Source: a virus | IMG/VR virus record: IMGVR_UViG_3300023504_000004 | Coordinates: 16,857 to 80,856 of that record | DNA: 64,000 bases | Direction: 5' to 3' (one strand) | Shown: positions 1 through 64,000 of the stretch, one piece after another | Position numbering within the stretch: position 1 is the first letter of the stretch | Layout: every line of letters begins with the position of its first letter | Notes under the pieces: model-generated | Told to the model about the DNA's origin: nothing | The model's database searches: none | Seen by the model: only the letters and a program-made list of their open reading frames with translations | Made by a program: the position numbers and the translations under genes

Positions 1-177
1 GCCTTAGAGTATGATCTAATTGAGATCTTCAAGATAAATAATGGTTGTTTACATGATCCGTATTCACCAAAAGGTGAAGAACTTGACAAAAAGACAACGC
101 TCGATTTTTTGAAATACAGATGTCAAGATTTGTATGGAAGAGAATGGGAGAACCATTGGAAAGAATACAATTTATAA
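1..177 (+). CDS. 3' end of a CDS truncated at the window start (C-terminus ...WENHWKEYNL*)
   Basis: Frame 1 is open from position 1 to a TAA at 175-177. Codon usage resembles neighbouring genes. No start is visible because of the window edge. Confidence 0.35.
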   Translation, partial: ALEYDLIEIFKINNGCLHDPYSPKGEELDKKTTLDFLKYRCQDLYGREWENHWKEYNL

Positions 178-224
178 GCAAAGTGTAAGGCAGTCGGAGA
201 ATAAATATCTGGCTGCCTATTTTA

Positions 225-1865
225 TTGGAAGAAAGAGAGGTTGATTTTATGAGTACCTATTATGAATATCGGGATGTAGGCGTAATGATAGCACATAAAC
301 TTATGGCAATGGACGGATGGAAAGTGTTCGGATATCATGCAGACCATAGTGACATGATGACAGATTACTACGATCCTGCTTATTGGGGTGGAATAGCTAC
401 AAAGAATGGATACACATTAGTTGTAAATCGTAGTAGTGAAGCAAAGCCAGAAGAGATACGTAAATATAATTACGATGGAACACTTCAGAATAGAAGTATT
501 TCAGAAAAGATTGCAAAGCTTGAGCAGATGACAATGGAAAGAGGAGCAAGCGAACAGGAAGAAGAATCAGCAAAGAAAATGATTGAGAAGTTACGGAGTA
601 AAGCAAACGAAACTTCTGAAAAATATATTGTAACTGGTATCATTCCTGGACATATGGCAAACCCACCTAGAATGAATTGGCATATTGAAAAAGATGGTGT
701 CTATGTAGCAAAGGGAAATGGAATCTTAAAGTTTGCACATATTGATAACTATTATAGATATGAAAGCTATATGGAAGATATGCAGAATTTCAGAACTATG
801 AAGCGAGGAGAATATAGAAATTCTTTAATATCTGAATATATGGGCAGATGGAATGATACAGAAGAAAGAGCAGCAGAACAGGCAGACAGCCATATTGAAT
901 CAATGGAAAAAGATAAAGCACTTATGGATCGGTTTGAGGCATTTATTAACAAACTTGATACAACATGTGGTGGAATGCTTGGTGAAGGTGATGGAGTTGT
1001 ATATGAAAAGGTAAAAGTTATTGAATACAAAACCGAGAACAAAGCTGTTGAAACTGAAAACGGACGTATAAAAGATGGACAGTGTTTCATTGTAAAGACT
1101 TCATTTAACTATGGACATAATAAGGGATATGTTTACAGAATCCACGAAACAGACTACAACGGAAAGAAAATGTATCATGCTTATAAGCTCAATGGAAAAC
1201 TTACAAAGGAATGTACTGGAAGAGCAAACCAAAGTAATTATTGGTATATAACAGATAACTTCACAAGATGGTTTGAAAAGGGAAGTCTTGCATGGTGTGA
1301 AATTCAGGAAGTTAAAACACCTTATGAGGTTGAAAAGGTTGTGAAGAAGGTTATTAAGTCTGATACAAATAAGACAGAAGAAAAGGCAACCGAAACTGAT
1401 GTAGATGTAAACAAATATACTTATGAAGTGACAGAAGATACAGATACACGAACAGGAGAAAAGATATATCTTGCAAAGATAATTGAGAAGTTAAGCCGTG
1501 AAGAATATATCAAGGTGAATCAGTACATCAAATCTCTTGGAGGTTATTATAGTAAATTCAAACATGCTTTCTTATTCAAAGAAAACCCATGTGAGAAATT
1601 AAATGTAATCATTAAAGAGACAGAGAATAATACAGCGAATGATACAACAGAACAGACAGAAACACAAATCACATACACTGTAACAGAGGATGTACACACA
1701 AAAACAGGTGAAAAATTATTTGTAGTAAAACCTGATACAGAGTTGTCAAAGTCAAACTTTACAGATGTAAAGCGAAAGTTGGCAACATTACAGGGATTTT
1801 ACAGTAGCTTTAAGAAGGGATTTATATTCAAATATGATCCAACTGAAAAGCTTAATACAGTATAA
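225..1865 (+). CDS. Hypothetical 546-aa protein with two C-terminal ~80-aa tandem repeats
   Basis: Long ORF with SD 'gaaagagagg' upstream. The C-terminal repeats are (Y.VTED..T.TGEK....K.....S...F.....K.L..LQG(F/Y)YS.FK..F.FK..P.EKLN) at about nt 1420-1640 and 1670-1862. No recognisable catalytic motif. Confidence 0.6.
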   Translation: MEEREVDFMSTYYEYRDVGVMIAHKLMAMDGWKVFGYHADHSDMMTDYYDPAYWGGIATKNGYTLVVNRSSEAKPEEIRKYNYDGTLQNRSISEKIAKLEQMTMERGASEQEEESAKKMIEKLRSKANETSEKYIVTGIIPGHMANPPRMNWHIEKDGVYVAKGNGILKFAHIDNYYRYESYMEDMQNFRTMKRGEYRNSLISEYMGRWNDTEERAAEQADSHIESMEKDKALMDRFEAFINKLDTTCGGMLGEGDGVVYEKVKVIEYKTENKAVETENGRIKDGQCFIVKTSFNYGHNKGYVYRIHETDYNGKKMYHAYKLNGKLTKECTGRANQSNYWYITDNFTRWFEKGSLAWCEIQEVKTPYEVEKVVKKVIKSDTNKTEEKATETDVDVNKYTYEVTEDTDTRTGEKIYLAKIIEKLSREEYIKVNQYIKSLGGYYSKFKHAFLFKENPCEKLNVIIKETENNTANDTTEQTETQITYTVTEDVHTKTGEKLFVVKPDTELSKSNFTDVKRKLATLQGFYSSFKKGFIFKYDPTEKLNTV

Positions 1866-1906
1866 AAAAGGTGGTTGAAATATACCGCCTTTTATAATGA
1901 AAGGAA

Positions 1907-3550
1907 ATGGTAAATATGTTTACAGATAACAAAGATTTCTACCCAACACCACAAAATCTTATAGATAAAATGCTTGATGGTTTGGATTGGAAAATGATAC
2001 ATACGGTTCTTGAACCATCAGCAGGTAAGGGAAATATTGTTGAAGCATTAACGAAAAAGGAAGATTTTAATAACAGATGGTACACAACAATTAAGTTAAA
2101 TATTGACTGTATAGAGAATGATATAAATTTACGAGCAGTATTAAAGGAAAAGAATTTCAGAGTTGTACATGATGATTTTTTGACATACGACACAATGAAG
2201 GAATATGACTTAATCATTATGAATCCTCCGTTCTCAAATGGATGTAAACATCTGTTAAAAGCATTGGAAATGCAACAGAGAAATGGCGGTGCTGTTATTT
2301 GCCTACTTAATGCAGAAACATTAAAAAATGAATGCAACAATGAAAGAGTAATGCTGAATAGAATGTTAGAAGAATACAATGCAGACATTCAATATATTCA
2401 AGATGCTTTCACGGACGCAGAGAGAAAAACAAGTGTTGAAATTGCATTGATAAAAGTAAAACTTCCAGAAGTCCACAGAGAATCATTCATATTTGATAAC
2501 TTAGAGAAAGCGAAAGAACATAGAGAGTATACATATAATGCGGAGAATACGCAGGTCGCAGAAAATGATTTTCTAATGGTAATTGTTGAACAATATAAAA
2601 CGGAAGTCGAAGCTGGTATAAGACTTATCAAAGAGTATTATGCAATGTCACCACATATTCTATATCAGTTTGGCAAAGACAAAAAAACAGGAGAAACAAT
2701 ACAAACTGGTGGATGCGTATTAAGTCTTAGCATTGGGAAAAATAGTGCATCGGTAAATGAATACATAAGAGAAATTCGTGGTAAATATTGGTCGGCATTA
2801 TTTAAAAATCCAAAGTTTATTGGACAGCTTACTAATAATTTGCAAAGAGAATATTACAGTAAGGTGGAGGAATTAAAAGATTATGAGTTCTCATTGCATA
2901 ATATCTATGAATTGAAGATTGATATGAGTAAAAAGGTTATTAAGGGAATTGAAGATACTATTGTTTCACTCTTTGAAGAACTTAGCAACAAATATTCATA
3001 TTATGATGAGTGTTCAAAAAACATTCATTACTTTAATGGATGGAAAACAAATAAAGCATGGATTATAAATAAAAAGGTAATCATTCCATTAAGAGGTTGG
3101 AAAGACTTGGAATATTCATGGGGTGGATTTAAGCCAACGAATTATGATGTTGTAAGCAAATTAAGAGATATAGAAAAATGTTTCAACTATCTCGATGGCG
3201 GAATGACAGAAGCAGTTGACTTAGATCAGTCATTACAGTTTGCAGAAGAATATGGTGAGTCAAAAGACATTATACTGAAGTATTTTAATGTAACCTTTTA
3301 CAAGAAGGGAACTTGTCATATTACATTCACAAATGATGAACTGTTAAAGAAATTTAATATCTTTGGAGCACAGCATAAAGGTTGGCTACCACCTTCATAT
3401 GGTAAGAAAAAATACAATGATATGTCAGCAGAAGAAAAGGCAGTTGTAAATGAATTTGAAGGCGAAGCTGAATATAACAAGGTAATGTGTAATACAAGTT
3501 ATTATCTTGCAGATACAAATTCAATGTTAATGCTGAATATGGCAGAATAG
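1907..3550 (+). CDS. SAM-dependent N6-adenine DNA methyltransferase (gamma-class order: motif I then NPPF) with a ~300-aa C-terminal extension
   Basis: Motif I-like 'LEPSAGKGNIV' followed by catalytic motif IV 'IIMNPPF'. SD 'aaaggaaatggtaaat' precedes the ATG. No adjacent restriction endonuclease gene. Confidence 0.75.
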   Translation: MVNMFTDNKDFYPTPQNLIDKMLDGLDWKMIHTVLEPSAGKGNIVEALTKKEDFNNRWYTTIKLNIDCIENDINLRAVLKEKNFRVVHDDFLTYDTMKEYDLIIMNPPFSNGCKHLLKALEMQQRNGGAVICLLNAETLKNECNNERVMLNRMLEEYNADIQYIQDAFTDAERKTSVEIALIKVKLPEVHRESFIFDNLEKAKEHREYTYNAENTQVAENDFLMVIVEQYKTEVEAGIRLIKEYYAMSPHILYQFGKDKKTGETIQTGGCVLSLSIGKNSASVNEYIREIRGKYWSALFKNPKFIGQLTNNLQREYYSKVEELKDYEFSLHNIYELKIDMSKKVIKGIEDTIVSLFEELSNKYSYYDECSKNIHYFNGWKTNKAWIINKKVIIPLRGWKDLEYSWGGFKPTNYDVVSKLRDIEKCFNYLDGGMTEAVDLDQSLQFAEEYGESKDIILKYFNVTFYKKGTCHITFTNDELLKKFNIFGAQHKGWLPPSYGKKKYNDMSAEEKAVVNEFEGEAEYNKVMCNTSYYLADTNSMLMLNMAE

Positions 3551-3767
3551 GAGCGTGATACTATGGCATATTATAGTAGTCCACGAAAATATGAGAACGA
3601 AACAGGTAAAAGATTTACAGATATATGTCCGTGTATTCATATAATCGGTAATATTAGAGGAATGGTTAAATTAGGCTTTTGGAATAAAGATAGTGATAAG
3701 GCAAGACACGGAAACTGGATTTATCAGCAGCCATTCAAATAAAATTGTAATTTCAGGAGGTAAAAAT

Positions 3768-4211
3768 ATGCGAGTTAATGAAGTAAAAGAAATGAAAGAA
3801 GTTGTTGTTAAAACAGAATACATAGCAGAGGACGGAGCTGTATTTACAGATAAAGAGCAGTGTGAAAAATGGGAGAGATCCTTTAAAGGTACACTTGCAA
3901 AAGCAATGAAGCAAATTCCACATGTCGAAACATGCGGGGAAAAAGCATATATCCCATGTGGCAATTATGATGAAAATGTATGGGTTTTAAAGCCAAGAAA
4001 TTTCGAAGACATTAAGGTAATTAATGCATATACGGAGCATTGTTGTGGCTGCAATGCAGATCTTACACAGGACGACATCGGAACGCTGCTGGCTTTAAAT
4101 TTTGGTTATGATTATGATTGGTGCGATGTTTTAAAGATCGAAAAATATCTTGCAGAGATTAAGAAAGCGTATAATGAATTCGAAATCAAAATCGACGAAA
4201 ACAACAAGTAA
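3768..4211 (+). CDS. Hypothetical protein
   Basis: Internal ATG of the listed ORF 3693-4211, chosen because 'tttcaggagg' lies 8 nt upstream (MRVNEVKEMK...). Confidence 0.55.
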   Translation: MRVNEVKEMKEVVVKTEYIAEDGAVFTDKEQCEKWERSFKGTLAKAMKQIPHVETCGEKAYIPCGNYDENVWVLKPRNFEDIKVINAYTEHCCGCNADLTQDDIGTLLALNFGYDYDWCDVLKIEKYLAEIKKAYNEFEIKIDENNK

Positions 4212-4323
4212 TACAGAGAATAATAAGGCAGATGCAGAAATGTATCTGTCTTATTTATTAGGAAGTGTGTGAGCTAATGAAAAGTTACGAAGATACAATT
4301 CTAAATTATCAGGAGGTAAATAG

Positions 4324-4644
4324 ATGGAAAGAAATTGGGTTATTACATGCAGCAATTCAGAAAACGGATACGTGGAATTTAAAAAATTCTATGGAACCGA
4401 AAGTGAAATGAAAAAGGAACTGTTTAAACTCGCCAAGAAAAGCAATATCATTCAGGATGCAATCGAAAACAATGATGATGAAGAATATACAAGCGAGGAT
4501 ATTATTGAGGATTTAGTAAGCGATTGCTATTTCGACTCTGATAACAATACATACTCAATCATGGTTCATGATGATAACAATGAAATCGACGAAGTTTATA
4601 CGGCAATCGAATTAGAGAAAATTAAAGAAACATGGAAAGGATAA
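4324..4644 (+). CDS. Hypothetical acidic protein
   Basis: ORF with SD 'caggaggtaaatag' upstream. Confidence 0.55.
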   Translation: MERNWVITCSNSENGYVEFKKFYGTESEMKKELFKLAKKSNIIQDAIENNDDEEYTSEDIIEDLVSDCYFDSDNNTYSIMVHDDNNEIDEVYTAIELEKIKETWKG

Positions 4645-4650
4645 CAGAAG

Positions 4651-4863
4651 ATGAAAATTCGGCAAAATGAAGTTTTGTGGTTGTCTAATAAAGGAAATGT
4701 AGCTGTGACATATTCACAATTTGATCTTGGCGAAAAATATAAAATATACCGAAAAGTAAATTACGGAGATAATTCCGTATGGGAATATAATAATACTTTT
4801 GGAACCCAAGGCGAAGCAATAAGTTATGCAAAACAAATTTTAGACAGGGAGGTCGAAAGATAA
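4651..4863 (+). CDS. Hypothetical protein
   Basis: ORF packed tightly against the previous stop. SD 'aaaggataacagaag'. Confidence 0.5.
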   Translation: MKIRQNEVLWLSNKGNVAVTYSQFDLGEKYKIYRKVNYGDNSVWEYNNTFGTQGEAISYAKQILDREVER

Positions 4864-4865
4864 TT

Positions 4866-5501
4866 ATGGGAATCATTTATGATAAAAATGCAAAAGAAAA
4901 AGAACTGTACTCGGCATACGGTCTCACCGTATATGGAAAAGAAAATAGATACGATTCGATTTGGTCACCGGATGTGAAATCCGTATTTATTACGTTACGG
5001 ATTTCAGACGGAGAGAAAGACCTGGTCGATGAACATCTTGGGAATAATTGCATCTTCCCAGGCACGTTTAAATCAACAATTGATAATTTCTTATGGTGGA
5101 TCAGTAACGACAAACCAGATGATTATGATGTTAAGTCACATATCCTTAAATGTCTGTGTAGTAGCAACTGTTTGTTTAATACTCAGATCGAGAACAGAAA
5201 ATGGAAAGAAGAACAGCAGAGAAAAAAAGAAGAGAGATGTAGATTAATTGAGAAAGAACGAGAAGTGAAGATATACGCTATCAAGGAATATTGTAAAAAG
5301 AACCATCTTGTTTTTGCTCGAAACTGGAAGGGGGTATATTTGTTCGAGGTTGATAATGAACGTGCAAAAGAAACGCTTGAAAGTGCTAATTCTGATCGAC
5401 TTGACAGTTATATAAGCTATATGAAAAAACACAGTGTTGTAGACGCAAGACTGGTTGCAGATGGAAGTTTAGACAAAATTTACGAATATATTCGGAGGTA
5501 A
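4866..5501 (+). CDS. Hypothetical protein
   Basis: 211-aa ORF. Start overlaps the previous stop, suggesting translational coupling. Confidence 0.55.
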   Translation: MGIIYDKNAKEKELYSAYGLTVYGKENRYDSIWSPDVKSVFITLRISDGEKDLVDEHLGNNCIFPGTFKSTIDNFLWWISNDKPDDYDVKSHILKCLCSSNCLFNTQIENRKWKEEQQRKKEERCRLIEKEREVKIYAIKEYCKKNHLVFARNWKGVYLFEVDNERAKETLESANSDRLDSYISYMKKHSVVDARLVADGSLDKIYEYIRR

Positions 5502-5507
5502 ATACAT

Positions 5508-6122
5508 ATGGCAGAAATTAGAATTAATACAACCGGTGATGGATGTTGGTGGTTATATGGAAGTTCGGAAGCTTGGAAAGATTATGTCGGCTGCGAGGAT
5601 TTTAATGAGCAGGTAGTCCTGTATGGAAACAGAGATTACAGTGGAATTAAAGAGGCATCTTGGTATCAGAAGGCAAAAGAAATCATTGACAATATCGATA
5701 TTTACGATGACTATCCAGAGGATATGTCTGAAGAAAATAAAGAAGAGATCGGAAAGATTTTGTTAAGCTCATGCAATGATGTTCTGGTGGAAGTGTTACG
5801 GATTTTATATCCTGATGACGAGTTTAAAACCGGCACTATTCGCGGCTATTCTCAGGGAGATTGGGAGTATTACATCGTTAAAGGAGACGTTGATGTAGAG
5901 CGGCTTGAAGCGTATTACTTCGGCAATGTTGTAGATATCTTTGTGAAAGACAACGAAGAAGAATATGGTGATGTTATGACCTGTGAAGAATTGTGGGACG
6001 CCGAAAGAGAAGGATATGAAAAGGCATTTAGAAAGCGATACGAAATTCCTGAAGATGAAGAGTTGAAGATCTATGTGGCTGATGGATATGTACAAACACT
6101 GAATTGGAAAATGGTGAGTTAG
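5508..6122 (+). CDS. Hypothetical acidic protein
   Basis: 204-aa ORF with SD 'cggaggtaaatacat'. Strongly acidic, as anti-restriction-like early proteins often are, but no diagnostic motif. Confidence 0.55.
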   Translation: MAEIRINTTGDGCWWLYGSSEAWKDYVGCEDFNEQVVLYGNRDYSGIKEASWYQKAKEIIDNIDIYDDYPEDMSEENKEEIGKILLSSCNDVLVEVLRILYPDDEFKTGTIRGYSQGDWEYYIVKGDVDVERLEAYYFGNVVDIFVKDNEEEYGDVMTCEELWDAEREGYEKAFRKRYEIPEDEELKIYVADGYVQTLNWKMVS

Positions 6123-6132
6123 GAGGCACGGC

Positions 6133-6453
6133 ATGAGAAGTACGATAGAATACGGAAACAGCATTGTCGATATTGTGCATGGAATTTATAAAGAACTTCC
6201 TGACTGGTATGGAATTTCAGATATTGGATTTGTGTGGCATGGAACGCAGGCCGATCCAGAAATCGAGTACAAAGGTCATCGAATTAACAGCGTGGCCATT
6301 GAGGATACGATGTGGGAAAGATGGATTTACGATAATGACGGAAACCTTCTTCCAGAAAGAGAAAATGATGATGGATTCTCTCGGTTTATGAGAGATAATG
6401 CAGATGAAGTTAGGGAATTGATTGATTTTGTGATGAAAAACGAGGGAAAATAA
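6133..6453 (+). CDS. Hypothetical protein
   Basis: ORF with SD 'ttaggaggcacggc'. Confidence 0.55.
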   Translation: MRSTIEYGNSIVDIVHGIYKELPDWYGISDIGFVWHGTQADPEIEYKGHRINSVAIEDTMWERWIYDNDGNLLPERENDDGFSRFMRDNADEVRELIDFVMKNEGK

Positions 6454-6699
6454 ATGAAAATGGAACAACTAATGGAAATCAGTGCAGGAGATATAAGCCA
6501 GAGTATTAAAAACCAGATTATTACAGTTTATGAAAGGGAAAATATTCCTGGCTTAAACGGATTCGCACTTACATGGGAAGAATTGTGTAAAGATACAGAG
6601 AAATTAGATTGGGAGATTTTAGATATTATGACACATCCACGGAAATATGCGGCGCTGTTAAAAGTGTTTGCCTATTTTCAGGGTATGATGTTGAAATAG
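6454..6699 (+). CDS. Hypothetical protein
   Basis: ORF abutting the previous stop (taaATG). Confidence 0.5.
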   Translation: MKMEQLMEISAGDISQSIKNQIITVYERENIPGLNGFALTWEELCKDTEKLDWEILDIMTHPRKYAALLKVFAYFQGMMLK

Positions 6700-6717
6700 C
6701 AATTTCGGAGGGAAATT

Positions 6718-7266
6718 ATGAAAATTATTATGGTTAGAATCGAGGATAATTCGGGAAAAATTGAAGAAATACAGACAATAAAAAACAGAACAGAAGAGTA
6801 TATTAATGAAAAAGCAAAAACAATAAAGGAATTGCAGGAAGAATGTTTTATGCAGATTTTGGTATATCTGAAATGCGCATACGAAGACTACATTGGGATT
6901 GTCGGAGAAACTACGCCTATAAATGAAGTTAGCTGGAGAGAAAATAGGCTCGATGTTTCAAATGTCACAAGATCCGTAAGGATATGTGTTAGAAAACATG
7001 ATGTAATCATTGATTTTGATTATTCCGGTACATTTAGTTGCGATCATACACCGCCAAGAATGGAAGCGGTTTTTAAGAATAATGAAATTATCATTACTAA
7101 ATCGACACCGGATGGAATCTGCGATTTAATGAATCGTTGGGAAAATATTAAGCCAGAATTCCAGAAAAAAATTGACAACGCTTATGATAAAAAGAAAAAA
7201 GAATCCGAGAGAAAGGTTTCGAATGCAGATTATATGTTAAAAATTGCAAAAGGGTTCAGAGTATGA
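6718..7266 (+). CDS. Hypothetical protein
   Basis: 182-aa ORF with SD 'tttcggagggaaatt'. Confidence 0.55.
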   Translation: MKIIMVRIEDNSGKIEEIQTIKNRTEEYINEKAKTIKELQEECFMQILVYLKCAYEDYIGIVGETTPINEVSWRENRLDVSNVTRSVRICVRKHDVIIDFDYSGTFSCDHTPPRMEAVFKNNEIIITKSTPDGICDLMNRWENIKPEFQKKIDNAYDKKKKESERKVSNADYMLKIAKGFRV

Positions 7267-7298
7267 AAAGTAGAAAAATGTTTTTTGGAGGGAAATTC

Positions 7299-7457
7299 AT
7301 GAAAAAAGAATATAGCGTCGTAGGAGAAGAATTACAGGAAATCATGGAGCTGATTTTAAACGGATATGAGTGCGAAACATTCGAGCCATATGACACTTTA
7401 TATTTGCGACTTGTAAAAGGGAACGAAAAGAAAGAATTTGAATTTATTCAGTGTTAA
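7299..7457 (+). CDS. Hypothetical small protein
   Basis: Internal ATG of ORF 7263-7457, preceded by 'ttttttggagggaaattc'. Confidence 0.45.
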   Translation: MKKEYSVVGEELQEIMELILNGYECETFEPYDTLYLRLVKGNEKKEFEFIQC

Positions 7458-7471
7458 TTTCGGAGGTCATT

Positions 7472-7723
7472 ATGAAGAAAATGATTTATACCTCGTCACG
7501 AGGCAAAAGAATTAAATTCGATTCCTGGACAGACGACAGAAAAGAAAACGGAATCTACTGGGTGAATATGTGTTCAAGTTGCCACAGAAAATACAGAGGT
7601 ATTTTAGGAAAAAGAGCAGAAAAATGCGCATGTGATGGTCTGTACTGCGAGGTGTGCGATTGTGGAAATATAGGTGCAGCATGGTATGTGGATTTTGCTC
7701 CAAACGAAGTAGTTTTTGAATGA
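7472..7723 (+). CDS. Hypothetical Cys-rich (zinc-binding?) protein
   Basis: Internal ATG of ORF 7451-7723 after 'tttcggaggtcatt'. Several CxxC/CxC pairs (CSSCHRKY...CACDGLYCEVCDC). Confidence 0.5.
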   Translation: MKKMIYTSSRGKRIKFDSWTDDRKENGIYWVNMCSSCHRKYRGILGKRAEKCACDGLYCEVCDCGNIGAAWYVDFAPNEVVFE

Positions 7724-7849
7724 ACAGTGGATCATTGGCAACATGAAAGATTCGTGGCTACGGGGTATGAGTTATTATAACGGAGCTTTAAAGGTATTGG
7801 AATTTGCCGGATATAATTGGCAGCGTGATGTGGACGGAAAACATAGATT

Positions 7850-8092
7850 GTGGAGATGATTATGAAAAGGGTAAAATGCGTTAGTATTAGAGAATTTATG
7901 CCAAAGCAAATTGAAGTTGGCAAGATTTATTACATGGACGAGAAAACAAAATGGATAGACGAAGATGGTGACGAGTATGCTATATTTTATTCCGATCAGG
8001 ATGGAATGAATAAAATTGGCAACTTGCTTCTATCACACTTTTGTATGATGGAAGATGGAAATTGCATGGCTTGTGATACATGCAATGATTAA
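7850..8092 (+). CDS. Hypothetical Cys-rich protein
   Basis: 80-aa ORF with C-terminal CMACDTCND. Confidence 0.45.
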   Translation: MEMIMKRVKCVSIREFMPKQIEVGKIYYMDEKTKWIDEDGDEYAIFYSDQDGMNKIGNLLLSHFCMMEDGNCMACDTCND

Positions 8093-8136
8093 ACTTGAAA
8101 CAAGAGTTTCAAAAAATTAAAAGGAGGATATAAACT

Positions 8137-8334
8137 ATGGCATATATTTTGGGAAGATTAATTTCACATAATATAGAATTCGAAAAAATTAATAATCATT
8201 TCGTAAAAGTATACGGAAACTTTGATGGATTTTCTATAGTAAGAGAATCAGAACAGGGAAACTTTGTTGAAGTGGATGGAAAGCTTATGAACTATGAGGA
8301 TTTTGACGATTGGTTATATGCCATTAAGCTTTGA
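8137..8334 (+). CDS. Hypothetical protein
   Basis: ORF with SD 'aaaggaggatataaact'. Confidence 0.5.
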   Translation: MAYILGRLISHNIEFEKINNHFVKVYGNFDGFSIVRESEQGNFVEVDGKLMNYEDFDDWLYAIKL

Positions 8335-8369
8335 AACGATGATTTACTTAGAAAGTGAGGAAAAACAAT

Positions 8370-8528
8370 ATGGATAAATTAGAACAAGCAATGCAAAGTG
8401 AAGACTTTTGGGTTGAACTTGCAGATACATCATTTGGTGAGGTTGTACTTCATGGTAAAAATACGAACAGTATTGCCGACAATGAGTATTATGAGGTATC
8501 AAGCGAAATTGATACTTTAAAATGGTGA
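8370..8528 (+). CDS. Hypothetical micro-protein (52 aa)
   Basis: Unlisted small ORF found by hand translation, with SD 'gtgaggaaaaacaat'. Confidence 0.35.
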   Translation: MDKLEQAMQSEDFWVELADTSFGEVVLHGKNTNSIADNEYYEVSSEIDTLKW

Positions 8529-8550
8529 TTATGGAAAGGAGAAAAAGTAA

Positions 8551-8706
8551 ATGTATGAAGAATATTACAGATTATGCAAAGAATGTGAGTATCTATATCA
8601 CTGTTTTTCAAGAGAACACGTAGAAAAGATAAGAAAAAATAATACAGAAGATATGTATTTGCGTCCTGATGTTTGTTTAAATTTTTATCCAGAGAGAAAA
8701 GAGTAA
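8551..8706 (+). CDS. Hypothetical micro-protein (51 aa, CxxC...C)
   Basis: Unlisted small ORF with SD 'aaaggagaaaaagtaa'. Confidence 0.35.
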   Translation: MYEEYYRLCKECEYLYHCFSREHVEKIRKNNTEDMYLRPDVCLNFYPERKE

Positions 8707-8771
8707 GAAAGAAGAGAATAAATAGAACAGAATTATTTTAATGAAACGGAAATTTTCTCAGAGGTGATTAC

Positions 8772-8927
8772 ATGATGACAGATGAAGAATTGATCAAAGC
8801 AAAAGAAATTTTAAAAGAAAATCATATCAATGCTTGTCCTATAGAATTTTGGGAAGGGAAAGATTATTACAAAGTTGCTTATACAACATATGCTGGAAAT
8901 TTTTATATTAAAGAATTTGGCAAGTAG
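8772..8927 (+). CDS. Hypothetical micro-protein (51 aa)
   Basis: Unlisted small ORF with SD 'cagaggtgattac' (an instance of the TTTC..GAGG motif). Confidence 0.35.
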   Translation: MMTDEELIKAKEILKENHINACPIEFWEGKDYYKVAYTTYAGNFYIKEFGK

Positions 8928-8960
8928 ATGAAAAGCACATTTTAAAAGGAGAATGATTAA

Positions 8961-9212
8961 GTGAAAAATTATACAATGTATGTTTGTGAGACATGCGGAT
9001 ATGAGAGCTTAGATGCTAAAGAAATTATGCAACATGAAGCAGATCATCTATGTCTTACAGTTAAAGAAATGGAACAATATAGAGCTTTAAAGTCTTTTGC
9101 AAATTATATGGGTTCTGTTGTATCACATACAAAAAATGAAGCAACAGATAAATCATTCGATGATGCAATTCAGAATTTATTGAATTTCGAGAAAAGGCAT
9201 GGAATTAAATGA
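8961..9212 (+). CDS. Hypothetical zinc-finger protein
   Basis: ORF with a GTG start after 'aaaggagaatgattaa'. Contains CETCG...H..DH, C2H2-like. Confidence 0.45.
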   Translation: MKNYTMYVCETCGYESLDAKEIMQHEADHLCLTVKEMEQYRALKSFANYMGSVVSHTKNEATDKSFDDAIQNLLNFEKRHGIK

Positions 9213-9238
9213 AAAATACATTTTAGGAGATATGTCTT

Positions 9239-9559
9239 ATGGATATTGTAAAAAAATGGTTCAAAGATAATGGTTATGAAGTCGATGAATATGAAGCCAC
9301 ACTACAAGCGAAAACAGATACGATTTTATTCCTGGTTGTAGAACCACACAACGGAACAAATGGAAAATGGATGTTACGAGTAGCTGCGTTGGTATCTTTT
9401 GACAGATGGGCGAATTCGACAGCCGTTGAGGAATTCTTTGATACGGAAACAGGACTATGTGATTATTTGAAAAACAATCAGCTTTACATCTACAAAGATG
9501 TGTTGAGAAATTTGTCGGAAGAATATGAGGAAATGTATAGAGTTAATTATGAAGATTGA
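9239..9559 (+). CDS. Hypothetical protein
   Basis: ORF with SD 'ttaggagatatgtcttATG'. Confidence 0.5.
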   Translation: MDIVKKWFKDNGYEVDEYEATLQAKTDTILFLVVEPHNGTNGKWMLRVAALVSFDRWANSTAVEEFFDTETGLCDYLKNNQLYIYKDVLRNLSEEYEEMYRVNYED

Positions 9560-9574
9560 TCGGAGGTAGATGAT

Positions 9575-9913
9575 ATGAATAATATATATTTTGATGAAAT
9601 GGTAAAACATAACAGGATTGGGAATTTGGGTTTTGAGTTAGTAAATACGCAACGCAAATTAGTTTGTCAGGAATATGAAATAGAAAAATTAAGAATAAAA
9701 GCAGCAATGTATCATGCATTTTTTTTTCAAAACTCTGATTTGGCGAAAAGATTACGTGATCAAAACGAGGAAAATGATAACGCATTAATAGGAGAATTCG
9801 ATGGATTTAGTTATGCAAGTTGGAGAAGAAATGCAATATTTAGAAGTCTTGAAGATATGTGTGTAGATGGATTATTAACAGAAGAAGAATACAGAGAATG
9901 TATGAACGTATGA
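9575..9913 (+). CDS. Hypothetical protein
   Basis: ORF with SD 'cggaggtagatgat'. Confidence 0.5.
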   Translation: MNNIYFDEMVKHNRIGNLGFELVNTQRKLVCQEYEIEKLRIKAAMYHAFFFQNSDLAKRLRDQNEENDNALIGEFDGFSYASWRRNAIFRSLEDMCVDGLLTEEEYRECMNV

Positions 9914-10013
9914 AAACCGCATTTTAAACTGAAAGGAGAAAGATTATGTATACTTTTGAATTTACATACGATGAAAGCGATGCAAATTACTTAATTAAAT
10001 TGGAGGATTAATC

Positions 10014-10382
10014 ATGGAAAAGAAATTGACATTACGGGAAATGGCGGAAGCTATTAATAAGAAAACTGGAAGCAGAATGTTCAGTGAAGAAATGGGAAAA
10101 CCTTGTTTGGAATTCTATTATAAAAAGATAATTGTTGATGGGTCGGATCTGATCGATGCAGATGAGATAGCACAGTTAAACACGATTATGGGATATAATC
10201 TTGACATGGAAACGGTCAGCAAACTCCGGACAGATTTGTGGGAACATGATATCGATGTTATGGAACTGAATCGAAACGAAAAAGATAGGAAGCTCATCGA
10301 GGAGTCGGCAGAAAGACGTGAAATTAAGCTGGATTGGTCAAAATGGAAAAGCGAGCCTTTTGAGGAATACGAATATTTTTAG
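10014..10382 (+). CDS. Hypothetical protein
   Basis: ORF with SD 'attggaggattaatc'. Confidence 0.5.
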   Translation: MEKKLTLREMAEAINKKTGSRMFSEEMGKPCLEFYYKKIIVDGSDLIDADEIAQLNTIMGYNLDMETVSKLRTDLWEHDIDVMELNRNEKDRKLIEESAERREIKLDWSKWKSEPFEEYEYF

Positions 10383-10387
10383 GAGGA

Positions 10388-10645
10388 ATGGCTATGACAA
10401 AACAGGAAATGGAAAAATGCGAAAAATTATTAGATGATGTGTACTTATATCTGAATAACGCCGAGCCAAATTGGGATGACTACGAGAAGGCAAAAAGAGA
10501 AAAGCGTTATGGAAATGCAGAAACAAGCTTACGGTTTTATGAAAGTAACAGAAGTTACGCAGAAGGGATTTATCAGGCATTAGTGGTTCTCGGATATAAG
10601 AGTGAAAAGATGGCGGAAATCGGTAAAAGAATTTGGGAGGAATGA
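10388..10645 (+). CDS. Hypothetical protein
   Basis: ORF with SD 'ttaggaggaatggct'. Confidence 0.5.
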   Translation: MAMTKQEMEKCEKLLDDVYLYLNNAEPNWDDYEKAKREKRYGNAETSLRFYESNRSYAEGIYQALVVLGYKSEKMAEIGKRIWEE

Positions 10646-10647
10646 TT

Positions 10648-10818
10648 ATGGAAAAAGAATTAAAGGCAGAAGTGACTATTTATTTACAGGGACGCGATGG
10701 CGAAACAGATGAAGATCTTAAGAGTCGATTCAAGGATATTCTATATGATGCTTTGAAAAATTTGGCAGATCATCATTTTGATTACTATATTTGGGAAACA
10801 GAAATCAGAGAAAATTAA
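10648..10818 (+). CDS. Hypothetical small protein
   Basis: Internal ATG of ORF 10633-10818 after 'tgggaggaatgatt'. Starts 2 nt after the previous stop. Confidence 0.45.
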   Translation: MEKELKAEVTIYLQGRDGETDEDLKSRFKDILYDALKNLADHHFDYYIWETEIREN

Positions 10819-10852
10819 GCGTGATGAAAGCAAGGTTTCAGAGGGATATTAT

Positions 10853-11221
10853 ATGGGAAGAAATAGTTATGAGCGCTTAAAAAGTATTCAGAGATCACTT
10901 ATCGAATTAGGAAATAGTCTTGAAGAACAATATACATTGATGCAAAAGGAATGTTTGGACGAGATCGTAGATGATATGAGAGAACATGCAACTCAACATA
11001 GTGAAATGAGCGCATTGTACAACAAGATTGCAAACGATTCTAACATGCGAATGACATGGATTCGCAATAAACTGCCATGGTATATCACATATTTTTTCAA
11101 AATTAGCAGTACAGAAATAATTTTAAAGGACACCAGTATTTTTATTGGTGTTAATTTTGGAAAATCTAAGAAGGCAAATTGTTACATTGAAATTACACCA
11201 TTCGATATTGGATGGAGATAA
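10853..11221 (+). CDS. Hypothetical protein
   Basis: Internal ATG of ORF 10778-11221, preceded by 'tttcagagggatattat'. Confidence 0.5.
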   Translation: MGRNSYERLKSIQRSLIELGNSLEEQYTLMQKECLDEIVDDMREHATQHSEMSALYNKIANDSNMRMTWIRNKLPWYITYFFKISSTEIILKDTSIFIGVNFGKSKKANCYIEITPFDIGWR

Positions 11222-11246
11222 AACTTTGCTTTCAGGAGGTGATTTT

Positions 11247-11429
11247 ATGGAGCCGAAAATTGTAGGAATCATGTTTGAACATAGTGACAAAACAGTAAGC
11301 TATTGGGACGGATTTAGCCTTACAGATGATGATCAAGAAACAATAGGAGCAGTGTTATCAAAGTATAATACTGAAGGTTATTCAGTGAGAGGAACATTGA
11401 ATGATGTATTAAATGAATTTATAAAATAA
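11247..11429 (+). CDS. Hypothetical small protein
   Basis: Internal ATG of ORF 11145-11429, preceded by 'ctttcaggaggtgatttt'. Confidence 0.5.
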   Translation: MEPKIVGIMFEHSDKTVSYWDGFSLTDDDQETIGAVLSKYNTEGYSVRGTLNDVLNEFIK

Positions 11430-11448
11430 AGTTTTCAGAGAGAAATAT

Positions 11449-11697
11449 ATGAATAAAAAAGAATTAATGCATAACATCATACTCTCGTTAGGACAAAATT
11501 GGTATAAAACGGGAATAGACGAGGATGGTAAAGCATTTGCATGGACCAATAGCGAAAAGGCAACCAATGCGTTGACAGAAATCCTTTGCGATATTGGTTG
11601 CATAGAAGGGTATGATGAACATCCCACAATACCAGTTTATTATAAATATGTTATTGTTACGAACAATCATTGGCGGGCAGTATTTAGAGAAGTATAG
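11449..11697 (+). CDS. Hypothetical protein
   Basis: ORF preceded by 'ttttcagagagaaatat'. Confidence 0.5.
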   Translation: MNKKELMHNIILSLGQNWYKTGIDEDGKAFAWTNSEKATNALTEILCDIGCIEGYDEHPTIPVYYKYVIVTNNHWRAVFREV

Positions 11698-11750
11698 AGT
11701 GTAGGGAAACCGGCACTCTTATTTTTATGCAAAAAAATGGAGGATTACAT

Positions 11751-12107
11751 ATGAAAGCATATAAATTATTGCGGAAGCTGTCAGATGGAAAGCTGTATCC
11801 ATTATTCATTCATAAGACACATACAACTCCATTCGGAGAATGGATGCAGGCAGAGTGTTATCCAACAAAGGGATTTGCTGTTCGGAAAGGGTGGCACTGC
11901 TGTTTCACTCCTGTAGCGCCGCATCTTTCCATGAGACTTGCAAACGGAGAACAGCGTGTCTGGGTTGAGTGTGAGGTTGAGGATTATGATACATATAATC
12001 GACCTGAAAGTCAGGGTGGAACATGGATCCTGGCACAGAGAATGAAAATCAATAGAGAGCTTAGAGAAGATGAAGTTGCGGCAATTATCGGTGGAGTGGC
12101 TGCATAA
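11751..12107 (+). CDS. Hypothetical protein
   Basis: Internal ATG of ORF 11727-12107, after 'aatggaggattacat'. Confidence 0.5.
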   Translation: MKAYKLLRKLSDGKLYPLFIHKTHTTPFGEWMQAECYPTKGFAVRKGWHCCFTPVAPHLSMRLANGEQRVWVECEVEDYDTYNRPESQGGTWILAQRMKINRELREDEVAAIIGGVAA

Positions 12108-12126
12108 AACAAAAATGGAGGAAAAT

Positions 12127-12315
12127 ATGGGAGTAGCAAGAGATTTGGTAGAAGAATTGAAAGCATCATTTCGAGAGAAAGATGTGTGGAGTATGGCTGA
12201 TTGCGAGAAATTGTGTTGGTTGGCCGGTATGGAAGATGAATGGAAACGAGCTGACGGAGAGAACTTCGAAGCAGTTTTGTACAAGGCAGCTAACAAACTT
12301 GGTGTTGAAATTTAG
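12127..12315 (+). CDS. Hypothetical small protein
   Basis: Internal ATG of ORF 12070-12315, after 'aatggaggaaaat'. Confidence 0.45.
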   Translation: MGVARDLVEELKASFREKDVWSMADCEKLCWLAGMEDEWKRADGENFEAVLYKAANKLGVEI

Positions 12316-12325
12316 GAGGTACGAT

Positions 12326-12451
12326 ATGGAAGATAACGGAGCAGTAGTAGTTTTAATTGGACTTTTTATCTTAAGTCTCTTGATGGGCATTTGCCCGCTT
12401 ATAACACTTGGAATGATTATTTACGCAGTAATCGGCTGCTTTAAGGGGTGA
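12326..12451 (+). CDS. Tiny hydrophobic (single-pass membrane) peptide, 41 aa
   Basis: Internal ATG of ORF 12182-12451 after 'ttaggaggtacgat'. Sequence MEDNGAVVVLIGLFILSLLMGICPLITLGMIIYAVIGCFKG. Confidence 0.4.
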   Translation: MEDNGAVVVLIGLFILSLLMGICPLITLGMIIYAVIGCFKG

Positions 12452-12458
12452 TGAAAAA

Positions 12459-12581
12459 ATGATTCTAACGAACTTTCAAAAGGTTTGTATTGTTGGATAT
12501 TTCCTGCTGTGGCTTATGTGTCCAGAATTATTGTTTGGAATACTTGTGGTGGCAGTTGTAATTAAATTTTTAGTGGGGTGA
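12459..12581 (+). CDS. Tiny hydrophobic peptide, 40 aa
   Basis: Unlisted ORF with SD 'aaggggtgatgaaaaa'. Sequence MILTNFQKVCIVGYFLLWLMCPELLFGILVVAVVIKFLVG. Confidence 0.35.
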   Translation: MILTNFQKVCIVGYFLLWLMCPELLFGILVVAVVIKFLVG

Positions 12582-12585
12582 TGAT

Positions 12586-12777
12586 ATGTATAAGAAGTTA
12601 GATGTGTATGTAAATGGAAAATATGAGTTTTCGACTAACCGGTACAGAACACCGAGCGAATTACGGAATCACATTAGGGCGATTAAACATCTGGAAATTG
12701 CTTCGGTTCCGAATGCAAGGTATCTGACAGTGAACGATTATGACAAAATTGTGATTAGAACAGGAGAATGGAAATGA
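12586..12777 (+). CDS. Hypothetical protein
   Basis: ORF with SD 'tagtggggtgatgat'. Confidence 0.5.
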   Translation: MYKKLDVYVNGKYEFSTNRYRTPSELRNHIRAIKHLEIASVPNARYLTVNDYDKIVIRTGEWK

Positions 12778-13022
12778 AAATTAGACGTGGAAATAGAGAA
12801 TATGTATTAACGGAAGATGAGTTATATAGAGCACATAAGGAGTTCGTTGCAAGTTTTATGATTGACAGGCTTGAGGTAGATTTCGGAGTTCCAAAGGCAT
12901 ATGCAATTGAGTATGGAGAAAAGGCATATGATCGTTATTGTGACGGAGATGGAGAGACCGAATACGAGTGCATCGAGTGGGCTGCTAAAGAATACGAAAA
13001 GAAATACGGAGAGGTGGCATGA
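12768..13022 (+). CDS. Hypothetical protein
   Basis: ORF whose start overlaps the previous stop. Confidence 0.5.
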   Translation: MEMKIRRGNREYVLTEDELYRAHKEFVASFMIDRLEVDFGVPKAYAIEYGEKAYDRYCDGDGETEYECIEWAAKEYEKKYGEVA

Positions 13023-13258
13023 AGATGAAAGCGCATGGATATGTATGGGTATGTATATACAAGGATACAACACCATTTGACGACGGTGGTGATGATAATC
13101 TTCTGGATGTTCAGGTAAAAGAAAGTGTGTTACAGAAATACATGGAAAAGAACGGATTAGGCGATGAGTGGCTGGAAACATACACGGCTGATGACACAAT
13201 GGATTTTTATGAGTTTGCGAAGAACGATATTGTTGATACGCAGCCGGTAGGATGGTAG
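13019..13258 (+). CDS. Hypothetical acidic protein
   Basis: ORF with a 4-nt overlap to the previous gene (ATGA). Confidence 0.5.
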   Translation: MKMKAHGYVWVCIYKDTTPFDDGGDDNLLDVQVKESVLQKYMEKNGLGDEWLETYTADDTMDFYEFAKNDIVDTQPVGW

Positions 13259-13270
13259 GGAGGTAAGGTT

Positions 13271-13465
13271 ATGAAATTTGAAAGGTTAAAACATATTCCC
13301 GGCGGCGAACATGATTGGTATTTTCAAATCGGAGATACTATCGGAGAAAAGGCATTTTGTATTCTGTTAAGGTATTTTACGGGAAGAGGATTTAGATTGA
13401 TAATCAATTTTTATAGAGATGAACTAATTAATTTGTTTGGTTTTCAAAGAGAAATTGGAGTTTGA
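13271..13465 (+). CDS. Hypothetical protein
   Basis: ORF with SD 'gtagggaggtaaggtt'. Confidence 0.5.
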   Translation: MKFERLKHIPGGEHDWYFQIGDTIGEKAFCILLRYFTGRGFRLIINFYRDELINLFGFQREIGV

Positions 13466-13494
13466 AAATTTTATTTCAGGAGGCAAGAAAAATT

Positions 13495-13677
13495 ATGATG
13501 ATCTATTTTTATAATGGAAAAGACAATCTATTAGCGTCTTTAGAGGCGGATGCGCGACCAGTTGTTGGAGATGGAATTGTTATTGATGGAAAAGAGTACG
13601 GAGTTGTTAAGGTAACATGGTATTTAGAGAAAGCACCGGCTCAATCAGGATTAAAAATTACGCTTCATGAGAGATGA
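13495..13677 (+). CDS. Hypothetical small protein
   Basis: Internal ATG of ORF 13462-13677, after 'tttcaggaggcaagaaaaatt'. Confidence 0.45.
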   Translation: MMIYFYNGKDNLLASLEADARPVVGDGIVIDGKEYGVVKVTWYLEKAPAQSGLKITLHER

Positions 13678-13705
13678 TGAAACACATGTTTCAGAGGAGG
13701 AAATG

Positions 13706-14032
13706 AAAATGAAATTAGTCAAAAGAATTGAAAAAAATGAGTTGCTTGCAAGTGATTGGGGAATCTATGAATTAAACGAAGAAGAGAGAAAAGCCTTTGG
13801 AAACAATTATGCTCTTTCGCAAGGAATTTTCAGAGAGTTGGCAGTAGAAAAAATGGGTCCAAATAAACTTCTTTCTGGGTTAAGAGATTATGCGTATGAG
13901 GGATTTTTTGAAACTGAAAAAGAAGCATATCTTCAGGTAAAGCTGGTGGAGATGACATGTGAAATCGATCGTTTAAAAAGCGCAATTGCAGAACTCGATG
14001 TGGTACGGAAATTAGAAACACCAATATGGTAA
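13706..14032 (+). CDS. Hypothetical protein
   Basis: Internal ATG of ORF 13667-14032, after 'tttcagaggaggaaatgaaa'. Confidence 0.5.
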   Translation, partial: KMKLVKRIEKNELLASDWGIYELNEEERKAFGNNYALSQGIFRELAVEKMGPNKLLSGLRDYAYEGFFETEKEAYLQVKLVEMTCEIDRLKSAIAELDVVRKLETPIW

Positions 14033-14059
14033 TATGGCTTATACAGAAGGAGGAAAATT

Positions 14060-14485
14060 ATGAAAATGAGTACAAGCAAATATACGGAAACTGTAGTAGA
14101 AATGACATCTGTTTTCTGGCAGATGGTCGCTAAAAAGGAAATTGAGGTTCCGGAAGATAGTCGAGATATCTGGAAAACAATTGACCAGATGGCTAAAGAG
14201 TACGAAGAGAAACACGAAGACACAGATTGGGACGATGTAAATGCAGAAGATTACTACGATTCGATTGAGGAATTCTGTTATTTCAAATTCTCAAAATATT
14301 TTGGAACAGAAGACCATGGAGTAGAGCGATTAGATACAATCGGTAGTCTGATCGACACTGTAGAGGACTTCCTCACGAAAAAAGGAATCGCATCGGAGAC
14401 AGAGGCATTTATCAAGGGTCGAGATTATAATTATCTTGCCGATCAGTTTGCAATGATTCTAAAAGAAGGAAATCTGAATGAGTAA
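14060..14485 (+). CDS. Hypothetical acidic protein
   Basis: ORF with SD 'agaaggaggaaaatt'. Confidence 0.55.
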   Translation: MKMSTSKYTETVVEMTSVFWQMVAKKEIEVPEDSRDIWKTIDQMAKEYEEKHEDTDWDDVNAEDYYDSIEEFCYFKFSKYFGTEDHGVERLDTIGSLIDTVEDFLTKKGIASETEAFIKGRDYNYLADQFAMILKEGNLNE

Positions 14486-14690
14486 ATACGAAATGAGTGT
14501 CGCCTGTCTCCTTGGTGGTTTACGGTATTTCATTGTAGAAGCAGACAGTGCAGAAGAAGCAAAGAAAAAAACAATTATGGAGCCGTGGATCCTACGGAAT
14601 CATAATCTGTTGAATCTTAGCTCTTTACGGGTTGTCAAGAAGATAAGAGAGCCAGTAGGCTCAGTTGTCAGACAAAAGGAAATGTGGTAA
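14478..14690 (+). CDS. Hypothetical protein
   Basis: ORF overlapping the previous stop. Confidence 0.45.
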   Translation: MSKYEMSVACLLGGLRYFIVEADSAEEAKKKTIMEPWILRNHNLLNLSSLRVVKKIREPVGSVVRQKEMW

Positions 14691-14706
14691 GATAATAGGA
14701 GACAAA

Positions 14707-14934
14707 ATGAACCGAAATCGAAAAGAAAGAATTAAAAAGATATGTGAAGAGCTGCGTCGTTGCCTTGATGAATTAAATGATATCCACGATGAGGAAGAGG
14801 AATACCATGACAATATTCCTGATAATCTTCAGGGATCAGAAAGAGCGGAAACGTCAGAAGAGGCAATAGAGAGCCTGGATAATGCGGCTGAAAGTATCTC
14901 AGAGGCTTGTGATTACTTGGATGCAATTATATAG
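14707..14934 (+). CDS. Hypothetical acidic protein
   Basis: Internal ATG of ORF 14665-14934, after 'taataggagacaaa'. Confidence 0.45.
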   Translation: MNRNRKERIKKICEELRRCLDELNDIHDEEEEYHDNIPDNLQGSERAETSEEAIESLDNAAESISEACDYLDAII

Positions 14935-14946
14935 GGAGGTTCGAGT

Positions 14947-15552
14947 ATGTGGTTAATGAATTTGTTATTTGGTGGAGCAGCATTAGGTAGTGCGGTAAAA
15001 TGTGGTATCGAGAATGCTGAATGCAAAAGGGATATTCAGCACTTGCCGGATGGGACTCCTTATTATTATGATCGCCAAGGGAGGAGATTCCTTCTTGACG
15101 GTCGGCAAATTTTTGGAACTGGTGATGATGTTAAGGATGCAAAGGGCAGAGTAATTTGGTCAAGAACTGATCAATGGAATACGGAAGCCGCAAATAAGAT
15201 TCCAGCCGGTCAGTATCGCTATTGTGCGCAGTATTGTGATAGAAGCATAAATCCAGTAACAACTAACTTAGATACGGGAGAGCGTATTGCTCAGATCGAA
15301 CGAAAAATCAAAAATGGAAAAACAGAATGTAGAAAATGGCGCTGGTATGATATCTATCGTGATATTTATCCAGGAAGAGATCTGACTTATACATGCAAAG
15401 TCCTTCCTAATTCTGTTAAAAACGGAGATCCTGGCATTGTAATCAGTGAGGAAGAATTTGAGGCAATCAAGAACTGCCCTGGAGTCAGAAGCAGTATCAC
15501 ATATCACTCCTGTTGGGATGATGAGGATTATTACAGAACGCATAGACGATGA
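14947..15552 (+). CDS. Cysteine-rich protein with N-terminal hydrophobic signal-like segment (putative secreted or membrane-anchored)
   Basis: ORF with SD 'tagggaggttcgagt'. N-terminus MWLMNLLFGGAALGSAVKCG followed by 10 further Cys in a 200-aa hydrophilic body. Confidence 0.55.
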   Translation: MWLMNLLFGGAALGSAVKCGIENAECKRDIQHLPDGTPYYYDRQGRRFLLDGRQIFGTGDDVKDAKGRVIWSRTDQWNTEAANKIPAGQYRYCAQYCDRSINPVTTNLDTGERIAQIERKIKNGKTECRKWRWYDIYRDIYPGRDLTYTCKVLPNSVKNGDPGIVISEEEFEAIKNCPGVRSSITYHSCWDDEDYYRTHRR

Positions 15553-15577
15553 AAGAATAGTTTCGAAAGGGATTAGC

Positions 15578-15829
15578 ATGAAACATATAAATATATTCGA
15601 AGCAAAAACGGATGATGAATTAGCTGTGTTGTATAGGCAATTTCTCGTAGCAGAAAAAGAGGCAGGATTTAAACCAGACAGTGAACTTGGAAAAATAAAG
15701 GAAGAATATATCAAGTATTTTGGCTATAATGCTACTTTTATGATTCAAATCGAGCTGACACACGTAATAGCCGATAGGTGGTATGCGGAGCATGAAGACA
15801 AAAATAGATTTAAAAGGGAAAATGTTTAG
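15578..15829 (+). CDS. Hypothetical protein
   Basis: Internal ATG of ORF 15446-15829 after 'tttcgaaagggattagc'. This avoids a 100-nt overlap with the upstream gene. Confidence 0.45.
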   Translation: MKHINIFEAKTDDELAVLYRQFLVAEKEAGFKPDSELGKIKEEYIKYFGYNATFMIQIELTHVIADRWYAEHEDKNRFKRENV

Positions 15830-15852
15830 TTGGTTTGAAAGGCAGTGATATT

Positions 15853-16038
15853 ATGTTTTCCATCACATATAAAGACAGGTTGGGGAAAGGTTTTAGTGAA
15901 ACGGAACCGTGGATCACAAATGATTTAGAAAACGATCTGATGAAATACAAGATAAAGGCAAATGAGTTGATTCGAGCTGGATATAGGGATGTTTTCATTT
16001 TCAAATATTCAGATCCAGTACCTGAAAGCATTACTTGA
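15853..16038 (+). CDS. Hypothetical small protein
   Basis: Internal ATG of ORF 15835-16038, after 'gaaaggcagtgatatt'. Confidence 0.4.
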   Translation: MFSITYKDRLGKGFSETEPWITNDLENDLMKYKIKANELIRAGYRDVFIFKYSDPVPESIT

Positions 16039-16083
16039 GATTACGTAAAGAAACATGAAATTTAATTTTCGGAAGGGAATTTT

Positions 16084-16371
16084 ATGGAATTAAAAATTGG
16101 AAGAAATATATATGATGTAGATGAAAGGAATTTACTTCTGGACAATGGGGATTGCTTTCAGTTAATTATCCCAAGCTACGGCATAGGATTAGATTCTCAG
16201 TCGTCACCACAATTAAGTAAAAAGCTTGTAAAGGATTTAAAAAAGTCGAATGCAATTTATACAAACGATAATTTGAAAATGGCGGCAGAAGCCAGATATT
16301 ATCCTGGTATGACATATTGGAAGTTTGACATTGAGAAAATGAAGCAGTTGGCCGAAGAAGAGAAAATTTAA
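16084..16371 (+). CDS. Hypothetical protein
   Basis: ORF preceded by 'ttttcggaagggaatttt'. Confidence 0.5.
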   Translation: MELKIGRNIYDVDERNLLLDNGDCFQLIIPSYGIGLDSQSSPQLSKKLVKDLKKSNAIYTNDNLKMAAEARYYPGMTYWKFDIEKMKQLAEEEKI

Positions 16372-16392
16372 CTTTCTTTTGGAGGTAATGAT

Positions 16393-16770
16393 ATGAAGAT
16401 ACTTGGAAGCTTTGTAGATTGTGTTTATGAGTCACATTTATATAAAGAGGATATTGGAAATATTAGAACAAAACTTATAAGTAGATTACCAGATAAAAGA
16501 ATCTGTGAAATGGCAAGTGTACTTATAATCGACACAAAATATGATGCATATGTTGTAAAAATACGAAGACCTGAACTGAATAGTAGTGGATGTGTTGATA
16601 TAGAAAAGACTCATAAGAAAATTTACGAAACTGATTTTATCGAAATTTCAAAAAGAGATTATGAAGGATTAGATTGGAGAGAAGCTGCTAAGAAAACGGA
16701 AGAATTAATTGAACTAGGATCGTTCGTTATTTTTAAAACAGATATTGATATAGATGTATTAATTAAATGA
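16393..16770 (+). CDS. Hypothetical protein
   Basis: ORF with SD 'tttggaggtaatgat'. Confidence 0.5.
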   Translation: MKILGSFVDCVYESHLYKEDIGNIRTKLISRLPDKRICEMASVLIIDTKYDAYVVKIRRPELNSSGCVDIEKTHKKIYETDFIEISKRDYEGLDWREAAKKTEELIELGSFVIFKTDIDIDVLIK

Positions 16771-16798
16771 AAAATTGCTTTCATAAGGAGAAATAAAT

Positions 16799-17134
16799 AT
16801 GATAAAAGTATCAAGCAAATCAGGGAAATCAATAATTGCAGAAGCAATTCAGAAATATAATGGAGCAGTAATTTATTCGTATTATGACGAACTATTACCG
16901 TTTGAAAATGGCTATCATGTCAATTCCGGCAAATATTCTGTTGATGAGTTTTGTGAGGGAATAATGATCGATATTAAAGAAAAGGTAGAAGGAAATGAAG
17001 GGTCGCCATTAAATATGGTAATCATTTATACAAATCTTTCAGATATCTCGGAAATCGATACTTTATACGCATATGCCGAAAGACTTGAAGAGGTTGAAAA
17101 ATTGGTTGGTACGGTAGTAGTAATGACACAATAA
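16799..17134 (+). CDS. Hypothetical protein
   Basis: ORF preceded by 'tttcataaggagaaataaat'. Confidence 0.5.
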   Translation: MIKVSSKSGKSIIAEAIQKYNGAVIYSYYDELLPFENGYHVNSGKYSVDEFCEGIMIDIKEKVEGNEGSPLNMVIIYTNLSDISEIDTLYAYAERLEEVEKLVGTVVVMTQ

Positions 17135-17180
17135 GCTGCGTAATAATGACGAAGTGATTGAGTAAGAGATTGTTTCGGGG

Positions 17181-17378
17181 GTGAAAATGAAAAATATTAT
17201 ATGGTGCGAAGTGTCGTGTGGTCGTTGTGGCAGAGCTGCAAATAGCTGTGATTATTATAGCCCAGACACCATACGAAGGTTAAAAGCAGAAACTAAAGAC
17301 TGGACTGACGACATAAACTATCGAGTTCTATGCCCTGTTTGTAAAAAAGAATTGGAACAAAAACAAGGTGATTTATAA
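17181..17378 (+). CDS. Hypothetical zinc-ribbon protein
   Basis: ORF preceded by 'gtttcgggggtgaaa'. Two CxxC pairs (CGRCGRAANSC ... CPVC). Confidence 0.5.
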   Translation: MKMKNIIWCEVSCGRCGRAANSCDYYSPDTIRRLKAETKDWTDDINYRVLCPVCKKELEQKQGDL

Positions 17379-17382
17379 TTAA

Positions 17383-17568
17383 ATGGAAAAGATGACATTA
17401 AAAGAATTAAATGCTTATGCTGGACTTTTACGAGAGTTACAGTTAGAATATGAAGGCAGATTAAGTCAAGGCTTAGAACCAAGTAAACGAAAGAGATTAA
17501 CAACCGTTTTAAACCTTATTATCGAAGAACGAAACAAAATAAATCGGTCGAAATATGAGATCGTATGA
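17383..17568 (+). CDS. Hypothetical small protein
   Basis: 61-aa ORF immediately after the previous stop. Confidence 0.4.
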   Translation: MEKMTLKELNAYAGLLRELQLEYEGRLSQGLEPSKRKRLTTVLNLIIEERNKINRSKYEIV

Positions 17569-17702
17569 AACCGCTCTTTCGTTCATAAAATATATTGACA
17601 AAACATTTTGTATGATACTAGAGAAATTTACTCTACAATTAGATATCTGAGAAAATACTATTAATGAAATCTGAATTTCGAGACAAGAAGGGAGATTATA
17701 AG

Positions 17703-17891
17703 ATGAGTACAGCAACATGTATTAAGGACTATGATGGTGTTGGATTCTTAAAAGAGAATAAAGACGGATGTGAAGAAGTTCATATCAAAAAAGGTGATAT
17801 AATTGAATTGGATAATCAAGGATATCTTTGGTTTGATAACATATGTTTCGGACATATGGATGCTTATCCTGGACAATATTTTAAATTTTAA
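17703..17891 (+). CDS. Hypothetical small protein
   Basis: Internal ATG of ORF 17664-17891, after 'agaagggagattataag'. A TTGACA box sits ~95 nt upstream at about 17596. Confidence 0.45.
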   Translation: MSTATCIKDYDGVGFLKENKDGCEEVHIKKGDIIELDNQGYLWFDNICFGHMDAYPGQYFKF

Positions 17892-17914
17892 TTTGATAAA
17901 TATATTTATCTTTG

Positions 17915-17947
17915 AAAAGAGCGAAAAATTTTCGCTCTTTTTCTTTT
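17915..17947 (+). terminator. Rho-independent terminator
   Basis: Perfect inverted repeat 'aaaagagcgaaaaa/tttttcgctctttt' followed by a T-run (ttcttttg), lying between 17891 and the integrase gene. Confidence 0.7.
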
Positions 17948-17986
17948 GCTCAAAATGGAGAATAACTATTGGAAAGGAGAGATCTT

Positions 17987-18742
17987 ATGGCATTGGCAGT
18001 TGTAAAAAATGAAAAACAGGACGTGATCCAGCTTAAGGTTGTAAATGGAACCGGTCGGTTTACAAAAGACGGACGATGGATCCCGAACCCACAGAGCGAA
18101 GAGCGTTGGGTTGATCCGATTAGGGATAAGGCAGATGTGGAGCGCTGCATCGAATACCTGAAGCTCAAAGTCCAGATGGCGCATAAAAAGAACGAGAAGT
18201 TTACATCGAAGAGAAACTTGATGCTGTTCGTTATAGGAATCAACATCGGATTACGAGTGTCTGATTTGTCTGCACTCAAGTGGTCAAACTTTTTCGAGAA
18301 GGACATGGAGACATTCGTGAATGCTCGAAATAAAAAGGAAAAGAAAACCGGAAAGAAAAAACTGGTGATTCCAAACGAGTCGATCCAGAATGTGATTACA
18401 TGGTACTTGAATGAAACCGAAATTCAGCCGGAATACGACGCACCGGTATTTGTGTCTTATAATACCGGGAAAGCAATTGGACGCGATCCGGTGGAGAATA
18501 TGATGAAGGACCTGCAGTATCATCTAAAGCTCAAAGGCAGCTATAACACGCATAGCTTGCGGAAAACCAATGCGTATCAGAAATATATGATGTTGGTCGA
18601 GGCGGGAGATCCATTAGCTCTTGCCAAGATTCAGCACAGTCTTAACCACCGGAATACAAGCGAAACACTTAGATATTTAGGATTGACAAGAGATGATGAT
18701 ATTAAAGACCAGTTCGCATTGGACGACTGGTGGGATATGTAA
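17987..18742 (+). CDS. Small tyrosine recombinase (phage-integrase family, catalytic domain only)
   Basis: Internal ATG of ORF 17969-18742 after 'ggaaaggagagatctt'. Motifs 'GLRVSDLSALKW' (box I Arg), 'HSLRKTNAY' (HxLR) and 'LNHRNTSETLRYLGL' (C-terminal catalytic Tyr region). Confidence 0.75.
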   Translation: MALAVVKNEKQDVIQLKVVNGTGRFTKDGRWIPNPQSEERWVDPIRDKADVERCIEYLKLKVQMAHKKNEKFTSKRNLMLFVIGINIGLRVSDLSALKWSNFFEKDMETFVNARNKKEKKTGKKKLVIPNESIQNVITWYLNETEIQPEYDAPVFVSYNTGKAIGRDPVENMMKDLQYHLKLKGSYNTHSLRKTNAYQKYMMLVEAGDPLALAKIQHSLNHRNTSETLRYLGLTRDDDIKDQFALDDWWDM

Positions 18743-18749
18743 AGGACGG

Positions 18750-18971
18750 TTATTCACCGTCCTTTGGTTTAAAAGAGATGTCTATATTGAGATTTAATGC
18801 GTTACAGATTTCCATAAGAGTTGCCAAACGGGGGCTTCCACTCTGAAAAATTTTGCTTACTGCAGCCGGTGTAGAATCCATTTTGGCGGCAAGCTCTTTT
18901 ATGAGAATATTATTTTCGAACATATATTTACGAATATCCCATAAGACATCGTTTGGAGTATTGTAAACCAT
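18750..18971 (-). CDS. XRE-family helix-turn-helix transcriptional regulator (73 aa)
   Basis: The only convincing minus-strand gene. HTH reads 'ILIKELAAKMDSTPAAVSKIFQSG'. Divergent from the MazF-like gene, with operator-like repeats in the shared intergenic region. Confidence 0.75.
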   Translation of the reverse strand: MVYNTPNDVLWDIRKYMFENNILIKELAAKMDSTPAAVSKIFQSGSPRLATLMEICNALNLNIDISFKPKDGE

Positions 18972-19050
18972 AAGTCCCTCCTTCTATATCCTAAGTATAA
19001 AACAAAAAGGTTGATAAAACAATAAAAAAGTAAATAATAAGAGGAAAAGG

Positions 19051-19079
19051 TTGACAAAAAGATAAAAAGGTTGTATAGT
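19051..19079 (+). promoter_or_regulatory. Sigma-A-type promoter TTGACA-N17-TATAGT for the toxin gene, with 3 'AAAGGTTG' repeats
   Basis: TTGACA at 19051-56, a 17-nt spacer, then TATAGT at 19074-79. Operator-like repeats are 'aaaaggttgataaaac', 'aaaaggttgacaaaaag' and 'aaaaaggttgtatagtt' across 19005-19080. Confidence 0.6.
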
Positions 19080-19113
19080 TAGAGTATCAAAAGAAAGGAG
19101 AGGAAGTGAGAAT

Positions 19114-19473
19114 ATGGAAATGGAGCTTAAAAAATACGATATTGTGATAGCAGACTTTGGCGAAGATGAATTTGCTGGTGAACAGGCCGGTATTCGTCCA
19201 TGTGTTATTATTCAAAACAACACAGGAAATAAACATAGTTGCACAACAATCGTGATGGCGCTTACAACCAAAATTAAAAAGCTCAGACAGCCTACTCACT
19301 TCCTGCTGATTCCCGGAAGCGATAATGGCCTACGACAGGAATCGATGGTTCTTGGAGAATGTATAAGGCAGATTTCAAAAGAGAGAATCATTGGTAAGAT
19401 TGGTTCTGTTGAGAATACAGATGACAGATCAGAAATCAAGCGCGTCTACGACGCGAACTTCGGGGAGGATTAA
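19114..19473 (+). CDS. MazF/PemK-family toxin (mRNA interferase-like)
   Basis: N-terminus 'KKYDIVIADFGEDEFAGEQAGIRPCVIIQNN' matches the MazF/PemK signature (GDIv.vdF.p..G.EQ.G.RP.vvv). SD 'aaaggagaggaagtgagaat'. 119 aa. Confidence 0.7.
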   Translation: MEMELKKYDIVIADFGEDEFAGEQAGIRPCVIIQNNTGNKHSCTTIVMALTTKIKKLRQPTHFLLIPGSDNGLRQESMVLGECIRQISKERIIGKIGSVENTDDRSEIKRVYDANFGED

Positions 19474-19476
19474 AGA

Positions 19477-19746
19477 ATGGAAGGCTATGTTACGATGACG
19501 GCAAAGGAAGCTATGGAGTTAGTTGGAGAGGATTCTATCGTTTTAGTTTCAGTCCAGGATCTTACAAAGAAAAATACCCTCGCCAAGTTTTGTAAAAAGA
19601 AGGGTAGAGATTGCCAGAATTTTATTGACGAGGCAAAGTTAATTGCAAAGATCGAATGTGAACTCAGGGTTTTTAGCGAAAAGCAGCCAGACCCGATAGA
19701 CTTTGAACCAAGAGGATTTCTAAGAACGGTACTCTTAAGAGATTAA
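19477..19746 (+). CDS. Hypothetical protein, possibly a downstream-encoded antitoxin or partner
   Basis: 89-aa ORF starting 3 nt after the toxin stop (translationally coupled). No recognisable motif. Confidence 0.45.
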   Translation: MEGYVTMTAKEAMELVGEDSIVLVSVQDLTKKNTLAKFCKKKGRDCQNFIDEAKLIAKIECELRVFSEKQPDPIDFEPRGFLRTVLLRD

Positions 19747-19786
19747 TTGTCAAAATAATAACACGAACAGGCGTTCGAAAAAACTA

Positions 19787-19815
19787 TTGACAGAACAAGC
19801 GTTCGGGTATATAGT
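19787..19815 (+). promoter_or_regulatory. Sigma-A-type promoter TTGACA-N17-TATAGT upstream of the tRNA cluster
   Basis: TTGACA at 19787-92, 17-nt spacer, TATAGT at 19810-15. Flanked by the direct repeat 'caggcgttcgaaaaa' / 'caagcgttcgggtat'. Confidence 0.55.
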
Positions 19816-20015
19816 AAATATTGCCAGAAGGAAATAGGCAAATAAACCAAAAGAGCCTCTACACTGGGTTGCCGCCCATTGTGTAAAAGGCTCTTAGGTG
19901 CAAAAGCGGTCACCACAACTGCCATTGCGATATCATTATACATATTTTTTTCGAAAATCGCAAGGCATATCGCCAACTATTTCCAATTATTACCAATTTA
20001 ATAGAGAAAATATAT

Positions 20016-20087
20016 TGGGCCATCGCCAAAAGGTAAGGCACAGCACTTTGACTGCTGTATTTGCCGGTTCGAATCCGGCTGACCCAG
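20016..20087 (+). tRNA. tRNA, anticodon loop 'cTTTGac' giving UUG (Gln). One C·A mismatch in the acceptor stem.
   Basis: Hand-folded cloverleaf: acceptor tgggcca/tgaccca, D-arm gcc-aaaaggtaa-ggc, anticodon stem cagca/tgctg, T-arm gccgg-TTCGAAT-ccggc, discriminator g. Confidence 0.55.
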
Positions 20088-20256
20088 TGCGCTCGGACTT
20101 ATGTCCGGGTGTCCTAACGGTCGGCGTTAGGTTACATAAGTAGAGTACAAGCTGCTCTAGGTGTGTTTAGTGCGCGCAAAATACATTCACTTGTACAGGT
20201 TTGCCTTCTAATAGGTGTACCCATCATCGATTCCCGTCAGTCTCGGTGATGGTAAA

Positions 20257-20337
20257 GCTCCAATGGCGGAAAGGAAGACGCAGTGGACTCAAAATCCACC
20301 GATTTATATCGTGTGAGTTCGAATCTCACTTGGAGCA
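20257..20337 (+). tRNA. tRNA-Leu (anticodon CAA), type II with long variable arm
   Basis: Acceptor gctccaa/ttggagc, U8, 3-bp D-stem, anticodon stem gtgga/tccac with loop cTCAAaa, variable arm cgatttatatcgt, T-arm gtgag-TTCGAAT-ctcac, discriminator a. Confidence 0.65.
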
Positions 20338-20377
20338 TTCCTTTTTGGAGAATAAATAAGCGAAAGGAGTGAAGAAA

Positions 20378-20998
20378 ATGGATTACGAGATAGTAAGTGG
20401 TAACCAAAAGATTTATGTCAAATTGGATTCTGGTGGTCGGCCAGTAACATGTGGGAAATTTGAAAGAGGAAGATTTGAGATGAGTAAGGCAAAAAATATT
20501 ATAAAAAACCTTCCAAAACCTCTTCAAAAATTTCACTTCCGAATTGAGGCAATACCGGAAATTCCGAAAAAAGAAGATTCAACCACAAAACCAAAAGTAA
20601 TTGAAAATGTAGGTTATGTCCCGTCGAGCAATGTAACTCAATGGATAGAAAAGTTCGGTCAATGTGGAGATATTTTAAATGCTGCTATTGAAAGGCATTC
20701 CGAACTGGTAAAAAATCTTTCAGATCTGGATAAAGGTCTGACTGATCTTTTACATAGTGTTGAGTTAGAACGACCAAAGGATCTGTTTAAGGCTTGGATT
20801 ATTTACACGGATATCCGGACAAACAGACGGAAGAGAAGAGATGTTAAAGATGAGCTTCGAATTATAAGAGATGTGATTCATGGTGTTGATCCGGCTGTTT
20901 TACAAAGAGAGCATATAAAAAAATCAGTTGATGACTTAGTGAATCGAAAATACATATACAGAATCATCGAAGACGACGAAGAAAAAGAGAATAAGTAG
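20378..20998 (+). CDS. Hypothetical protein
   Basis: ATG 8 nt after 'aaaggag'. The listed GTG at 20369 abuts the SD. 206 aa. Confidence 0.55.
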   Translation: MDYEIVSGNQKIYVKLDSGGRPVTCGKFERGRFEMSKAKNIIKNLPKPLQKFHFRIEAIPEIPKKEDSTTKPKVIENVGYVPSSNVTQWIEKFGQCGDILNAAIERHSELVKNLSDLDKGLTDLLHSVELERPKDLFKAWIIYTDIRTNRRKRRDVKDELRIIRDVIHGVDPAVLQREHIKKSVDDLVNRKYIYRIIEDDEEKENK

Positions 20999-21015
20999 AT
21001 TGGAGGTGATCTGAC

Positions 21016-21675
21016 ATGGAAAACAAAAATCAAGACAAGAAAACGGTGGAATTCACACCGGAACAGATGAAGCTTGCAGAAGAGTATTGTGAACATGATA
21101 TGGCAAAGTTAAAAGCCACATGTTACAAAATTTTCGTAAAGAAAATTGGCGGTATAGACAAATGGGAATATGATGACCTTTATTCGTTAGGGTTAAATGT
21201 TCTGTGCAACAGTATTATAAAGTATAGTGCAGATAAAGGTTGTAAATTCCATACATATTTGTGCGGAAATCTTTCCAGAAGATGCGATTCATACAAGCGA
21301 GATAAAAACAAAGATAAGCGTTCAAATATTCAGGAAGACGAAGACGGAAATAAAGTCTTCTTGAAGAACGAGTCTTTTGACATGGTAAAGCAGAATGGAC
21401 AAGCATTAGAGGAATGCCTGGACTCAGGTAGTAGGATTGATGACAGCCTTGAAGAATGCTTCAATTCTCTTTATATGTCGGAAAATGTGGAAGAATACCT
21501 GCAGAGATTATCACGGAAACAGAGACAGATTGTGCTGTTGCTGGCCAACGGATATGATCGTAAGGCAATTATGATGCAGTTACGGATTAGTGCAAATGAG
21601 TATAAAGAACATATGGCGTGGATCCGTTCAGACTGTAATACAAGATATTTATACAAAAAAAGAAAGGGAGATTAA
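21016..21675 (+). CDS. Putative sigma-70-family-like transcription factor (region-4-type HTH)
   Basis: C-terminal 'LSRKQRQIVLLLANGYDRKAIMMQLRISANEYKEHMAWIRSD' resembles the sigma region 4 / LuxR HTH. SD 'ttggaggtgatctgac'. Confidence 0.4.
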   Translation: MENKNQDKKTVEFTPEQMKLAEEYCEHDMAKLKATCYKIFVKKIGGIDKWEYDDLYSLGLNVLCNSIIKYSADKGCKFHTYLCGNLSRRCDSYKRDKNKDKRSNIQEDEDGNKVFLKNESFDMVKQNGQALEECLDSGSRIDDSLEECFNSLYMSENVEEYLQRLSRKQRQIVLLLANGYDRKAIMMQLRISANEYKEHMAWIRSDCNTRYLYKKRKGD

Positions 21676-21677
21676 TC

Positions 21678-23174
21678 ATGAAGAGAAAAGTTATTGAAGA
21701 AGCTGTGTCGGTAGAGTCTTACTTAAGCGATATCTCAAACGAAACGATTAGCGACAATCAGGACGTACAGAGAAATTTCTGTTCGACAGAAGAATTTGAG
21801 GATGGAATTATTTTAACCGTACTTACTGGTGATTATCTTCCTTCCTTAATTATCGGAGAAATTAATTCCGGAGGAATTACGAGAAAATATCTTATCGACG
21901 GAATGCAGAGAACATCGGCACTGAGAAGATTTAAAAATGGCGCTCATAAAATTAGAAAGAAATGCGAAGACAGCGTTGTTGAATATCAGACGAAGAAGCT
22001 CGATAAAAACGGAGTTGTTGTTCGAGACGAGAATGGAGAGCCGGTTTGGGAGATTGCAACATTCGATGTTAAGGGAAAGGGATACGAAGATCTTCCTGAA
22101 GAATTGAAAAGAGAGTTTGATAAATTCCAGGTAAAGCTTGCAACATTAACAGGTTACAAAACAATGTCGGAAGTCAGCAAAAAGATTAGACAGTTCAATA
22201 TGAATACAGGAATGAATACCAATCAGAAGAGTTTTACTTACCTTGATATGTACGCCAGAAAGGTAAAAGCAATTGGATCTAAAGGCTTTTTCAAGGAATC
22301 AACTGCACTTAAGAGCAAACAGAATGATAAAGGAGCTTGCGAGAGCATGATTCTCAGGTCGATTATGACTGTATTCCACTTAGATTCTTATAAGAAAAAT
22401 GCAAAAGACGTAGCTATTTTTCTCAATACAAATGCAAGTGACGCTGAGTTTAACTTATTTCAGCATCTTGCAGATAGTCTGTGCGATGTAGTCGGCGATG
22501 CATATAAGGAATTGTTCACTCAGAAAAATGTCCCGATTTGGTTTCCAGCATATAATCATTTCTTAGAGTTAGGCATTGAGGAAAAAGAATTCAGAAGATT
22601 TCTTGATGCTTTTAAAGAGAATTTACATACGAGCACGGTTAAATGTGATTACGAACAGAAAGATCTTAACGGAGATATTACTTGGGACAAACTCGATGGA
22701 TTGCGTGGAACAACTGACAATGGTCTTGTAAAGGCAAAAATCGATACGCTCTGCCAGTTAATTGACGATTTTTTTGGAATTAAAGCTGAAGAAAAAACCG
22801 AAATCGAGGCGGTAGAAGAAGAGAATAATAATGAAGTAGTGGAAACAAATGAAGTAGAGATTGATCCGGTATTAAAGTTTGCACAGGACAACGTAAGAGA
22901 AACTATTGAACCAGAAGACATTGCATTATATAAGGATTTTTTGAGCGATTTTGTAAAAGATGATTCACATATTTATGAAGCAGGAGAAGAAACGGTAATT
23001 GCTTTAATGGCATATGCATCTGATATTGAAAAAGATACAGAATTCAGCGAATGGATAGACAGAGAAAATTCCAAAAATAATACATATAGTCCAAGTCACA
23101 AAACAAACTTTACATATTTAAAACGTGATTTTGATGAGTTTTTAGAGAAGAGAAATGGAGGTAAAGCAGCATGA
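21678..23174 (+). CDS. DUF262 / ParB-like nuclease-domain protein (GmrSD N-terminal-domain-like), 498 aa
   Basis: Motif 'YLIDGMQRTSALRRF' resembles the DGQQR signature of DUF262/ParB-like NTPase domains. SD 'aaagggagattaatc'. Confidence 0.45.
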   Translation: MKRKVIEEAVSVESYLSDISNETISDNQDVQRNFCSTEEFEDGIILTVLTGDYLPSLIIGEINSGGITRKYLIDGMQRTSALRRFKNGAHKIRKKCEDSVVEYQTKKLDKNGVVVRDENGEPVWEIATFDVKGKGYEDLPEELKREFDKFQVKLATLTGYKTMSEVSKKIRQFNMNTGMNTNQKSFTYLDMYARKVKAIGSKGFFKESTALKSKQNDKGACESMILRSIMTVFHLDSYKKNAKDVAIFLNTNASDAEFNLFQHLADSLCDVVGDAYKELFTQKNVPIWFPAYNHFLELGIEEKEFRRFLDAFKENLHTSTVKCDYEQKDLNGDITWDKLDGLRGTTDNGLVKAKIDTLCQLIDDFFGIKAEEKTEIEAVEEENNNEVVETNEVEIDPVLKFAQDNVRETIEPEDIALYKDFLSDFVKDDSHIYEAGEETVIALMAYASDIEKDTEFSEWIDRENSKNNTYSPSHKTNFTYLKRDFDEFLEKRNGGKAA

Positions 23175-23959
23175 GCAAGTACAGAGTAGGCGACCGTGTA
23201 GTTGTTGTCTCTAAGGAGAAGGTAAAAGATTTAAAGAAAAAGTTTCTGTTTTTTTCTGACATGAGATCGTTTTGTGGAGAGACGGTTACTATAAAAGAAG
23301 CAGATAATAGGGATGGAAATTATAGAATTAAGGAATGTGGTTGTTGGTGGTACGATGAATTCTTTGAAGGATTGGAAGAAGATGTACATCTAAAAGAAAG
23401 ACCATTTGGGTATAGGGAAACAATTCAAGCATCATCTTGTTTTGTAGACACAGATGCAATACAGGACATGATTAACAGTTTCCGTATTGAGGATGAAGCG
23501 TTTAAAAATATTTTTTCAATTAAAAAGGAGAATAAAACCATGAACAAAAAAGACATTTTAGTAGTAAGAAACCATAACGACCGTGCGATGGTGATGCAGT
23601 TCAATAAGAAAGACAAGAACGGTAAAAATATTCAGACCAGAGCCGAAGTCCATGATGGTGATACATTCGATCTGGATAACGGAATTCGGATTTGTCTTCT
23701 TAAATATCTTCTTGGCGGTCATAAGGAATATATGGCAATTATGGATGCCGCGAGAAAAGCTTATAAGAAAACCATTAAGGAAGATGAGAAAAAAGTTGCA
23801 GAGAAGTATAAAAAAGCACTCGCACTTGTTAGAGAAAAGACTAAAAAAATGGAAGAAAAAGAAAGGCGTGATAAGGAAATGGAGGAACTTATTGAAAAAG
23901 CAATCAAGAAAGCGTTAGCTGAAACAGGAGAAAGCGAAAATAAAATTGTAGAGGGATAA
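23171..23959 (+). CDS. Hypothetical protein with a Lys/Glu-rich C-terminal tail
   Basis: ORF with SD 'aatggaggtaaagcagc'. A highly basic alt-frame ORF at 23652-23918 is an artefact of the AAG/AAA-rich tail. Confidence 0.55.
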   Translation: MSKYRVGDRVVVVSKEKVKDLKKKFLFFSDMRSFCGETVTIKEADNRDGNYRIKECGCWWYDEFFEGLEEDVHLKERPFGYRETIQASSCFVDTDAIQDMINSFRIEDEAFKNIFSIKKENKTMNKKDILVVRNHNDRAMVMQFNKKDKNGKNIQTRAEVHDGDTFDLDNGIRICLLKYLLGGHKEYMAIMDAARKAYKKTIKEDEKKVAEKYKKALALVREKTKKMEEKERRDKEMEELIEKAIKKALAETGESENKIVEG

Positions 23960-24002
23960 ACTTTCATTCGCCAAGGCAAATAATAAGAAGAGAGGTAGAA
24001 AA

Positions 24003-24410
24003 ATGGCAAGTAAAGGATTAAGCGGATACTACGAGGTGGCAGAAACAAAACAGGGATACGGAACATACTATTATGCTATTTTCAACGATGGAAATACATA
24101 TAAAAAAGGCGATAAAATCCTTGTTTCAGGAGCCAACAACGAGGTTTTAGAAATTACGGATATTCTGACACCAGAAGAAGCAAAGAGAAAAAGCAGCAAG
24201 GCGATCACAGCAGAGGTAATCGGCAAGGTTGTAGTGGATACTTCGGCGTATGAAGCGCGTGTTGAGAAGAGAAGAGTGACTGAAAAGCTCAAAAAAGAGC
24301 TAAATCAGAAAATGAGGCAGCTTGACGAAGTTCAGAAATACGAGTATTTTGCAAAGATCGACCCTGAGTTTGCAAAGCTGGTAGACGAGTATAAAAAAGT
24401 AACTGAATAA
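24003..24410 (+). CDS. Hypothetical protein
   Basis: ORF with SD 'agagaggtagaaaa'. Confidence 0.5.
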   Translation: MASKGLSGYYEVAETKQGYGTYYYAIFNDGNTYKKGDKILVSGANNEVLEITDILTPEEAKRKSSKAITAEVIGKVVVDTSAYEARVEKRRVTEKLKKELNQKMRQLDEVQKYEYFAKIDPEFAKLVDEYKKVTE

Positions 24411-24540
24411 CAAAAAAATGGACTGACCAGGAAACTTGACGGGTATTCTGGTCAGCCACAGGAATAAGAGTAAGAACGTGGGATTCTTACCAAATACATA
24501 ATAACACAGAAATGACAGAATGTCTACGGAGAAGAGAATT

Positions 24541-25002
24541 ATGAAATATAAGGTTGGAGATAAAGTCAGGGTAAGAGAAGATTTGTTTGCATGGAAAGAA
24601 TATGATGGTTGTTATATCGTTCCTTCAATGATTGTATTTTTAAGGAAAACTGTAACAATTCACAAAGTTCTCGAGGATATCAATCGGTATATAATCGAAG
24701 AAGATTATGGAACATGGAATTGGACTGATAGTATGTTTGAGCCATTAGAAAGCGAAAATTCGACAGATGAAACTAATGTTTCAGAGGAGTGGGTTTTATG
24801 TAAAGATGATACAGAAATCCATGCAGACGCCGTAGGAGCTGCTGAGAGTGCCGATTGTCTGTTGAAATTAAAATTCAAAGAAGCAGTAAGGAAAATCACG
24901 CCAGATGACCTTAAGATGATCCTTATGAAAAAGATCGAGGATTCTGTCAAAAATATGAGCGACGACGTGATTCAGGATATTTTAGCAGAGGCATTGTGTT
25001 AG
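24541..25002 (+). CDS. Hypothetical protein
   Basis: Internal ATG of ORF 24520-25002, after 'acggagaagagaatt'. Confidence 0.5.
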   Translation: MKYKVGDKVRVREDLFAWKEYDGCYIVPSMIVFLRKTVTIHKVLEDINRYIIEEDYGTWNWTDSMFEPLESENSTDETNVSEEWVLCKDDTEIHADAVGAAESADCLLKLKFKEAVRKITPDDLKMILMKKIEDSVKNMSDDVIQDILAEALC

Positions 25003-25016
25003 AGGGATAGATACAT

Positions 25017-25292
25017 ATGAATCAGAAAGAGAAAGTTAAATTTATGATCAGTTCGTTACAGGTGGCGCTGGATGAGTTGGAATATGCTGAAAAATATGAG
25101 ACAGTATATAACAGACTAAAGGCGGAGGAAAAAGCGACCGGCAAATGGAATTGGTACGAACTTGGCGCTCACAGAACTCCAAATGGAACACTAATTAGAG
25201 AGTCATTAAAAAATGTGGCTCGACTTGCACCACTGGTTGCCCACGAGGTAGTGTTTGCTGATGGTCGGATTCAGGTATATAGAGATAAATAA
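25017..25292 (+). CDS. Hypothetical protein
   Basis: ORF with SD 'tagagggatagatacat'. Confidence 0.5.
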   Translation: MNQKEKVKFMISSLQVALDELEYAEKYETVYNRLKAEEKATGKWNWYELGAHRTPNGTLIRESLKNVARLAPLVAHEVVFADGRIQVYRDK

Positions 25293-25310
25293 AAGAATGG
25301 GAGAATGACA

Positions 25311-27374
25311 ATGGAAGATTTTATGAAATTCAAAAAGGCATTACAGGATCGTTTTTCTAAAATGCAGAAGGTTGCAGACCATTTATACGAGATGGATGTA
25401 GATAAGGACATTTTATGGAATACATATTTAGACAGTTTTCCTGCAGGAACAAACAAAATGTTCCGCCAGAGAAGAGAATATGATTGTAGCTGTTGCAGAC
25501 AGTTTATTAAAAATATTGGTGCGGTCATCGCAATTAAGGATGGCAGGATTTATACGCTCTGGGAAGAAGTTACTGATGATGCGGTATATAGACCGGTGTG
25601 TGAGGCGCTTAACACATATGTAAAAGCGCAGAAGGTTAAGGATATTTATATCAGTAAGTTTTCTAAAATCGGAACTGATCATAACTTTGAAGACATTGAC
25701 GGGAAAGCACATCGTTGGGATCACTTTTTCTTAGAGCTTCCAAGCAAATATGTGAATTGTTCCTGTGACTCGAATGAAGAAATTAAAGGACAGTACAGAG
25801 ATACGAAAAATGTATTTAAGAGATCACTCGACGAAATTACCATGGATGCAGTTGATACGGTTCTGGAGTTGATCAATTCAAACACTCTTTACAAGGGCGC
25901 AGAGTGGAAAGCTGCCTTAACAGAGTTTAAGAAATACAAAAAAGAATATGCAAATCTTTCTACTGACAACGAAAAGGATCTGTATGTGTGGGAAAAATCA
26001 GCAACAGCAGGTATGGCAGTTGGTAGAATTAGAAATCATTCTATTGGTGTTCTGCTAACTAATATCAGCGAAGATATGGATCTTGATCTCGCAGTTAAAA
26101 AGTATGAGCAGATTGTTGCGCCAGCGAATTACAAACGTCCAAGGGCGATTTTTACAAAGAAAATGCTTGAAAACGCAAAGAAGACAATTACAGAACTTGG
26201 ATACATGGATTCTTTACAGCGTCGCTTTGCAACATTAAGAGATATCACAGTAAACAATGTTTTGTTTTCCAACAAATCTGCAGTTCGAAAAATGGTTGGG
26301 GCAGATGATATTTTTGGAGAGATGGAAAAGGATGTTGCAATTAGCCCAAAGAGATTTTCTAAAGTAGAAGAGATTTCTGCGCAGGATTTTATCGACAAGG
26401 TACTTCCGACCGCAAAAGAAATCGAAGCCTTCGTAGAGAATAAACACGAGAAGAATTTTGTATCCTTGATTGCTCCTGCGAATCCGGATGCTAAGTCAAT
26501 GTTTAAATGGAACAACGGCCTGAGCTGGGCATATACCGGAAATATTACGGATTCAGATATGAAACAGAATGTAAAGGCAGCCGGTGGAAACGTAGACGGC
26601 GTTCTGAGATTTTCTATTCAGTGGAATGATGATCAGAACGATAATAGCGACTTAGATGCTCATTGTATTGAACCGGATAAAAATGAAATTTATTTTGGTC
26701 ATTGTAGAAAACCCGCAGTATCTCGTATGGGTGGCCAGCTTGATGTTGATATTACTCAACCGATGGGACAGAGACCAGGACAGCCAGCAGTAGAAAATAT
26801 TACCTGGACAGATATGTCTAAGATGAAGCCCGGGGTATATCGGTTTTTTGTAAATCAATACCTTGCAAGAGGTAGTAAAGGCTTTAAGGCAGAGATTGAA
26901 TTTAACGGAGAAATCCATGCTTTTGAATACAACAAGCCTGTGTCTGGTAATGTCGTTGTCGCAGAAGTTACGCTTGACAATGGTGGAACTTTCTCCATTA
27001 AAGATATTTTAAATGGATCGTCTTCGGTATCAAGCAGATCAATTTGGGGAGTTCAAACAAATCAGTTTGTTCCGGTATCTGTAATTAGTTACAGCCCAAA
27101 TTATTTTGATGAGCAGAAAGGAATTGGGCATAAACATCTTATGTTTTTCCTTAAAGATTGTATAAATGGTGAAGAACCGAATGGCTGGTATAATGAATTT
27201 CTAAAAAATGATTTAGAAAAACATAAGAGAGTATTTGAGGCTCTTGGAGCAAAATGCCATGTGGCAAGTGTGGATGATCAGCTTTCTGGAATCGGTTTTT
27301 CTATGACAAAGAGAGCGGATCTTGTAGTAAAAGTTAAAGGCGCGACAGAACGTATCATGAAGATTAAATTTTAA
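25311..27374 (+). CDS. Large orphan protein (~687 aa), function unknown
   Basis: ORF with SD 'aatgggagaatgaca'. N-terminal 'YDCSCCRQF' Cys cluster and a Gly/Asn-rich C-terminal half. No P-loop, no glycyl-radical motif (RVxGY), no rSAM motif. Confidence 0.6.
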   Translation: MEDFMKFKKALQDRFSKMQKVADHLYEMDVDKDILWNTYLDSFPAGTNKMFRQRREYDCSCCRQFIKNIGAVIAIKDGRIYTLWEEVTDDAVYRPVCEALNTYVKAQKVKDIYISKFSKIGTDHNFEDIDGKAHRWDHFFLELPSKYVNCSCDSNEEIKGQYRDTKNVFKRSLDEITMDAVDTVLELINSNTLYKGAEWKAALTEFKKYKKEYANLSTDNEKDLYVWEKSATAGMAVGRIRNHSIGVLLTNISEDMDLDLAVKKYEQIVAPANYKRPRAIFTKKMLENAKKTITELGYMDSLQRRFATLRDITVNNVLFSNKSAVRKMVGADDIFGEMEKDVAISPKRFSKVEEISAQDFIDKVLPTAKEIEAFVENKHEKNFVSLIAPANPDAKSMFKWNNGLSWAYTGNITDSDMKQNVKAAGGNVDGVLRFSIQWNDDQNDNSDLDAHCIEPDKNEIYFGHCRKPAVSRMGGQLDVDITQPMGQRPGQPAVENITWTDMSKMKPGVYRFFVNQYLARGSKGFKAEIEFNGEIHAFEYNKPVSGNVVVAEVTLDNGGTFSIKDILNGSSSVSSRSIWGVQTNQFVPVSVISYSPNYFDEQKGIGHKHLMFFLKDCINGEEPNGWYNEFLKNDLEKHKRVFEALGAKCHVASVDDQLSGIGFSMTKRADLVVKVKGATERIMKIKF

Positions 27375-27392
27375 AGGACAAAGGAGAATTAT

Positions 27393-27779
27393 ATGACAGC
27401 AGCAGAATTATTTATCGAGGCAACAAAGAAAAACTATCAGTTCCCGTTCAGAGGAATGATCAACGTCATTGATTTATGGGAGCTTTCCGTTCAGAATCTG
27501 GATCTGGTCTTCAAGAGTTTGAACGCAGATTACAAAAAATCCGAGGAGGAAAGCCTTCTTTCCGCTCAGACAAAAGAGAGTGAAGAGCTTTCCGAAAAGA
27601 TTGAGATTGTAAAGTATATCGTCAATGAGAAACTGGCCGAAAAGAAAGCGAAAGAGGACGCAAAGAAAAATAGAGAAATGAAGCAGCGTCTTCTCGAAAT
27701 CAAGGCAAAGAGACAGGATGCAGCATTAGAAGGTTTATCTGATGCAGAACTGGATAAAATGATTCAGGCAATGGAGTAA
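27393..27779 (+). CDS. Hypothetical coiled-coil (K/E-rich) protein
   Basis: ORF with SD 'aaaggagaattat'. Confidence 0.5.
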   Translation: MTAAELFIEATKKNYQFPFRGMINVIDLWELSVQNLDLVFKSLNADYKKSEEESLLSAQTKESEELSEKIEIVKYIVNEKLAEKKAKEDAKKNREMKQRLLEIKAKRQDAALEGLSDAELDKMIQAME

Positions 27780-27849
27780 AAGTAAATGTAAGGGATTGGT
27801 TAGATTACTGATCAATCCCTTAAAATCGAAATTTCGAGGTGAGAAAATC

Positions 27850-28578
27850 ATGAAAAGACAGATCCGAAGAGGTGTTTTTGAAACAAATTCTTCCAGTCAG
27901 CATTCGCTTTGCATCATGAAAAACAACAGTCATTATACCCCAGACGAAATCCTTAAGGAATTTTGTTTGTGGGACGACAAAGAGACTGGTGAAGAGGATT
28001 GTATATGGCATGTTGATGATGATGATCTGGAATTCGGAAGAAGTCCATTTAGAGCGTTAGGAACTTTTTATGACAAGTGGTTGTATGCTTGTGCCTCATT
28101 AGTTTTGGAATATAACGATGATAAGTATAAAGAGCTTGAAGCACTTGCATTAAAATATGTTCCTGGTTTAAAAAAGATTGTAATGCCAATGATTTTAGAC
28201 TCTGTTCCTAATAAAGATTTTCCTGGAAATAAAAATAGTGACTATGTACAGAAATATGGAAAAACAGAAGATGAGTTCAATGAATGGATTGACCAAAAAG
28301 AGGTAGCTTGGGGAATAGATACAATTGAATATTGGGAAAACGACAGAGGGTATTTTGTTTTTGAAAGACCATATGTGGGATATGTGGATGAAGATATGCT
28401 TAGTGGTTTTCTTAAAAGAGAAAAAGTATCGTTAGAAGAATACCTGACGAATAAAAAGTATATTGTTATTCAAGATGGAGATGAAACATGTTACTGGTCT
28501 GATATGAAAAATTTAGGATTAGTCAATATGGATGTTATTGATCATGAATATCCAGTAAACAATGGAACGGAGGATTAA
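27850..28578 (+). CDS. Hypothetical protein, paralog A with N-terminal 'MKRQIRRGVFETNSSSQHSL'
   Basis: Internal ATG of ORF 27796-28578 after 'tttcgaggtgagaaaatc'. The first ~20 aa are nearly identical to the next gene. Confidence 0.55.
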   Translation: MKRQIRRGVFETNSSSQHSLCIMKNNSHYTPDEILKEFCLWDDKETGEEDCIWHVDDDDLEFGRSPFRALGTFYDKWLYACASLVLEYNDDKYKELEALALKYVPGLKKIVMPMILDSVPNKDFPGNKNSDYVQKYGKTEDEFNEWIDQKEVAWGIDTIEYWENDRGYFVFERPYVGYVDEDMLSGFLKREKVSLEEYLTNKKYIVIQDGDETCYWSDMKNLGLVNMDVIDHEYPVNNGTED

Positions 28579-28580
28579 AT

Positions 28581-28952
28581 ATGAAAAGACAAATTAGAAA
28601 AGGCGTATTCGAAACAAATTCATCTAGTGTCCATGCATTGGCAATGTGTACAGAGAGTGAGTTCGACCGATGGGAAAATGGAGAATTATTATTCTGGGAA
28701 CATAAGAATAAATTCGGGACTAGAGAAGAACTTATTGAGGAATTAAAAAAGTACACTGGTTGGAATGGAAAACTTTGGTATCGCGATACTGACTGGGATG
28801 ATGAGGATCGAGTTGCGGAAATCTTTGAGGACGAAAATATTAAAACATGCGATCAATTTTTTGATAATGAATGGTATGAAACGTATTCAGAAAGATACAC
28901 AACACCAGGCGGTGAGACCATTGTAGCTTTCGGCTATTACGGTCACGATTAA
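28581..28952 (+). CDS. Hypothetical protein, paralog B with N-terminal 'MKRQIRKGVFETNSSSVHAL'
   Basis: ORF starting 2 nt after the previous stop, with SD 'acggaggattaaat'. Shares the N-terminal motif with 27850-28578. Confidence 0.55.
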   Translation: MKRQIRKGVFETNSSSVHALAMCTESEFDRWENGELLFWEHKNKFGTREELIEELKKYTGWNGKLWYRDTDWDDEDRVAEIFEDENIKTCDQFFDNEWYETYSERYTTPGGETIVAFGYYGHD

Positions 28953-28970
28953 GCAAAGGAGAATGTAGAA

Positions 28971-29861
28971 ATGGAATTATTAGGAAGATATAAAAACGGC
29001 AATTTCCGAGTTGTCATTCTTGATGACGGCACAAAAATTAGAGAAACAAACGACGATGAGTTTGTGCCGGATTTTGCAGAAAATATGGATATAAAAATCT
29101 GTAACGTATGCGACGTTCTTTGTCCCTTTTGTCATGAGGGAAGCACAAAAAACGGAAAACTCGGAGATATCTTAAATGAGAAGTTTATTGATACTCTTCA
29201 CCCATATCAAGAGGTTGCAATCGGTGGAGGCGACGTAACAAGTCATCCTGATTTGATTCCATTTCTGCAGAAACTCAAAGAGAAAAAAGTTATTGCAAAT
29301 ATCACAGTTAATCAGATTCACTTTGAGAGAAAACAGGAGCTTATTAAGAAACTTGTTGATGAAAAACTTATCTATGGTCTTGGCGTTTCTCTCGTAAATC
29401 CAACGGAACACTTCCTTGATCTTATCAAACAATACCCTAATGCGGTAATTCATGTAATCAACGGAATTTTATCCGAATCTGATGTGAAAAAATTAGAGAA
29501 TAACGATTTGAAAATGCTTATTCTTGGATATAAGCATTTGAGAAGAGGCAACGAGTATTTCGAGGTCGATCAGACAGAAATCGAGAACAAGCAGCATTGG
29601 CTGTATGAGAATTTAGAAAGCCTTGTTGATAGGTTCAAAGTAGTAAGCTTTGACAATCTCGCAATTGAGCAGTTGCAAGTTAAACGACTATTGACCGATG
29701 AAGAATGGAACGAATTTTATATGGGCGATGATTCCGAATTTACGTATTATATCGATATGGTGGAAAGAAAATTTGCAAAGAATTCGACTGCCCCGATGGA
29801 TCAGAGATATGATTTGTTAAATTCGACCGATGATATGTTTAATAAAATCAGAAAGCGTTGA
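28971..29861 (+). CDS. Radical SAM enzyme (CxxxCxxC), 296 aa
   Basis: 'ICNVCDVLCPFCHEG' carries the canonical CX3CX2C motif. A later 'AIGGGDVTSHPD' is a GGE-like SAM-binding motif. SD 'aaaggagaatgtagaa'. Confidence 0.65.
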   Translation: MELLGRYKNGNFRVVILDDGTKIRETNDDEFVPDFAENMDIKICNVCDVLCPFCHEGSTKNGKLGDILNEKFIDTLHPYQEVAIGGGDVTSHPDLIPFLQKLKEKKVIANITVNQIHFERKQELIKKLVDEKLIYGLGVSLVNPTEHFLDLIKQYPNAVIHVINGILSESDVKKLENNDLKMLILGYKHLRRGNEYFEVDQTEIENKQHWLYENLESLVDRFKVVSFDNLAIEQLQVKRLLTDEEWNEFYMGDDSEFTYYIDMVERKFAKNSTAPMDQRYDLLNSTDDMFNKIRKR

Positions 29862-29895
29862 AACCGATATTTCAAGGTAACATATGAGGTAACAT

Positions 29896-30090
29896 ATGAG
29901 AGAACAGAAATTATATATTTGTGATTATTGCGGTACGCAGTACAAAGAAAAAGTCAGGTGTGCTGAATGCGAAAAGTCACATATTGGAATTACAAAAATC
30001 AGAGATATAAACTATCATGCATGTGGGAAATACCCTGATCGTGTAGAGATAGTTTTCGATGATGGAAGTTTTGCATATTACAAGAGGTAA
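29896..30090 (+). CDS. Zinc-ribbon protein (64 aa)
   Basis: Two CxxC pairs (CDYCGTQ...CAECEKSH) plus H..C. Sits between the two radical SAM genes. Confidence 0.5.
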   Translation: MREQKLYICDYCGTQYKEKVRCAECEKSHIGITKIRDINYHACGKYPDRVEIVFDDGSFAYYKR

Positions 30091-30114
30091 AATGCACGTT
30101 TCAAAAGGAGAAAA

Positions 30115-30762
30115 ATGGATAAATATATAAGCGTGATCACAAACTTTGGATGCCATTATTCGTGTCCATATTGTATCGTGAAGAACAATGATTTACATAT
30201 TCCGAAGAGTACAGTAGAAGGATTAGATTCATTAATTTCGGAAGCTGAAAGGGCCGGTTGTAACTGGATCTCGTTATCCGGTGGTGGCGATCCATTGTGG
30301 GAGTATCAGAACCACAAAGATTGGTACGGAAAATTTTTTGATATCGCAACAGATTATAAGATCGAACTACATACAAGTATTCCAAACGTAAAAACATTCC
30401 CATATTTCTTCTTCAATCGAGTTGTATATCACTTGCACAGTTATGATCAGTTGAAAACTATTAAGCGAGACGGCAACGAAATTGTTCGTGTAGTATTTGT
30501 CGTTACAGAGAATTTTACAGAAGGGTTAATTGATAAAATCGCAACATTTTGCCAGGAATCTTCTGAGATTGATGAGCTGAGTTTCCGGCAGATGGTTGAC
30601 GATCATTATCAAGACACTTATTACTGCCAGAAGTATCTGAGAGAAGGCCATCAGAAGCGTTGGTGGTACATCGAACAGTGTGATTATAATCTGTATTATT
30701 GCGAGAATAAAGTATATACAGAATATAAAAACATCGGGGTCGATCAAGAAAAAGTAATTTAA
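30115..30762 (+). CDS. Radical SAM enzyme (CxxxCxxC), 215 aa, organic-radical-activase/QueE-like size
   Basis: 'NFGCHYSCPYCIV' carries CX3CX2C very near the N-terminus. 'LSGGGDPL' is GGE-like. SD 'tttcaaaaggagaaaa'. Confidence 0.65.
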   Translation: MDKYISVITNFGCHYSCPYCIVKNNDLHIPKSTVEGLDSLISEAERAGCNWISLSGGGDPLWEYQNHKDWYGKFFDIATDYKIELHTSIPNVKTFPYFFFNRVVYHLHSYDQLKTIKRDGNEIVRVVFVVTENFTEGLIDKIATFCQESSEIDELSFRQMVDDHYQDTYYCQKYLREGHQKRWWYIEQCDYNLYYCENKVYTEYKNIGVDQEKVI

Positions 30763-30788
30763 CGCACGTTTCAAGGGAGAAAACAAAT

Positions 30789-31052
30789 ATGGATAAACAA
30801 ACATTTGATTACGTATCATTAAAACCAATTGCAGATAGATTTAGAAAAGCGGCTGGGACAATTTCTGATTACGAAATCAGAGATATTATCAAAGATCAGA
30901 TTGCCCAAAATGTGAAGGAGCAATTGGAAGATAGTTATTTTTCGTTGGAACAGATCATCGAAGACTGGTTTGATGATAACGATAATATTGAGTGGATTAA
31001 TAAAACTCTGAAAGCCTCAATTGAAAACAAATTATTTGATAAAATTAGATAG
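30789..31052 (+). CDS. Hypothetical acidic protein
   Basis: ORF preceded by 'gcacgtttcaagggagaaaac', near-identical to the leader of 30115. Confidence 0.5.
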   Translation: MDKQTFDYVSLKPIADRFRKAAGTISDYEIRDIIKDQIAQNVKEQLEDSYFSLEQIIEDWFDDNDNIEWINKTLKASIENKLFDKIR

Positions 31053-31066
31053 GGGAATAAAAATAT

Positions 31067-31654
31067 ATGGGAGGTTTTGCACCTAAAAAAGTTGAGAAAT
31101 TAACCGATGAGCAAAGACAACTTGTAGAAGATAACCATAACTTAATTTACAAGGTTTTGTACGACAAGCATCTTGATATAGATGAATGGTATGATATTGC
31201 AGCAATTGCATTGTGCAACGCAGCTAAATTGTATGACGCAAACAGAGATATTCAATTTAGTACATATGCGTATATATCAATCTTTAATGGAATTTGTAGG
31301 GAATATGCATTAAGCTTGGCAAATAGAAAAATCCCTAAAGATAAAATTTATTCCTTAGATTACGAATTTGGAGATGGAAATGAAACATACACAATTAAAG
31401 ATTATTATGTGGATGGATATTCATTTGAGAACGATGTTGTAACGAAAGAACGTTTTTTAAGTGGTTTAAAACAGATGCCGAGTCAAAGAGATAGGGAAAT
31501 AATTGTATTGATATCAGAAGGATATACATATGAAAAAGTAGGAAAAATATATAACATTTCGCGAGAACGAGTTAGACAAATTATTCAAAGGTATGCGTGT
31601 TATATAAACCACAAGATAAAAAAGAATAAAGGATATAATAGGAGTGTTGCATGA
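31067..31654 (+). CDS. Sigma-70-family RNA polymerase sigma factor (regions 2 and 4)
   Basis: Region-2-like 'DIAAIALCNAAKLYDANRDIQFSTYAYISIFNGICRE' and region-4 HTH 'YEKVGKIYNISRERVRQIIQR'. SD 'taggggaataaaaatat'. Confidence 0.65.
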   Translation: MGGFAPKKVEKLTDEQRQLVEDNHNLIYKVLYDKHLDIDEWYDIAAIALCNAAKLYDANRDIQFSTYAYISIFNGICREYALSLANRKIPKDKIYSLDYEFGDGNETYTIKDYYVDGYSFENDVVTKERFLSGLKQMPSQRDREIIVLISEGYTYEKVGKIYNISRERVRQIIQRYACYINHKIKKNKGYNRSVA

Positions 31655-32079
31655 CAAAATACATTCTGATTTTAGTGACCTTCTGTGTGGTCCTGTGGGC
31701 TTGGTTAATACATCACCAACGACAATTTCCACGATACGAATGGTACAAACCTTTCAGAAGGCGTCTGAGGGCTTCAGTAGACGAATATTGTAAGGTAAGT
31801 AAAAATCTTCGCTCAGTTAAAACTCTGATTTCAAAGACCGAAAATGATCTAAGTGTGTTCGATATCACATCAGCTCGTCGGATAATCATCCAAGAAAATC
31901 TCGATAAATTAAAAGAAAAGTGCAAAGATTTAGAGAATAAATATTATGAAATCTCTAATGAAATTATATTGCTCTATAACGAACATGAGATGGAAATTGA
32001 GAGCGAGGAAAATATGTTAAATCCTCAGATGTTGGAGCTAAGAGATTTGTGGCGTATTTACACAGAGAATAAATTATAG
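31651..32079 (+). CDS. Hypothetical protein with N-terminal transmembrane helix
   Basis: ORF with a 4-nt overlap to the sigma factor gene. N-terminus MTKYILILVTFCVVLWAWLI. Confidence 0.5.
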   Translation: MTKYILILVTFCVVLWAWLIHHQRQFPRYEWYKPFRRRLRASVDEYCKVSKNLRSVKTLISKTENDLSVFDITSARRIIIQENLDKLKEKCKDLENKYYEISNEIILLYNEHEMEIESEENMLNPQMLELRDLWRIYTENKL

Positions 32080-32107
32080 GGGGTGATGTTATATAAAAAG
32101 AATAGAT

Positions 32108-32926
32108 ATGATAGGGAGGACTTTCGGGCTTCTAACAGTAAAAAGTGTATCTGAAAGGTCTACATCAAAACGTCTTATATATGTATGTGACTGTAAATGC
32201 GGCACAAAGGATGTAGAGGTGTCTGGCGATAAATTAAGAAGTGGGTGGACAAAAAGTTGTGGCTGTTTGGTGAAAAAAAGAGCGAGTGAAATTCATAAAA
32301 AAATTAATACATATGATATCACTGGTCCATATGGTATTGGAATATGTTCAAATAGTGACACAAAATTTTTCTTTGATCTGCAAGATTATGAAAAGATTAA
32401 AGATTATTGTTGGATGGAATTGAGGAATGGATATATAGCAACATCTTTGAATGATGGAAGATTTATATATTTACATCGATTAGTCATGAATGCAACAAGT
32501 GGACAAATTGTCGATCATGTGCAGCATAATCTTTATGATTGTAGAAAAGAAGAATTACGTATTGGAACACAAAGTAATAATATGATGAATTTATCTATGC
32601 GAATAGATAATACATCTGGAACCACTGGAGTTTGGTTGGATAAAAGGAACAATAATTGGGTCGCTGAAATTAAGGTAAACAAGGAGAAAATAAATTTGGG
32701 ATCTTTTGTTAATAAAAATGATGCTATAAAAGCGCGTAGAAATGCAGAAGAGAAATATTTTAACAATTGGTCATATAAAAATTCTACTGGTCTTTACAAT
32801 AATGAAAATTTGGAGGTCACAACGAAGTGTCCGTATTGTAACTACATTCCGGATTGTGATGAGTATACCTGCGATGGATGCGAAGTCTATGAAGATTTCT
32901 TGGATGATATAAATGATTTTTATTGA
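32108..32926 (+). CDS. HNH homing endonuclease with AP2-type DNA-binding domain
   Basis: 'IDHVQHN...R.ELR..T.S.N' HNH core, and 'TTGVWLDKRNNNWVAEIKVNKEKINLGSFVNKNDAIKARRNAEEKYF', an AP2-like domain typical of phage HNH endonucleases. Confidence 0.7.
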   Translation: MIGRTFGLLTVKSVSERSTSKRLIYVCDCKCGTKDVEVSGDKLRSGWTKSCGCLVKKRASEIHKKINTYDITGPYGIGICSNSDTKFFFDLQDYEKIKDYCWMELRNGYIATSLNDGRFIYLHRLVMNATSGQIVDHVQHNLYDCRKEELRIGTQSNNMMNLSMRIDNTSGTTGVWLDKRNNNWVAEIKVNKEKINLGSFVNKNDAIKARRNAEEKYFNNWSYKNSTGLYNNENLEVTTKCPYCNYIPDCDEYTCDGCEVYEDFLDDINDFY

Positions 32927-32980
32927 GAATTAAGAGATTTATACTGTATTCACAGGGAATAAATTAGAGGAGGCGATGCT

Positions 32981-33145
32981 ATGAATCCAATTTTAATAGG
33001 AGGAATTTTATTATTGGCGGTCGGATTATGGTTCTTGCTGGCATTTGCATTTAAACCAATTGGTGCTTTTATTGAGCATATATGGGGAGATGCAATCGAT
33101 GCCATGAATGATAAAAATAACAAAGAAGAGGAGAAAAAGAAATGA
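32981..33145 (+). CDS. Small membrane protein (54 aa)
   Basis: Unlisted ORF with SD 'ttagaggaggcgatgct'. Hydrophobic N-terminus, K/E-rich tail. 4-nt overlap with the SPFH gene. Confidence 0.4.
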   Translation: MNPILIGGILLLAVGLWFLLAFAFKPIGAFIEHIWGDAIDAMNDKNNKEEEKKK

Positions 33146-34074
33146 GTAAAAGAGGATTATTAGGCGGAGTTACATTAGGCGTATTAATTATCGGATCAGT
33201 AGCAGTTGGGCTTGCTTGTACAGAAAAGATCCCAGCCGGTTATGTTGGGGTTGTATACAACGGTTTATCTGGCGGAGTAGATGGAGAAGTGCTTACTCAG
33301 GGATGGCACTTTGTCGCACCGACCAAGAAAGTTACTAATTATTCCATTGGAATTGAACAGTCGTATCTTACATCTGAAGATAAAGGAGATTCACCAGAGG
33401 ACGAGAGTTTTTCGACTCCAACATCTGACGGCAAATCTTTAAAGGTCGATCTGGAGTTTTCTTATAAATTCGATGCAGACAAGATTGCAGATACATTCGT
33501 AATGTTCAAAGGTCAGTCTGGGAAATCTATTAAGGACACCTTCATTAAGCCGAAAATGAGAGCATGGACTCAGGAAGTTACTGCGAAGTATCCGGTGACG
33601 GATGTATTTGGTGATAAAAGACAGGAACTTAATGAGGCTCTGGATGTATATCTGAAACAGAAATTTGAACCGTATGGCATTATCATTGACACTGTGAACT
33701 TTACAAATATTTCCACTGATACCGAGACATCTGCAGCAATCCAGAAGAAAGTAACTGCGCAGCAGGAACTTGAACTCGCAAACATTGAAGCAAAAACGGC
33801 GAAAGTTCAGGCCGATAAGGATAAGGAAGTTGCCCTGATTGCGGCAGAGCAGGAAAAAGAAAAGGCAGCTATCGTTGCCGAACAGAAGAAGATCCAGGCA
33901 GAAGGTGAAGCCGAAGCTACAAGAATTAAGGCACAGGCAGAAGCTGAAGCGAACCAGAAGATTGCAGCATCTCTTACACCGGAATTGATTCAGAAGCAGA
34001 AATATGAAAAATGGAATGGCGCACTTCCAGATGTTATGGGGAATAACACTCCAATCATTAATATGGGAGAGTAG
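33142..34074 (+). CDS. SPFH/band-7 (prohibitin/stomatin/HflC-like) membrane protein
   Basis: N-terminal TM helix (LLGGVTLGVLIIGSVAVGLA), an SPFH body, and a C-terminal Ala/Glu/Gln/Lys-rich coiled coil (AQQELELANIEAKTAKVQADKDKEVALIAAEQEKEKAAIVAEQKKIQAEGEAEA). Confidence 0.7.
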   Translation: MSKRGLLGGVTLGVLIIGSVAVGLACTEKIPAGYVGVVYNGLSGGVDGEVLTQGWHFVAPTKKVTNYSIGIEQSYLTSEDKGDSPEDESFSTPTSDGKSLKVDLEFSYKFDADKIADTFVMFKGQSGKSIKDTFIKPKMRAWTQEVTAKYPVTDVFGDKRQELNEALDVYLKQKFEPYGIIIDTVNFTNISTDTETSAAIQKKVTAQQELELANIEAKTAKVQADKDKEVALIAAEQEKEKAAIVAEQKKIQAEGEAEATRIKAQAEAEANQKIAASLTPELIQKQKYEKWNGALPDVMGNNTPIINMGE

Positions 34075-34081
34075 TGATTAA

Positions 34082-34234
34082 ATGTTTGAAAATATTTTAA
34101 CTTGGCTCTTACTTGCTGTGATAACATTTGCAGTAATAATTTTAATATCGTGGGTGAGTATATACACGATTCTTGATATTGTTTCTCGTTTGAAGAAATA
34201 TAAGAGCGGAGACAATTGGAGAATAAAACTTTAG
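34082..34234 (+). CDS. Small membrane protein (50 aa), possible NfeD-like partner of the SPFH protein
   Basis: Unlisted ORF 8 nt after the SPFH stop. Sequence MFENILTWLLLAVITFAVIILISWVSIYTILD... Confidence 0.35.
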   Translation: MFENILTWLLLAVITFAVIILISWVSIYTILDIVSRLKKYKSGDNWRIKL

Positions 34235-34306
34235 GTTTTCGATTTTTGCTATTCGTGGTGTCACATCCACGGATAGTATTCCAGAAAATATAAGAGGAGG
34301 AATGAT

Positions 34307-34495
34307 ATGCCGCCACAGACTATTTACACACTTGAGGATAACAAAGAAATTCTTGAGTGTGGACCATTTAAGATCGAAAGAGATAACTTACATAGTGCTG
34401 ATTGGATCGAATTACTGACAATACTTGGTGTTCAGGTTACATGTAATTACAGTGTTAAAGAGGCAAAATTCAAAGAGGTGAAAGAGGATGCTTAG
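34307..34495 (+). CDS. Hypothetical small protein
   Basis: ORF with SD 'taagaggaggaatgat'. Confidence 0.5.
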   Translation: MPPQTIYTLEDNKEILECGPFKIERDNLHSADWIELLTILGVQVTCNYSVKEAKFKEVKEDA

Positions 34496-34709
34496 AATCG
34501 ATTTATGTCAAGCTACTATGCTGGATGACTATGCAAATCTTATTGTAAAAGTGATCCAAAAAGATATCGAAGTAAAGCGTAATAAAATTATTAAGGCACT
34601 AATCGAGGTCGGGTTTTATAGATTAGCATTATGTATGCCGGAAGCGGTGTTACATGACGGTTATGAGGATTGGGTTGAGTTAGTAAAGTTGGTGATTCAA
34701 GATGATTGA
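34488..34709 (+). CDS. Hypothetical small protein
   Basis: ORF overlapping the previous stop. Confidence 0.45.
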   Translation: MLRIDLCQATMLDDYANLIVKVIQKDIEVKRNKIIKALIEVGFYRLALCMPEAVLHDGYEDWVELVKLVIQDD

Positions 34710-34875
34710 AGCGTTTGTAAAAGCACTTACAGTAAATCTGGCAGTTACAGCCATATGGTATGCATCAGAGTGGATGCAATTCGGAGAATTACAATTCAAT
34801 AGGGAGTGCGATAACATCGTAAACACTATTTATCTGTTTGTTTTGTGGTACTTATTTTATAAAAAAGAACGATGA
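34702..34875 (+). CDS. Small membrane protein (57 aa)
   Basis: Unlisted ORF overlapping the previous stop. Two hydrophobic segments. Confidence 0.3.
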   Translation: MIEAFVKALTVNLAVTAIWYASEWMQFGELQFNRECDNIVNTIYLFVLWYLFYKKER

Positions 34876-34902
34876 AATCGATCTTTCGTAGGAGGTGAAA
34901 AT

Positions 34903-35193
34903 TTGGAGTATAAGATTGCAAGGATTCAGCATTCTGGCACATGCGGAGAACGCTGGACTGACCGTGAAGACGGAAGATATATACATAGAGTAGGACGAAC
35001 AGTAGAGCTTGACGTGGAGAATATAGAGGTAGGGATACCGATGATTCTGCATTATGTAAAAGATCAGGATGGTAGTGATTATAGCAGTTTTATTCTTGCA
35101 ACAAGTCGTGTAAAAAGAGTTTCAGTTCCTGATGATAATACGGTTATTGTTGAGACAAGAAATAGTATTTTTAGATTTGAGAAATGTAAGTAA
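34903..35193 (+). CDS. Hypothetical protein
   Basis: ORF with SD 'gtaggaggtgaaaat'. Confidence 0.5.
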   Translation: MEYKIARIQHSGTCGERWTDREDGRYIHRVGRTVELDVENIEVGIPMILHYVKDQDGSDYSSFILATSRVKRVSVPDDNTVIVETRNSIFRFEKCK

Positions 35194-35292
35194 GATAAGA
35201 TTTCATGGGCAGATCGCCCAGATTTCCTCATTAAATTCGAAAGGAGTAAAGAGATTTGCTGCAGCATAAATCCGGATTTGCTCCAAATATGA

Positions 35293-36042
35293 ATGTTAGA
35301 AATTAATAAAATTTACAATCAAGATTGTCTGGATGGTATGAAATTACTTGACGATCATTCTATTGATCTAATTTGTACGGATCTCCCTTATGGTGTTACA
35401 CAAAATAAATCAGATATCGAGATTCCGTTTGAGCCACTATGGGAGCAATACGAGAGAATTATTAAGGAGAACGGCGCAATTGTTTTGTTTGGTCAGGGTA
35501 TGTTTTACATTGATCTTGTGGACTCCAATCGCAAGCTGTTTCGATACGACCTGGTTTGGGACAAGATTCTCACGACAGGATTTCTGAACGCTAAGAAGAT
35601 GCCATTAAGACAACATGAGCAGATTGCTGTGTTCTATAAGAAACCGCCAATATATAATCCTCAGTTTACTGTTGGAAAGCCACTACATAGTCAGGGTAAA
35701 GCTTGTGCTGGCGATGAGATTGTAAACAATAATTATGGAAAATTTGATCGGAATAATAACGGTCGTGCCGGAAGTACGGAGAAATATCCAACCAGTATTA
35801 TTCGAATTCAGAAGCCACATTCCAGTAAAGCAAAGCATAGAACTGCAAAACCAGTTGAACTAATTGAATGGATTATCAAGACATATACAAACCCAGGTGA
35901 GATTGTGTTAGATTCCTGCGCTGGAAGTGGAACTACGGCTATCGCAGCTATGTGCACAGGAAGAAACTGGATCTGTTTCGAGAACGATAAAGACATATAT
36001 GAGGTGGCGAAAGAGAGAATTAAAGAGTATCAGCAGCGATGA
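35293..36042 (+). CDS. DNA methyltransferase, beta-class (N6-adenine or N4-cytosine; motif IV before motif I)
   Basis: 'DLICTDLPYGV' is a D/SPPY-type catalytic motif. The later 'LDSCAGSGTTAIAA' is the SAM-binding motif I. ~249 aa. No partner endonuclease. Confidence 0.7.
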   Translation: MLEINKIYNQDCLDGMKLLDDHSIDLICTDLPYGVTQNKSDIEIPFEPLWEQYERIIKENGAIVLFGQGMFYIDLVDSNRKLFRYDLVWDKILTTGFLNAKKMPLRQHEQIAVFYKKPPIYNPQFTVGKPLHSQGKACAGDEIVNNNYGKFDRNNNGRAGSTEKYPTSIIRIQKPHSSKAKHRTAKPVELIEWIIKTYTNPGEIVLDSCAGSGTTAIAAMCTGRNWICFENDKDIYEVAKERIKEYQQR

Positions 36043-36068
36043 ATTTTTAGTTTCAAAAGGAGATTTAG

Positions 36069-36524
36069 ATGTTAAACAAAGAAAAATTTGCAAAAGAAAT
36101 CATGGAATTAGCTTTGAATCATGAGACTGTCTCGATTACAACTGATGGAAAATTAATCCCATGCGGACAAGTTCCTTGCGATTATTGCAAACTTTATGGT
36201 CATTACGACTGGAGTAGCAGCCCTTCTATTAGGAACAAATGTAAAGGTGCTTTTGTTAGATGGGCAAACTCCGAATATAAAGAGCCAGAAATTGATTGGA
36301 CGAAGGTTCCAGTAGATACACCGGTATTAGTTTGGGACTTTGAGAAAGATAAAGACGAAGCTGAAAGAGTATATTTTTCACGTTACGTAGAAGTTGCAGA
36401 TTATCCTTATGAAGTATTTGACGACGGACGAACCAGTTGGTCGTCAGACGACTATGAAGTGAGTACATGGAGATGTTGCGAACTTGCCAGGGAAGAGGAT
36501 GTTGAGAAATACAGAAAGAGGTAG
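36069..36524 (+). CDS. Hypothetical protein
   Basis: ORF preceded by 'tttcaaaaggagatttag'. Confidence 0.5.
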   Translation: MLNKEKFAKEIMELALNHETVSITTDGKLIPCGQVPCDYCKLYGHYDWSSSPSIRNKCKGAFVRWANSEYKEPEIDWTKVPVDTPVLVWDFEKDKDEAERVYFSRYVEVADYPYEVFDDGRTSWSSDDYEVSTWRCCELAREEDVEKYRKR

Positions 36525-36527
36525 TAT

Positions 36528-36821
36528 ATGGCGAATTATAAACCGTTGACTTGCCAAAGTTTGGAGTGTGATTTCCGGAAATTATGCAGAGCGTTTGGTG
36601 ATATAAATGAGAAAGATTGTGCTCATTATATCCCTCTAAAGTCTGATCCAGCTCCAATCAAATGGGAGAAAGAATATTCAGATTCTACTCTTATGAGTTT
36701 TACAAAAAAACAGCTTATTGAGTATATTCATTGTCTTGTACATAATAACAATGTTTTGCAGGAGACAGTAAATGAGCAAGCTGATATGATGATAAAGATG
36801 TCAAATACACAAAGTAAATAA
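36528..36821 (+). CDS. Hypothetical protein
   Basis: ORF immediately after the previous stop. Confidence 0.5.
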   Translation: MANYKPLTCQSLECDFRKLCRAFGDINEKDCAHYIPLKSDPAPIKWEKEYSDSTLMSFTKKQLIEYIHCLVHNNNVLQETVNEQADMMIKMSNTQSK

Positions 36822-36833
36822 AGAGGAATAAAA

Positions 36834-37205
36834 ATGGAATTTGTAAAACATTATTATCCACCTTTGAAAACACATGTCGAGGCAACAGAGTATCTCAGTA
36901 TAGATGCAAATATAAAATTCGATAACGAGGAAGCATTTTGCGGTAAGCCTCGAATTATCTTAAAAGCTATGTATGATAAACCATTTTTTTCATGGTCTAA
37001 ATATGAAATCGGCGTAGGGATACGAGACGATGATGATTTTGACATTGGATATATTTACAAGCCAACAAAAGAGCAGTTTTTTGACGTTTTGCATGAGCTA
37101 ATTAACTGGATTCATGACCTTGAAATGGGATGCTGCTGTTGGGACGAATTCATCGAAGATCCGAATTTCTTTCCAAATTTGGACTGTGAAAGAGAAAAGT
37201 GGTAA
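36834..37205 (+). CDS. Hypothetical protein
   Basis: ORF with SD 'aagaggaataaaa'. Confidence 0.5.
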   Translation: MEFVKHYYPPLKTHVEATEYLSIDANIKFDNEEAFCGKPRIILKAMYDKPFFSWSKYEIGVGIRDDDDFDIGYIYKPTKEQFFDVLHELINWIHDLEMGCCCWDEFIEDPNFFPNLDCEREKW

Positions 37206-37207
37206 TA

Positions 37208-37606
37208 ATGAAAAAATTATATAGTGTTAGTACGGAGCAATTCTTTTCATACACTACACATCCAGGCATATTTAGTAAAAATAAAGAACCAAAAGTAGAA
37301 AAATATTGGGTGTTAAGAAACAAAAAAATCATTTATGCCGAAAGCGAAAAGATTGCAGAAGAGAAGTACAGTGCGTGGTTTAAAAAGACATATACCGGCG
37401 TGACTCGTGGTTGGGGAGACTGGTATACATGGTCCGATGGAGTGAGCTATAACATGGACGAGGACTGTATCGAAGTTCTCTCAGAGGAATTATTTGCTTC
37501 AGATCTGATTTATGAAAATATTGAAGAACTAAAGAAAAAAATGCAAGCCGAAAATTTCCGAGAATGGTGGTTTGGAGAGAATTACGAACAAAAGAGTGAA
37601 AAATGA
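37208..37606 (+). CDS. Hypothetical protein
   Basis: First non-overlapping ATG of ORF 37199-37606. Confidence 0.5.
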   Translation: MKKLYSVSTEQFFSYTTHPGIFSKNKEPKVEKYWVLRNKKIIYAESEKIAEEKYSAWFKKTYTGVTRGWGDWYTWSDGVSYNMDEDCIEVLSEELFASDLIYENIEELKKKMQAENFREWWFGENYEQKSEK

Positions 37607-37659
37607 AATGATTATTGATGCACTTCAGGAACAACTAAATAAATTGGAGGATTAAAATT

Positions 37660-38520
37660 ATGCCAGTACATGATGATCTTGGTCTTCGCATGAAGACTTT
37701 TTATGAAGAAATTCCAAAAACAAAATTAATGCGGCGCTGCCCTGTTGCGATCAGAATTGACGGAAAAGCTTTTCACACGTTTACGCGCAAATTCCAGAAG
37801 CCATTTGACGAGATCTTGATCGAATCTATGCAGGAAACTATGAAATACCTGTGTGAAAATATCCAGGGATGCGTCTTAGGCTATACCCAGTCTGATGAGA
37901 TCACATTGATCTTGGTTGATTATAAGAAGCTGACATCTGTAGCCTGGTTCGACTATGAAGTTCAGAAGGTTTGTAGTATTGCGGCTTCCATGGCAACTAT
38001 GGCATTTAATAGAAATTTTAGAGATACAATTGATTTAGCTTACGATCAGGAATTTCGTGATTTAGGCTTAAATAAAGAACCAGATAAGAGTCAGGAAGAT
38101 GATTATAATAAAAAGTTTGAAGTATTAGAGAAAAAGTATGACAAGTATTATTCTCAAATCGATAAGGCGATGTTTGACGCCCGTTGCTTTAGCATTCCAA
38201 AAGAAGAAGTAGCAAACCTGATCTATTGGCGGCAGCTTGACGCCACACGCAACTCTATTCAAATGGTTGGACAAGCCAATTTCTCACATAAGGAACTTCA
38301 GAATAAGTCTTGTAACCAGATTCAGGATATGTTAATGGTTCAGAAAAGCATTAATTGGAATAATTTCCCGACTTATCAGAAGAGAGGAAGCTGTTGTATT
38401 AAAGAGGAGAAAATGATTGAAGACCAGATGAGAAGTAGTTGGATTATCGATACAGAAATTCCAATCTTTAAGGGTATTGATAGGGATTATGTTGAGAAAC
38501 GAATTCTTATTGGAGAATGA
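37660..38520 (+). CDS. Thg1-like protein (tRNA-His guanylyltransferase family 3'-5' nucleotidyltransferase)
   Basis: N-terminal 'CPVAIRIDGKAFHTFTRKF' matches the Thg1 signature (RxDGrxFxxFt). Total size matches Thg1/TLP. SD 'aaattggaggattaaaatt'. Confidence 0.6.
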   Translation: MPVHDDLGLRMKTFYEEIPKTKLMRRCPVAIRIDGKAFHTFTRKFQKPFDEILIESMQETMKYLCENIQGCVLGYTQSDEITLILVDYKKLTSVAWFDYEVQKVCSIAASMATMAFNRNFRDTIDLAYDQEFRDLGLNKEPDKSQEDDYNKKFEVLEKKYDKYYSQIDKAMFDARCFSIPKEEVANLIYWRQLDATRNSIQMVGQANFSHKELQNKSCNQIQDMLMVQKSINWNNFPTYQKRGSCCIKEEKMIEDQMRSSWIIDTEIPIFKGIDRDYVEKRILIGE

Positions 38521-38552
38521 TAAAATTACGCTTTCAACAGGAGAATATATAA

Positions 38553-38888
38553 ATGGCAACATATGAAAGACTGTACAATGAGAAGGGTGAGTTGGCAGTA
38601 TTGTATGGAAGTTTTTGGAGTACCGACGATGCTGAATTGCACAATTTAAAAGGTGAAGAAGCGTATCGGCTGGCTCTGGATAAAAGAGTTATAGAGTTCT
38701 GGCAGTCCAACAAAGATTTCTACGACATGTTGGACTTCTTAAAAAGTATTGGATACAACTGGCCAAGTGGAGAACCGGATAGACAAAAATTAGCTTGGAT
38801 TCCCAAAGGGACACCATTTTATATTCATACATATGACGGTGATGAAACAATTGAGACACCAGAAAGTTGCAACATGATTATAGCGTAG
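38553..38888 (+). CDS. Hypothetical protein
   Basis: ORF preceded by 'ctttcaacaggagaatatataa'. Confidence 0.5.
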   Translation: MATYERLYNEKGELAVLYGSFWSTDDAELHNLKGEEAYRLALDKRVIEFWQSNKDFYDMLDFLKSIGYNWPSGEPDRQKLAWIPKGTPFYIHTYDGDETIETPESCNMIIA

Positions 38889-38898
38889 GAGTAGAAAC

Positions 38899-39081
38899 AT
38901 GATATATATAGCATATGCTGTAGCATGGATTGCCACCGCTGTAGCAGTAATTTTCGGAATTAAATTAACAGGGTCAGCATGGTGTTTATGGGCTTTCTTT
39001 TTTCCGGCTGGCATTAGTTTATCTCACAACAAAAAAACTGATAATAACGATGAGGCGGACAGACATGATAAAGATGAATAA
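38899..39081 (+). CDS. Small membrane protein (60 aa)
   Basis: Two hydrophobic helices (IYIAYAVAWIATAVAVIFGI ... WCLWAFFFPAGISL). SD 'gtaggagtagaaac'. Confidence 0.45.
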   Translation: MIYIAYAVAWIATAVAVIFGIKLTGSAWCLWAFFFPAGISLSHNKKTDNNDEADRHDKDE

Positions 39082-39282
39082 AATAAGCATTTCAGGAGGT
39101 GTAACAGCACGAAAGTAATTCAAAACAATTATAAAAAAGAAGAGAATAAAAGAGTAGAGAAAAATACTTTTATTACATATTGTGACCAGTGTAATTCTGA
39201 GCTTGAAATCACAAAAGAAGATACTCATATTGGTTGGCTCGGTGCTCGATTTGTAACCTGTCCATGCTGTGGAGAAGAATCT

Positions 39283-39648
39283 ATGGTTGAAGAGCTGCAA
39301 GGCATTACTCTTACAAAAGATAATATCCAGTTTCCTGCGCATTTTTACAGAACAAAAACAGGGAAAATTGGTGTTAAGGAGGTTACAAATCAGAAAGTCG
39401 TAGATGAAATAAAGCGAGGAATTGAGTGGCTACGGAGTGAAAAGAATGAATATTATTGGTTTACAAAATATGGAGACCTCTTTCTAATTATATTTAAACA
39501 CGATGGAGGCGGAAAATATAACGTGTTGGTTACGAGGGACTGGTATGAAACAGATATCCCATTCGAAGAAGATGATTACAAATGGGATGAGAAAAGGCTT
39601 TCAGAAGATGATGACGACATGGGGTGGGGAGGAGATGATAATTTATGA
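39283..39648 (+). CDS. Hypothetical protein. The ORF is open upstream to 39082 and there encodes a zinc ribbon, but no canonical start codon is present.
   Basis: Listed ORF from the first ATG. The in-frame upstream stretch (39082-39282) encodes ...YCDQCNSELEITKEDTHIGWLGARFVTCPCCGEES... It follows the SD 'tttcaggaggtg' (39088-39099) but contains no ATG, GTG or TTG. Confidence 0.45.
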   Translation: MVEELQGITLTKDNIQFPAHFYRTKTGKIGVKEVTNQKVVDEIKRGIEWLRSEKNEYYWFTKYGDLFLIIFKHDGGGKYNVLVTRDWYETDIPFEEDDYKWDEKRLSEDDDDMGWGGDDNL

Positions 39649-41258
39649 CGGATTTAGAAACTTGGTTCCTTGATTTTGGCGATGATCATATTTTCAGATT
39701 ATACGATCCATTTTCAATTCGCGTAGTGGAAAAAGTGCGAATTAATAATATGATTGAACTTCCAAACAAAGATGTACTAATTGAATATTCGGAAGTTAAT
39801 AGCGAAGAAGATTTTAATGCAGAATGGGGTAAAGCACCTTTATGTTATAAAAACTCAGTGAGATCAAATTGGAGTATCATCCGCATGATAATCAATTTTG
39901 TTCAAATGCAACTGCCTTACCAGCAACCGAGTAAAGGAGAAAAAATGAGTTGGAATCCTGTGCTGAATAAATTTATTGAAATAAAAAATACATATAAAAA
40001 TAAAATTGGCGAACCAACCTATTCTTATAAATCTGGCTATACAGATGAATCAAAAACATGTCTCGAGCGATGGGTTGAAGAGTTAATTGAAAAATTCCCA
40101 GATAAGCAATTCCAGCAGTACGAAGAACTTCTTTCTTGCTTGGAAATGAATCAATGGAATCAGTTTTTGATAATTAGATATGCCAGATATAGTAATGTAT
40201 ATGACGGTGAGGTCGAGTCTTCTGGCGAAGATTTTTGGGACAGATATAGCGGATTTTATAGAGAATGCAGGAGTGTTGTTATTGACGTTGTAAATGATAA
40301 AATTGTATTAGCACCATTTAAGAAATTTTTTAACATCAATGAACTTGAAGAAACTCGTCTGGAGAATGTAGAACGCAGAATTGCTACCGCGACAAATGTT
40401 GAATTTTCTAATAAACTTGATGGCTCAATGCAATCGGCAACGTGGTATGATGGTCGGATTATTATGGCTGGAAGTCAGGCAATTGATCCAAGTAATTCAT
40501 GGAGATTGCAGGAAGGTTATAGAATGCTTGATTTGCGTCCAGGTTATAAGAGAATGCTGACCGAACACCCTGGTCTGACTTTTATTTTTGAATATATTTC
40601 GCTTAAAGACGCTCATGTTGTTAAATATAAAAAAGAGCAAGAGGGACTATATTTGATTGGCGTGAGAAACAATAATGACGGCAGAGAGTTACCGTACCGT
40701 TCTGTTTTAGATGTCGCATATGTTTATAATATTCCAACAACGGAGATTTTTGATAAAACATTAGACCAGGTAATGGCAGAACTTGATGAAAAATCTTCTG
40801 ATGAAGCAGAAGGGTTTGTCATTAACATTGATGGATATAAGGTTAAAGTCAAGTACAATGACTACGTTCATATCCATAAAGCTTTATCTAAATCATCCTC
40901 AATAAATCTAATCATTAAGTCTATTGCAGACGATACGTTCGACGACCTTCTTTCGAAACTTCCAGAAGCTTATCATGACAATGTAAAAAGAGTTGCAAAT
41001 ATTGTTTTTAATTATATTTGTGACACTGAGAATATCATTAGAAAATATTATAACGAAGCGCCAAAGAACGATAAAAAGAAATTTATGATTTGGGTCAATT
41101 CTAATGTTCCCAAAAAATATCGCGGATTCTGTCGATCTTTGTATCTCGGAGATCCAATTAATGTATTAAAAAAACATAATGGTTCTGGCTATTTAAAACT
41201 TAAAGATATGGGTATCGAGGATTATGGAAAACTATTTGTAAACAATGAGAACGAATAA
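39645..41258 (+). CDS. ATP-dependent RNA ligase (Rnl-type nucleotidyltransferase)
   Basis: Motif I 'SNKLDGSMQSA' (KxDG). Motif IV/V 'EGFVINIDGYKVKVKYNDY' (EGxV...KxK). 537 aa. Start overlaps the upstream stop (ATGA). Confidence 0.65.
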   Translation: MTDLETWFLDFGDDHIFRLYDPFSIRVVEKVRINNMIELPNKDVLIEYSEVNSEEDFNAEWGKAPLCYKNSVRSNWSIIRMIINFVQMQLPYQQPSKGEKMSWNPVLNKFIEIKNTYKNKIGEPTYSYKSGYTDESKTCLERWVEELIEKFPDKQFQQYEELLSCLEMNQWNQFLIIRYARYSNVYDGEVESSGEDFWDRYSGFYRECRSVVIDVVNDKIVLAPFKKFFNINELEETRLENVERRIATATNVEFSNKLDGSMQSATWYDGRIIMAGSQAIDPSNSWRLQEGYRMLDLRPGYKRMLTEHPGLTFIFEYISLKDAHVVKYKKEQEGLYLIGVRNNNDGRELPYRSVLDVAYVYNIPTTEIFDKTLDQVMAELDEKSSDEAEGFVINIDGYKVKVKYNDYVHIHKALSKSSSINLIIKSIADDTFDDLLSKLPEAYHDNVKRVANIVFNYICDTENIIRKYYNEAPKNDKKKFMIWVNSNVPKKYRGFCRSLYLGDPINVLKKHNGSGYLKLKDMGIEDYGKLFVNNENE

Positions 41259-41285
41259 CAGGGAACAAGAAAAAACGAGGTAAAA

Positions 41286-42215
41286 ATGACAATCAAAGAC
41301 ATTGAAACAAAACTTTCGCCTAAACCATCACTCTATGTTATGTGCGGGCTTTCCGGAAGTGGAAAATCCACCATTGCAAAAGAGTATCAGAAAAAGATTC
41401 CTGGTAGCGTGATTATCTCTTCTGATGAGATTAGAGAGGAATTGTGTGACGGAAACCGTGCGGATCAGAGTAAGAACGACGAAGTGTTTAGAGTATTTCA
41501 CGATAGAATCCGAAAAAATTTGGAGAAACATAAGAGTGTAATCGTAGATGCAACCAATATTACAATGAAGTCCCGTAGAGCTATTCTGGGCAAAGTAAAC
41601 GGTCTGGATATTAACAAGATTTGCCTGATCGTTCCGAAACCATACGAGCAATGCCTGGTTGACAACAAACAGCGTGAGTGGCCGGTTCCTGATGAGGTGA
41701 TTGAACACCAGCGCAGTCGGTTCCAGATTCCATTCAAGGAGGAAGGTTGGACGGAGATTAGAATTGAGAGTGGATTTAAGGATCGGCCATATAGATTCGA
41801 TGAGATGATGAAAGGGTATGATCAGAAAAGTCCATATCATGCCTTTACTTTAGACGAGCATTGTCAACTTGCGGCTGACATGTTCTTCGACATCAAAGGG
41901 TATAGACAGCCATGGTATGCTGGAGCACTACTGCATGATGTCGGAAAACTGTTTACGCAGACTATCGATGAAAACGGTGTAGCTCATTACTACTCGCATG
42001 AAAACGTCGGCGCATATGAGATTCTATCATTAAAGCCGAATGAAGAGGATATTGTAGACATTTGTTTCCTGATTAATTATCACATGCTACCGTTCAGTTG
42101 GAATCTTAATTGGCGCGAGCCGACGAGAACTATGAAGAGATGGCAGCGTAGGTTTGGAGAAGAGAAGTATCAAATGTTGTTAGACTTCCATGAGTGTGAT
42201 ATGGCTATGGCGTAG
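41286..42215 (+). CDS. Polynucleotide kinase (P-loop) fused to an HD phosphohydrolase domain
   Basis: Walker A 'CGLSGSGKST', Walker B-like 'VIVDATN'. C-terminal HD motifs 'LDEH', 'LLHDVGK', 'YSHEN', 'INYHM'. SD 'aaaacgaggtaaaa'. Confidence 0.65.
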   Translation: MTIKDIETKLSPKPSLYVMCGLSGSGKSTIAKEYQKKIPGSVIISSDEIREELCDGNRADQSKNDEVFRVFHDRIRKNLEKHKSVIVDATNITMKSRRAILGKVNGLDINKICLIVPKPYEQCLVDNKQREWPVPDEVIEHQRSRFQIPFKEEGWTEIRIESGFKDRPYRFDEMMKGYDQKSPYHAFTLDEHCQLAADMFFDIKGYRQPWYAGALLHDVGKLFTQTIDENGVAHYYSHENVGAYEILSLKPNEEDIVDICFLINYHMLPFSWNLNWREPTRTMKRWQRRFGEEKYQMLLDFHECDMAMA

Positions 42216-42227
42216 GAGAATAATCAT

Positions 42228-42617
42228 ATGGAATATACAAAGTGGGAAGACGGCAAAGTTAAGCATGTGCTCGATTTTGATAGATGCATCGAGTCTCTGA
42301 TGGAAAGAAATGCTGATCAGGACAAGCGAATCAAAAGCCTTGTGGAAGAAAATAAACGTCTCAAAAGTGAGCATTATAAAGACACAGAATTGCAGAATTT
42401 ACAACAAAAATATGACGAACTGAAGAAGGATGCTTACAGAGGTTTCACTATCACCGAAGAAGAAAGTAAGCATATCTATGAGTGGAAATATAAGCACGAG
42501 ATGCAGGAACACCTAAGAGCAAGTTACACCTATATTTTCGCACCTACCGCATTAGGGTTGGTTGGTAGAATTAAATGCTCATGCGGTGCAGAATTTGATT
42601 TTAGGAAACTGGAATAG
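42228..42617 (+). CDS. Hypothetical protein
   Basis: ORF preceded by 'gtaggagaataatcatATG'. Confidence 0.5.
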   Translation: MEYTKWEDGKVKHVLDFDRCIESLMERNADQDKRIKSLVEENKRLKSEHYKDTELQNLQQKYDELKKDAYRGFTITEEESKHIYEWKYKHEMQEHLRASYTYIFAPTALGLVGRIKCSCGAEFDFRKLE

Positions 42618-42629
42618 GAGAATAATACT

Positions 42630-43022
42630 ATGGTTGATCGTTTGAAAATTATGTGCAATAAAAACTCGTATGGCAATTTAGTCGAAGAAATTATTATGAT
42701 TGCAATTGAAAGTGCGTTAGAGGAAATTTCTGAAAAAATGCGTACTCGGCTGGAATGTAGATATAATTGGTTGGGAGATACGGACGGCTTATACCATTCG
42801 AATGGGTCTACGGAATTTTTGAGTATTCACTTAAAGGAATATCGTATTGCATTAAGCGATTGTCAATATAAAAATATTTATACGCTTATTGAAAATATTT
42901 TACAAGAGAAACTATACGATAGAGAAGATACAGATAGCAATACAGCAGTTGTTTATTTACATAATTGCATTTTGGATGGATCCGATATTGTCGTTAGTTT
43001 AAACATTGTAATGTTGAAATAA
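42630..43022 (+). CDS. Hypothetical protein
   Basis: ORF preceded by 'ataggagaataatactATG'. Confidence 0.5.
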   Translation: MVDRLKIMCNKNSYGNLVEEIIMIAIESALEEISEKMRTRLECRYNWLGDTDGLYHSNGSTEFLSIHLKEYRIALSDCQYKNIYTLIENILQEKLYDREDTDSNTAVVYLHNCILDGSDIVVSLNIVMLK

Positions 43023-43060
43023 ATCTTTCAAATGAATAAAAAAGGAGCAACAAAAAAAAT

Positions 43061-43525
43061 ATGAAATTCAAAGGCAATATCATTATTACAGACCCATGTT
43101 ATATTATTCGCAAAAATAGTGACGATTGGACTAAGTGTGGTTGTGGTGATTTTATGGAGAATCTGGGAATTAAGAATTATTTATGTAGAGATACAATTTA
43201 CGGTGATTGGTCTTGTACTACTTTTAATTTAGACACAAAAAAAGAAATTGGAGAATTCTGTGCCGATGCTGGTCTGGTCGCAGTGTTCTTACTTGATGAG
43301 GTATTAGCATACAATCCAGATTTTGATTGGTATGAATCCAAACCTTGGACGACGACGTTAATCAGAGATTTTGATGGTGACATTGAGATGAAGGTCATTC
43401 ATATAGAAGGTATTTATGATGAAGATACTGAATGGTATGAAAAAGGTGAAAAATGGACAGACGATTTCTTAAGTGTTGTCGGCACAGGTAATATCAATTT
43501 TGAAACACACCAGACGAGATTTTAA
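43061..43525 (+). CDS. Hypothetical protein
   Basis: ORF with SD 'aaaggagcaacaaaaaaaat'. Confidence 0.5.
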   Translation: MKFKGNIIITDPCYIIRKNSDDWTKCGCGDFMENLGIKNYLCRDTIYGDWSCTTFNLDTKKEIGEFCADAGLVAVFLLDEVLAYNPDFDWYESKPWTTTLIRDFDGDIEMKVIHIEGIYDEDTEWYEKGEKWTDDFLSVVGTGNINFETHQTRF

Positions 43526-43557
43526 AGACGTTAAAATGTGTTTTTCAGAGGATAATT

Positions 43558-43755
43558 ATGATTAGAGAAATATGTGATGTTTGTAAGAAAAATGATGCTG
43601 ATGAGAAATATTGTTTTCAAAAGTCAACAAGAATTAAATATCAAAATACTTCGCGAGGAATTGGACTTTTTCGTCTACCAGATTGGACGACTTATGAAAC
43701 GATCATGATTTGCCACGAGTGTGCCGAGAAGTTATTTGAAATTAAAAATGGCTGA
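43558..43755 (+). CDS. Zinc-ribbon protein
   Basis: CDVC...CHEC pairs. Preceded by 'ttttcagaggataatt'. Confidence 0.45.
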   Translation: MIREICDVCKKNDADEKYCFQKSTRIKYQNTSRGIGLFRLPDWTTYETIMICHECAEKLFEIKNG

Positions 43756-43772
43756 AATAAAGAGGGTAACTT

Positions 43773-43937
43773 ATGTATTGTTTAGATTATGAATTAACAG
43801 AGTGTGGAGTAAAATTATGTTGCTATGATTGTAACAATAAGCAATGTAATAAAAAATGCGAACTCGAAAAAGATATATGCGATTGCCTGTGGTTATTAGA
43901 ACCAAATCCAACTGATGAGCAATACACACAAGACTAA
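43773..43937 (+). CDS. Cys-rich micro-protein (54 aa, 10 Cys)
   Basis: Unlisted ORF with SD 'aaagagggtaactt'. Sequence MYCLDYELTECGVKLCCYDCNNKQCNKKCELEKDICDC... Confidence 0.35.
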   Translation: MYCLDYELTECGVKLCCYDCNNKQCNKKCELEKDICDCLWLLEPNPTDEQYTQD

Positions 43938-43966
43938 AACCTGCGTTTCAAAAGGAGAAAGAACAA

Positions 43967-44197
43967 ATGAAAATTAAGAGAAAAAATAGTGAAAAAGTGG
44001 AAGTTTCAACACTTGACATTGGTGATTGTTTTGAGTTTGCAAATGAATTATTTTTAGTAATAAAAAATAATTTCGATGAGATAGTCGTCGATAAGCCAAT
44101 GCATGTTTTGGTAGTAAATTTAGGAGAAAACGAGCTGGATGATTTTACCCCAAGTACACATGTAAAAAAAGTAAATGCTAAAATTGTTGCCGAGTAA
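43967..44197 (+). CDS. Hypothetical small protein, paralog 1 (C-terminal ...VNAKIVAE)
   Basis: ORF preceded by 'tttcaaaaggagaaagaac'. Shares its C-terminal motif and length with 44258-44479. Confidence 0.5.
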   Translation: MKIKRKNSEKVEVSTLDIGDCFEFANELFLVIKNNFDEIVVDKPMHVLVVNLGENELDDFTPSTHVKKVNAKIVAE

Positions 44198-44257
44198 GAG
44201 GTTCAGTATGTTTTTTACATGGTATAAGAATAGAATCGAAAAAAGGAGAAGAAATAA

Positions 44258-44479
44258 GTGAAGATCATAAACAATTATGGCGGGAAAAGAAAATTAATTA
44301 AGGATGTTTTAGTAGGACAGTGCTTCATGTATAGTGATCGGTTATGCATGAAAGTAAAGTCCAACACATCAGACGAATACTATAATAATAAAATCGTAGA
44401 TTTTGAAAACAATGAAATAAATGCAATTGCAGATTCGGCAGAAGTTTTGGTTATTAATGCAAAAATTGTTATTGAGTAA
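44258..44479 (+). CDS. Hypothetical small protein, paralog 2 (C-terminal ...INAKIVIE)
   Basis: ORF with SD 'aaaaggagaagaaataaGTG' (a GTG start is shown in the listed ORF). Confidence 0.45.
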   Translation: MKIINNYGGKRKLIKDVLVGQCFMYSDRLCMKVKSNTSDEYYNNKIVDFENNEINAIADSAEVLVINAKIVIE

Positions 44480-44516
44480 CCGATGAAATTTTGCTTTCGA
44501 AGGGAGAATAAGGTGC

Positions 44517-44771
44517 ATGGCTAAAAATCCGACTTCAGTTCTTATTGGAGAAAACTGGGAATATCCACTGGACATGGAAGACTGCATAGAATTGGTCAAA
44601 AAGTATTTCAATGACAATCTCGCTGGAGCTATTGAATATTTTTACGCATTGAAGATTAATGAGTTAAGTTCCGAAATTGACAGTTTACATGACGAGATCG
44701 AAGATCTCGAAGAAGAAGTAGATATGCTTAGAGATCTGGAAGTAGATCCAGTAGAAACCTGGGATTATTAA
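44517..44771 (+). CDS. Hypothetical acidic protein
   Basis: ORF preceded by 'ctttcgaagggagaataaggtgc'. Confidence 0.5.
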   Translation: MAKNPTSVLIGENWEYPLDMEDCIELVKKYFNDNLAGAIEYFYALKINELSSEIDSLHDEIEDLEEEVDMLRDLEVDPVETWDY

Positions 44772-44784
44772 GGAGAATAAACAT

Positions 44785-45150
44785 ATGATTCAGAAGTGTA
44801 GAAAATGCGGATCTTTATCATTATTTACTGAACAGAAGGGTTCGAATATTGGTCTGTACTGTAGGTCTTGTGGATCATGGCAGAAATGGCTAAATAAAAA
44901 CGAGGCGCGATTATTTTCGGAGAATAATAAAGTAGAAGGATCGTGTATTCAGGTCGACGATGTACTCAGAGATAGGTTGGAAGAGTTTGTAAAGGCACTC
45001 GATGAAATGATTAACAAAGAATTCTCAAAAGAACCTATTAGCGATATGGATGCTATGCGTAAATCGGCATATTGTCTCGCATTAGAACGCGATAAGAATT
45101 CTATTATTAATATTCTCGAAGGAAGAAAATACTGGGAGATGGGAGAATAA
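44785..45150 (+). CDS. Zinc-ribbon protein
   Basis: CRKCGS...CRSCGS. Preceded by 'aaggagaataaacatATG'. Confidence 0.5.
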   Translation: MIQKCRKCGSLSLFTEQKGSNIGLYCRSCGSWQKWLNKNEARLFSENNKVEGSCIQVDDVLRDRLEEFVKALDEMINKEFSKEPISDMDAMRKSAYCLALERDKNSIINILEGRKYWEMGE

Positions 45151-45154
45151 ATAT

Positions 45155-45541
45155 ATGGAAGATTTAGACCTTAAGCCTTTACATGGTCAAATCAAAAAAG
45201 TTGAAATGACATCTATATCTGGCTACATAAAAAATCAAAAAATATATTTAGAGTTATATATAAAAGCAGAAACGGAGACAAAAATTTATAAATTTAAAAT
45301 TGCTGGGTTTGATACCGGAATCAAGTTTGTAAATGCGTATTTTGATGAAACGCAATCAATAAAAGATTGTGGAGAGCACTTACCGCCTATTAAAACGATT
45401 GAAAAGAAATTAGAGTTAAACGGGAAACAGTATTCAATTGATGATATTACGTTTATGGGAGCCGAAAGCAAACCTAAAGAAGTGACCATGGCTGATATCG
45501 AAGAAAAATTTGGTTGCAAAGTTAAGATTATAGGAGAATAA
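45155..45541 (+). CDS. Hypothetical protein
   Basis: ORF preceded by 'gggagaataaatatATG'. Confidence 0.5.
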   Translation: MEDLDLKPLHGQIKKVEMTSISGYIKNQKIYLELYIKAETETKIYKFKIAGFDTGIKFVNAYFDETQSIKDCGEHLPPIKTIEKKLELNGKQYSIDDITFMGAESKPKEVTMADIEEKFGCKVKIIGE

Positions 45542-45545
45542 ACGT

Positions 45546-46367
45546 ATGACATTATTAGATGGAAAAGCGGCAGCTCAGGAAGTAAAAGACTATTTAAAGA
45601 AGATTGTTGACTTAGGAGTTCATCGGAAACTTGTGATCGTGCAGGTGGGTGATAATCCGGCATCGAATACATATATCAAAAATAAGGTTAAAGCCTGTGA
45701 ATATGTCGGCGTAGAATGCGAGGTAAAACACTTCGAAGAGAGCATTACAGAAGAAAAATTACTCGATGAAATCGATGTTTTAAACGATGACAATTCTGTT
45801 GATGGCATTATCGTTCAGTTGCCACTTCCAGAGCATATCGTTGAAGGACGAGTTACCAATGGGATTAAACCCATTAAAGACGTTGATGGATTCACAAATA
45901 TCAATGCAGGACGATTAATGCATGGTGGTTGTCTCTTTTTTCCAGCTACACCGCTTGGTATTGCAACGTTGCTTGAGAAATACAACATCGAGACAGACGG
46001 CAAGGAATGCGTAATTGTTGGGAGAAGTAATATTGTAGGAAAACCAATGGCTCTCCTGATGCTCGACAAGAATGCGACAGTTACGATTACCCATTCCTAT
46101 ACCAAGAACCTTAAGGAAGTATGCAAGAGGGCTGATATCCTAATCGTCGCAATCGGCAAACCTAAGATGATTAATAGAGAATATATTAAAGAGGGAGCTG
46201 TTGTAATCGATGTAGGAATCAACCAAGACGAGAACGGTAAGCTTTGCGGAGATGTGGATTTTGATGATGTAAAAGAAATCGTATCAGCGATCACACCGGT
46301 TCCTGGCGGTGTCGGTCCAATGACAGTGGCAATGTTACTGAACAATGTGGTAGGAGGAAGAAAATAA
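45546..46367 (+). CDS. folD: Bifunctional 5,10-methylene-tetrahydrofolate dehydrogenase / methenyl-THF cyclohydrolase
   Basis: Co-linear FolD signatures: 'LDGKAAA', 'LVIVQVGDNPASNTYIKNK', 'DGIIVQLPLP', 'DVDGF', 'PATPLG', 'GRSNIVGKPMALLM', 'ITPVPGGVGPMT'. 273 aa. Confidence 0.85.
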   Translation: MTLLDGKAAAQEVKDYLKKIVDLGVHRKLVIVQVGDNPASNTYIKNKVKACEYVGVECEVKHFEESITEEKLLDEIDVLNDDNSVDGIIVQLPLPEHIVEGRVTNGIKPIKDVDGFTNINAGRLMHGGCLFFPATPLGIATLLEKYNIETDGKECVIVGRSNIVGKPMALLMLDKNATVTITHSYTKNLKEVCKRADILIVAIGKPKMINREYIKEGAVVIDVGINQDENGKLCGDVDFDDVKEIVSAITPVPGGVGPMTVAMLLNNVVGGRK

Positions 46368-46428
46368 ACAATATGGTGTGGTGCTGGATTTCGATTCAGT
46401 GCTACACCAGAAAAGAGAATAAATATAT

Positions 46429-46500
46429 AGCGGATTAGTGTAATGGTTAGCACGGGAGACTTTGGATCTCCAGACGTGAGTTCGAATCTCACATCCGCCG
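46429..46500 (+). tRNA. tRNA, anticodon loop 'cTTTGga' giving UUG (Gln-like). A1·C72 mismatch.
   Basis: Hand-folded: acceptor agcggat/atccgcc, U8, D-arm gtgt-aatggtta-gcac, anticodon stem ggaga/tctcc, variable agac, T-arm gtgag-TTCGAAT-ctcac, discriminator g. Confidence 0.55.
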
Positions 46501-46564
46501 TTAATAAATACAATTTGGGAGGTAGATACTTATTTATAGCGATTGGAAAAACGAATATAAAGAT

Positions 46565-47431
46565 ATGGGAGATTATTATATTGGATATACTCCTAAAAAC
46601 AAAACTGAATACTATTTTGACAAAGAATGTTTTGATGTTGTGAAACAGTATAAATGGAGAGTCAACAGCGATTTATATCCAATAACATTTGTTGATGGAA
46701 AAGAAATTTCTATGGTTACATTACTTTTTGGAAATAGTCCTCATACCTATAAAAATGGTAAGAAGAATGATTTACGAAAAGAGAATATATGTAATATAAA
46801 AGGATTTAAAGATAAAGGACGTGTTTTCCTTAATGGATATGTGTCAATTTATATGCCAGAACATAAACGAGCATTTGATAATGGATGCGTATATGAACAT
46901 ATCCTTGTAGCAGAACGAACGTTGGGCAGAGAATTGAAGCCTGATGAATGTGTTCATCACAAAGACCAAAACAGAACAAATAACTCACCAGAAAATTTAA
47001 TGGTCTTCGCGACAAATAATGATCACGTAGCTTTTCACGGAGGAGCAAAAGCGATTCTTACTGACGAAGGAAATTATAAAACAGAAAGATTGGGAATTCC
47101 TGTATATATTTATAGAAATAGAACCGCCAAAGATATAAAAAACAACATTAAAGATACTGGCAGTGTTTATGTTCCAGGATACAATTTATGCCCTTGCTGT
47201 AACGAAAATATTAAATCAAGCGATGCAAAAATGTGCTTAGAGTGTTACAGAAAATTACGAGTAAAAAATATTCCCAAAAAGGAAGAATTAGAAGCGTTGA
47301 TCTATCAAGAATCTTTTGAAGAAATTGGGAGAATGTATAAAGTGTCTGGAAAGGCTGTAACAAAATGGTGTAAAAAATATGGTTTACCATCTCGACGTTC
47401 AGAAATAAATAAAATTTTAGCGACAAAATAA
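46565..47431 (+). CDS. HNH homing endonuclease
   Basis: 'CVHHKDQNRTNNSPENLMVFATNNDHVAFH' is an HNH core. C-terminal 'CPCC...CLECY' zinc finger and an HTH-like tail. Lies between two tRNA genes. Confidence 0.7.
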   Translation: MGDYYIGYTPKNKTEYYFDKECFDVVKQYKWRVNSDLYPITFVDGKEISMVTLLFGNSPHTYKNGKKNDLRKENICNIKGFKDKGRVFLNGYVSIYMPEHKRAFDNGCVYEHILVAERTLGRELKPDECVHHKDQNRTNNSPENLMVFATNNDHVAFHGGAKAILTDEGNYKTERLGIPVYIYRNRTAKDIKNNIKDTGSVYVPGYNLCPCCNENIKSSDAKMCLECYRKLRVKNIPKKEELEALIYQESFEEIGRMYKVSGKAVTKWCKKYGLPSRRSEINKILATK

Positions 47432-47442
47432 AGTCGCTATAT

Positions 47443-47531
47443 GCGAACTTAACTCAACTGGTAAGAGTCACGGCCTTATAAGCCGTATGCCCTGGCAAGG
47501 TTTAAACTCGGTTCGACTCCGAGAGTTCGCA
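47443..47531 (+). tRNA. Type II (long variable arm) tRNA, apparent anticodon UAU (loop cTTATaa), 89 nt
   Basis: Acceptor gcgaact/agttcgc, D-arm actc-aactggtaa-gagt, anticodon stem acggc/gccgt, ~20-nt variable arm with internal tgcc/ggca stem, T-arm ctcgg-TTCGACT-ccgag, discriminator a. Confidence 0.55.
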
Positions 47532-47574
47532 CTGCAGCAATGCAAATATAATATTTTAAAGGAGGATTTCTATT

Positions 47575-47703
47575 ATGGGAATCACATGTAAAATGACAGA
47601 ACTTAAAGGCGTTATGAGAAAAATGGCAAATCAGCAGGAAAAAGAAAAGGCTGAAAGAGTCAACGCAAAGAAGAAAAAAGAGGAGAAGAAGAGTGAAAAG
47701 TAA
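47575..47703 (+). CDS. Lys-rich micro-protein (42 aa)
   Basis: Unlisted ORF with SD 'aaaggaggatttctatt'. Confidence 0.3.
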   Translation: MGITCKMTELKGVMRKMANQQEKEKAERVNAKKKKEEKKSEK

Positions 47704-47896
47704 TATTACTCTTGGTATTTTCTGGATCGGATTAATTTTAGCTCTATATGTGGGTGGCTGGATGATAATCGCAAGATCCATTATTGGAACAATGGTGCTG
47801 TTTTCAGCAGGAAATGGTTCATTTTTGACGATAATCTTGACTATTCTTAAATGTTTTGGCGGGCTTATTGCCGGTTGCCTCATTACATTTGTTTGA
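47693..47896 (+). CDS. Small membrane protein (2 TM helices)
   Basis: Listed ORF with a GTG start. Hydrophobic throughout (ITLGIFWIGLILALYVGGWMIIARSIIGTMVLF...). Confidence 0.4.
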   Translation: MKSNITLGIFWIGLILALYVGGWMIIARSIIGTMVLFSAGNGSFLTIILTILKCFGGLIAGCLITFV

Positions 47897-47936
47897 TATA
47901 TCATCGCAGCTATTATCAGTTAGGAGAATAATACAT

Positions 47937-48197
47937 ATGAAGGTTACAGAGATTACGACAGACAAAGGTACGTACCGATTCAATCAACTTGTGTGTAGCA
48001 ATGGTGGCGTTTTCGATGCTGAAGGTAGTTACAATTACTGTATGGCGATTGGTCCGCACTCAGATGTATTCAGAAAGGTTCAAGCAAGTAAGCTCATCAA
48101 CATGGGTGTAAAAGTGTCAGACAAAGCCGTAAGTAACACCGAATGGTATAAGAATCGGCATAACTTTAGAGATGTAGAAACGGAGGATGAAAGATGA
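47937..48197 (+). CDS. Hypothetical protein
   Basis: Internal ATG of ORF 47856-48197, after 'ttaggagaataatacatATG'. Confidence 0.5.
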   Translation: MKVTEITTDKGTYRFNQLVCSNGGVFDAEGSYNYCMAIGPHSDVFRKVQASKLINMGVKVSDKAVSNTEWYKNRHNFRDVETEDER

Positions 48198-48532
48198 ATT
48201 TCAACATGAATGATGAAATAACAAAAGCACTTGTAAATGTAACCAAAGAGGATTCTATGATGGCAGTAGAAGTCGTAAGACAGGTAATTGATTTATACAA
48301 ACCAGCTGTGTATGGTATCCTGCATGAACTTCTGGGAGTCTATAAAGACTATGCGAACAATACAGAATTCCCAGAAACCAAAGCGAGAGTATCTAAGAAC
48401 GCCTATGATGCATATATGAATGTAGGTTTTACAGCAGATCAGGCAATGGCACTTCTTATTAATGATAACCTGCGACTGATGGAAGCAGCTAAAACATCTT
48501 CTAAAAGTAAAAAGAAAACAGAGAATAACTAA
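48194..48532 (+). CDS. Hypothetical protein
   Basis: ORF with a 4-nt overlap to the previous gene. Confidence 0.5.
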   Translation: MNFNMNDEITKALVNVTKEDSMMAVEVVRQVIDLYKPAVYGILHELLGVYKDYANNTEFPETKARVSKNAYDAYMNVGFTADQAMALLINDNLRLMEAAKTSSKSKKKTENN

Positions 48533-48779
48533 TTAGGCTTTCTATTTGTTCCTGATCCGGTTCGGATCAAAATTCAAAAAAATAAAACATAATATCAAAT
48601 TTCGGTAGGGTGAAAATAGCGCACCCTTGGGTTTTTGTACCCCAAAATCGCTATTTTAGATAGATTTTTACATATTAGCGGTTTGATGATCCGCTTGTAT
48701 CGGTGAGATGCGGGCGTTGAGATAGATTGTTTTTATTAACAATAATTCAAATAAATTAAATTTTTAGGAGGTCCATTTA

Positions 48780-49817
48780 ATGGCAGAAAACACAAAGAAA
48801 AAAGGTTTAGATCTTCCACAGACAAGAGGTACTTTCCAGGTTCGTGGCAAGGTTACTGGTACAGAAAGAGATAGTTTCTATACAGAAAAGATTACCAAAA
48901 CTGGCAAGCCATGGAGAAGTGTAAATTTTGGAGTTCAGTTTAAACCGGAGGCAACCCTTTCCGTAGGTCTTAATGGCATGGAAAAGGAGAATGTGTATTT
49001 TACAAAAAGAGGAGAAAATGGAGGGAAGTCTGAGACTAAAACAATTCCGTGGAAGGATCGTTTTAATTTTGCAGAGGATGGATTTTCTCTTATCGGTGTA
49101 AATGTTGGGGTTACAAAGACAAAGGATGCAAAGGGTAATGACGTAAACGATAAAAAGCATTTAACTGACTATGATGCTTGTCTTGAGGTCTCCAACAATC
49201 TTGTCGATGAAAAGACCGTGTTCATCAAAGGAAATATTGAATACAGCTCTTATCAGGACGGTGAAACATCCAAGCACTCCACTAAGTTTGTTCCTAACCA
49301 GATTTCTCTTGGAAAGGATATTGATTTTACAGCAGAAGATTTCAAGCCGAACGCAAAGTTTACCCAGACTATTGTATATACCGGAATTGAAAAAACAGAG
49401 GACGGAAGATTTGCTCTTTCTGCAAAAATTGTAAACTACAACTCTATTGAAGATGTTGAATTCATTGTTGTTGATGCGAGTCTTGCAAATACCTTTAGAA
49501 AGCAGTTAAAACCGTATACTTCTATCAACGTATGGGGAGATATTTCCGTAGAGAAAGATGTCACAGAAGTAGAATCCACAGACGTATGGGGTCAGAAAAA
49601 CGATATGAAGCGTGTAAATAATCCAACAAAGCGTGAGCTGATTATTACTGGCGCTGATCCTGAAACCATTGATACAAATACATATTCTGAGGCGGAAATT
49701 GATAAAGCAATCGAAATGATTAAAGCGTCTAAAGCAGCAGAGAATGACTTCGGAAAACAGACTGATGGTTGGGGGTCCGGAAAATTAGAAGATGAAGATG
49801 AGGAGGCAGGCTGGTAA
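48780..49817 (+). CDS. Putative ssDNA-binding / recombination-associated protein with acidic C-terminal tail (...EDEDEEAGW)
   Basis: First gene after a 250-nt structured intergenic region. The acidic C-terminal tail resembles SSB-type interaction tails. No other diagnostic motif. SD 'tttaggaggtccattta'. Confidence 0.3.
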   Translation: MAENTKKKGLDLPQTRGTFQVRGKVTGTERDSFYTEKITKTGKPWRSVNFGVQFKPEATLSVGLNGMEKENVYFTKRGENGGKSETKTIPWKDRFNFAEDGFSLIGVNVGVTKTKDAKGNDVNDKKHLTDYDACLEVSNNLVDEKTVFIKGNIEYSSYQDGETSKHSTKFVPNQISLGKDIDFTAEDFKPNAKFTQTIVYTGIEKTEDGRFALSAKIVNYNSIEDVEFIVVDASLANTFRKQLKPYTSINVWGDISVEKDVTEVESTDVWGQKNDMKRVNNPTKRELIITGADPETIDTNTYSEAEIDKAIEMIKASKAAENDFGKQTDGWGSGKLEDEDEEAGW

Positions 49818-49878
49818 ATCCAGTTCTGCTTCAACAAACAGTAATTTAGAAAATCATATAATACGGAGGAAATAATAA

Positions 49879-51048
49879 ATGGCTACAGGACGTGGTGGAA
49901 ATAAAATCAAGACAAGATTAGGCTTTTTACTTTACGGTGATTATGGTACATGGAAGTCCAGTTTTTGTCTTGAGTCTATGAAATTAGTAAACGAGGAAGG
50001 TCGTCCGTTTAGAGTTCTTTTTATTGATCCAGAGAACGGCGGCGTTGATACATATCTTGATAAATACGAAGAGGAAGGTTATGACCTCAGAAATATTTAT
50101 ATCGTATATACTCAGTCTCTTACAGAAGTGGAAGAATTCATTAAAAAAGCAAAAAACAATGAAGACTTCTATGAGTTTGATGAGGACGGCAATGAAACCG
50201 ATGAAGTATATCTTGATGCTGATGGTCAGCCGTTCAGACCAGATATGATTGTTGTTGATGGCGCAACACTTCTGTATACGGCAAAACAGCAAAGTATCAT
50301 TGAATTTTCAAAAAAGAGAGCGACAGTAAAAGCTAAGAGAAATGAACTTACTGGAATGGATAAAGAGGTTGCAATCGAAGGGGCCGGAATGGAATTAAAA
50401 GATTGGAACACTTTAAAGTTTGATGGTCAGAATCTTATCCTTGATCTTCTTGCTTGCGGTAAGCATTTTGCTGTAACAGCCAGAGAGAAAGCAGAGACGG
50501 ATTCTTCCAGAGATAAAGATGGTTCCATTAAGATGGTCAGAACTGGTAGATTTGTTCCTGATGGATTTAAAGATGTTGGGTACAATTGTAAAACTGTAAT
50601 CCGTATGTTCAAGGATACAGATGGAATTATTAAAGGTCTCATTGATAATAAGGACAGAACGCTTGTACATCAGCAGAATGAAATTATTGTCGAGCCATCT
50701 ATTCTGGATTGGCAGTCTGCTATTACAAAAAACAAAGGCAAGAAAGATTTTGTGGTTCAGAATAATATGGATGCAGCTATTTCCAAGGAGCTTAAGGAAG
50801 TAGAGAAGGATAATGCGAAATTCGACTCTGAGTATGAAGACAACAAGGCTATTGGTGCAGATTCTGTTTCTGGTCCGAAAACAGCAACAGACTATCAGGA
50901 AGCTATTAAGACAGCAATTACTAATCTTCCACAGGTAGAAAAGAGTAAGAAACAGACGGCAATTGTCGAAGCTGGTCTTCCGAAAGCATATCAGAAGATT
51001 ACAGATATCGATACATTAAAGAAGTATTACGAAATCGTAACTCGATAA
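49879..51048 (+). CDS. RecA-like / P-loop NTPase (Sak4-like or helicase-loader candidate) with deviant Walker A
   Basis: 'GFLLYGDYGTWKSSF' is Walker A-like. 'MIVVDGATLLY' is Walker B-like. Position next to DnaB. SD 'aatacggaggaaataataa'. Confidence 0.4.
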   Translation: MATGRGGNKIKTRLGFLLYGDYGTWKSSFCLESMKLVNEEGRPFRVLFIDPENGGVDTYLDKYEEEGYDLRNIYIVYTQSLTEVEEFIKKAKNNEDFYEFDEDGNETDEVYLDADGQPFRPDMIVVDGATLLYTAKQQSIIEFSKKRATVKAKRNELTGMDKEVAIEGAGMELKDWNTLKFDGQNLILDLLACGKHFAVTAREKAETDSSRDKDGSIKMVRTGRFVPDGFKDVGYNCKTVIRMFKDTDGIIKGLIDNKDRTLVHQQNEIIVEPSILDWQSAITKNKGKKDFVVQNNMDAAISKELKEVEKDNAKFDSEYEDNKAIGADSVSGPKTATDYQEAIKTAITNLPQVEKSKKQTAIVEAGLPKAYQKITDIDTLKKYYEIVTR

Positions 51049-51097
51049 CAAGATTTCACGCTATGCTGGGGATTTCCCAGCATAGCTTTATAAAAAT

Positions 51098-51766
51098 ATG
51101 GCAAAGAAAATAAGAAAATGCTTCTTTTGTAAAAAAGACATAGATACCTCAATAGCGTCAAATGATTATTTCTTTTTTGAAAAAGCAAAGACGAGAGTGT
51201 GCGCTCATAAAGATTGCTATATCGGTTATTACACATCAAATGAGAGAAGAAGCCCTATGACAATAGAGCAATGTCAGAAATTTATCTCAGAAGAAGAGAA
51301 GAAACCAGAACCAGTAGTAAAACCAAGAAAAAAAACCGCCACAAGCGAGCTATATGATTTTATTTCTGATATGTATGGTCTTACATATTTTCCAAAATAT
51401 TTCTTTTCGTTTATGGCATCCGTTTACAAAGGAACATATAAAAATCTGAATCGGCCAGTGCCACCGGAAGACCTTCTGGATATGTGGAAACAGAAAAAGA
51501 AATATCTTTTACGACAGGCTGAAAATAACAGAAAAAAAGGAAAAGATATAAACGGTATTAGCTTGGTATATTATGATCTTGCAATACTATTGGGGAAATA
51601 TGACGCTTATCTCAAATGGAAAGAACAACAAAAACTTGCTCAAGCAGATGCAGAAGAGCAGCAGGTAAAAAATATTGAGTTTGTTGGATATAGAGATGTG
51701 TTGCCGCAACGACAAAAGAAAGAGAATAACACAGTAGACATCAGTTCGATGCTGGATGAAATTTAA
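51098..51766 (+). CDS. Hypothetical protein with N-terminal zinc finger
   Basis: CFFC...CAHKDC. 222 aa. Confidence 0.5.
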   Translation: MAKKIRKCFFCKKDIDTSIASNDYFFFEKAKTRVCAHKDCYIGYYTSNERRSPMTIEQCQKFISEEEKKPEPVVKPRKKTATSELYDFISDMYGLTYFPKYFFSFMASVYKGTYKNLNRPVPPEDLLDMWKQKKKYLLRQAENNRKKGKDINGISLVYYDLAILLGKYDAYLKWKEQQKLAQADAEEQQVKNIEFVGYRDVLPQRQKKENNTVDISSMLDEI

Positions 51767-51781
51767 TAAGGCGGTGCGATT

Positions 51782-53302
51782 TTGGATGTAGTATCTAATA
51801 TTACAAATGAAATTCTGGTTGTGGGAAGTATTTACAAATCACCAGATTTATTTATTGAGAATGGTCATAACATTCGTTCAAAATATGATTTTCACGATGA
51901 GTCAACAAGGTTCTTTTACGACAACGCTGAAATAATTTATCAAACAAGAAGTCAAAATTTTAATCGAAGCATCATAAGCACTTATATGGCAGAAGATGAA
52001 GAACGTTTGTCGTTATATAAAAAATATGGCGGTTGGAAGCTTATTGAAAGCTGGATGAGTTTGGCTGTTCCAGAAAATTTCGCCGGATATTATGAGGTCC
52101 TTAAAAAGTATTCGTTACTGAGAGAATATCAAAAAAATGGATTTGATGTTGAGAAAATTATGACACATCCTAAATTTGAATTGCTCTCAGCAATGGATAT
52201 TTATCGCTTGATTCGGTCAAAAGCAGATAGAATTCACACAGTAATTTTAACAAATGAGGAAGCAGAAATCTTAAATTCTAATATTCAATCTACATTGCTT
52301 CATTGCATGGAAACCCCTGATCTTGGTATTCCTATTCCTTTTCCCATTATGAACGACATGATTCGAGGTTTAAAAACAGAATCTACGATGGCAGTAGGTA
52401 TGCTGAGCAATGCCGGAAAAAGTCGTTATATGACTAAGTTGATTGCTTATATCACATTGGTTTTAAAAGAAAAAGTATATGTATTACTTAACGAGATGAG
52501 TATTCAGGAAATTAGATATGCATTGATTACAACAGTTATTAATAATCCTGAGTTTCAAGCATTGTACAGATTAAAGCTTCAGAAAAAGGAGAAAGAATTA
52601 ACACTGGGTCTTTACAGGGATAAAAATGGTGAATTCCTTTACCCTAAAAAGGATGAGTGGGGAGATGTGATCGAACCAATCGAAGACTATGTAAAGCGTG
52701 TTTCTGAAACCTCAGAAGAATATCAGAAAACTATGTCTATCGCAAAATGGATCGAAGAAGAAACACAGGGACTTATTTTTACAGAAGATATCTCTACTGC
52801 ATATGATGATAAAACGTTAGAGTTTAAAATCCGAAAAGCAAATCTTACATATGGGATAAAGTATTTCTTTTATGACACATTTAAAAATGATTTAGCGACA
52901 ACCGGAGATTGGGCTGCCATGAAAGTTACAGCAACAAAACTTACAGAACTGGCAAAAGAACTAAAGATGTTTGGATATCTTTCCATTCAGCTTACTGATG
53001 ATGCTAATTTTGTTAAACCTGACGAATTAACTTCGAGCAATATTGCAAACTGTAAAGCTATTAAGCACGTATTGCATACTCTGTTTCTATTTAAAGAAAT
53101 TCAAAAGGGAGAATTTCATAAATACGGCTATGTTTCTACCAGTGATTGGGGTACAAAGACAGTTCATAACCTTGATGAGAATAAACGCTATTACTGTTGT
53201 GTGTGTGATAAAAATAGATTTGGCAGACGATGTAAATTACTTTTTGAAGTAGATCTTGATTTAAACGTGTGGATGGAAATAGGAGAATTGGTAAAAAAAT
53301 AA
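51782..53302 (+). CDS. DnaB-like replicative DNA helicase
   Basis: N-terminal DnaB-N-like 'EILVVGSIYKSPDLF'. Walker A region 'MAVGMLSNAGKSRYMTKLIAYI' in DnaB arrangement. 506 aa. Confidence 0.65.
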   Translation: MDVVSNITNEILVVGSIYKSPDLFIENGHNIRSKYDFHDESTRFFYDNAEIIYQTRSQNFNRSIISTYMAEDEERLSLYKKYGGWKLIESWMSLAVPENFAGYYEVLKKYSLLREYQKNGFDVEKIMTHPKFELLSAMDIYRLIRSKADRIHTVILTNEEAEILNSNIQSTLLHCMETPDLGIPIPFPIMNDMIRGLKTESTMAVGMLSNAGKSRYMTKLIAYITLVLKEKVYVLLNEMSIQEIRYALITTVINNPEFQALYRLKLQKKEKELTLGLYRDKNGEFLYPKKDEWGDVIEPIEDYVKRVSETSEEYQKTMSIAKWIEEETQGLIFTEDISTAYDDKTLEFKIRKANLTYGIKYFFYDTFKNDLATTGDWAAMKVTATKLTELAKELKMFGYLSIQLTDDANFVKPDELTSSNIANCKAIKHVLHTLFLFKEIQKGEFHKYGYVSTSDWGTKTVHNLDENKRYYCCVCDKNRFGRRCKLLFEVDLDLNVWMEIGELVKK

Positions 53303-53322
53303 TGAGAGGATGGTAGTTATAA

Positions 53323-54348
53323 ATGGACATCGAGGATTTAAAAGAGCACATCTTGGAGAATGATCTAATTGAAAAAATTCTCGAAGGGTTGGGGTGTCAT
53401 CACATCAGAAAAAGAGATGGCTTTATACAAGCTGCTAATCCAGATGGTGATAATACGACAGCCGTATGTGTTTATGAGAATACAAATCTAACTACCATCA
53501 ATTATACGAGGGATATAACAAATGGTAGAAAATCATCGGATATTATATCCCTCGTTGAATTTTATAAAAAAGAATCGTTCCCATATGCAGTTAAATGGAT
53601 CTGCGATGAACTGGATATTGATTATTATTCAAATTTCGATGAAGATCTTCCAGAAAGTATACGGATAACAAAAATGCTATTACAGATGCAGGTATCAGAT
53701 GATATATCTGGAGAAGAAGAAAAACCGTTAAAACCGATATCTGAAAAAATCTTGAATTACTTTGAACCTTATGTGAACGAGATGTTCAATGAAGACCATG
53801 TAGGATATGAAACTCAACGTGAGTTCGAAGTTGGATACGATGAAATGTCTGATAGAATTATCATTCCAATCAGAGATGATTTGGGCAATTTAGTGGGCGT
53901 TAAAGGAAGATACTTTTATAGGGATGTTCCAGAAAATGTACAGAAATTTATTTACTTAGAAAAATGTGCGAGATCACAAATTTTATATGGGCTATATAAA
54001 ACAATGCCATATATAAGAAATAGAAGACGCGCATTTGTTGTGGAAGCAGAAAAGGGGGTTATGCAGTTATGGGAAGCTGGTTATTGCGAAGCTGTTGCGA
54101 CAGGCGGAAAGAAGATTTCTAAATGTCAAATAGACAAGCTTACCAGACTGTGTGTACCGCTTTATTTTGTTTTTGATAAAGATGTTCAACAAGAAGAATT
54201 AAAAGAAATTGCAGACCGTTTTATCGACGAAGTAGAAGTATATGCACTAATAGATAAAGACGGAACTCTTAATGAAAAAGAATCTCCGACAGATGAGATA
54301 GAGAAATTTGAAAAGTTACTATTAAACAATGTGTACAGATTAAAATAG
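53323..54348 (+). CDS. DnaG-like DNA primase (TOPRIM)
   Basis: 'IIIPIRDDLGNLVGVKGRYF' and 'AFVVEAEKGVMQLWEAGY' (TOPRIM E...D motifs), and 'YFVFDKD'. 341 aa. Confidence 0.6.
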   Translation: MDIEDLKEHILENDLIEKILEGLGCHHIRKRDGFIQAANPDGDNTTAVCVYENTNLTTINYTRDITNGRKSSDIISLVEFYKKESFPYAVKWICDELDIDYYSNFDEDLPESIRITKMLLQMQVSDDISGEEEKPLKPISEKILNYFEPYVNEMFNEDHVGYETQREFEVGYDEMSDRIIIPIRDDLGNLVGVKGRYFYRDVPENVQKFIYLEKCARSQILYGLYKTMPYIRNRRRAFVVEAEKGVMQLWEAGYCEAVATGGKKISKCQIDKLTRLCVPLYFVFDKDVQQEELKEIADRFIDEVEVYALIDKDGTLNEKESPTDEIEKFEKLLLNNVYRLK

Positions 54349-54358
54349 AGGTGCTTTC

Positions 54359-56098
54359 TTGAGATATAAATTAATTGAAGGATCGTTAAACGATGAATGT
54401 AATGTAGAAGTCACAATCCTAAAAAACAGAGGAATCAAGAATATAAATAGGTTTTTAGCTCCTGGCGAAAGCGATACTTATTCATACAGTTTATTAGATA
54501 ATATCGACGAAGCAGTAAAATGTGCAGAAAAGCATATTCAAAATAAAGATCGGATTCATATTTTAGTAGACTGCGATGTTGATGGATATGTCTCTGGAAG
54601 TATGATTTATCGCGCTTTTAAGAAAATTGATCCGAATCTTAATATTACATATTCGCTTCATACAAAAAAACAGCATGGGCTATCGAAGGATATTACAATT
54701 CCCGATGATTGCAAACTACTTATTATTCCTGATGCTGGTAGCAATGATGTAGAGCAGTGCAGAGAATTAAAGGATAAAGGTATGGATATTATTATTCTGG
54801 ATCATCATATTTGCGACGTTGAAAATGATTATGCAATTGTTGTGAATAACCAGATGTGTAGATATCCAAACAAAAACTTTTGTGGTGCGGGAATCGTATA
54901 TAAATTTCTTGAAGCATTAGACGAGGAGCTTTGGGAAGATACGGCTATGGATATGATGGATATGTGTGCATTAGCCAATATTTCTGATGTTATGGACATG
55001 CGAGAATTAGAGACAAGATATTATGTCACACATGGTCTTAACAGAATTAGAAGTAAATTATTTAAGGCATTGATTGATAAACAGTCTTATTCTATGAACG
55101 GTATTGTAAATATTACTTCTATACAGTTTTACATCACCCCAGTCTTAAACGCCATGATCCGTATTGGCGATCAGGACGAAAAGGATTTGTTATTTAGAGC
55201 CTTTATTGAAACTGACGAAGTGTTCAAATACAAGAAGCGCGGTGAAACCGAAGAGGTTGATGAATCCATCTACGATAGAGCGGCGCGGCTGTGCTCCAAT
55301 GCCAAGGCTCGACAAACAAAAGAAGTTACAAAGGAAGTAACAGAAGTTGAACGCCTTATTTCCGACAAACGCCTTGATGAAAATAAAGCAATTTTTGCGA
55401 ACGTAACTGGAATTCTCGGAGAAACATTAACTGGATTAGTAGCTATTAAGATTGCAGAAAAGTATAATCTTCCGACATTATTGTTGAGACGACAAGCACC
55501 GAGAGAGAATGGAGAGCTATTCTACGGAGGTTCTTGTAGAAACTTTGATAACAGTCCTATTGAGAGCTTAAAAAAAGAGCTGTTGAATACCGGATTATTT
55601 GAGTTCGTACAAGGACATGATAATGCTGCAGGTTTTAGTATTGCAAGAGAAAATGTACAAGCTGCAATTTCTTGCATTAATAATAATTGGAAAGATATTG
55701 ATTTCCAAGCAATTTGGCAGGTCGATTTTGACAAAAATGCAGAGGATGTTGATGTTGCTTTTATTAAAGCGATTGACGATATGAAAGATATGTTTGGTCA
55801 AGGCGTGGAAGAACCTCTGGTTCATATTTCACATATTCCAGTATACAAAGAATCCACAATGATTATGGGTAAGAATTTAAATACATGGAAAACCATTTTT
55901 AATGATGAACTTGCTTTTGTAATGTTTAGTGTAGACCGAGACAAAGACCAGATTATTCAGGAATATGAGAATGAAGAAGAAACATTTGATTCTTTATTGG
56001 GATATATGGATGTGGTCGGAAAGGCTACTTTAAATAATTATAAAGGTATTCTTACACCACAGATTATTGTTAAAGACTATGAGTTCACCAAAGCATAG
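54359..56098 (+). CDS. DHH-family phosphoesterase (RecJ-like exonuclease core)
   Basis: 'ILVDCDVDGYVSG' (DxD motif) and 'IILDHHI' (DHH motif). TTG start in the listed ORF. 579 aa. Confidence 0.65.
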   Translation: MRYKLIEGSLNDECNVEVTILKNRGIKNINRFLAPGESDTYSYSLLDNIDEAVKCAEKHIQNKDRIHILVDCDVDGYVSGSMIYRAFKKIDPNLNITYSLHTKKQHGLSKDITIPDDCKLLIIPDAGSNDVEQCRELKDKGMDIIILDHHICDVENDYAIVVNNQMCRYPNKNFCGAGIVYKFLEALDEELWEDTAMDMMDMCALANISDVMDMRELETRYYVTHGLNRIRSKLFKALIDKQSYSMNGIVNITSIQFYITPVLNAMIRIGDQDEKDLLFRAFIETDEVFKYKKRGETEEVDESIYDRAARLCSNAKARQTKEVTKEVTEVERLISDKRLDENKAIFANVTGILGETLTGLVAIKIAEKYNLPTLLLRRQAPRENGELFYGGSCRNFDNSPIESLKKELLNTGLFEFVQGHDNAAGFSIARENVQAAISCINNNWKDIDFQAIWQVDFDKNAEDVDVAFIKAIDDMKDMFGQGVEEPLVHISHIPVYKESTMIMGKNLNTWKTIFNDELAFVMFSVDRDKDQIIQEYENEEETFDSLLGYMDVVGKATLNNYKGILTPQIIVKDYEFTKA

Positions 56099-56112
56099 AA
56101 AGGCGAAATAAG

Positions 56113-59100
56113 ATGTCAAGTTCTTTACACAATCACTCTGAATATTCTGTTCTCGATGGGTTTTCTCATCCGGAAGAATATTTAAAAAGAGCAAAAGAAT
56201 TAGGAATTCATGCATTTGCTATAACTGAGCACGGAAATCAATATTCCTGGGCATATTTTGATAAGTTAAAAAAGAAATATCCAGAAGTCAAAATGATTTA
56301 TGGCGTTGAATTATACGAGTGTTTTGACATTAAGGTTCAGGACCCTGACAGCAAGTATTTTCATTTGGTAGCCTTGGCCAAGAATGAAAAGGGCAGAATT
56401 GCTCTTAATGAAATTGTTACAAAAAGCAACTTTGAAGGATTTTATTACAAACCCCGTGTTGACCTGAAAATGATAAAGCCATACGCGGAAGATTTGATTA
56501 TTATGTCCGCGTGTCTTGCGTCAAAGATATCTCGTGAGAGGGATTATAACAAGTGTATCGAATACATAAAAGAGTATAAAGAAATCTTTCCATATTTCTT
56601 TTTAGAAATGCAAAGTCACAGCTCAGAAGCTCAAGCTGAGTATAACAAAAAGATTCTTCAATTATCGCAAGACACTAATACGCTATTTACAATCACGACA
56701 GATAGCCATGCCGCGACAAAAGAAGATCTCTATTATCAAGCAAAGCATGTTCAAATCGCCAGAGACAGCGATACAATTGGAGAAACCTATGAAGACTGCT
56801 ATATGCAGTCTGACAACGAGATCCATGAAATCATGGATACTCAAATTGGTAAAGAAAACGTAGCTCTTGGGCTGGAAAACTCAGACATGATTGCGGATAT
56901 GATTGAAGAAGTAAACATGCCATTTCAGTCCCCGCAGTTACCGACGTTTCCTCTTCCAGAAGGTTTTAATACAAACTATGATTATTTAAAGCATCTTTGT
57001 GAAGAGGGCTGGCATAGAAGGAATATTGATAAAATGTCATCGGAAGATCAAAAAGTTCGTAGAGATCGTCTTAATTATGAACTTGGAATCATCCACCAGA
57101 TGGGGTTTGATGGGTATTTCTTGATTGTATGGGATTTTATTAAATGGGCAAAAAGCCATGGTGTTGCTGTTGGTCCAGGGCGTGGATCCGGCGGTGGAGC
57201 GATTGTCGATTATCTTCTTGGAATATCTGAACTTGACCCAATTTCTTATGGACTAATTTTTGAGCGTTTCTTAAATCCAGAACGAGTATCAATGCCAGAT
57301 ATTGACAGTGACTTTTCGGATCGTGAAAAAGTAGTAGAGTATCTGATGAAAAAGTATGGCGAAGACAGAGTATGCCAGGTCATAAACTTTTCATATATTA
57401 CCCCTGTTGTTGCAATTAAAGATGTTGGTAGGATCCTTGGTATTCCATATAAAATTTGCGACAAGATTAGTAAGAAATTTACTTATCCGACTTTTGAAGA
57501 ATGTGTAGAGAATAATCCAACGTTATATGAGGAATACGCTGATTACAAAGAATTATTCGATATCGCCGGGAAAATCAGTGGCAGGGTTCGGCAGACATCA
57601 GTTCATGCTGGTGGTGTTGGAATCGTAGATACAAAGATCACAGACTATATGGCGATGAAGCTTGGATCGAAGGGCGAACACGTCATTCAAGTTGATAAAA
57701 AGATCATTGAAGAGATTGGAATCATCAAATTCGACTGTCTTGGTCTTGCAGATACTCTGAATACCATTAAAGAATGCATGGAATATGCGCATATAGATCC
57801 ATATGAAATCGATGTAAATAATCCTGAATTCTTAAAGAACAAAGACATGTATAAGCTTTTGTGTTCAGCCGATACAAATGGCGTGTTCCAGGTTGAGTCA
57901 CAGGGCATGAAAGATCTTTTATTAAGACTTCAACCGTCCAACCTCGAAGATGTGTCTGCTGTGCTGGCACTATACCGTCCTGATAGTATGGGAGCACTTG
58001 ATGAATACATTGAGTGTAAACACGGAAGGAAAAAGGTTCATTATATTCATCCTGATATGGAGCCAATTTTAAAAGATACTTACGGTTGTTTAATTTACCA
58101 AGAATCGGTTATGGAAGTTGTTAGAAAATTTGGTGGTCGTACATACGGCGGAGCGGACAAGTTTCGTAAGGCCATTGGAAAAAAGAATCTTGAAATGATT
58201 AAACAGGAATCAGAGAAGCTTTATCAAGAGATTATTGATAATGGTTACAGTGAAGATATCGCGAGACAGATTAGCGATGAATTATCGTCTAAGGGAGGAT
58301 ATTGCTTTAACCGATCTCACAGTGCGTTATATGCAATTCTCACCCTTCAAACAGCATATCTTAAAGAAAAATATCCCACTGAATTTTTCTGTGGTCTTCT
58401 AAACCAGAAACGTGATGATTATGGTGCTATAAATAAATACATTATAGATTCCAAAAACTTTAATGTTAAGATTCTTCCTCCCCATATCAATCGCTCTGAT
58501 AGAATTTTTTCAGTCTATAATGAAAAAATTTTATTTGGTCTTGAGGCAATAAAGGGTGTGGGAGAAAAATTTGTTGATGCTTTGATCGATGAACGCTCTG
58601 TTCGCAAATTCGATAATTTCGATGATTTCTACGAGCGTATGTCTCCATCTATTTCTATTGTTATCAGTCTTACAAAAGCTGGAGCTATTCCATGTAAAAA
58701 TAAAAAAGAGTTTCTATTATCTTTTGCTAAATCCCAGTTTAAGAATAAAGAGTATACACCAGTTTCTACTTTACCAAAACTATCTGTGCTAAAAGAGAAG
58801 TATGGTATAGATGGTGAAGTTATTAAAGCAAAAGAAGATCGGTTGAAGCTTTATAACACTGCAAAAATGAAAGAATTTTATCAGACTCAGGACGAAAAAA
58901 ACAAAAAAGCAATCTCGGAATTTGTGGAGAAATATTTAAAAAACGAGGATCTATGGGAATTTGAAGCATTATCGGTGTTTCTTACATACAATCCTTTCGA
59001 AAAAGCATACGAATTTATTGAGATGCCATTTGAAAGTGTCGATGACGGTGGGAAGGGCATTGTTGTTGGTGTTATTGCAAACATTCAAAAAAAGAAAGAC

Positions 59101-59322
59101 CGAACTGGGAAACAATTTGCGTTTATTTGGATGTATTCGGCTTTTGGATTGATTGAAGCAACATGTTGGCATACACAGCTTAAACAGTATGAGGATTTAA
59201 TCAAACGTGGAACCCAGGTTGCAATGCTTTGCGCGAAAAGCGACGATAAAGCAATTGTCAAGGAAATGAAAAGCTATGATCAATGGCTTGAAGATCGGCA
59301 GTTAAAACAGAGAATATCATAG
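56113..59322 (+). CDS. DNA polymerase III alpha subunit (DnaE/PolC-type, PHP + polymerase core)
   Basis: N-terminal PHP 'LHNHSEYSVLDGF...ITEHGN', 'GPGRGSGGGAIVDYLLGISELDP', 'PDIDSDF'. 1069 aa. Confidence 0.85.
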   Translation: MSSSLHNHSEYSVLDGFSHPEEYLKRAKELGIHAFAITEHGNQYSWAYFDKLKKKYPEVKMIYGVELYECFDIKVQDPDSKYFHLVALAKNEKGRIALNEIVTKSNFEGFYYKPRVDLKMIKPYAEDLIIMSACLASKISRERDYNKCIEYIKEYKEIFPYFFLEMQSHSSEAQAEYNKKILQLSQDTNTLFTITTDSHAATKEDLYYQAKHVQIARDSDTIGETYEDCYMQSDNEIHEIMDTQIGKENVALGLENSDMIADMIEEVNMPFQSPQLPTFPLPEGFNTNYDYLKHLCEEGWHRRNIDKMSSEDQKVRRDRLNYELGIIHQMGFDGYFLIVWDFIKWAKSHGVAVGPGRGSGGGAIVDYLLGISELDPISYGLIFERFLNPERVSMPDIDSDFSDREKVVEYLMKKYGEDRVCQVINFSYITPVVAIKDVGRILGIPYKICDKISKKFTYPTFEECVENNPTLYEEYADYKELFDIAGKISGRVRQTSVHAGGVGIVDTKITDYMAMKLGSKGEHVIQVDKKIIEEIGIIKFDCLGLADTLNTIKECMEYAHIDPYEIDVNNPEFLKNKDMYKLLCSADTNGVFQVESQGMKDLLLRLQPSNLEDVSAVLALYRPDSMGALDEYIECKHGRKKVHYIHPDMEPILKDTYGCLIYQESVMEVVRKFGGRTYGGADKFRKAIGKKNLEMIKQESEKLYQEIIDNGYSEDIARQISDELSSKGGYCFNRSHSALYAILTLQTAYLKEKYPTEFFCGLLNQKRDDYGAINKYIIDSKNFNVKILPPHINRSDRIFSVYNEKILFGLEAIKGVGEKFVDALIDERSVRKFDNFDDFYERMSPSISIVISLTKAGAIPCKNKKEFLLSFAKSQFKNKEYTPVSTLPKLSVLKEKYGIDGEVIKAKEDRLKLYNTAKMKEFYQTQDEKNKKAISEFVEKYLKNEDLWEFEALSVFLTYNPFEKAYEFIEMPFESVDDGGKGIVVGVIANIQKKKDRTGKQFAFIWMYSAFGLIEATCWHTQLKQYEDLIKRGTQVAMLCAKSDDKAIVKEMKSYDQWLEDRQLKQRIS

Positions 59323-59357
59323 TGAGGAGTCAAATCCTCACTATGATTTTATGAGAG

Positions 59358-61622
59358 GTGAAAAACTTGGAAGAAATTAGGTTTAAATGTATACCGGTAA
59401 CACAACGTTATTACTCGGAGGATTCTAATTATGGCGTTTTTGTATTTCATACAAAAGATGATATTCCTAAATACGATGCAGTTCCACAGGATCCTTTCGG
59501 CGGGTATGTGGATGAAGATTTAAAAATGTCAATTCTTGCTGGGAATATGCAGCAATTATATATTGGGTCAGAATATGAAGTGACAGCAACATTGGACTAT
59601 AACAATAAATACAAGAACTATCAGTATAAACCAAAGTCAGTTGTGTCTGTTGCGCCGAAAACAGAAGAACAGCAGAAAATGTTTCTTGAATCCATTGTTA
59701 CGAAAAGACAGGCAGAGACTTTAATCGAAAAATATCCGAATATTGTACAGGATATTATCGACGGAACAGATAATGTTGATTTGGCAAATCTTAAAGGTAT
59801 TGGAGAACATACCTATAACTTGATCAAAGAAAAAGTCCTGAGTAATTATGTTATTTCCGACATTTTGGTCATGTTACAGCCTTTAGGAGTTACATACAAT
59901 AAAATCAAAAAATTAATTTCCAACGAACCGAACCCAACTCTGTTAAAGGAAAAATTGACAGAAAACCCATATATTATGCTTCAAATCAAAGGCTTTGGTT
60001 TTAAAACAGTAGACCAATTGGCATTAAAGATTAACCCACAGATTCGAGTTTCTGCAAAACGAGTTTATGCCTTCATAGAGAATTACCTCGAAGAGCTTGG
60101 GAATAGTAGCGGTCATACATGGGTAAATATCAATACTCTTGAAAATGCAGTAAGAGATAACCTTTTCGATTGTATGGATATATACAAAACGATTATGGAT
60201 AACGAATGCAATAATGAGTTAGTATTTCATATTGAACGTGATATGGAGAAAAACAGAATTGGACTAAAAAGATATTATGAAAAAGAAAAGTCAATTCTTG
60301 ATATTCTGAAAAAACTTAACAGTTATGACACTTTAGAAGTTTCTAATGATGATATTAAAGCTGGTATTTCTAAGTCAGAATCGGATCAAGGGTTCTTTTT
60401 AACAGAAGAACAGCGTTCAGTTGTAGAGAATAGTATTAATAGCAATGTTGTTATTATTACAGGAAAGGCAGGAAGTGGTAAAACTTCAATTTCTCGCGCA
60501 ATCTTAAACGTTTACAAAAAGGCAGGATATTCAATTTCATGTTGTGCATTATCAGCGATGGCGGCACAAAGAATCACAGAAGCGACTGGATTTCCAGCGT
60601 GTACGATCCATAGACTGTTAGGATATACTCCCAAAGGATTTTCATTTAATCATATCGACCCTCTTCCTTCTGATGTAATTCTTGTCGATGAATGCTCGAT
60701 GATCAATGTCGGAATTTTTCATGCAATTCTTGACGCAGTTCAAGAGGGAAAGAAAATCATCATGTGTGGTGACAACAGACAGCTTCCACCAATCGGATAT
60801 GGAAATGTGTTTGGCGATCTTTTAGAATTCAAAAATGAATTTGCAATTTACAGACTTACAAAAGTTTTAAGACAAGCAGAAAAGTCTGGTATTTTAATGG
60901 ACGCGAATAAAATTAGAGGAGGAATTTATCCAATTAATGGACCAGAACTCCGTATTGTAAATGGAGAATTGCAAGATATGATTTACATGTTCAGAGAATC
61001 CAGAGAAGCATTACAGAATATCGCCATTAAAACATATATGAAAACGGTCGAGCAAGAAGGCATGGACAGCGCCGTGATTATTACCCCAAGACGTGAAAAG
61101 TGCGGAAACAGCGCATTGGAAATCAACAAAAGGATTACTGATCTGCTGTTTAAACCATCTGAAAAGCATGTTCAATATGGAGAAAGAACATATTATGTAG
61201 GGTCAAAGGTGATGCAAACCGATAATGATTATGAAAAAAATGTGTTTAATGGAGAAATCGGATATATAAAAAATATTTCTGATGTTGAAGTTGATGGAAA
61301 AAAGTCAATGCAGCTTGAAATCGAATTTAAATTAGGCGACCAGAAAAAAATGGTTCTTTATGATAAAAGCGAACTTGATCAATTGGATTTGGCATACGCG
61401 GCCACATGCCATAAATTGCAAGGAAGTGGCATTAAAAATGTCATCATTATTATTGATATGACGCATTATACACTACTTGATACTTGTATGCTCTACACAG
61501 CAATCACGAGAGCAAAAAAGAGATGTCTTTTATTGGCAGAACCGGCAGCGTTTAAAATGTGCATGACAAACAATAAAAGCGTTTCCAGACATACCTGGTT
61601 ATCGCTTCAGGAAGGAGAATAA
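59358..61622 (+). CDS. RecD-like (exonuclease V alpha / PIF1-family) helicase with N-terminal helix-hairpin-helix repeats
   Basis: Walker A 'ITGKAGSGKTS', Walker B 'ILVDECSMI', C-terminal 'YAATCHKLQGSGIKNVIII' (motif V/VI-like). HhH-like 'LKGIGEHTYNLIKE' and 'IKGFGFKTVDQLAL'. Confidence 0.7.
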   Translation: MKNLEEIRFKCIPVTQRYYSEDSNYGVFVFHTKDDIPKYDAVPQDPFGGYVDEDLKMSILAGNMQQLYIGSEYEVTATLDYNNKYKNYQYKPKSVVSVAPKTEEQQKMFLESIVTKRQAETLIEKYPNIVQDIIDGTDNVDLANLKGIGEHTYNLIKEKVLSNYVISDILVMLQPLGVTYNKIKKLISNEPNPTLLKEKLTENPYIMLQIKGFGFKTVDQLALKINPQIRVSAKRVYAFIENYLEELGNSSGHTWVNINTLENAVRDNLFDCMDIYKTIMDNECNNELVFHIERDMEKNRIGLKRYYEKEKSILDILKKLNSYDTLEVSNDDIKAGISKSESDQGFFLTEEQRSVVENSINSNVVIITGKAGSGKTSISRAILNVYKKAGYSISCCALSAMAAQRITEATGFPACTIHRLLGYTPKGFSFNHIDPLPSDVILVDECSMINVGIFHAILDAVQEGKKIIMCGDNRQLPPIGYGNVFGDLLEFKNEFAIYRLTKVLRQAEKSGILMDANKIRGGIYPINGPELRIVNGELQDMIYMFRESREALQNIAIKTYMKTVEQEGMDSAVIITPRREKCGNSALEINKRITDLLFKPSEKHVQYGERTYYVGSKVMQTDNDYEKNVFNGEIGYIKNISDVEVDGKKSMQLEIEFKLGDQKKMVLYDKSELDQLDLAYAATCHKLQGSGIKNVIIIIDMTHYTLLDTCMLYTAITRAKKRCLLLAEPAAFKMCMTNNKSVSRHTWLSLQEGE

Positions 61623-61626
61623 ATCT

Positions 61627-62043
61627 ATGACATTTGGTACAGCTACATTAGATATGCCGACCGGCTATAAAATACTTGCTCCTCAAATGGAGCTTACATA
61701 CCTTAATGTGCAGCCTCTGACGATCCACAGAGACTTTATATACGTCGTTATGATGTGTGAACGCATGGGAGTCAAAAATTTCTTCCCAGACTTCGGTTCA
61801 AGCCGTCTGGTGGGCTGGTACGGCTCCTATGAAACGGCAGTTTCAGCCGTTATGGAAAACTGGTGCGGAATCAATGAGTGCTGTTATGATTATGCTTTAA
61901 TCGAGAAAATCGAGGAAGGTCTGTATAAACCAGCCAATAGTAGCGAGCGTTGGTGGTTCAAATATGATCAGGTGACTGATACATATGCTCCAGTAGAAGA
62001 ACCGAAAGAATACGAACATTACAGTGGTTTTACCATCGGATAG
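61627..62043 (+). CDS. Hypothetical protein
   Basis: ORF preceded by 'ggaaggagaataaatctATG'. Confidence 0.5.
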   Translation: MTFGTATLDMPTGYKILAPQMELTYLNVQPLTIHRDFIYVVMMCERMGVKNFFPDFGSSRLVGWYGSYETAVSAVMENWCGINECCYDYALIEKIEEGLYKPANSSERWWFKYDQVTDTYAPVEEPKEYEHYSGFTIG

Positions 62044-62055
62044 GAGAATAATAAA

Positions 62056-62205
62056 ATGAGAACATTTAAAAAGGGCTTAGGGACTTGTGGACTTATACTA
62101 TTTATAACGTGTTTAGTAGCATTAAATGAAAAATTTGGGTCTACGGCATGGCTACTTGGACTTGGTTGTGGAGCAGGAGCAACTATATCAAATCTATTGG
62201 ATTAG
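62056..62205 (+). CDS. Small membrane protein (49 aa)
   Basis: Unlisted ORF after 'taggagaataataaaATG'. Sequence MRTFKKGLGTCGLILFITCLVALNEKFGSTAWLLGLGCGAGA... Confidence 0.35.
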   Translation: MRTFKKGLGTCGLILFITCLVALNEKFGSTAWLLGLGCGAGATISNLLD

Positions 62206-62215
62206 CGGAGGTTGT

Positions 62216-62650
62216 ATGATTTACAGAGAACGAAAAGAAGTTTGGAAATTAATTGAGTCGCATAAAAATAAACCTATCTGGGCGTGTGCTTATGAACTGC
62301 AAGGGAATAAAAACAAAAATGGCCTTATTCAAAAACCGGTACAAGGTGAGATTTATGAAAATGGTTATAGAACTTATTTTGCTCCGTATAAAAAAGGTTC
62401 AAAGAGTCTCGCAAAATCCAAAGAAGTCTTGGCCGATTTAAGTCGTTATTATGCCGATACATATAAGGAATGCGCAGAACTTTACAATTCTCTTGTCGAT
62501 GATACAATTAAGTATTTCTGGCAGAGAATGAGAGACTGTGCGAAAGATAGAATTGAGGACATCGATATTATTTGTAATAACCCCGAAGATCAGCAGTTAT
62601 TTGACATTTTTATAAATTATGATCCGGAGGTCTCAAATGAACTTAGTTAA
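62216..62650 (+). CDS. Hypothetical protein
   Basis: Internal ATG of ORF 62126-62650, after 'tagcggaggttgt'. Confidence 0.5.
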   Translation: MIYRERKEVWKLIESHKNKPIWACAYELQGNKNKNGLIQKPVQGEIYENGYRTYFAPYKKGSKSLAKSKEVLADLSRYYADTYKECAELYNSLVDDTIKYFWQRMRDCAKDRIEDIDIICNNPEDQQLFDIFINYDPEVSNELS

Positions 62651-63035
62651 AATTATCGATGAGTTTAAGCTACAGAAATGCGGTGCTTTTATCTGTAAAA
62701 AATGTGATGCTAACATTCCCAACATCAGGAAATATAAATACATAGACATATGCGAATATTGGTACGGTGATGAAGACTGTATGGGTGAAAATCCATGGAT
62801 CGATGTTGAAGGCATAGGATATGGTTCTATTTGGTGCAGTAACTGGCTACGTTGTCATTCAAAATTCCTGCAACGCAGAGCAATCAGGAAATACGCACGG
62901 CGGTTTATAGAATTAATGCGCGAAAACACTCTGGTGCTCACATATAAATTTGATGGTGCTGAGTGCTTCGGATTTATGTTTGGTGATAGCTGTTATGTAC
63001 AGGTTCGAGTGAGCAATAAAGAACTGAATATATAG
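62637..63035 (+). CDS. Hypothetical Cys-rich protein
   Basis: Internal ATG of ORF 62619-63035, after 'ccggaggtctcaa'. Confidence 0.45.
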   Translation: MNLVKIIDEFKLQKCGAFICKKCDANIPNIRKYKYIDICEYWYGDEDCMGENPWIDVEGIGYGSIWCSNWLRCHSKFLQRRAIRKYARRFIELMRENTLVLTYKFDGAECFGFMFGDSCYVQVRVSNKELNI

Positions 63036-63043
63036 GAGAACAC

Positions 63044-63286
63044 ATGGAAGAAGAGAGTGAAGTTAAAACCGTTTTAGTAAAAATGAAATGTGATAAATGC
63101 AAAAAAGGATTCATGGAGAAAGACGGAAATGTTATATTTCCATCATTTCCTCCTCAATTTCCACACAAATGTAATAATTGCGCACATATCGAGAATTATA
63201 TAAAACAGTATCCGTATGTAAAATATGTGACTACAATACACGATGGTGATTATTTAGACAAGGATATGTCAGCAACCAGTTTTTAG
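63044..63286 (+). CDS. Zinc-ribbon protein
   Basis: CDKC...CNNC pairs. Preceded by 'tataggagaacacATG'. Confidence 0.5.
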   Translation: MEEESEVKTVLVKMKCDKCKKGFMEKDGNVIFPSFPPQFPHKCNNCAHIENYIKQYPYVKYVTTIHDGDYLDKDMSATSF

Positions 63287-63298
63287 AAGGAGAAATAG

Positions 63299-63535
63299 AT
63301 GGGATTAATTAAATTTCATATTGCATTTTCGTTATTATGTCTGATTACATTTTATGGCTTTGCAAAAGTATTTTATAACAACATTAAAAAGAATGGTTAT
63401 ATTAATGATGATCCAGTGACATTAAATCTTGGGATATGGTCATTTTTCATTCCAATCATGAATGTGCTTCTTGTAGTCGCAGTGTTTGTGATGATTTTTA
63501 TCAAGAAAGACGATTTGCTAAAATTTGGAGAATAA
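63299..63535 (+). CDS. Small membrane protein (2 TM helices)
   Basis: Hydrophobic segments 'IAFSLLCLITFYGF' and 'LGIWSFFIPIMNVLLVVAVFVMIFI'. SD 'tagaaggagaaatag'. Confidence 0.5.
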   Translation: MGLIKFHIAFSLLCLITFYGFAKVFYNNIKKNGYINDDPVTLNLGIWSFFIPIMNVLLVVAVFVMIFIKKDDLLKFGE

Positions 63536-63574
63536 TAATAGTAACAAATAAAACCGTTGTTTCAGGAGGAAGAA

Positions 63575-63766
63575 ATGTTAAAGAGAGTTTCGGTATGCCA
63601 AGTTACATTGAATCCTCAATTTTGTACAATTAAAGATTATAAAACCCTTGAGAATCTCGGTTTTAATGTGGCTTGGATGGATGATAATGGAGATAATTCA
63701 TACGAAATAGTAACCATATGTGAAGAGTTCTTGACAGAAGAATCAGAGGACTGGAATTTAAATTAA
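63575..63766 (+). CDS. Hypothetical acidic protein
   Basis: Internal ATG of ORF 63557-63766, after 'gtttcaggaggaagaaATG'. Confidence 0.45.
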   Translation: MLKRVSVCQVTLNPQFCTIKDYKTLENLGFNVAWMDDNGDNSYEIVTICEEFLTEESEDWNLN

Positions 63767-63818
63767 TTGCAAATATTAACAAAAGAATATTCAGTAGATT
63801 TAAATAGGAGAATTTTAA

Positions 63819-63959
63819 ATGAAGAACACAAATTGGAAAGTACCTGTTATTACCAGAGTAGGAATTTTTGCTATTGTATTAATGATTGTATTTGGTATCC
63901 AGGGAGCACAGAACAAAGCGATTGCATATGAAGAACAGGTCTATACTGCTGATTCAGAT
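63819..63959 (+). CDS. 5' part of a membrane-protein CDS, truncated. The reading frame runs into adapter sequence.
   Basis: ATG after 'aataggagaatttta'. MKNTNWKVPVITRVGIFAIVLMIVFGIQGAQNK... The genuine sequence ends where the Illumina adapter begins at 63960. Confidence 0.4.
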
Positions 63960-63992
63960 AGATCGGAAGAGCGTCGTGTAGGGAAAGAGTGT
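63960..63992. other. Illumina TruSeq adapter sequence (sequencing or assembly artefact)
   Basis: Exact 33-nt match to AGATCGGAAGAGCGTCGTGTAGGGAAAGAGTGT at the 3' end of the window. Confidence 0.9.
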
Positions 63993-64000
63993 CTTCGCCT

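What the first reader, a model, noticed from the sequence alone, without database searches (positions are those of the whole stretch)
17915..20340. Self-contained moron-like cassette: terminator – small tyrosine recombinase – XRE regulator – MazF toxin – tRNA genes
This is the only place in the window where transcription polarity breaks. A strong terminator at 17915-47 is followed by a minimal 251-aa tyrosine recombinase with no arm-binding N-domain. A 73-aa XRE HTH gene sits on the opposite strand. A MazF/PemK toxin gene sits behind its own consensus promoter. A second consensus promoter then drives two tRNA genes.

The compact arrangement looks like an integrative or dimer-resolution mini-element, or a lysogeny/plasmid-maintenance module, embedded in an otherwise replicative phage region. 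A small recombinase, a regulator and a toxin fit either a phage-plasmid lifestyle (toxin-mediated addiction plus Xer-like resolution) or a mobile island that has hitch-hiked into the phage.
Basis: partly seen in the sequence, partly recalled or inferred. Interest (0 to 1): 0.7.

Follow-up and report, generated by a model that had tools for sequence, protein, structure and literature searches.

The report
Lysis–lysogeny switch of a large prophage
This stretch is not a hitch-hiking mobile cassette but most likely the DNA-damage-sensing control region of a large, uncultured temperate gut phage, and it unusually contains the phage's own MazF-type RNA-cutting toxin with a previously undescribed partner protein.

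Summary
All listed features are real and at the stated coordinates.
- a conserved 89-aa gene translationally coupled to the PemK toxin;
- two Gram-positive LexA (SOS) boxes on the "tRNA promoter";
- a conserved opposing promoter with a hairpin, which predicts a roughly 85-nt antisense RNA;
- a structured spacer between the two tRNA genes.

The components are conserved across relatives down to about 45-50% protein identity. However, the recombinase and the XRE/PemK/partner trio are often 4-7 kb apart, or one occurs without the other. No att-like flanking repeats exist. It is therefore not one mobile cassette.

Relatives sit inside Mb-sized bacterial contigs (Clostridium sp. 12(A), Coprococcus-type, Lacrimispora). 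None was found in 72,556 plasmids or 50,697 deposited phages. This points to a temperate, integrating phage rather than a phage-plasmid.

The gene order is tyrosine-recombinase-fold protein (+), small HTH (−), rightward genes, LexA-controlled promoter, then a sigma factor and a ParB/DUF262 protein. This mirrors the SPβ yopR–yopS–yopT switch, but without detectable sequence homology.

The recombinase has only a catalytic domain and keeps every catalytic residue. It belongs to a family that serves as a second, non-integrase recombinase next to late regulators in Firmicute prophages. Its substrate is unknown.

The parts
17914..17947 (+). Intrinsic-terminator-like hairpin (13-bp arms) with T-run; ends the upstream array of small plus-strand genes
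   Evidence: pattern scan; (I21, 100% complementary arms); present in L001, where it is duplicated.
17987..18742 (+). 251-aa tyrosine recombinase with catalytic domain only (phrog_216 type); all catalytic residues are present
   Evidence: Pfam and PHROG hits. R90, K120, H189, R192, H221 and Y230 are invariant in 16 homologues down to 36% identity. AlphaFold model has no CB domain. Foldseek best hits are XerH, XerA, Tn1549 Int and Cre.
18741..18765 (.). Hairpin (10-bp stem, 5-nt loop) between the convergent recombinase and XRE genes; probably a bidirectional terminator
   Evidence: Read directly from the sequence. Identical in L001 although the neighbouring XRE gene there is different.
18750..18971 (-). 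73-aa XRE/Cro-C1-type HTH regulator; candidate immunity repressor
   Evidence: HTH_3 and HTH_26. Only 16% identical to the protein in the same slot in L001, whose flanking DNA is about 88% identical (recombinase protein 96%).
18972..19113 (.). Divergent control region: three AAAAGGTTG repeats (about 19005, 19045 and 19065) and the rightward promoter TTGACA-17-TATAGT (19051-19079)
   Evidence: D1. This region has no nucleotide similarity to L001.
19114..19473 (+). PemK/MazF-family endoribonuclease, 119 aa
   Evidence: Pfam 2.2e-22; phrog_1936. 46-68% identical across relatives; R28-P29 invariant.
19477..19746 (+). 89-aa partner of PemK (no known family or fold); putative cognate inhibitor/antitoxin
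19764..19815 (+). SOS-type promoter: LexA (Cheo) boxes CGAACAGGCGTTCG (19764-19777) and AGAACAAGCGTTCG (19792-19805) flank and overlap TTGACA-17-TATAGT (19787-19815)
   Evidence: These are the only two matches (up to 1 mismatch) in 64 kb. A perfect box occurs at the homologous spot in L001, L004/5, L008, L009/10 and L011, and in none of 45 other loci.
19851..19895 (.). Conserved-position hairpin; on the minus strand it is followed by a U-run and acts as the terminator of the antisense RNA
   Evidence: Fold −36.1 kcal/mol, z −3.2. A hairpin occupies the same position in all relatives, each with its own stem sequence.
19935..19963 (-). Conserved minus-strand sigma-A-type promoter (TTGCGA-17-TATAAT). 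It predicts an antisense RNA of about 85-90 nt running from about 19928 to about 19840, opposing the SOS-promoter transcript
   Evidence: The block is conserved, with a 17-nt spacer, in all 7 aligned relatives.
20015..20088 (+). tRNA-Gln(UUG)
   Evidence: A tRNA-Gln lies at the same position in L001, L009 and L012.
20089..20256 (+). Structured, conserved spacer RNA between the two tRNA genes
   Evidence: −62.2 kcal/mol, z −4.7. About 94% identical to L001, against 78% for the surrounding region. No Rfam match.
20257..20337 (+). tRNA-Leu(CAA)
20369..23174 (+). Downstream targets of the SOS promoter: a 209-aa protein, a sigma-70-like factor (21016-21675) and a DUF262/GmrSD_N (ParB/Srx-like) protein (21678-23174)
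   Evidence: The sigma + DUF262 pair follows the intergenic region in all relatives and is fused into one protein of about 680-716 aa in L003, L012 and L054.

Best explanation
Coordinates 17.9-20.4 kb, together with the genes up to about 23.2 kb, form the lysis-lysogeny control region of a large temperate phage of Lachnospiraceae/Clostridia. Relatives are about 90-165 kb.

**Shown**
- The gene and site anatomy.
- Its conservation across relatives.
- Residence of relatives in chromosome-sized contigs.

**Inferred mechanism**
1. The small XRE protein, made leftwards, controls the divergent consensus promoter that drives PemK and its 89-aa partner. This regulator and its operators are the specificity-determining, swappable part.
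2. A second rightward promoter is occupied by host LexA at two Cheo boxes.
3. That promoter is further opposed by a constitutive convergent promoter, which makes a short antisense RNA ending at the hairpin.
4. DNA damage removes LexA. Transcription then runs through the tRNA genes and structured RNA into the phage sigma factor and DUF262 operon, which launches the lytic programme.
5. PemK and its partner form a toxin-inhibitor pair built into this switch. They may bias the decision or shut off host mRNA. This would be comparable to host MazF and the phage inhibitors AimX/YosL in phi3T/SPβ.

**The recombinase**
It is a catalytically competent, CB-less 'second' recombinase of the phrog_216 type. 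It is probably not the integrase. My split of probabilities is:
- Cre/Xer-like resolution or cyclisation on a phage-borne site: about 35%.
- Integrase after all: about 25-30%.
- DNA-binding accessory or regulator of the sigma-driven late switch: about 25%.
For: **LexA boxes**
- There are two matches in 64 kb, and both lie on one promoter.
- A perfect box sits at the homologous position in six independent relatives and in none of 45 other loci.
- The boxes stay constant while the XRE protein varies (14-40% identity). This points to a conserved host factor rather than the phage regulator.

**Temperate lifestyle**
- The same module lies at 368-388 kb of a 3.53-Mb scaffold of the isolate Clostridium sp. 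12(A).
- It lies in Coprococcus-type contigs: 2 index blocks with contigs over 1 Mb and 14 with contigs of 0.2-1 Mb.
- It lies in a 525-kb Lacrimispora MAG contig.
- Several IMG/VR members carry numeric genome-type identifiers, which I read as proviruses called in sequenced genomes; this was not verified.

**Not a single cassette**
- Recombinase and trio are separable.

**Conserved downstream architecture**
- The order PemK, partner, LexA promoter, hairpin, sigma, DUF262 holds in 35 of 110 IMG/VR loci that carry the hairpin cap. It holds in 0 of 116 control loci.

**SPβ parallel**
- SPβ has yopR (+, tyrosine-recombinase fold), then yopS (−, 74-aa HTH), then yopT (+).
- YopT is the antirepressor Sar, and it is controlled by a LexA SOS box (bioRxiv 10.1101/2025.11.27.690993).
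- The SPβ sro operon also combines Xre, integrase-like and ParB_N_Srx domains (PMC8612738).
- MazF takes part in the phi3T lysis-lysogeny decision (PMC10769878 abstract).

**Recombinase**
- The catalytic residues are invariant.
- The same family (shared V[D/E]PIR motif) is a second recombinase beside ArpU- or sigma-like genes in two or three small temperate phages. Javan197 and Bacillus phage 11143 each have a separate full-length integrase in their lysogeny module. phiCD146 has a separate resolvase-domain (serine recombinase) gene.
Against: - No experiment supports any step. LexA binding is inferred from the Bacillus consensus, not from the unknown host's own motif.
- Prophage ends were never reached, because only ±10 kb was available per locus. 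The 3.5-Mb scaffold is from an isolate genome.
- The recombinase keeps a full active site, unlike SPβ MrpR. It shows no significant profile similarity to YopR, YopP or YomM (hhalign probability 0.3-9%).
- No recombination site or repeated operator was found for it.
- The partner has no resemblance to known antitoxins.
- The window's own hairpin lacks the cap sequence seen in most relatives.
- No word avoidance on the mRNA strand hints at PemK specificity.
Confidence: 0.62

Rival explanations
1. Phage-plasmid maintenance module. PemK and its partner act as an addiction system, and the small recombinase acts as a Cre/Xer-like multimer resolvase for an extrachromosomal prophage.
For: - The pairing of toxin, inhibitor and recombinase resembles P1 (phd-doc plus Cre/lox).
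- Large Firmicute phages with several Xer-like recombinases have been proposed to have plasmid stages (Tyroviruses, PMC9703825; Bacillus phage B83, PMC6669507).
- The DnaE of this phage is nearest to that of Brevibacillus phage Sundance (second-best hit, 34% identity). The Tyrovirus paper names Sundance among the closest neighbours of that group.
- The recombinase is internal to the element and so is not next to an attP.
Against: - The partner protein has no match in 72,556 PLSDB plasmids.
- Relatives lie inside contigs of 0.2-3.5 Mb.
- No ParA/ParM/Rep-type Pfam hit was found among the window's larger ORFs.
- No lox/dif-like site was found next to the recombinase gene in relatives.
Confidence: 0.12
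2. Self-contained mobile island or moron cassette that inserted into a replicative phage region.
For: - Strand polarity breaks locally.
- A strong terminator lies upstream, and the region has its own consensus promoters.
- GC is slightly higher than in the flanks.
- A 27-nt imperfect direct repeat brackets the region (D3).
Against: - All components are present in every relative examined, at the same place in the genome backbone, but not contiguous with each other.
- No relative shows an empty site.
- The bracketing repeat is a common motif found in ribosome-binding-site contexts.
- The downstream sigma/DUF262 genes are part of the same conserved unit.
Confidence: 0.04
3. XRE, PemK and the 89-aa protein form a three-component toxin-antitoxin or abortive-infection system. 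The prophage carries it to protect the lysogen from other phages (a defence moron). It would be functionally independent of the lysis-lysogeny decision.
For: - The trio of regulator, toxin and small partner recalls tripartite TA systems (omega-epsilon-zeta; paaR-paaA-parE). This comparison rests on my own knowledge.
- Some relatives carry an additional RelB-PemK pair nearby.
- PHROG files phage MazF-like proteins under 'moron / host takeover'.
Against: - PADLOC has no hit for any of the three proteins.
- The trio has a fixed position, immediately upstream of the LexA-controlled promoter and sigma operon, in at least 35 IMG/VR relatives. This argues for integration into the switch rather than a free-floating moron.
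- This rival is not exclusive of the main explanation.
Confidence: 0.25
4. The phage is strictly lytic. The region would be an early-to-middle transcription switch, the CGAAC-N4-GTTCG palindromes would be operators of a phage protein, and PemK would serve host shut-off.
For: - Apart from the XRE gene, every credible gene in the window lies on one strand, and the window holds a full replication set (DnaE, RecJ, RecD2, primase-like) and two sigma factors.
- No canonical integrase was seen in the window's 64 kb.
Against: - Chromosomal copies exist in isolates and MAGs.
- The palindrome equals the established Gram-positive LexA consensus. It is invariant, while the only nearby phage DNA-binding protein varies strongly.
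Confidence: 0.1

Closest known systems
SPβ/phi3T lysis-lysogeny region: sro operon with SroF/MrpR(YopR), YopS, and the LexA-controlled antirepressor Sar(YopT)
   Same: - Same order and strands: tyrosine-recombinase-fold protein (+), terminator, 73-74-aa HTH (−), rightward genes, and LexA SOS-box control of the rightward induction step.
- The neighbourhood also combines Xre, integrase-like and ParB/Srx-like domains.
- MazF is involved in the decision (PMC10769878).
- Both are large temperate Firmicute phages with DnaE-type polymerase and their own transcription factors.
   Different: - No detectable sequence relationship to YopR, YopP or YomM.
- The window protein lacks the CB domain and keeps all catalytic residues. 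MrpR has CB and CAT domains and has lost 4 of 7 catalytic residues (PMC10516654).
- No arbitrium genes were seen.
- MazF is phage-encoded here and host-encoded there.
- The LexA promoter here leads to tRNAs and a sigma factor rather than to a small antirepressor.
- In several relatives the recombinase is kilobases away from the HTH gene.
Small 'second' tyrosine recombinases of Firmicute temperate phages (PHROG 216; e.g. Javan197_0018, phiCD146 gp51, Bacillus phage 11143 ADA84960)
   Same: - 30-35% identity.
- Same architecture: a V(D/E)PIR motif runs directly into the catalytic domain, and R-K-HxxR-H-Y is intact.
- They sit at the early/late boundary next to an ArpU- or sigma-like regulator.
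- They coexist with a separate integrase or serine recombinase.
   Different: - The window protein has an extra N-terminal segment of about 40-60 aa.
- It lies 2.3 kb upstream of the sigma gene, with the XRE/PemK module in between.
- No function has been demonstrated for any member that I could find.
LexA-controlled prophage switches (SPβ/phi3T Sar is documented; GIL01, coliphage 186 Tum and CTXphi are from my own knowledge)
   Same: Host LexA boxes sit directly on a phage promoter that starts the lytic programme, instead of RecA-mediated cleavage of a CI-type repressor.
   Different: - There are two boxes plus an opposing promoter and antisense RNA.
- The controlled operon begins with tRNA genes and encodes a sigma factor.
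MazEF/PemIK type II toxin-antitoxin systems
   Same: The PemK domain is present with the conserved Arg-Pro motif, and a small, translationally coupled partner gene is present.
   Different: - The partner is downstream, not upstream.
- It has no AbrB/MazE, RHH or Phd-like fold.
- The regulator is a separate, divergently transcribed XRE protein.

Membership tests
Tyrosine recombinase superfamily (PF00589) | Catalytic-domain fold | tested here: met
   Pfam 3.6e-13. Profile hits to XerA and XerH. Foldseek XerH 5e-7, also Cre and lambda Int.
Tyrosine recombinase superfamily (PF00589) | Catalytic residues R, K, H-x-x-R, H/W and Y | tested here: met
   R90, K120, H189, R192, H221 and Y230 are invariant in 16 homologues and are kept in distant phage relatives.
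Canonical phage integrase (lambda-Int type) | N-terminal arm-binding domain and core-binding (SAM-like) domain | tested here: not met
   The catalytic domain starts at about residue 48. Residues 1-45 have low confidence and contain only a beta-hairpin.
Canonical phage integrase (lambda-Int type) | Gene at the prophage edge, next to attP/attL | tested here: not met
   In chromosomal copies there are phage-type genes on both sides for at least 7-10 kb. The prophage ends themselves were not reached.
SroF/MrpR-type repressor (SPβ) | Sequence or profile similarity to YopR | tested here: not met
   hhalign probability 0.3%, E 0.23.
SroF/MrpR-type repressor (SPβ) | CB + CAT domains with a degenerate active site | tested here: not met
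   No CB domain and an intact active site. Compare PMC10516654, Table 3.
SroF/MrpR-type repressor (SPβ) | Genomic position: upstream of an opposite-strand small HTH gene and a LexA-controlled rightward unit | tested here: met
   This holds in the window, L001, L011 and L056, but the genes are separated in L003, L004 and L008.
SroF/MrpR-type repressor (SPβ) | Repeated operator elements across the genome (SPBRE-like) | tested here: inconclusive
   The repeat scan of the 64 kb found only ribosome-binding-site-proximal motifs (printout). No motif search tailored to intergenic regions was possible.
MazF/PemK toxin of a type II TA system | PemK domain with conserved catalytic Arg | tested here: met
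   PF02452 2.2e-22. R28-P29 invariant.
MazF/PemK toxin of a type II TA system | Adjacent MazE/PemI-type antitoxin (AbrB/RHH fold, upstream) | tested here: not met
   The upstream neighbour is a divergent XRE gene. The downstream partner has no Pfam, PHROG or NCBIfam hit and no antitoxin-like fold.
MazF/PemK toxin of a type II TA system | Toxicity neutralised by the partner | not testable with these tools
   Needs co-expression experiments.
LexA (Cheo-box) regulated promoter | CGAAC-N4-GTTCG overlapping the promoter and conserved in relatives | tested here: met
LexA (Cheo-box) regulated promoter | LexA binding and SOS induction | not testable with these tools
   Needs EMSA or a reporter assay.
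Phage-plasmid (P1-like) maintenance module | Partition and replication-initiator genes; occurrence as plasmids | tested here: not met
   No such Pfam hits among the 37 larger ORFs scanned. No PLSDB match to the partner. Only 64 kb of about 105 kb was seen.
Integrative mobile island | Flanking direct repeats and empty sites in relatives | tested here: not met
   (the repeat is a common motif). (no empty site; the parts are dispersed).

The most novel reading that the evidence does not exclude
An uncharacterised, widespread family of large temperate gut phages has built its own MazF-type endoribonuclease into an SOS/LexA-gated lysis-lysogeny switch. The toxin comes with a new-fold protein inhibitor and a conserved SD/anti-SD hairpin RNA that resembles the 3' end of 16S rRNA. 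This would be a phage-encoded counterpart of the host-MazF control recently found for arbitrium phages. In the same reading, the catalytic-domain-only tyrosine recombinase is an active enzyme with a non-integrative role at the switch to sigma-factor-driven late transcription.
Probability: 0.2. Interest if true: 0.75.

Novelty: new variant of a known kind. Interest (0 to 1): 0.5.

Why it matters
**Testable model.** The region gives a model for how a common but uncultured group of large Lachnospiraceae prophages senses DNA damage. The proposed chain is LexA boxes, then an antisense-guarded promoter, then a phage sigma factor.

**Link to SPβ biology.** It extends two recent SPβ findings beyond Bacillus:
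- tyrosine-recombinase-fold proteins sit at the heart of the switch;
- MazF is a player in the lysis-lysogeny decision.

**Three uncharacterised components worth testing:**
- the 89-aa PemK partner family (at least 328 members, no known fold);
- the small CB-less but catalytically intact recombinases, which recur beside late regulators in Firmicute phages;
- a conserved hairpin element.

**Annotation caveat.** A gene set of integrase, XRE and toxin should not be read as a mobile cassette or a plasmid-addiction module without comparative context.

Tried and rejected
1. **att-like repeats.** Direct and inverted repeat scans of 16.5-21.5 kb and of the whole window found only the 22/27 repeat built on the common TGGAGAATAA motif, plus terminator palindromes.
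2. **Conserved site next to the recombinase gene.** The flanks differ in every relative: some have their own sigma-A promoter and others are embedded in operons.
3. **The hairpin cap as the recombinase's site.** Rejected. The same 16-mer occurs in lineages with the 251-aa CB-less enzyme and in lineages with an unrelated 337-aa XerC/D-like enzyme.
4. **Raw abundance of the 16-mer AGGTGTTGGCGCACCT in IMG/VR.** There were 110 hits, but a permuted-loop control gave 116, so the count is at chance level. Only the context is non-random. Stem extension occurs in 38% of real flanks against 8% of control flanks. PemK neighbours occur in 35/110 real loci against 0/116 control loci.
5. **Known RNA families.** Rfam gave nothing except tRNAs, at gathering threshold or at E ≤ 5.
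6. **RNAalifold on 10 hairpins.** It recovers only the 6-bp apical stem, because the outer stems are in different registers.
7. **PemK specificity from word avoidance.** UACAU occurs 110 times against about 100 expected, and no pentamer or hexamer stands out.
8. **Antitoxin-like fold for the partner.** None found.
9. **Defence-system models (PADLOC).** No hit for the cassette genes.
10. **Deposited relatives.** No nucleotide match in the phage collection beyond tRNAs. No protein match to the partner in phages or plasmids.
11. **Literature on the small recombinases and on the 16-mer.** No functional study was found.
12. **afdb50 fold library.** It was unavailable.

Full report
**1.

The window is a large phage region. 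Apart from the XRE gene, every credible gene is on the plus strand. It encodes DnaE-type polymerase, RecJ, RecD2, an RNA ligase and two sigma factors.

- Terminator-like hairpin at 17914-17942 with a T-run.
- A 251-aa tyrosine recombinase at 17987-18742 (Pfam 3.6e-13; phrog_216 5e-35).
- A 73-aa XRE protein at 18750-18971 on the minus strand.
- PemK/MazF at 19114-19473 behind TTGACA-17-TATAGT.
- A second 11/12 promoter at 19787-19815.
- tRNA-Gln(UUG) and tRNA-Leu(CAA).

The other long minus-strand ORFs overlap plus-strand genes and have no family support.

The AlphaFold model (pLDDT 84.6) shows that the recombinase lacks not only an arm-binding domain but also the core-binding domain. All catalytic residues (R90, K120, H189, R192, H221, Y230) are invariant in 16 homologues down to 36% identity.

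**2.

(a) An 89-aa ORF (19477-19746) starts 3 nt after PemK.
- In relatives it always follows PemK, often with overlapping stop and start codons.
- A profile search found at least 328 homologues, none with a Pfam domain.

(b) The 'tRNA promoter' is flanked and overlapped by CGAACAGGCGTTCG (19764-19777) and AGAACAAGCGTTCG (19792-19805).
- CGAAC-N4-GTTCG is the Gram-positive LexA (Cheo) box.
- These are the only two matches with up to 1 mismatch in 64 kb.
- A perfect box lies at the homologous position in L001, L004/5, L008, L009/10 and L011, and in none of 45 other loci.

(c) A minus-strand sigma-A-type promoter (TTGCGA-17-TATAAT, 19963-19935) lies 120-150 nt further on.
- It is conserved, with a 17-nt spacer, in all seven aligned relatives.
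- It points at a hairpin (19851-19895) that is followed, on the minus strand, by a U-run.
- The predicted product is an antisense RNA of about 85-90 nt (−36 kcal/mol, z −3.2). This RNA opposes the SOS-promoter transcript.

(d) The 168-nt spacer between the two tRNAs is strongly structured (z −4.7). It is more conserved against L001 than the surrounding region.

**3. It is not one cassette**

- The only close IMG/VR relative (104.9 kb) carries the region syntenically.
- In relatives with 45-50% identical recombinases, the recombinase sits in the same array of small co-directional genes. The XRE(−)/PemK/partner trio, however, lies 4-7 kb further downstream, with unrelated genes in between (L003, L004/5, L008).
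- L009 has the recombinase followed directly by the LexA-promoter/tRNA region, with no XRE or PemK.
- L011 and L056/57 have the two adjacent.
- In L056/57 a 337-aa XerC/D-like recombinase with a CB domain occupies exactly the slot of the 251-aa type. In the L059 group a recombinase of that type lies about 4 kb upstream of PemK.
- Downstream, a sigma-like gene and a DUF262/GmrSD_N gene always follow. In L003, L012 and L054 they are fused into one protein.
- The sole bracketing repeat (17956-17982 / 20346-20372, 22 of 27) is built on TGGAGAATAA. This motif occurs 33 times against 12 expected, in plus-strand ribosome-binding-site contexts.

**4. Lifestyle**

- The partner protein's family occurs on very long contigs.
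- The whole module lies at 368-388 kb of a 3.53-Mb scaffold of the isolate Clostridium sp. 12(A). An IS66 element has truncated the recombinase there.
- In the Coprococcus-type lineage, the index shows 2 blocks with contigs over 1 Mb and 14 with contigs of 0.2-1 Mb.
- A Lacrimispora MAG contig of 525 kb holds a relative of the whole region: recombinase 46%, PemK 56%, partner 42%, and the 689-aa phrog_1735 protein 71%.
- In all of these, phage-type genes flank the recombinase on both sides, so it is internal to the prophage.
- The partner has no match in 50,697 deposited phages or 72,556 plasmids.
- No partition or Rep gene was found among 37 scanned ORFs.
- Together with the SOS boxes, this favours an integrating temperate phage over a phage-plasmid or a lytic phage.

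**5. What it resembles**

*SPβ.* The SPβ region reads yopP (integrase-like), yopQ, yopR (+), stem-loop, palindrome, yopS (74-aa HTH, −), yopT (+).
- YopR/SroF/MrpR is the master repressor. It has a tyrosine-recombinase fold but has lost recombinase function (PMC10516654).
- YopT is the antirepressor Sar, and it is controlled by a LexA SOS box (bioRxiv 10.1101/2025.11.27.690993).
- The sro operon also holds Xre and ParB_N_Srx proteins (PMC8612738).
- Host MazF, inhibited by phage AimX/YosL, takes part in the decision (PMC10769878 abstract).
- The window shows the same order and strands, LexA control, a ParB/Srx-like DUF262 protein and a MazF.
- However, profile comparison with YopR, YopP and YomM is not significant. 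The window protein also has an intact active site and no CB domain. It works in an SPβ-like setting but is not a member of the SroF family.

*Small second recombinases.* By sequence, the recombinase belongs with small recombinases of Firmicute temperate phages. These share about 30-35% identity and a V(D/E)PIR motif running straight into an intact catalytic domain.
- They sit at the early/late boundary beside ArpU- or sigma-like regulators.
- Javan197 and Bacillus phage 11143 each have a separate full-length integrase in their lysogeny module. phiCD146 has a separate resolvase-domain gene.
- I found no functional study of them. Published interpretations of similar genes are speculative.

**6. 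Immunity-like behaviour of the XRE gene**

- Between the window and L001 the flanking DNA is about 88% identical and the recombinase protein 96% identical.
- The XRE gene and the divergent promoter/operator region have no nucleotide similarity, and the two proteins share 16% identity.
- Across the family the XRE proteins are 14-40% identical, PemK is 46-68% identical, and the LexA boxes are invariant.
- This fits a specificity-determining regulator with co-varying operators. It also argues that the invariant palindromes are read by a conserved host protein.

**7. Proposed mechanism (inferred)**

1. XRE controls the divergent consensus promoter of PemK and its partner.
2. LexA occupies the second promoter, and the antisense promoter and RNA damp leakage from it.
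3. SOS induction releases transcription through the tRNAs and structured RNA into the sigma factor and DUF262 operon.
4. PemK and its partner form a toxin-inhibitor pair embedded in the switch.
5. The recombinase is an active enzyme whose substrate is unknown. My estimate is resolution/cyclisation 35%, integrase 25-30%, regulatory accessory 25%.

**8. The hairpin cap (unexplained)**

- In most relatives the hairpin is capped by AGGTG-TTGGCG-CACCT.
- The 16-mer is not over-represented in IMG/VR: 110 hits against 116 for a permuted-loop control.
- Its context, however, is non-random. Stems extend in 38% of distinct flanks against 8% in the control.
- 35 of the 110 loci carry PemK and its partner beside the cap, and 26-29 of the 110 also carry the sigma and DUF262 genes. 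None of the 116 control loci carries any of these.
- On the gene-sense strand, 7 of 9 distinct variants read AUCA(Y)-AGGUG-N6-CACCUCC, with only the 6-nt loop flipped between lineages.
- AGGUG/CACCUCC is an SD/anti-SD pairing and resembles the 16S rRNA 3' end. The opposite strand reads GGAGGUG-N11-AUG, but the ORFs that follow are short and not conserved.
- The window's own copy has a different cap.
- There is no Rfam family and no literature hit.

**9. Verdict**

It is a lysogeny module, but not a mobile cassette or a plasmid module.
- Novelty: a new variant of known kinds, namely a LexA-gated prophage switch, a phage MazF with a novel partner, and a second small recombinase.
- Interest is moderate, at 0.5.

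Noticed in passing
L012 about 13225-13285; L003 about 16262-16315; L059-L168 (IMG/VR loci); window 19851-19895 (variant): Hairpin capped by AGGTG-TTGGCG-CACCT, lying between the PemK-partner operon and the sigma/DUF262 operon. The sense strand reads AUCA(Y)-AGGUG-N6-CACCUCC, which is SD/anti-SD-like and resembles the 16S 3' end. Only the loop is flipped between lineages. The raw count of the 16-mer in IMG/VR equals that of a permuted control, but its hairpin context and PemK neighbourhood are highly non-random. The same cap also tops terminator-like hairpins in unrelated small phage contigs (e.g. L065, L084, L092).
   Followed up: partly
window 20089-20256: The 168-nt spacer between tRNA-Gln and tRNA-Leu folds very stably (−62 kcal/mol, z −4.7). 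It is about 94% identical to L001 although the surrounding region is 78% identical. There is no Rfam or ARAGORN hit. It may be a co-transcribed structured RNA or a degenerate tRNA-like element.
   Followed up: partly
window 37660-42215: RNA-repair gene set: a Thg1-like tRNA-His guanylyltransferase (37660-38520), a T4 Rnl1-like RNA ligase (39645-41258) and a kinase + HD (PNK-like) protein (41286-42215). These enzymes could heal the 5'-OH / cyclic-phosphate ends of the kind MazF makes, or counter host anticodon nucleases. The phage also carries four tRNA genes.
   Followed up: no
window 18750-19113 vs L001 10757-11130: The XRE gene and the divergent promoter/operator region are replaced by unrelated sequence in a phage whose flanking DNA is about 88% identical (XRE proteins 16% identical). 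This pattern resembles heteroimmunity.
   Followed up: partly
window 21016-23174; L003 17178-19328; L012 13619-15667; L054 10772-12814: A sigma-70-like factor and a DUF262/GmrSD_N (ParB/Srx-like) protein are adjacent in the window and fused into one protein of about 680-716 aa in several relatives. The window's DUF262 protein hits the PADLOC model NsnA (1.7e-10).
   Followed up: partly
L051 3998-4564; L052 3887-4531; L053 3995-4537: Small (180-215 aa) catalytically intact tyrosine recombinases sit immediately next to ArpU- or sigma-like late regulators and just before the packaging genes in temperate Streptococcus, Clostridioides and Bacillus phages. Javan197 and Bacillus phage 11143 have a separate integrase; phiCD146 has a separate resolvase-domain gene. 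In Bacillus phage 11143 the ArpU and recombinase genes overlap by 4 nt. I found no published function.
   Followed up: partly
window 25305-27374: A 689-aa protein of unknown function (phrog_1735, 1e-264). It is about 55-59% identical to proteins of large Bacillus myophages (TsarBomba, BCP78 and others), of Clostridioides phage pCD1602_4, and of hundreds of Salmonella, Klebsiella and other phages.
   Followed up: no
window 3738, 11217, 39077, 63547; and 8929, 30088, 43935: Two families of 24-32-nt repeats lie just upstream of start codons: AATAAAA-N7-TTTCAGGAGGT and TAAAA-N6-GTTTCAAAAGGAGAAA. TGGAGAATAA is also enriched on the plus strand (33 against 12 expected). These may be phage-specific translation or transcription signals.
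   Followed up: partly
L004 12431-13075; L005 14143-15691; L054 4332-6734; L057 6883-8061: Relatives carry an extra RelB-PemK pair (L004/5), IS605-type insertions (Y1 transposase + TnpB in L005; TnpB alone in L057), and an IS66 insertion that truncates the recombinase gene to 194 aa in the Clostridium sp. 12(A) prophage.
   Followed up: no
window 31067-31654: A second sigma-70-like factor (regions 2 and 4) lies 10 kb downstream of the first, suggesting a multi-step transcription cascade.
   Followed up: no

Follow-up and report, generated by a model that had tools for sequence, protein, structure and literature searches.

In the present study, we analysed a window of 64,000 nucleotides of viral DNA (positions 16,857 to 80,856 of the IMG/VR record IMGVR_UViG_3300023504_000004), in which a MazF/PemK-family toxin gene is directly followed by the gene of a small protein, ORF89, that is its invariant partner throughout this clade of MazF. 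Judging from the sequence, we think it fairly likely that mazF-orf89 is a reverse-order type II toxin-antitoxin (TA)-like operon and forms part of the lysogeny switch in a large temperate phage infecting gut Clostridia. ORF89 is probably a new reverse-order antitoxin.

Results

The mazF gene (19114..19473, + strand) encodes a protein of 119 aa, which the first-pass annotation had assigned to the MazF/PemK endoribonuclease toxins, with a PF02452 profile search proposed as a check. This search was positive and the identity is well founded: the product matched PF02452 (PemK_toxin) with E = 2.2e-22 and 79.8 bits, above the curated cut-off of 23.1 bits, and also matched PHROG 1936, 'MazF-like growth inhibitor', with E = 3e-20. 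The solved structure of B. subtilis MazF/EndoA aligned with the phage protein over residues 3-100 (E = 1.7e-15), and R28 and T51 of the phage MazF are the alignment counterparts of R25 and T48, which we take to be the catalytic residues of the B. subtilis enzyme. In 50 distinct members of the clade, the R25 equivalent is R in 50/50 and the T48 equivalent is T or S in 50/50, and the counterparts of B. subtilis E20, Q21, P26, T58, H59 and E78 are invariant. The alignment to solved structures and an AF2 model both agree with the SH3-like beta-barrel fold of MazF; in the fused AF2 model, the MazF portion has a pLDDT of 80-94 and is mostly beta, with a helix at the C-terminus. These findings indicate a bona fide MazF/PemK RNase that is apparently catalytically competent. 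The B. subtilis-type site UACAU is not depleted (110 occurrences on the coding strand, 104 on the other), and no 5-mer is strongly depleted on the coding strand of the phage, so that avoidance of cleavage sites gives no hint of self-protection in what is a weak test.

The canonical mazEF/pemIK layout, with the antitoxin gene immediately 5' of the toxin gene, was not found, and the next gene upstream is divergent. It had been noted earlier that no antitoxin is encoded upstream, and this holds, since the 142 nt from the divergent XRE gene to the MazF ATG contain just a promoter, repeats and a Shine-Dalgarno site. Farther upstream, five small ORFs on the + strand (16393-17891) have no Pfam domain. 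An RNA antitoxin of the type III, ToxIN-like kind was considered and rejected, as the candidate repeats upstream lie across the promoter and are exchanged along with the regulator. A tandem array of ~36-nt repeats 5' of the toxin is absent; there are two 35-nt copies alone, with 80% identity, which lie largely 5' of the transcription start because they overlap the -35 element of the promoter P1. The region of these copies is not conserved together with MazF and is exchanged with the regulator instead.

ORF89 (19477..19746, + strand, 89 aa) starts 3 nt past the MazF TAA, and both ORFs lie in one frame, separated by TAA-AGA. Its Shine-Dalgarno site, GGGGAGGA (19462..19469, + strand), is located inside the last codons of MazF as a putative signal of translational coupling, and no terminator was found between the two genes. 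The coupled downstream ORF of the first-pass annotation is thus supported, and mazF and orf89 are predicted to be co-transcribed and translationally coupled. As signals of a possible antisense RNA, a promoter-like site on the minus strand (19648-19619, 9/12) and a terminator-like hairpin (19455-19441) have chance-level scores, and the hairpin sits in codons whose nucleotide sequence differs among the relatives.

A profile search gave 173 homologues of ORF89 and an exhaustive search gave 116 cluster representatives at 50% identity, all of ~90 aa; therefore ORF89 is a real gene and no chance ORF. It had been called an ORF of unknown type, and the family is indeed unannotated: ORF89 had no match in Pfam, PHROG, NCBIfam, PDB or PADLOC, the latter giving no defence-system match for MazF either, and no gene of the family was found in deposited phage or plasmid records. 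Profile and fold searches detected no HTH in ORF89, and neither a resemblance to MazE nor an AbrB/SpoVT, RHH or other DNA-binding domain was found. Comparison of the family with B. subtilis MazE by hhalign gave a probability of 0.2%, in what is a weak test. Mimicry of the MazE helix, as by AimX and YosL, was rejected for ORF89 on the same lack of similarity to MazE. The AF2 model of ORF89 has a beta-alpha-beta-beta-alpha-beta-beta topology with a pLDDT of 68. Two properties count against an antitoxin, namely the near-neutral pI of 5.5 and the prediction of a compact alpha/beta domain in place of a DNA-binding domain with a disordered tail. A single-chain co-fold of MazF and ORF89, in which X replaced the stop codon, gave a pTM of 0.55 with the ORF89 part collapsed (pLDDT 30-54), from an unpaired and partly misaligned MSA in which MAFFT misplaced the first ~25 residues in most partner rows; the interface signal was not usable, and the model does not count as a negative result.

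Comparative linkage between the two genes is strong, if indirect, support for a partner that neutralises MazF. Genes of the ORF89 family were located directly 3' of MazF in 103/103 untruncated loci, with a gap of -4 to +16 nt, and an SD-like motif was present within the 3' end of MazF in all 38 of 38 distinct junctions of relatives. The mazF-partner architecture is the same even in the most remote homologues retrieved for either protein. The pairwise identities of MazF and partner are correlated (r = 0.82), a correlated divergence that is expected anyway because adjacent genes are linked. We also made a census of the lineage with loci retrieved through a ParB/GmrSD_N-like early gene, which was chosen because the alignment of the 209-aa early protein is too divergent for a pattern search; retrieval through this separate gene makes the sample independent of MazF and its partner. 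In 71 of the 72 assessable phages, MazF was followed by an ORF of 83-121 aa, and the partner diverges past recognition by HMM while MazF is still recognisable. Profile-profile comparison joined all partner clusters, with probabilities of 94% (E = 1e-7) and 80% (E = 1e-5), and the remote partner homologues sit 3' of divergent MazFs, so the census partners appear to be one fast-diverging superfamily. In phage L116, the integrase, the regulator, MazF and the partner are all absent together. Among the three readings offered at first, a reverse-order antitoxin downstream of the toxin is the one best supported by this adjacency, the junctions, the co-inheritance and the census, although the product has no likeness to a known antitoxin. 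A solitary interferase is less likely, since no MazF of this clade was found without the partner gene.

Transcription of the pair is predicted to come from P1, a sigma-70-type promoter of consensus strength (19051..19079, + strand; TTGACA-17-TATAGT, 11/12). A promoter of at least 11/12 precedes MazF in 54 of 64 distinct loci (36 of them at 12/12), against 7 of 320 control windows. Three direct AAAAGGTTG repeats (19005..19073, + strand, starting at 19005, 19045 and 19065) overlap the -35 element of P1 and abut its -10 element, and are candidate operators. Three of the four copies in the 64-kb window fall within these 69 bp, where chance would give 1.1 per whole window. The pair of 35-nt repeats also spans this region, and at this site the repeats differ in relatives that have another regulator.

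A strong promoter of this kind also suits another reading, which we regard as possible but unlikely: MazF may be an unneutralised early RNase for host shut-off or transcript processing, like T4 RegB, controlled by the divergent repressor at the level of transcription only, and ORF89 may have another job, such as a cofactor of MazF specificity or activity, an anti-defence protein or a component of the switch. P1, operator-overlapped and of consensus strength, resembles an immediate-early promoter, ORF89 is unlike antitoxins in fold and sequence, and the co-fold with its unpaired, partly misaligned MSA gave no interface signal. In addition, virulent Enterocloster phages have MazF genes in other contexts without a relative of the ORF89 family. 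However, a functionally unrelated neighbour is not expected to stay adjacent and coupled in 103/103 loci and in 71/72 census phages despite divergence past recognition. Unopposed MazF from a 12/12 promoter would probably harm the transcripts of the phage too, and the coding strand has no depletion of UACAU or any 5-mer, weak as this test is. We therefore prefer ORF89 as the putative antitoxin.

The phage origin of the window, assumed from the outset, was confirmed by its layout, with nearly all genes on one strand, four tRNA genes and many PHROG family matches, and by its closest relatives, which are IMG/VR viral contigs of 90-165 kb. Related copies inside contigs of 300-668 kb and inside a 340-kb contig of Eubacterium segne support a temperate lifestyle, and this species was the sole match among the GTDB species representatives searched for host range. 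The left flank of the lysogeny module is a tyrosine recombinase (integrase) gene (17969..18742, + strand, 257 aa; PF00589 E = 4e-13, PHROG 216 E = 5e-35). All related loci examined, L025 excepted, have an integrase next to the module, though its position and type vary. On the other side of the pair are two Cheo/LexA-type boxes (19764..19805), CGAACAGGCGTTCG at 19764-19777 and AGAACAAGCGTTCG at 19792-19805, which are the sole two matches in the window. At least one such box lies within ~110 nt past the partner stop in 49 of the 64 distinct related loci, and elsewhere in those loci there is a single box in 450 kb. The boxes flank and overlap a second promoter, P2 (19787..19815, + strand; TTGACA-17-TATAGT, 11/12), which reaches at least 11/12 in 44 of 64 loci and starts the next early unit, comprising tRNAs, the 209-aa protein, a sigma-like factor and the ParB/GmrSD_N-like protein. 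A link of the module to the adjacent tRNA genes was rejected, since the tRNAs are not conserved among the relatives. In some relatives, a second, canonical RelB-like/PemK pair is found beside the integrase.

TA modules often adjoin integrase and repressor genes in prophages. The pair might be a classical addiction or abortive-infection moron, on in the lysogen and with no part in the developmental switch of the phage; its role would then be to keep the prophage stable or to fend off other phages. The canonical pair next to the integrase in some relatives and the phage that lacks the pair, integrase and regulator together fit this alternative, which we nevertheless consider improbable. Unlike typical morons, the pair is near-universal (71/72) and fixed in its position in the lineage, and neither protein resembles a PADLOC defence system. 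Furthermore, the consensus promoter is overlapped by repressor-type repeats, and therefore repression, not expression, is predicted in the lysogen. A unit belonging to the lysogeny switch remains our preferred interpretation of the pair.

The sole minus-strand gene of the region (18750..18971, 73 aa) encodes an XRE/Cro-CI-type HTH protein (PF01381 and PF13443, E = 2e-7), a putative immunity-type repressor of P1. Together with the operator-like repeats and the P1 core, it lies in a variable 'immunity' segment (18765..19084) without DNA homology to the closest relatives. When the window was compared by blastn with L026/L110 and L003, homology stopped at 18764 or 18743 and resumed at 19085 or 19100, which is ~14-29 nt 5' of the MazF ATG. 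The exchange is also seen between L018 and L019, where the partner is identical and MazF is ~96% identical, and the regulator is an 86-aa HTH protein in one and a 72-aa RHH protein in the other; DNA homology of these two begins ~50 bp 5' of the MazF ATG. Unrelated HTH or RHH proteins take the place of XRE in the relatives, with 44 HTH and 17 RHH among the distinct regulators, and the identities of MazF and regulator are not correlated (Spearman 0.03). Regulator, operators and promoter core thus form an exchangeable cassette. Since this cassette is swapped while MazF and its partner stay, the XRE protein would be a transcriptional repressor and not the antitoxin. It had been suggested earlier that XRE controls or neutralises the toxin; control agrees with the regulator-specific repeats on P1, and neutralisation is not supported, given the swapping of regulators beside near-identical pairs.

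That a small HTH protein adjoins the toxin gene, and that HTH and RHH are common DNA-binding folds of antitoxins, might still favour XRE as an antitoxin acting through protein contact with MazF, of the HigA or MqsA type. We hold this to be very unlikely, as XRE is divergently transcribed outside the operon, an HTH regulator is exchanged for an RHH one beside identical or nearly identical MazF genes, identity with MazF is uncorrelated as given above, and the regulators of 56-86 aa leave scant space for a toxin-binding extension. Finally, a catalytically dead or repurposed MazF-like protein with a non-toxic structural or regulatory role, which would need no antitoxin, has nothing specific in its favour, being conceivable for toxin folds in phages at large, and it is scarcely credible given the invariant catalytic Arg, Thr/Ser and six further positions in 50 distinct clade members and the strong sequence similarity to active MazF enzymes.

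Discussion

On the preferred reading of mazF-orf89 as a reverse-order TA-like operon, ORF89 would bind and neutralise MazF. Because ORF89 has no detectable DNA-binding domain, transcriptional control may have passed to the divergently encoded repressor. This XRE protein would be the phage immunity repressor that holds P1 off in the lysogen, and the pair would therefore be produced in a burst at infection or induction, a difference in timing between lysogen and lytic cycle that we infer from the anatomy of promoter and operators. If synthesis of the partner stopped or the partner were degraded, free MazF would cleave RNA. Possible purposes of this cleavage are to sway the phage towards lysogeny or fix that choice, to modulate the host, or to keep out competing phages.

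In the Bacillus phage phi3T, MazF activity has been reported to influence the lysis-lysogeny decision and to favour lysogeny (PMC10769878). There, MazF is encoded by the host and its RNase is neutralised by small phage proteins, AimX and YosL of phi3T/SPbeta, which mimic the C-terminal helix of MazE (PMC10769878). In the present system, MazF is encoded by the phage and the partner has no similarity to MazE. It is tempting, if doubtful, to regard the pair as a MazF-based commitment device that the phage has internalised, with mazF-orf89 as the first unit from the repressor-controlled early promoter. P1 would be on in lytic development and the coupled partner would silence MazF; as lysogeny is established, the repressor would shut P1 and the labile partner would decay. 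Free MazF could then transiently clear lytic and early transcripts, possibly pausing the host, so that lysogeny is locked in. The 'activation on shut-off' logic of TA modules would thereby serve as a timer in a genetic switch, with the adjacent LexA-controlled promoter as its induction arm. With such a device, the phage would itself encode the equivalent of the host MazF circuit on which phi3T acts.

To our knowledge, MazF toxins are textbook TA components that always lie 3' of a DNA-binding antitoxin. Here, throughout a clade of MazF, the toxin gene is followed by that of an unannotated, fast-evolving small protein for which no fold or domain is known; the phages concerned are a widespread temperate lineage of roughly 90-110 kb from human-gut Clostridia. 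Should ORF89 prove to neutralise MazF, it would establish a new family of antitoxins or inhibitors, and the finding would mean that MazF modules can cede their regulation to a separate repressor. An exchangeable immunity repressor borders the pair on one side and a conserved early promoter with LexA boxes on the other, and the pair is missing only with the whole lysogeny cassette. This position and pattern of loss make a role of MazF in lysis-lysogeny decisions, as conceived for phi3T, directly testable. In addition, the results offer a hypothesis of function for more than 170 'hypothetical' proteins of the gut virome and for the common 'MazF-like growth inhibitor' calls.

We found no paper on a reverse-order MazF system or on the mazF-orf89 pair, and it may be compared with several known systems. 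Other phage genes of PHROG 1936, for example in Enterocloster phage PMBT24, Psychrobacillus phage Perkons and Lactobacillus phage 3-521, are MazF homologues of 33-42% identity and, as here, have no annotated upstream antitoxin; however, they stand in different contexts, such as the tail module of PMBT24, and have no ORF89-family gene. The canonical mazEF/pemIK modules (kis-kid, ydcDE) share with the phage pair the toxin family PF02452 with its catalytic Arg and Thr, and the tightly coupled two-gene arrangement behind a strong, regulated promoter. In contrast, they are antitoxin-first, the phage pair being toxin-first, and their antitoxin has an N-terminal DNA-binding domain and autoregulates, whereas ORF89 has neither such a domain nor likeness to MazE and the phage promoter is apparently controlled by a separate, divergent and exchangeable repressor. 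In higBA, mqsRA and hicAB, the toxin gene precedes that of the antitoxin in one operon, as it does that of the putative antitoxin here; their antitoxins are autoregulating HTH proteins and their toxins are of the RelE, MqsR or HicA type, in contrast to MazF and to ORF89, which has no detectable DNA-binding domain. The division of labour that we infer for the phage, between an RHH or HTH regulator and an antitoxin without a DNA-binding domain, is the same as in omega-epsilon-zeta and paaR-paaA-parE. The toxins of these systems are not of the MazF family, and their regulator is encoded within the TA operon, whereas the regulator of the phage is divergent, swaps independently of the pair and resembles an immunity repressor.

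Results

The ORF positions of the first-pass annotation were exact, and its assignment of the ORF at 19114-19473 (+, 119 aa) to the MazF/PemK toxins was borne out by an HMM match to PF02452 (PemK/MazF toxin; E = 2.2e-22, 79.8 bits, Pfam cut-off 23.1). The same ORF matched PHROG 1936, 'MazF-like growth inhibitor', and its residues 3-100 aligned with the solved B. subtilis MazF/EndoA (E = 1.7e-15). R28 and T51 aligned with R25 and T48, the catalytic pair of the B. subtilis protein, and the active-site positions were invariant across 50 distinct sequences. The toxin belongs to the MazF/PemK family, carrying the features tested for it, and its gene is that of a competent-looking RNase. As had been claimed, nothing is encoded directly upstream: no coding sequence was found in the 142 nt before mazF, and the next gene, at 18750-18971 (-), encodes a divergent XRE/Cro-CI-type HTH protein of 73 aa (PF01381/PF13443). 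Five small ORFs farther upstream contained no Pfam domain.

The downstream ORF89 (19477-19746, +, 89 aa) does begin 3 nt after the MazF stop (TAA), and GGGGAGGA sits within the last MazF codons ahead of it. It had no match in Pfam, PHROGs, NCBIfam or PADLOC, and neither the PLSDB plasmids nor the deposited phage records (50,697) contained one. In large metagenome-derived protein sets, a word-based search recovered close relatives only and a profile search 173 homologues, while an HMM run exhaustively against 1.84 billion cluster representatives picked out 116 of them. All homologues stand alone at about 90 aa, and fusion to another domain was never seen. ORF89 is a genuine gene that is conserved and has no annotation. 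AlphaFold2, using a 52-sequence alignment, predicted with modest confidence (pLDDT 68) a beta-alpha-beta-beta-alpha-beta-beta domain, for which Foldseek against BFVD gave no meaningful match; a profile search of PDB sequences and, as a weak test, hhalign of the family against B. subtilis MazE gave nothing meaningful either. MazF and ORF89 share a reading frame with only TAA-AGA between them (19471-19479), so that stop-codon read-through would yield a fusion protein; the shared frame is probably incidental, since gaps in relatives are -4, 1, 2, 3, 5 and other numbers of nt and the frame relation is not kept. A minus-strand terminator-like hairpin lies inside the MazF 3' end (19441-19455) and a weak (9/12) minus-strand promoter-like site inside ORF89 (19619-19648). 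These could belong to an antisense RNA spanning the junction; their scores are at chance level and their nucleotide sequence is not kept in relatives.

Gene order around the pair was determined for metagenome contigs, for a single cultured genome (Eubacterium segne BX4) and for 80 IMG/VR loci. Nearly all had the same order, namely a small minus-strand DNA-binding gene, MazF (+) and a partner of 83-121 aa (+); one locus, L025, was without the divergent regulator. The MazF gene ended -4 to +16 nt before the ATG of all 103 untruncated genes of the ORF89 family (ORF90 family), and a Shine-Dalgarno-like motif was present in or just past the last MazF codons at 38/38 distinct junctions. In pairwise comparison of 64 distinct loci, MazF identity was strongly correlated with partner identity (Pearson 0.82), a figure to which linkage alone contributes, and was uncorrelated with regulator identity (Spearman 0.03). 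For an unbiased census, 80 loci were fetched through an independent early gene, that of a ParB/GmrSD_N-like protein, and 72 had enough upstream sequence. Recognisable ORF90 followed MazF in 27 of these, and in 44 a more divergent MazF was directly followed by an 83-121 aa ORF which the ORF90 HMM did not detect. Those undetected partners formed two clusters, linked by profile-profile comparison (cluster 1 with ORF90, 94% probability, E = 1e-7; cluster 0 with cluster 1, 80%, E = 1.4e-5), which indicates a single fast-diverging partner superfamily accompanying MazF throughout the lineage. The MazF gene and its obligatorily coupled partner gene constitute a bicistronic unit. The remaining locus, L116, lacked integrase, regulator, MazF and partner all together; the lysogeny cassette is absent there (2989-3400) with the downstream early genes still present, and either the whole cassette was lost by natural deletion or L116 is a virulent derivative.

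The regulator genes of relatives encoded 44 distinct HTH proteins and 17 distinct RHH proteins, the latter unrelated to the former. Locus L018 has an 86-aa HTH regulator, whereas L019-L021 have a 72-aa RHH protein and different integrases; their partners are identical, their MazFs about 96% identical, and DNA homology (96.6%) begins about 50 bp ahead of the MazF ATG. Homology between the window and its closest relative (L026/L110) covered the integrase up to 18764, was absent from 18765-19084 (XRE gene, repeats and P1 core) and returned from 19085 across MazF, ORF89 and beyond; L003 gave the same pattern. Regulators were less than 40% identical in 36% of locus pairs whose MazFs were at least 90% identical. 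The regulator is thus exchangeable, and swapping of this kind is how phage immunity regions behave. The promoter before mazF, P1 (19051-19079, +, TTGACA-17-TATAGT), is overlapped by three AAAAGGTTG repeats, out of four copies in the whole 64 kb, which is consistent with an immunity region; loci with other regulators had different repeats at this place. Of 64 loci, 54 had a P1 score of 11/12 or better (36 perfect), compared with 7/320 control windows. The mazF-partner unit stands behind a promoter that is very strong by its motifs and carries regulator-specific repeats.

No plus-strand terminator was found after ORF89. A second near-consensus promoter follows it (P2, 19787-19815, +). The window has just two Cheo/LexA-type boxes (CGAACN4GTTCG), at 19764-19777 (perfect) and 19792-19805, and they flank and overlap P2. 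At least one such box lay within about 110 nt past the partner's stop in 49 of 64 distinct loci (L003-L105), against 1 in the other 450 kb of those loci; the regulator-MazF spacer of the 64 loci had none. P2 is followed by two tRNA genes, a 209-aa protein, a sigma-70-like factor (21016-21675; weak Sigma70_r2/r4 and GerE matches, PHROG 351) and the 498-aa ParB/GmrSD_N-like protein (21678-23174; PF03235 below threshold, PADLOC NsnA at E = 2e-10), which is conserved across the lineage. From the conservation of the boxes at P2, this early region (209-aa, sigma-like and ParB-like proteins) seems to be repressed by host LexA directly and so to be under direct SOS control, and induction could then proceed without a phage repressor being cleaved. 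The immunity repressor is encoded on one side of the MazF pair, and P2 is on the other. There are four tRNA genes in the window (20015-20088, 20257-20337, 46428-46501 and 47443-47532: two tRNA-Gln(UUG), one tRNA-Leu(CAA) and one called Ile(UAU)), and relatives did not have the two that stand beside the module here at the same place.

The window is that of a large phage. Its GC content is 35.8%, nearly all ORFs are on one strand, the genes include a DnaE-type polymerase, DnaB, RecJ and a RecD-like helicase, and the IMG/VR genome most closely related to it measures 104.9 kb. Of the related loci examined, only L025 had no integrase next to the module; in the others its position and type varied. 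Module copies inside 300-668 kb contigs and in a Eubacterium segne (Clostridia) contig of 340 kb indicate integrated prophages. IS605-type TnpB/Cas12f-like genes were inserted near the module in some prophage copies (L022 2575-3720, L021 9340-10279). In L003 (2091-2731), L004 and L005, a second pair in canonical order, a RelB-like 105-aa gene and then a 107-aa PemK gene, lay just upstream of the integrase; MazF-family modules of opposite order hence coexist in one phage. The same phage as the MazF RNase also encodes a T4 Rnl1-type RNA ligase (39645-41258; PF09511, E = 9e-25; PHROG 562). RNA cut by MazF-type enzymes ends in a 2',3'-cyclic phosphate and a 5'-OH, and the ligase pathways of RNA repair are able to rejoin such ends; that the two enzymes are functionally linked is pure speculation.

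Discussion

Of the three readings first offered, a reverse-order antitoxin is favoured by the invariable adjacency (103/103) and the Shine-Dalgarno-like junctions (38/38), and we consider ORF89 the probable neutraliser of MazF. The partner would be a protein inhibitor without DNA-binding capacity, the divergent protein would repress P1, and MazF would turn active once the supply of partner ceases. It is possible, though considerably less probable, that the partner is non-inhibitory and MazF an unneutralised early RNase; the family showed no likeness to MazE, and it kept its coupling to MazF in every gene compared. A solitary interferase is disfavoured, as 71 of 72 census loci had MazF with an ORF in the partner position. 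Somewhat less probable again is a classical toxin-antitoxin moron expressed in the lysogen, equal in molecular mechanism and different in role; against it, the pair lies behind a promoter with regulator-specific repeats. That XRE controls the toxin is supported at the level of transcription by the repeats on P1, but as an antitoxin it is very improbable, given regulator swaps beside near-identical MazF-partner pairs; we infer that it is a swappable repressor of P1. An inactive MazF, with its active site invariant, is the least credible of all.

The pair could help to commit the phage to lysogeny, on the analogy of phi3T, where active host MazF promotes lysogeny and is blocked by two phage proteins, AimX and YosL (PMC10769878). 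It could also modulate the host early in infection, or serve classical addiction or exclusion.

That gut viromes commonly contain MazF-like genes has been recognised (PMC12291355). A published survey of MazF operons considered only upstream antitoxins (PMC3879964), and we found no paper on reverse-order MazF or on an ORF89-type partner. MazF homologues of other large Firmicute phages, 33-42% identical, stand in quite different surroundings; in virulent Enterocloster phage PMBT24 the gene (L001, OQ326496.2 29280-29636) lies between tail genes and is followed by a 124-aa 'macoilin family' ORF. Neither an upstream antitoxin nor an ORF90 relative accompanies any of them, and apparently partner-less phage MazFs may thus be a wider phenomenon. 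The operon described here is not canonical mazEF/pemIK, because the upstream DNA-binding antitoxin of those systems was searched for and is absent. Reverse-order systems of the higBA type do not fit because the partner has no HTH, and tripartite systems of the omega-epsilon-zeta type do not fit because the regulator here is encoded divergently and swaps on its own. ToxIN-type systems do not fit either. As far as its sequence and neighbourhood indicate, this is a MazF toxin-antitoxin-like pair of reversed order, whose partner belongs to a new family and whose immunity-type regulator is external to it, and it is built into the lysogeny switch of gut phages of a widespread lineage.

Follow-up and report, generated by a model that had tools for sequence, protein, structure and literature searches.

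A candidate structured small RNA between the tRNA-Gln and tRNA-Leu genes of a gut phage

Spacers between neighbouring tRNA genes are typically short and poorly conserved. They lie between co-oriented tRNAs and are removed by RNase P and RNase Z cuts, as would be the case for the spacer considered here, but this one is long, GC-enriched, conserved and covarying, and the equivalent gap in relatives can be as small as 2 nt. It separates a tRNA-Gln gene from a tRNA-Leu gene in a 64,000-nt stretch of viral DNA, the whole of which we refer to as the window. An earlier interpretation made from this DNA (the sequence-only reading) had offered three options for the spacer, namely a small non-coding RNA, a set of processing signals or a degenerate tRNA. 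The question raised by the locus is which of these, if any, the spacer represents and how such an RNA could arise.

The two tRNA genes and the fold between them

Both flanking tRNAs are genuine and ordinary. The sequence-only reading had proposed a Gln(UUG) and a Leu(CAA) tRNA at this position, together with a run of ARAGORN and Rfam over the region. Both programs call both tRNAs and call none in the spacer, and the two RF00005 scores (Table 1) lie well above the gathering threshold of 29 bits, and each tRNA has an assigned anticodon. The C·A acceptor mismatch described for the Gln tRNA is real, and is placed by the Rfam alignment at C5·A68 in an acceptor stem that also has U1-A72 and G73. In a tally of acceptor stems over 30 matched loci, three of them from sister clades, C5·A68 is the commonest state (17/30), and the alternative states in relatives are U5-A68 (L022 and L041; related loci are given by their L numbers) and C5-G68 (L045, L026 and L025). 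Since the mismatch lies between two Watson-Crick states, we do not regard it as the sign of a pseudogene. Neither tRNA encodes CCA, the bases after the discriminators being UGCG for Gln and UUCC for Leu. Codon counts over the window give 124 CAA vs 249 CAG for Gln, which makes CAA the minor one of the two, and UUG accounts for 15% of the Leu codons.

At 48% GC the spacer is richer than both the genome (36%) and the leader that precedes the tRNAs (38%). Computed folding agrees with the earlier description of the spacer as structured, since the + strand reaches -62.2 kcal/mol against -44.2 +/- 3.8 kcal/mol in 200 dinucleotide shuffles (z = -4.69), none of which folds as well, and the fold of the - strand is weaker (z = -2.6). 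The three strong hairpins of the sequence-only reading are present and conserved as H2, H4 and H8, but its count was too low, as H1, H5 and H7 bring the number to six. The outer stem in which it had nested H2, CUUAUGU/ACAUAAG, has to be abandoned. It is outcompeted by H1 (-13.3 vs -25.8 kcal/mol; pair probability 0.00 vs 0.98), and of the two it is H1 alone that shows covariation, with a compensatory replacement of G-C by A-U. H5 is the least certain helix, as the consensus there differs from the minimum free energy (MFE) structure of the single sequence (pair probability 0.19 vs 0.74 for the MFE alternative), and the closing stem is likewise uncertain.

Table 1. Coordinates of the main features in the window
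Feature	Position	Strand	Details
LexA-type (Cheo) box 1, CGAACAGGCGTTCG	19764-19777 (core 19765-19776)		perfect GAAC-N4-GTTC; 10 nt upstream of -35
Promoter, sigma-70-type, TTGACA-17-TATAGT	19787-19815	+	11/12 matches
LexA-type box 2, GAACAAGCGTTCG	19793-19805 (core 19793-19804)		perfect GAAC-N4-GTTC; between -35 and -10
Leader hairpin	19851-19895	+	three tiers, apical GGG-UUGCCG-CCC; z = -5.1 in the window
tRNA-Gln(UUG)	20016-20087	+	ARAGORN and Rfam RF00005, 59.0 bits; ARAGORN/Rfam ends 20015/16-20087/88
Structured spacer RNA (predicted)	20088-20256	+	169 nt (168-169 nt); six hairpins and a 4-bp closing stem
H1	20089-20112	+	10 bp; starts 2 nt past the tRNA-Gln discriminator; G-C replaced by A-U (compensatory) at spacer positions 8/17
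H2	20113-20131	+	7 bp, CCUAACG/CGUUAGG, loop GUCGG; 100% paired; A29-U39 to G·U in 8/16 copies
H4	20141-20159	+	7 bp, UAGAG(UA)/(UG)CUCUA, loop CAAGC; partly within the invariant run
H5 (least certain)	20161-20186	+	10-bp interrupted hairpin, from RNAalifold consensus
H7	20198-20221	+	8 bp, loop NCUAAY; compensatory pairs C-G/U-A at 116/127 and U-A/C-G at 118/125
H8	20222-20251	+	10 bp; ends 5 nt before tRNA-Leu; U-A to U·G to C-G at 136/161; pair probability 0.99
tRNA-Leu(CAA)	20257-20337	+	ARAGORN and Rfam RF00005, 56.4 bits; type II, A73
First protein gene, same inferred operon	20378-20998	+	206 aa, no known family; RBS AAAGGAG at 20363-20369
Thg1-like	37660-38520		
Rnl1-type ligase	39645-41258		
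Kinase + HD phosphatase	41286-42215		

Conservation and distribution of the spacer

The comparison that bears on the fold comes from 16 distinct copies of the spacer in related gut phages (90-99% identity), which were gathered via relatives of the neighbouring 206-aa protein and with k-mer probes. In the RNAalifold consensus of these copies 99.3% of the 873 pair cells are standard pairs and the unpaired cells are confined to three pairs; when the partners are slid by 1-3 columns as a control, standard pairs fall to 31-46%. Double compensatory changes are found at four pairs (8/17, 116/127, 118/125 and 136/161) in 17 cells, a cell count reached by 0/500 shuffles, although relatedness can inflate this control. 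Because all copies are at least 90% identical, the covariation amounts to about three to four independent events. Another 12 pairs vary on one side only with the pairing kept, mostly by transitions to or from G·U, and since G·U would be A·C on the other strand, such one-sided transitions preserve pairing only in a + strand RNA. The loops are at least as conserved as the stems, with variable columns at 8/56 unpaired and 24/112 paired positions, and the longest invariant run (18 nt, 20136-20153) spans an unpaired linker. The locus as a whole is a mosaic, in which the flanks drop to 60-80% identity in some relatives and the spacer never falls below 90%. This high identity may in part reflect a recent spread of the Gln-spacer-Leu cassette rather than long purifying selection. 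We think it very probable that the spacer is a selected structured RNA. The fold of the + strand, the compensatory changes and the conservation of loops alongside stems favour the small non-coding RNA among the three options of the earlier reading, and the conservation of loops and linkers suggests that the RNA is recognized sequence-specifically by a protein or by another RNA.

Exchange of neighbouring elements can be seen directly in some loci. In L045, L046 and L049 (~1384-1465) and in L024 (2374-2460) the tRNA-Leu(CAA) 3′ of the spacer has been exchanged for a clearly different tRNA-Leu(CAA) with the spacer retained, and in L041 the downstream protein gene differs as well. The tRNA/spacer units behave as modules in recombination.

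The spacer is a credible candidate for a new RNA family that is narrowly distributed, clade-specific, and of a known but unexplained kind. Covariance model R1 recovered the known copies only, with no second copy elsewhere in the window or in related loci and no match to the spacers of sister clades. A blastn search with the 'distant' setting found no match to the spacer in 50,697 GenBank phage records, and 18-20-mer probes found near-identical copies only, in one IMG/VR contig and three metagenome contigs, and no copy in reference genomes. None of the 4227 models of Rfam 15, which cover T-box, Y RNA-like/YrlA, 6S, tmRNA, riboswitches, hammerhead, twister and others, matches the spacer at the gathering threshold or at E<=10, the only hits being the tRNAs themselves and noise-level ones that overlap the tRNAs. 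ARAGORN found no tmRNA.

What occupies the same slot differs from clade to clade. It holds tRNA-Gln, 2 nt and tRNA-Met in L030-35, tRNA-Gln alone in L040 and no tRNA in L037, and in L027-29 the order is Gln, an unrelated AT-rich spacer of 191 nt, Met, and Tyr/Leu. As related phages have their tRNAs 2 nt apart, the spacer is not needed for tRNA processing, and the 'processing signals' option is disfavoured by these relatives, in which Gln and Met lie 2 nt apart or a single tRNA fills the slot. The 191-nt spacer of L027 is much less structured (z = -2.4), with terminal 9-bp hairpins that adjoin the tRNAs.

Several details of these sister loci can be recorded here. Both terminal hairpins of the L027 spacer (2123-2313) carry GGACGC apical sequences, and the spacer holds internal GAAC/GTTC half-sites, so that it may contain an internal regulated promoter. 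A Tyr(GUA) tRNA of type II with an enlarged anticodon loop (L027, 2391-2477) is called by ARAGORN in pseudogene mode only, the Met(CAU) tRNA of L028 (1878-1951) has an aberrant T arm, and a tRNA of L036 (2008-2089) has a 4-base 'anticodon', tccg.

Proposed release of a small RNA and the alternatives to it

In our proposal the locus would be a small tRNA operon heading an early transcription unit. The transcript would start at about 19822, from a strong host-type promoter, and would consist of the leader, tRNA-Gln(UUG), the spacer, tRNA-Leu(CAA) and an mRNA for the 206-aa protein, a sigma-like factor and a GmrSD-like nuclease; no terminator was found between tRNA-Leu and the 206-aa gene. Maturation of tRNAs in Firmicutes involves a cut at +1 by RNase P and, in precursors that lack CCA, a cut by RNase Z just 3′ of the discriminator. 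Since no CCA is encoded, RNase Z should cut after the discriminator, which for tRNA-Gln would be after G20087, and RNase P would cut before G20257, so that the two tRNA-maturing cuts together would free a discrete spacer RNA of ~169 nt. Its terminal hairpins would shield it from exonucleases, the distance to the cut being 2 nt for H1 at the 5′ end and 5 nt for H8 at the 3′ end, and with both ends protected the RNA should persist. The outcome would be a small stable RNA that accumulates, a by-product of tRNA maturation put to use in the manner of the T4 RNAs RNAC and RNAD. That a small RNA from the Gln-Leu tRNA operon is released by tRNA trimming and is stable is, as an explanation of the whole, one that we consider probable; that the released and stable RNA has a function of its own we would put at a little above an even chance.

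The closest analogues would be T4 RNAC/RNAD and the GOLLD/ROOL RNAs, and the spacer RNA would work most like T4 RNAC/RNAD, without being homologous to them. RNAC and RNAD have gone unexplained for 50 years. Both are small RNAs of the tRNA region of T4 and still have no known role (PMC3014915, PMC9697503). These species 1/2 RNAs are likewise non-tRNA RNAs inside a phage tRNA cluster and are transcribed with the cluster, and the spacer has the same kind of placement, between tRNA-Gln and tRNA-Leu on the same (+) strand. The phage is also T4-like in having an Rnl1-type ligase together with a polynucleotide kinase/phosphatase-like repair set. In contrast, blastn 'distant' against the GenBank phages shows no homology, the host phylum and the phage lineage differ, and T4 RNAC/RNAD are documented transcripts whereas the spacer RNA is predicted only. 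GOLLD and ROOL are structured non-coding RNAs of phages and prophages, many of them in Firmicutes, that occur 'often near tRNA islands', and GOLLD sometimes embeds tRNAs (PMC12286853). However, they are 500-800+ nt long, pseudoknotted and assembled into multimeric cages, whereas the spacer has 169 nt and simple hairpins, and neither a search of the whole window at the Rfam gathering threshold nor a local one at E<=10 gives a GOLLD/ROOL match. Abundant non-coding RNAs beside tRNAs have also been described in phage K (PMC9241854). The spacer shares with GOLLD, ROOL and the phage K RNAs an association with tRNA islands, and it is homologous to none of them.

A simple alternate explanation is that the spacer is a passive structure, whose hairpins insulate the tRNAs from each other and from the mRNA by allowing independent folding or by guiding or blocking RNases, and that the excised piece is degraded and functionless. 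This explanation is supported by the observation that H1 and H8 adjoin the tRNAs, as hairpins also do in the unrelated L027 spacer, and no trans target has been found. We nevertheless consider it unlikely. A 2-nt gap between tRNAs suffices in relatives, and six hairpins over 169 nt far exceed any need for insulation. The loops and linkers are conserved like the stems, and the 18-nt invariant run crosses an unpaired linker. The L027 sister spacer, moreover, is AT-rich and little structured, so that structure is no general requirement of the slot. The derivation of the spacer from one or more tRNA genes, exapted or decaying and with their tRNA features lost, would be attractive in that sister clades have Met or Met-like tRNAs between Gln and Leu/Tyr, the slot tRNA-Met being an obvious example of a source. 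In addition, 169 nt is about two tRNA lengths, the 10-mer CATAAGTAGA is common to the spacer and to the anticodon arm of the L028 Met-like tRNA, and ARAGORN at a 70% threshold draws a cloverleaf over the first 80 nt. That setting, however, also gives obvious false positives, and the spacer had already been called 'not tRNA-shaped' in the sequence-only reading, a description that holds: ARAGORN makes no call in default or pseudogene mode, and Rfam gives no tRNA match in 20088-20256 even at E<=10. The D-loop and T-loop consensus sequences are absent, Smith-Waterman comparison with 11 syntenic/window tRNAs stays at shuffle level except for one case (p~0.02, uncorrected), and the compensatory changes show hairpins that are maintained and not decaying. 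As neither ARAGORN nor Rfam calls a tRNA in the spacer, and as it does not significantly resemble any syntenic tRNA, the 'degenerate tRNA' option is disfavoured, and we regard such an origin as improbable. A MAFFT alignment of H7 and H8 to tRNA-Met arms is apparent only and is not significant.

In principle, the 3′ end of tRNA-Gln could be formed by a self-cleaving ribozyme (theta/HDV-like or of a new class), with the kinase/phosphatase and the ligase handling the cyclic-phosphate ends. In gut Caudoviricetes, Bacillota phages among them, theta ribozymes are found immediately 3′ of tRNAs without CCA and together with RNA ligases (PMC10879173). The present genome resembles those genomes in being that of a gut phage with CCA-less tRNAs, Rnl1 and a kinase+HD protein. 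There is a G, G20089, two positions past the discriminator G20087 and so inside the +/-5 nt around a tRNA 3′ end where a theta cleavage-site G would lie, a trivial agreement by itself, and a very permissive scan for the HDV topology yields a candidate starting at 20089. Such permissive candidates nevertheless occur at the shuffle rate (17 vs a mean of 10.7 and a maximum of 26), and the one at 20089 has a P2 made of G·U pairs and a C·C mismatch in P1, puts its 'catalytic C' within H4 and is incompatible with both H1 and H2. A theta descriptor was built from the Supplementary Data of PMC10879173 (nested double pseudoknot; P1 of 6-7 bp, 7-bp P2, 3-bp P3; L3 = U-NC-NCGY, with P1.1 to GN; J4/2 = C-N-R-A, which carries the catalytic C) and scanned over 425 kb on both strands; it recovers 4/4 controls and gives 0 matches, strict or relaxed, in the window and 67 loci. 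There is no Rfam match at E<=10 to HDV, hammerhead, twister, pistol or hatchet ribozymes in the spacer, nor are the core motifs of these present. Although the spacer shares with theta ribozymes its position 3′ of a CCA-less tRNA in a ligase-encoding gut Caudoviricetes genome, it is about three times the size of the listed examples (~50-63 nt) and has no double pseudoknot or conserved core, and a ribozyme seems to us very improbable. More improbable still would be an element acting as DNA, such as a site (attP or other) at which the nearby integrase recombines, an origin, or a MITE/REP-type mobile insertion rich in hairpins. Integration into tRNA genes is common, a gene for a tyrosine recombinase is found 1.3 kb upstream, and the spacer is clade-specific with a GC content above its surroundings. 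The many conserved G·U pairs and transitions argue otherwise, being A·C on the other strand, as does the much better folding of the + strand. The absence of a second copy from the window and related loci is a further point against it, and the core 20-mer occurs in 0 of 185,579 reference genomes, so that the spacer is not a multicopy host repeat.

Other identities were considered and set aside. All ORFs overlapping the spacer run through the tRNAs, and the substitutions are compensatory and not codon-like, which excludes protein coding. UACAU is the site cut by Firmicute MazFs; it occurs twice in the spacer, with one copy lost in L057, and once in each relative's leader, and with 110 occurrences in the window vs 100 expected it shows no depletion. 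The idea of a MazF link finds no support. A type III toxin-antitoxin system (ToxI-like) was rejected because the spacer has no tandem or direct repeat family, and a protein ORF and the promoter separate it from the MazF-fold gene 600 nt upstream. A 22-nt antisense match (82%) to 45464-45485, with E = 6.7, was treated as chance.

The preferred reading of the spacer, a small RNA released from the tRNA operon, would matter for the following reasons. We know of no explanation for the recurrence of structured RNAs beside phage tRNA genes. The spacer would be a compact and tractable case, with 169 nt, predictable ends, a plausible SOS inducing signal and natural 'deletion' relatives, and since relatives are integrated in culturable Lachnospiraceae it would be tractable for asking what such RNAs do. 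It would also add a candidate family to the poorly charted repertoire of non-coding RNAs in human-gut phages. If it is only a spacer, the finding is an ordinary one. At the speculative end, and with a low probability in our estimate, the spacer RNA might be the first representative of a new phage small-RNA class, produced by the tRNA-processing enzymes and acting in trans after an SOS-controlled early operon fires. It might then serve as a decoy for, or an inhibitor of, either a host defence directed at RNA or the MazF-type toxin that the phage itself encodes, or it might regulate lysis-lysogeny. It might otherwise be a ribozyme of undescribed fold.

The proposed operon and its surroundings

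The promoter is probably SOS-controlled, because two LexA-type boxes are present. GAAC-N4-GTTC is the consensus of the Bacillus/Clostridium (Gram-positive) LexA box (PMC4234289). The two sites are the only ones in the 64-kb window and are conserved in all close relatives, and the arrangement of TTGACA with the boxes is common to all relatives. Alternatively, the boxes could be operators for a phage repressor. The presence of a sigma-like factor in a LexA-boxed operon recalls the LexA-controlled plasmid factor SigN of B. subtilis pBS32 (PMC6751061). The same inferred operon encodes a GmrSD_N/DUF262-type protein (21678-23174) with a weak NsnA match in PADLOC, which is possibly a phage-borne nuclease against modified DNA.

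The leader hairpin is a candidate cis-acting leader RNA that is more widespread than the spacer. It has no match in Rfam, and its z-scores in nine other clades range from -3.2 to -8.4. It is kept as a structure in all clades, much more distant relatives included, and is seen in L024, L027, L028, L030, L036, L037, L040, L001 and L008, across clades that share no spacer RNA. The sequence of the lower stems is entirely different between clades and their pairing is always kept; the apical GGUG-UUGGCG-CACC motif shows compensatory variants, and the window's apical motif is found as its reverse complement in L024, L025 and L045.

The window belongs to a large phage of ~150-200 kb, probably one of Lachnospiraceae. 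Its distant relatives (<60% aa) are Herelleviridae-type phages of Bacillus and Clostridioides. The phage is probably temperate, because closer relatives sit within Lachnospiraceae genomes (Eubacterium segne, 81%; Konateibacter, 71%). A conserved module order consists of the integrase, an HTH gene on the - strand, a MazF-like toxin, an ORF of ~90 aa and 360-780 nt of non-coding DNA with the promoter at its start, and continues 3′ of the non-coding region with a ~200-aa protein, a sigma-like factor and a GmrSD-like protein. Within 18750-19746 of the window the HTH gene (- strand) is divergent from a MazF/PemK-fold toxin gene (19114-19473), directly 3′ of which lies an 89-aa ORF (19477-19746), and all of the examined relatives have this trio. 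The product of the 89-aa ORF may act as a downstream antitoxin; neither it nor the 206-aa protein has an informative Pfam, PHROG, PADLOC or PDB match. In L030 (1-383) a gene for an IS605-family TnpB (OrfB/Cas12f-like) lies just upstream of the HTH-MazF module.

The RNA-repair cassette that the sequence-only reading had placed downstream is real (Table 1), and a functional link between it and the tRNAs or the spacer is a conjecture. The classical T4 repair pair is Pnkp/Rnl1, to which the Thg1-like 3′-5′ polymerase is an unusual addition. A second pair of tRNAs lies at 46428-47532, with a different tRNA-Gln(UUG) that has an apparently unpaired A1·C72 and, as its partner, a 90-nt 'tRNA-Ile(UAU)' with a long variable arm. 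The slot tRNA-Gln of the L030 clade resembles this second tRNA-Gln of the window and not the first. An HNH endonuclease ORF (46565-47431) sits between the two tRNAs of the second pair, and a homologous HNH gene stands in place of tRNA-Met in the IMG/VR relative L002.
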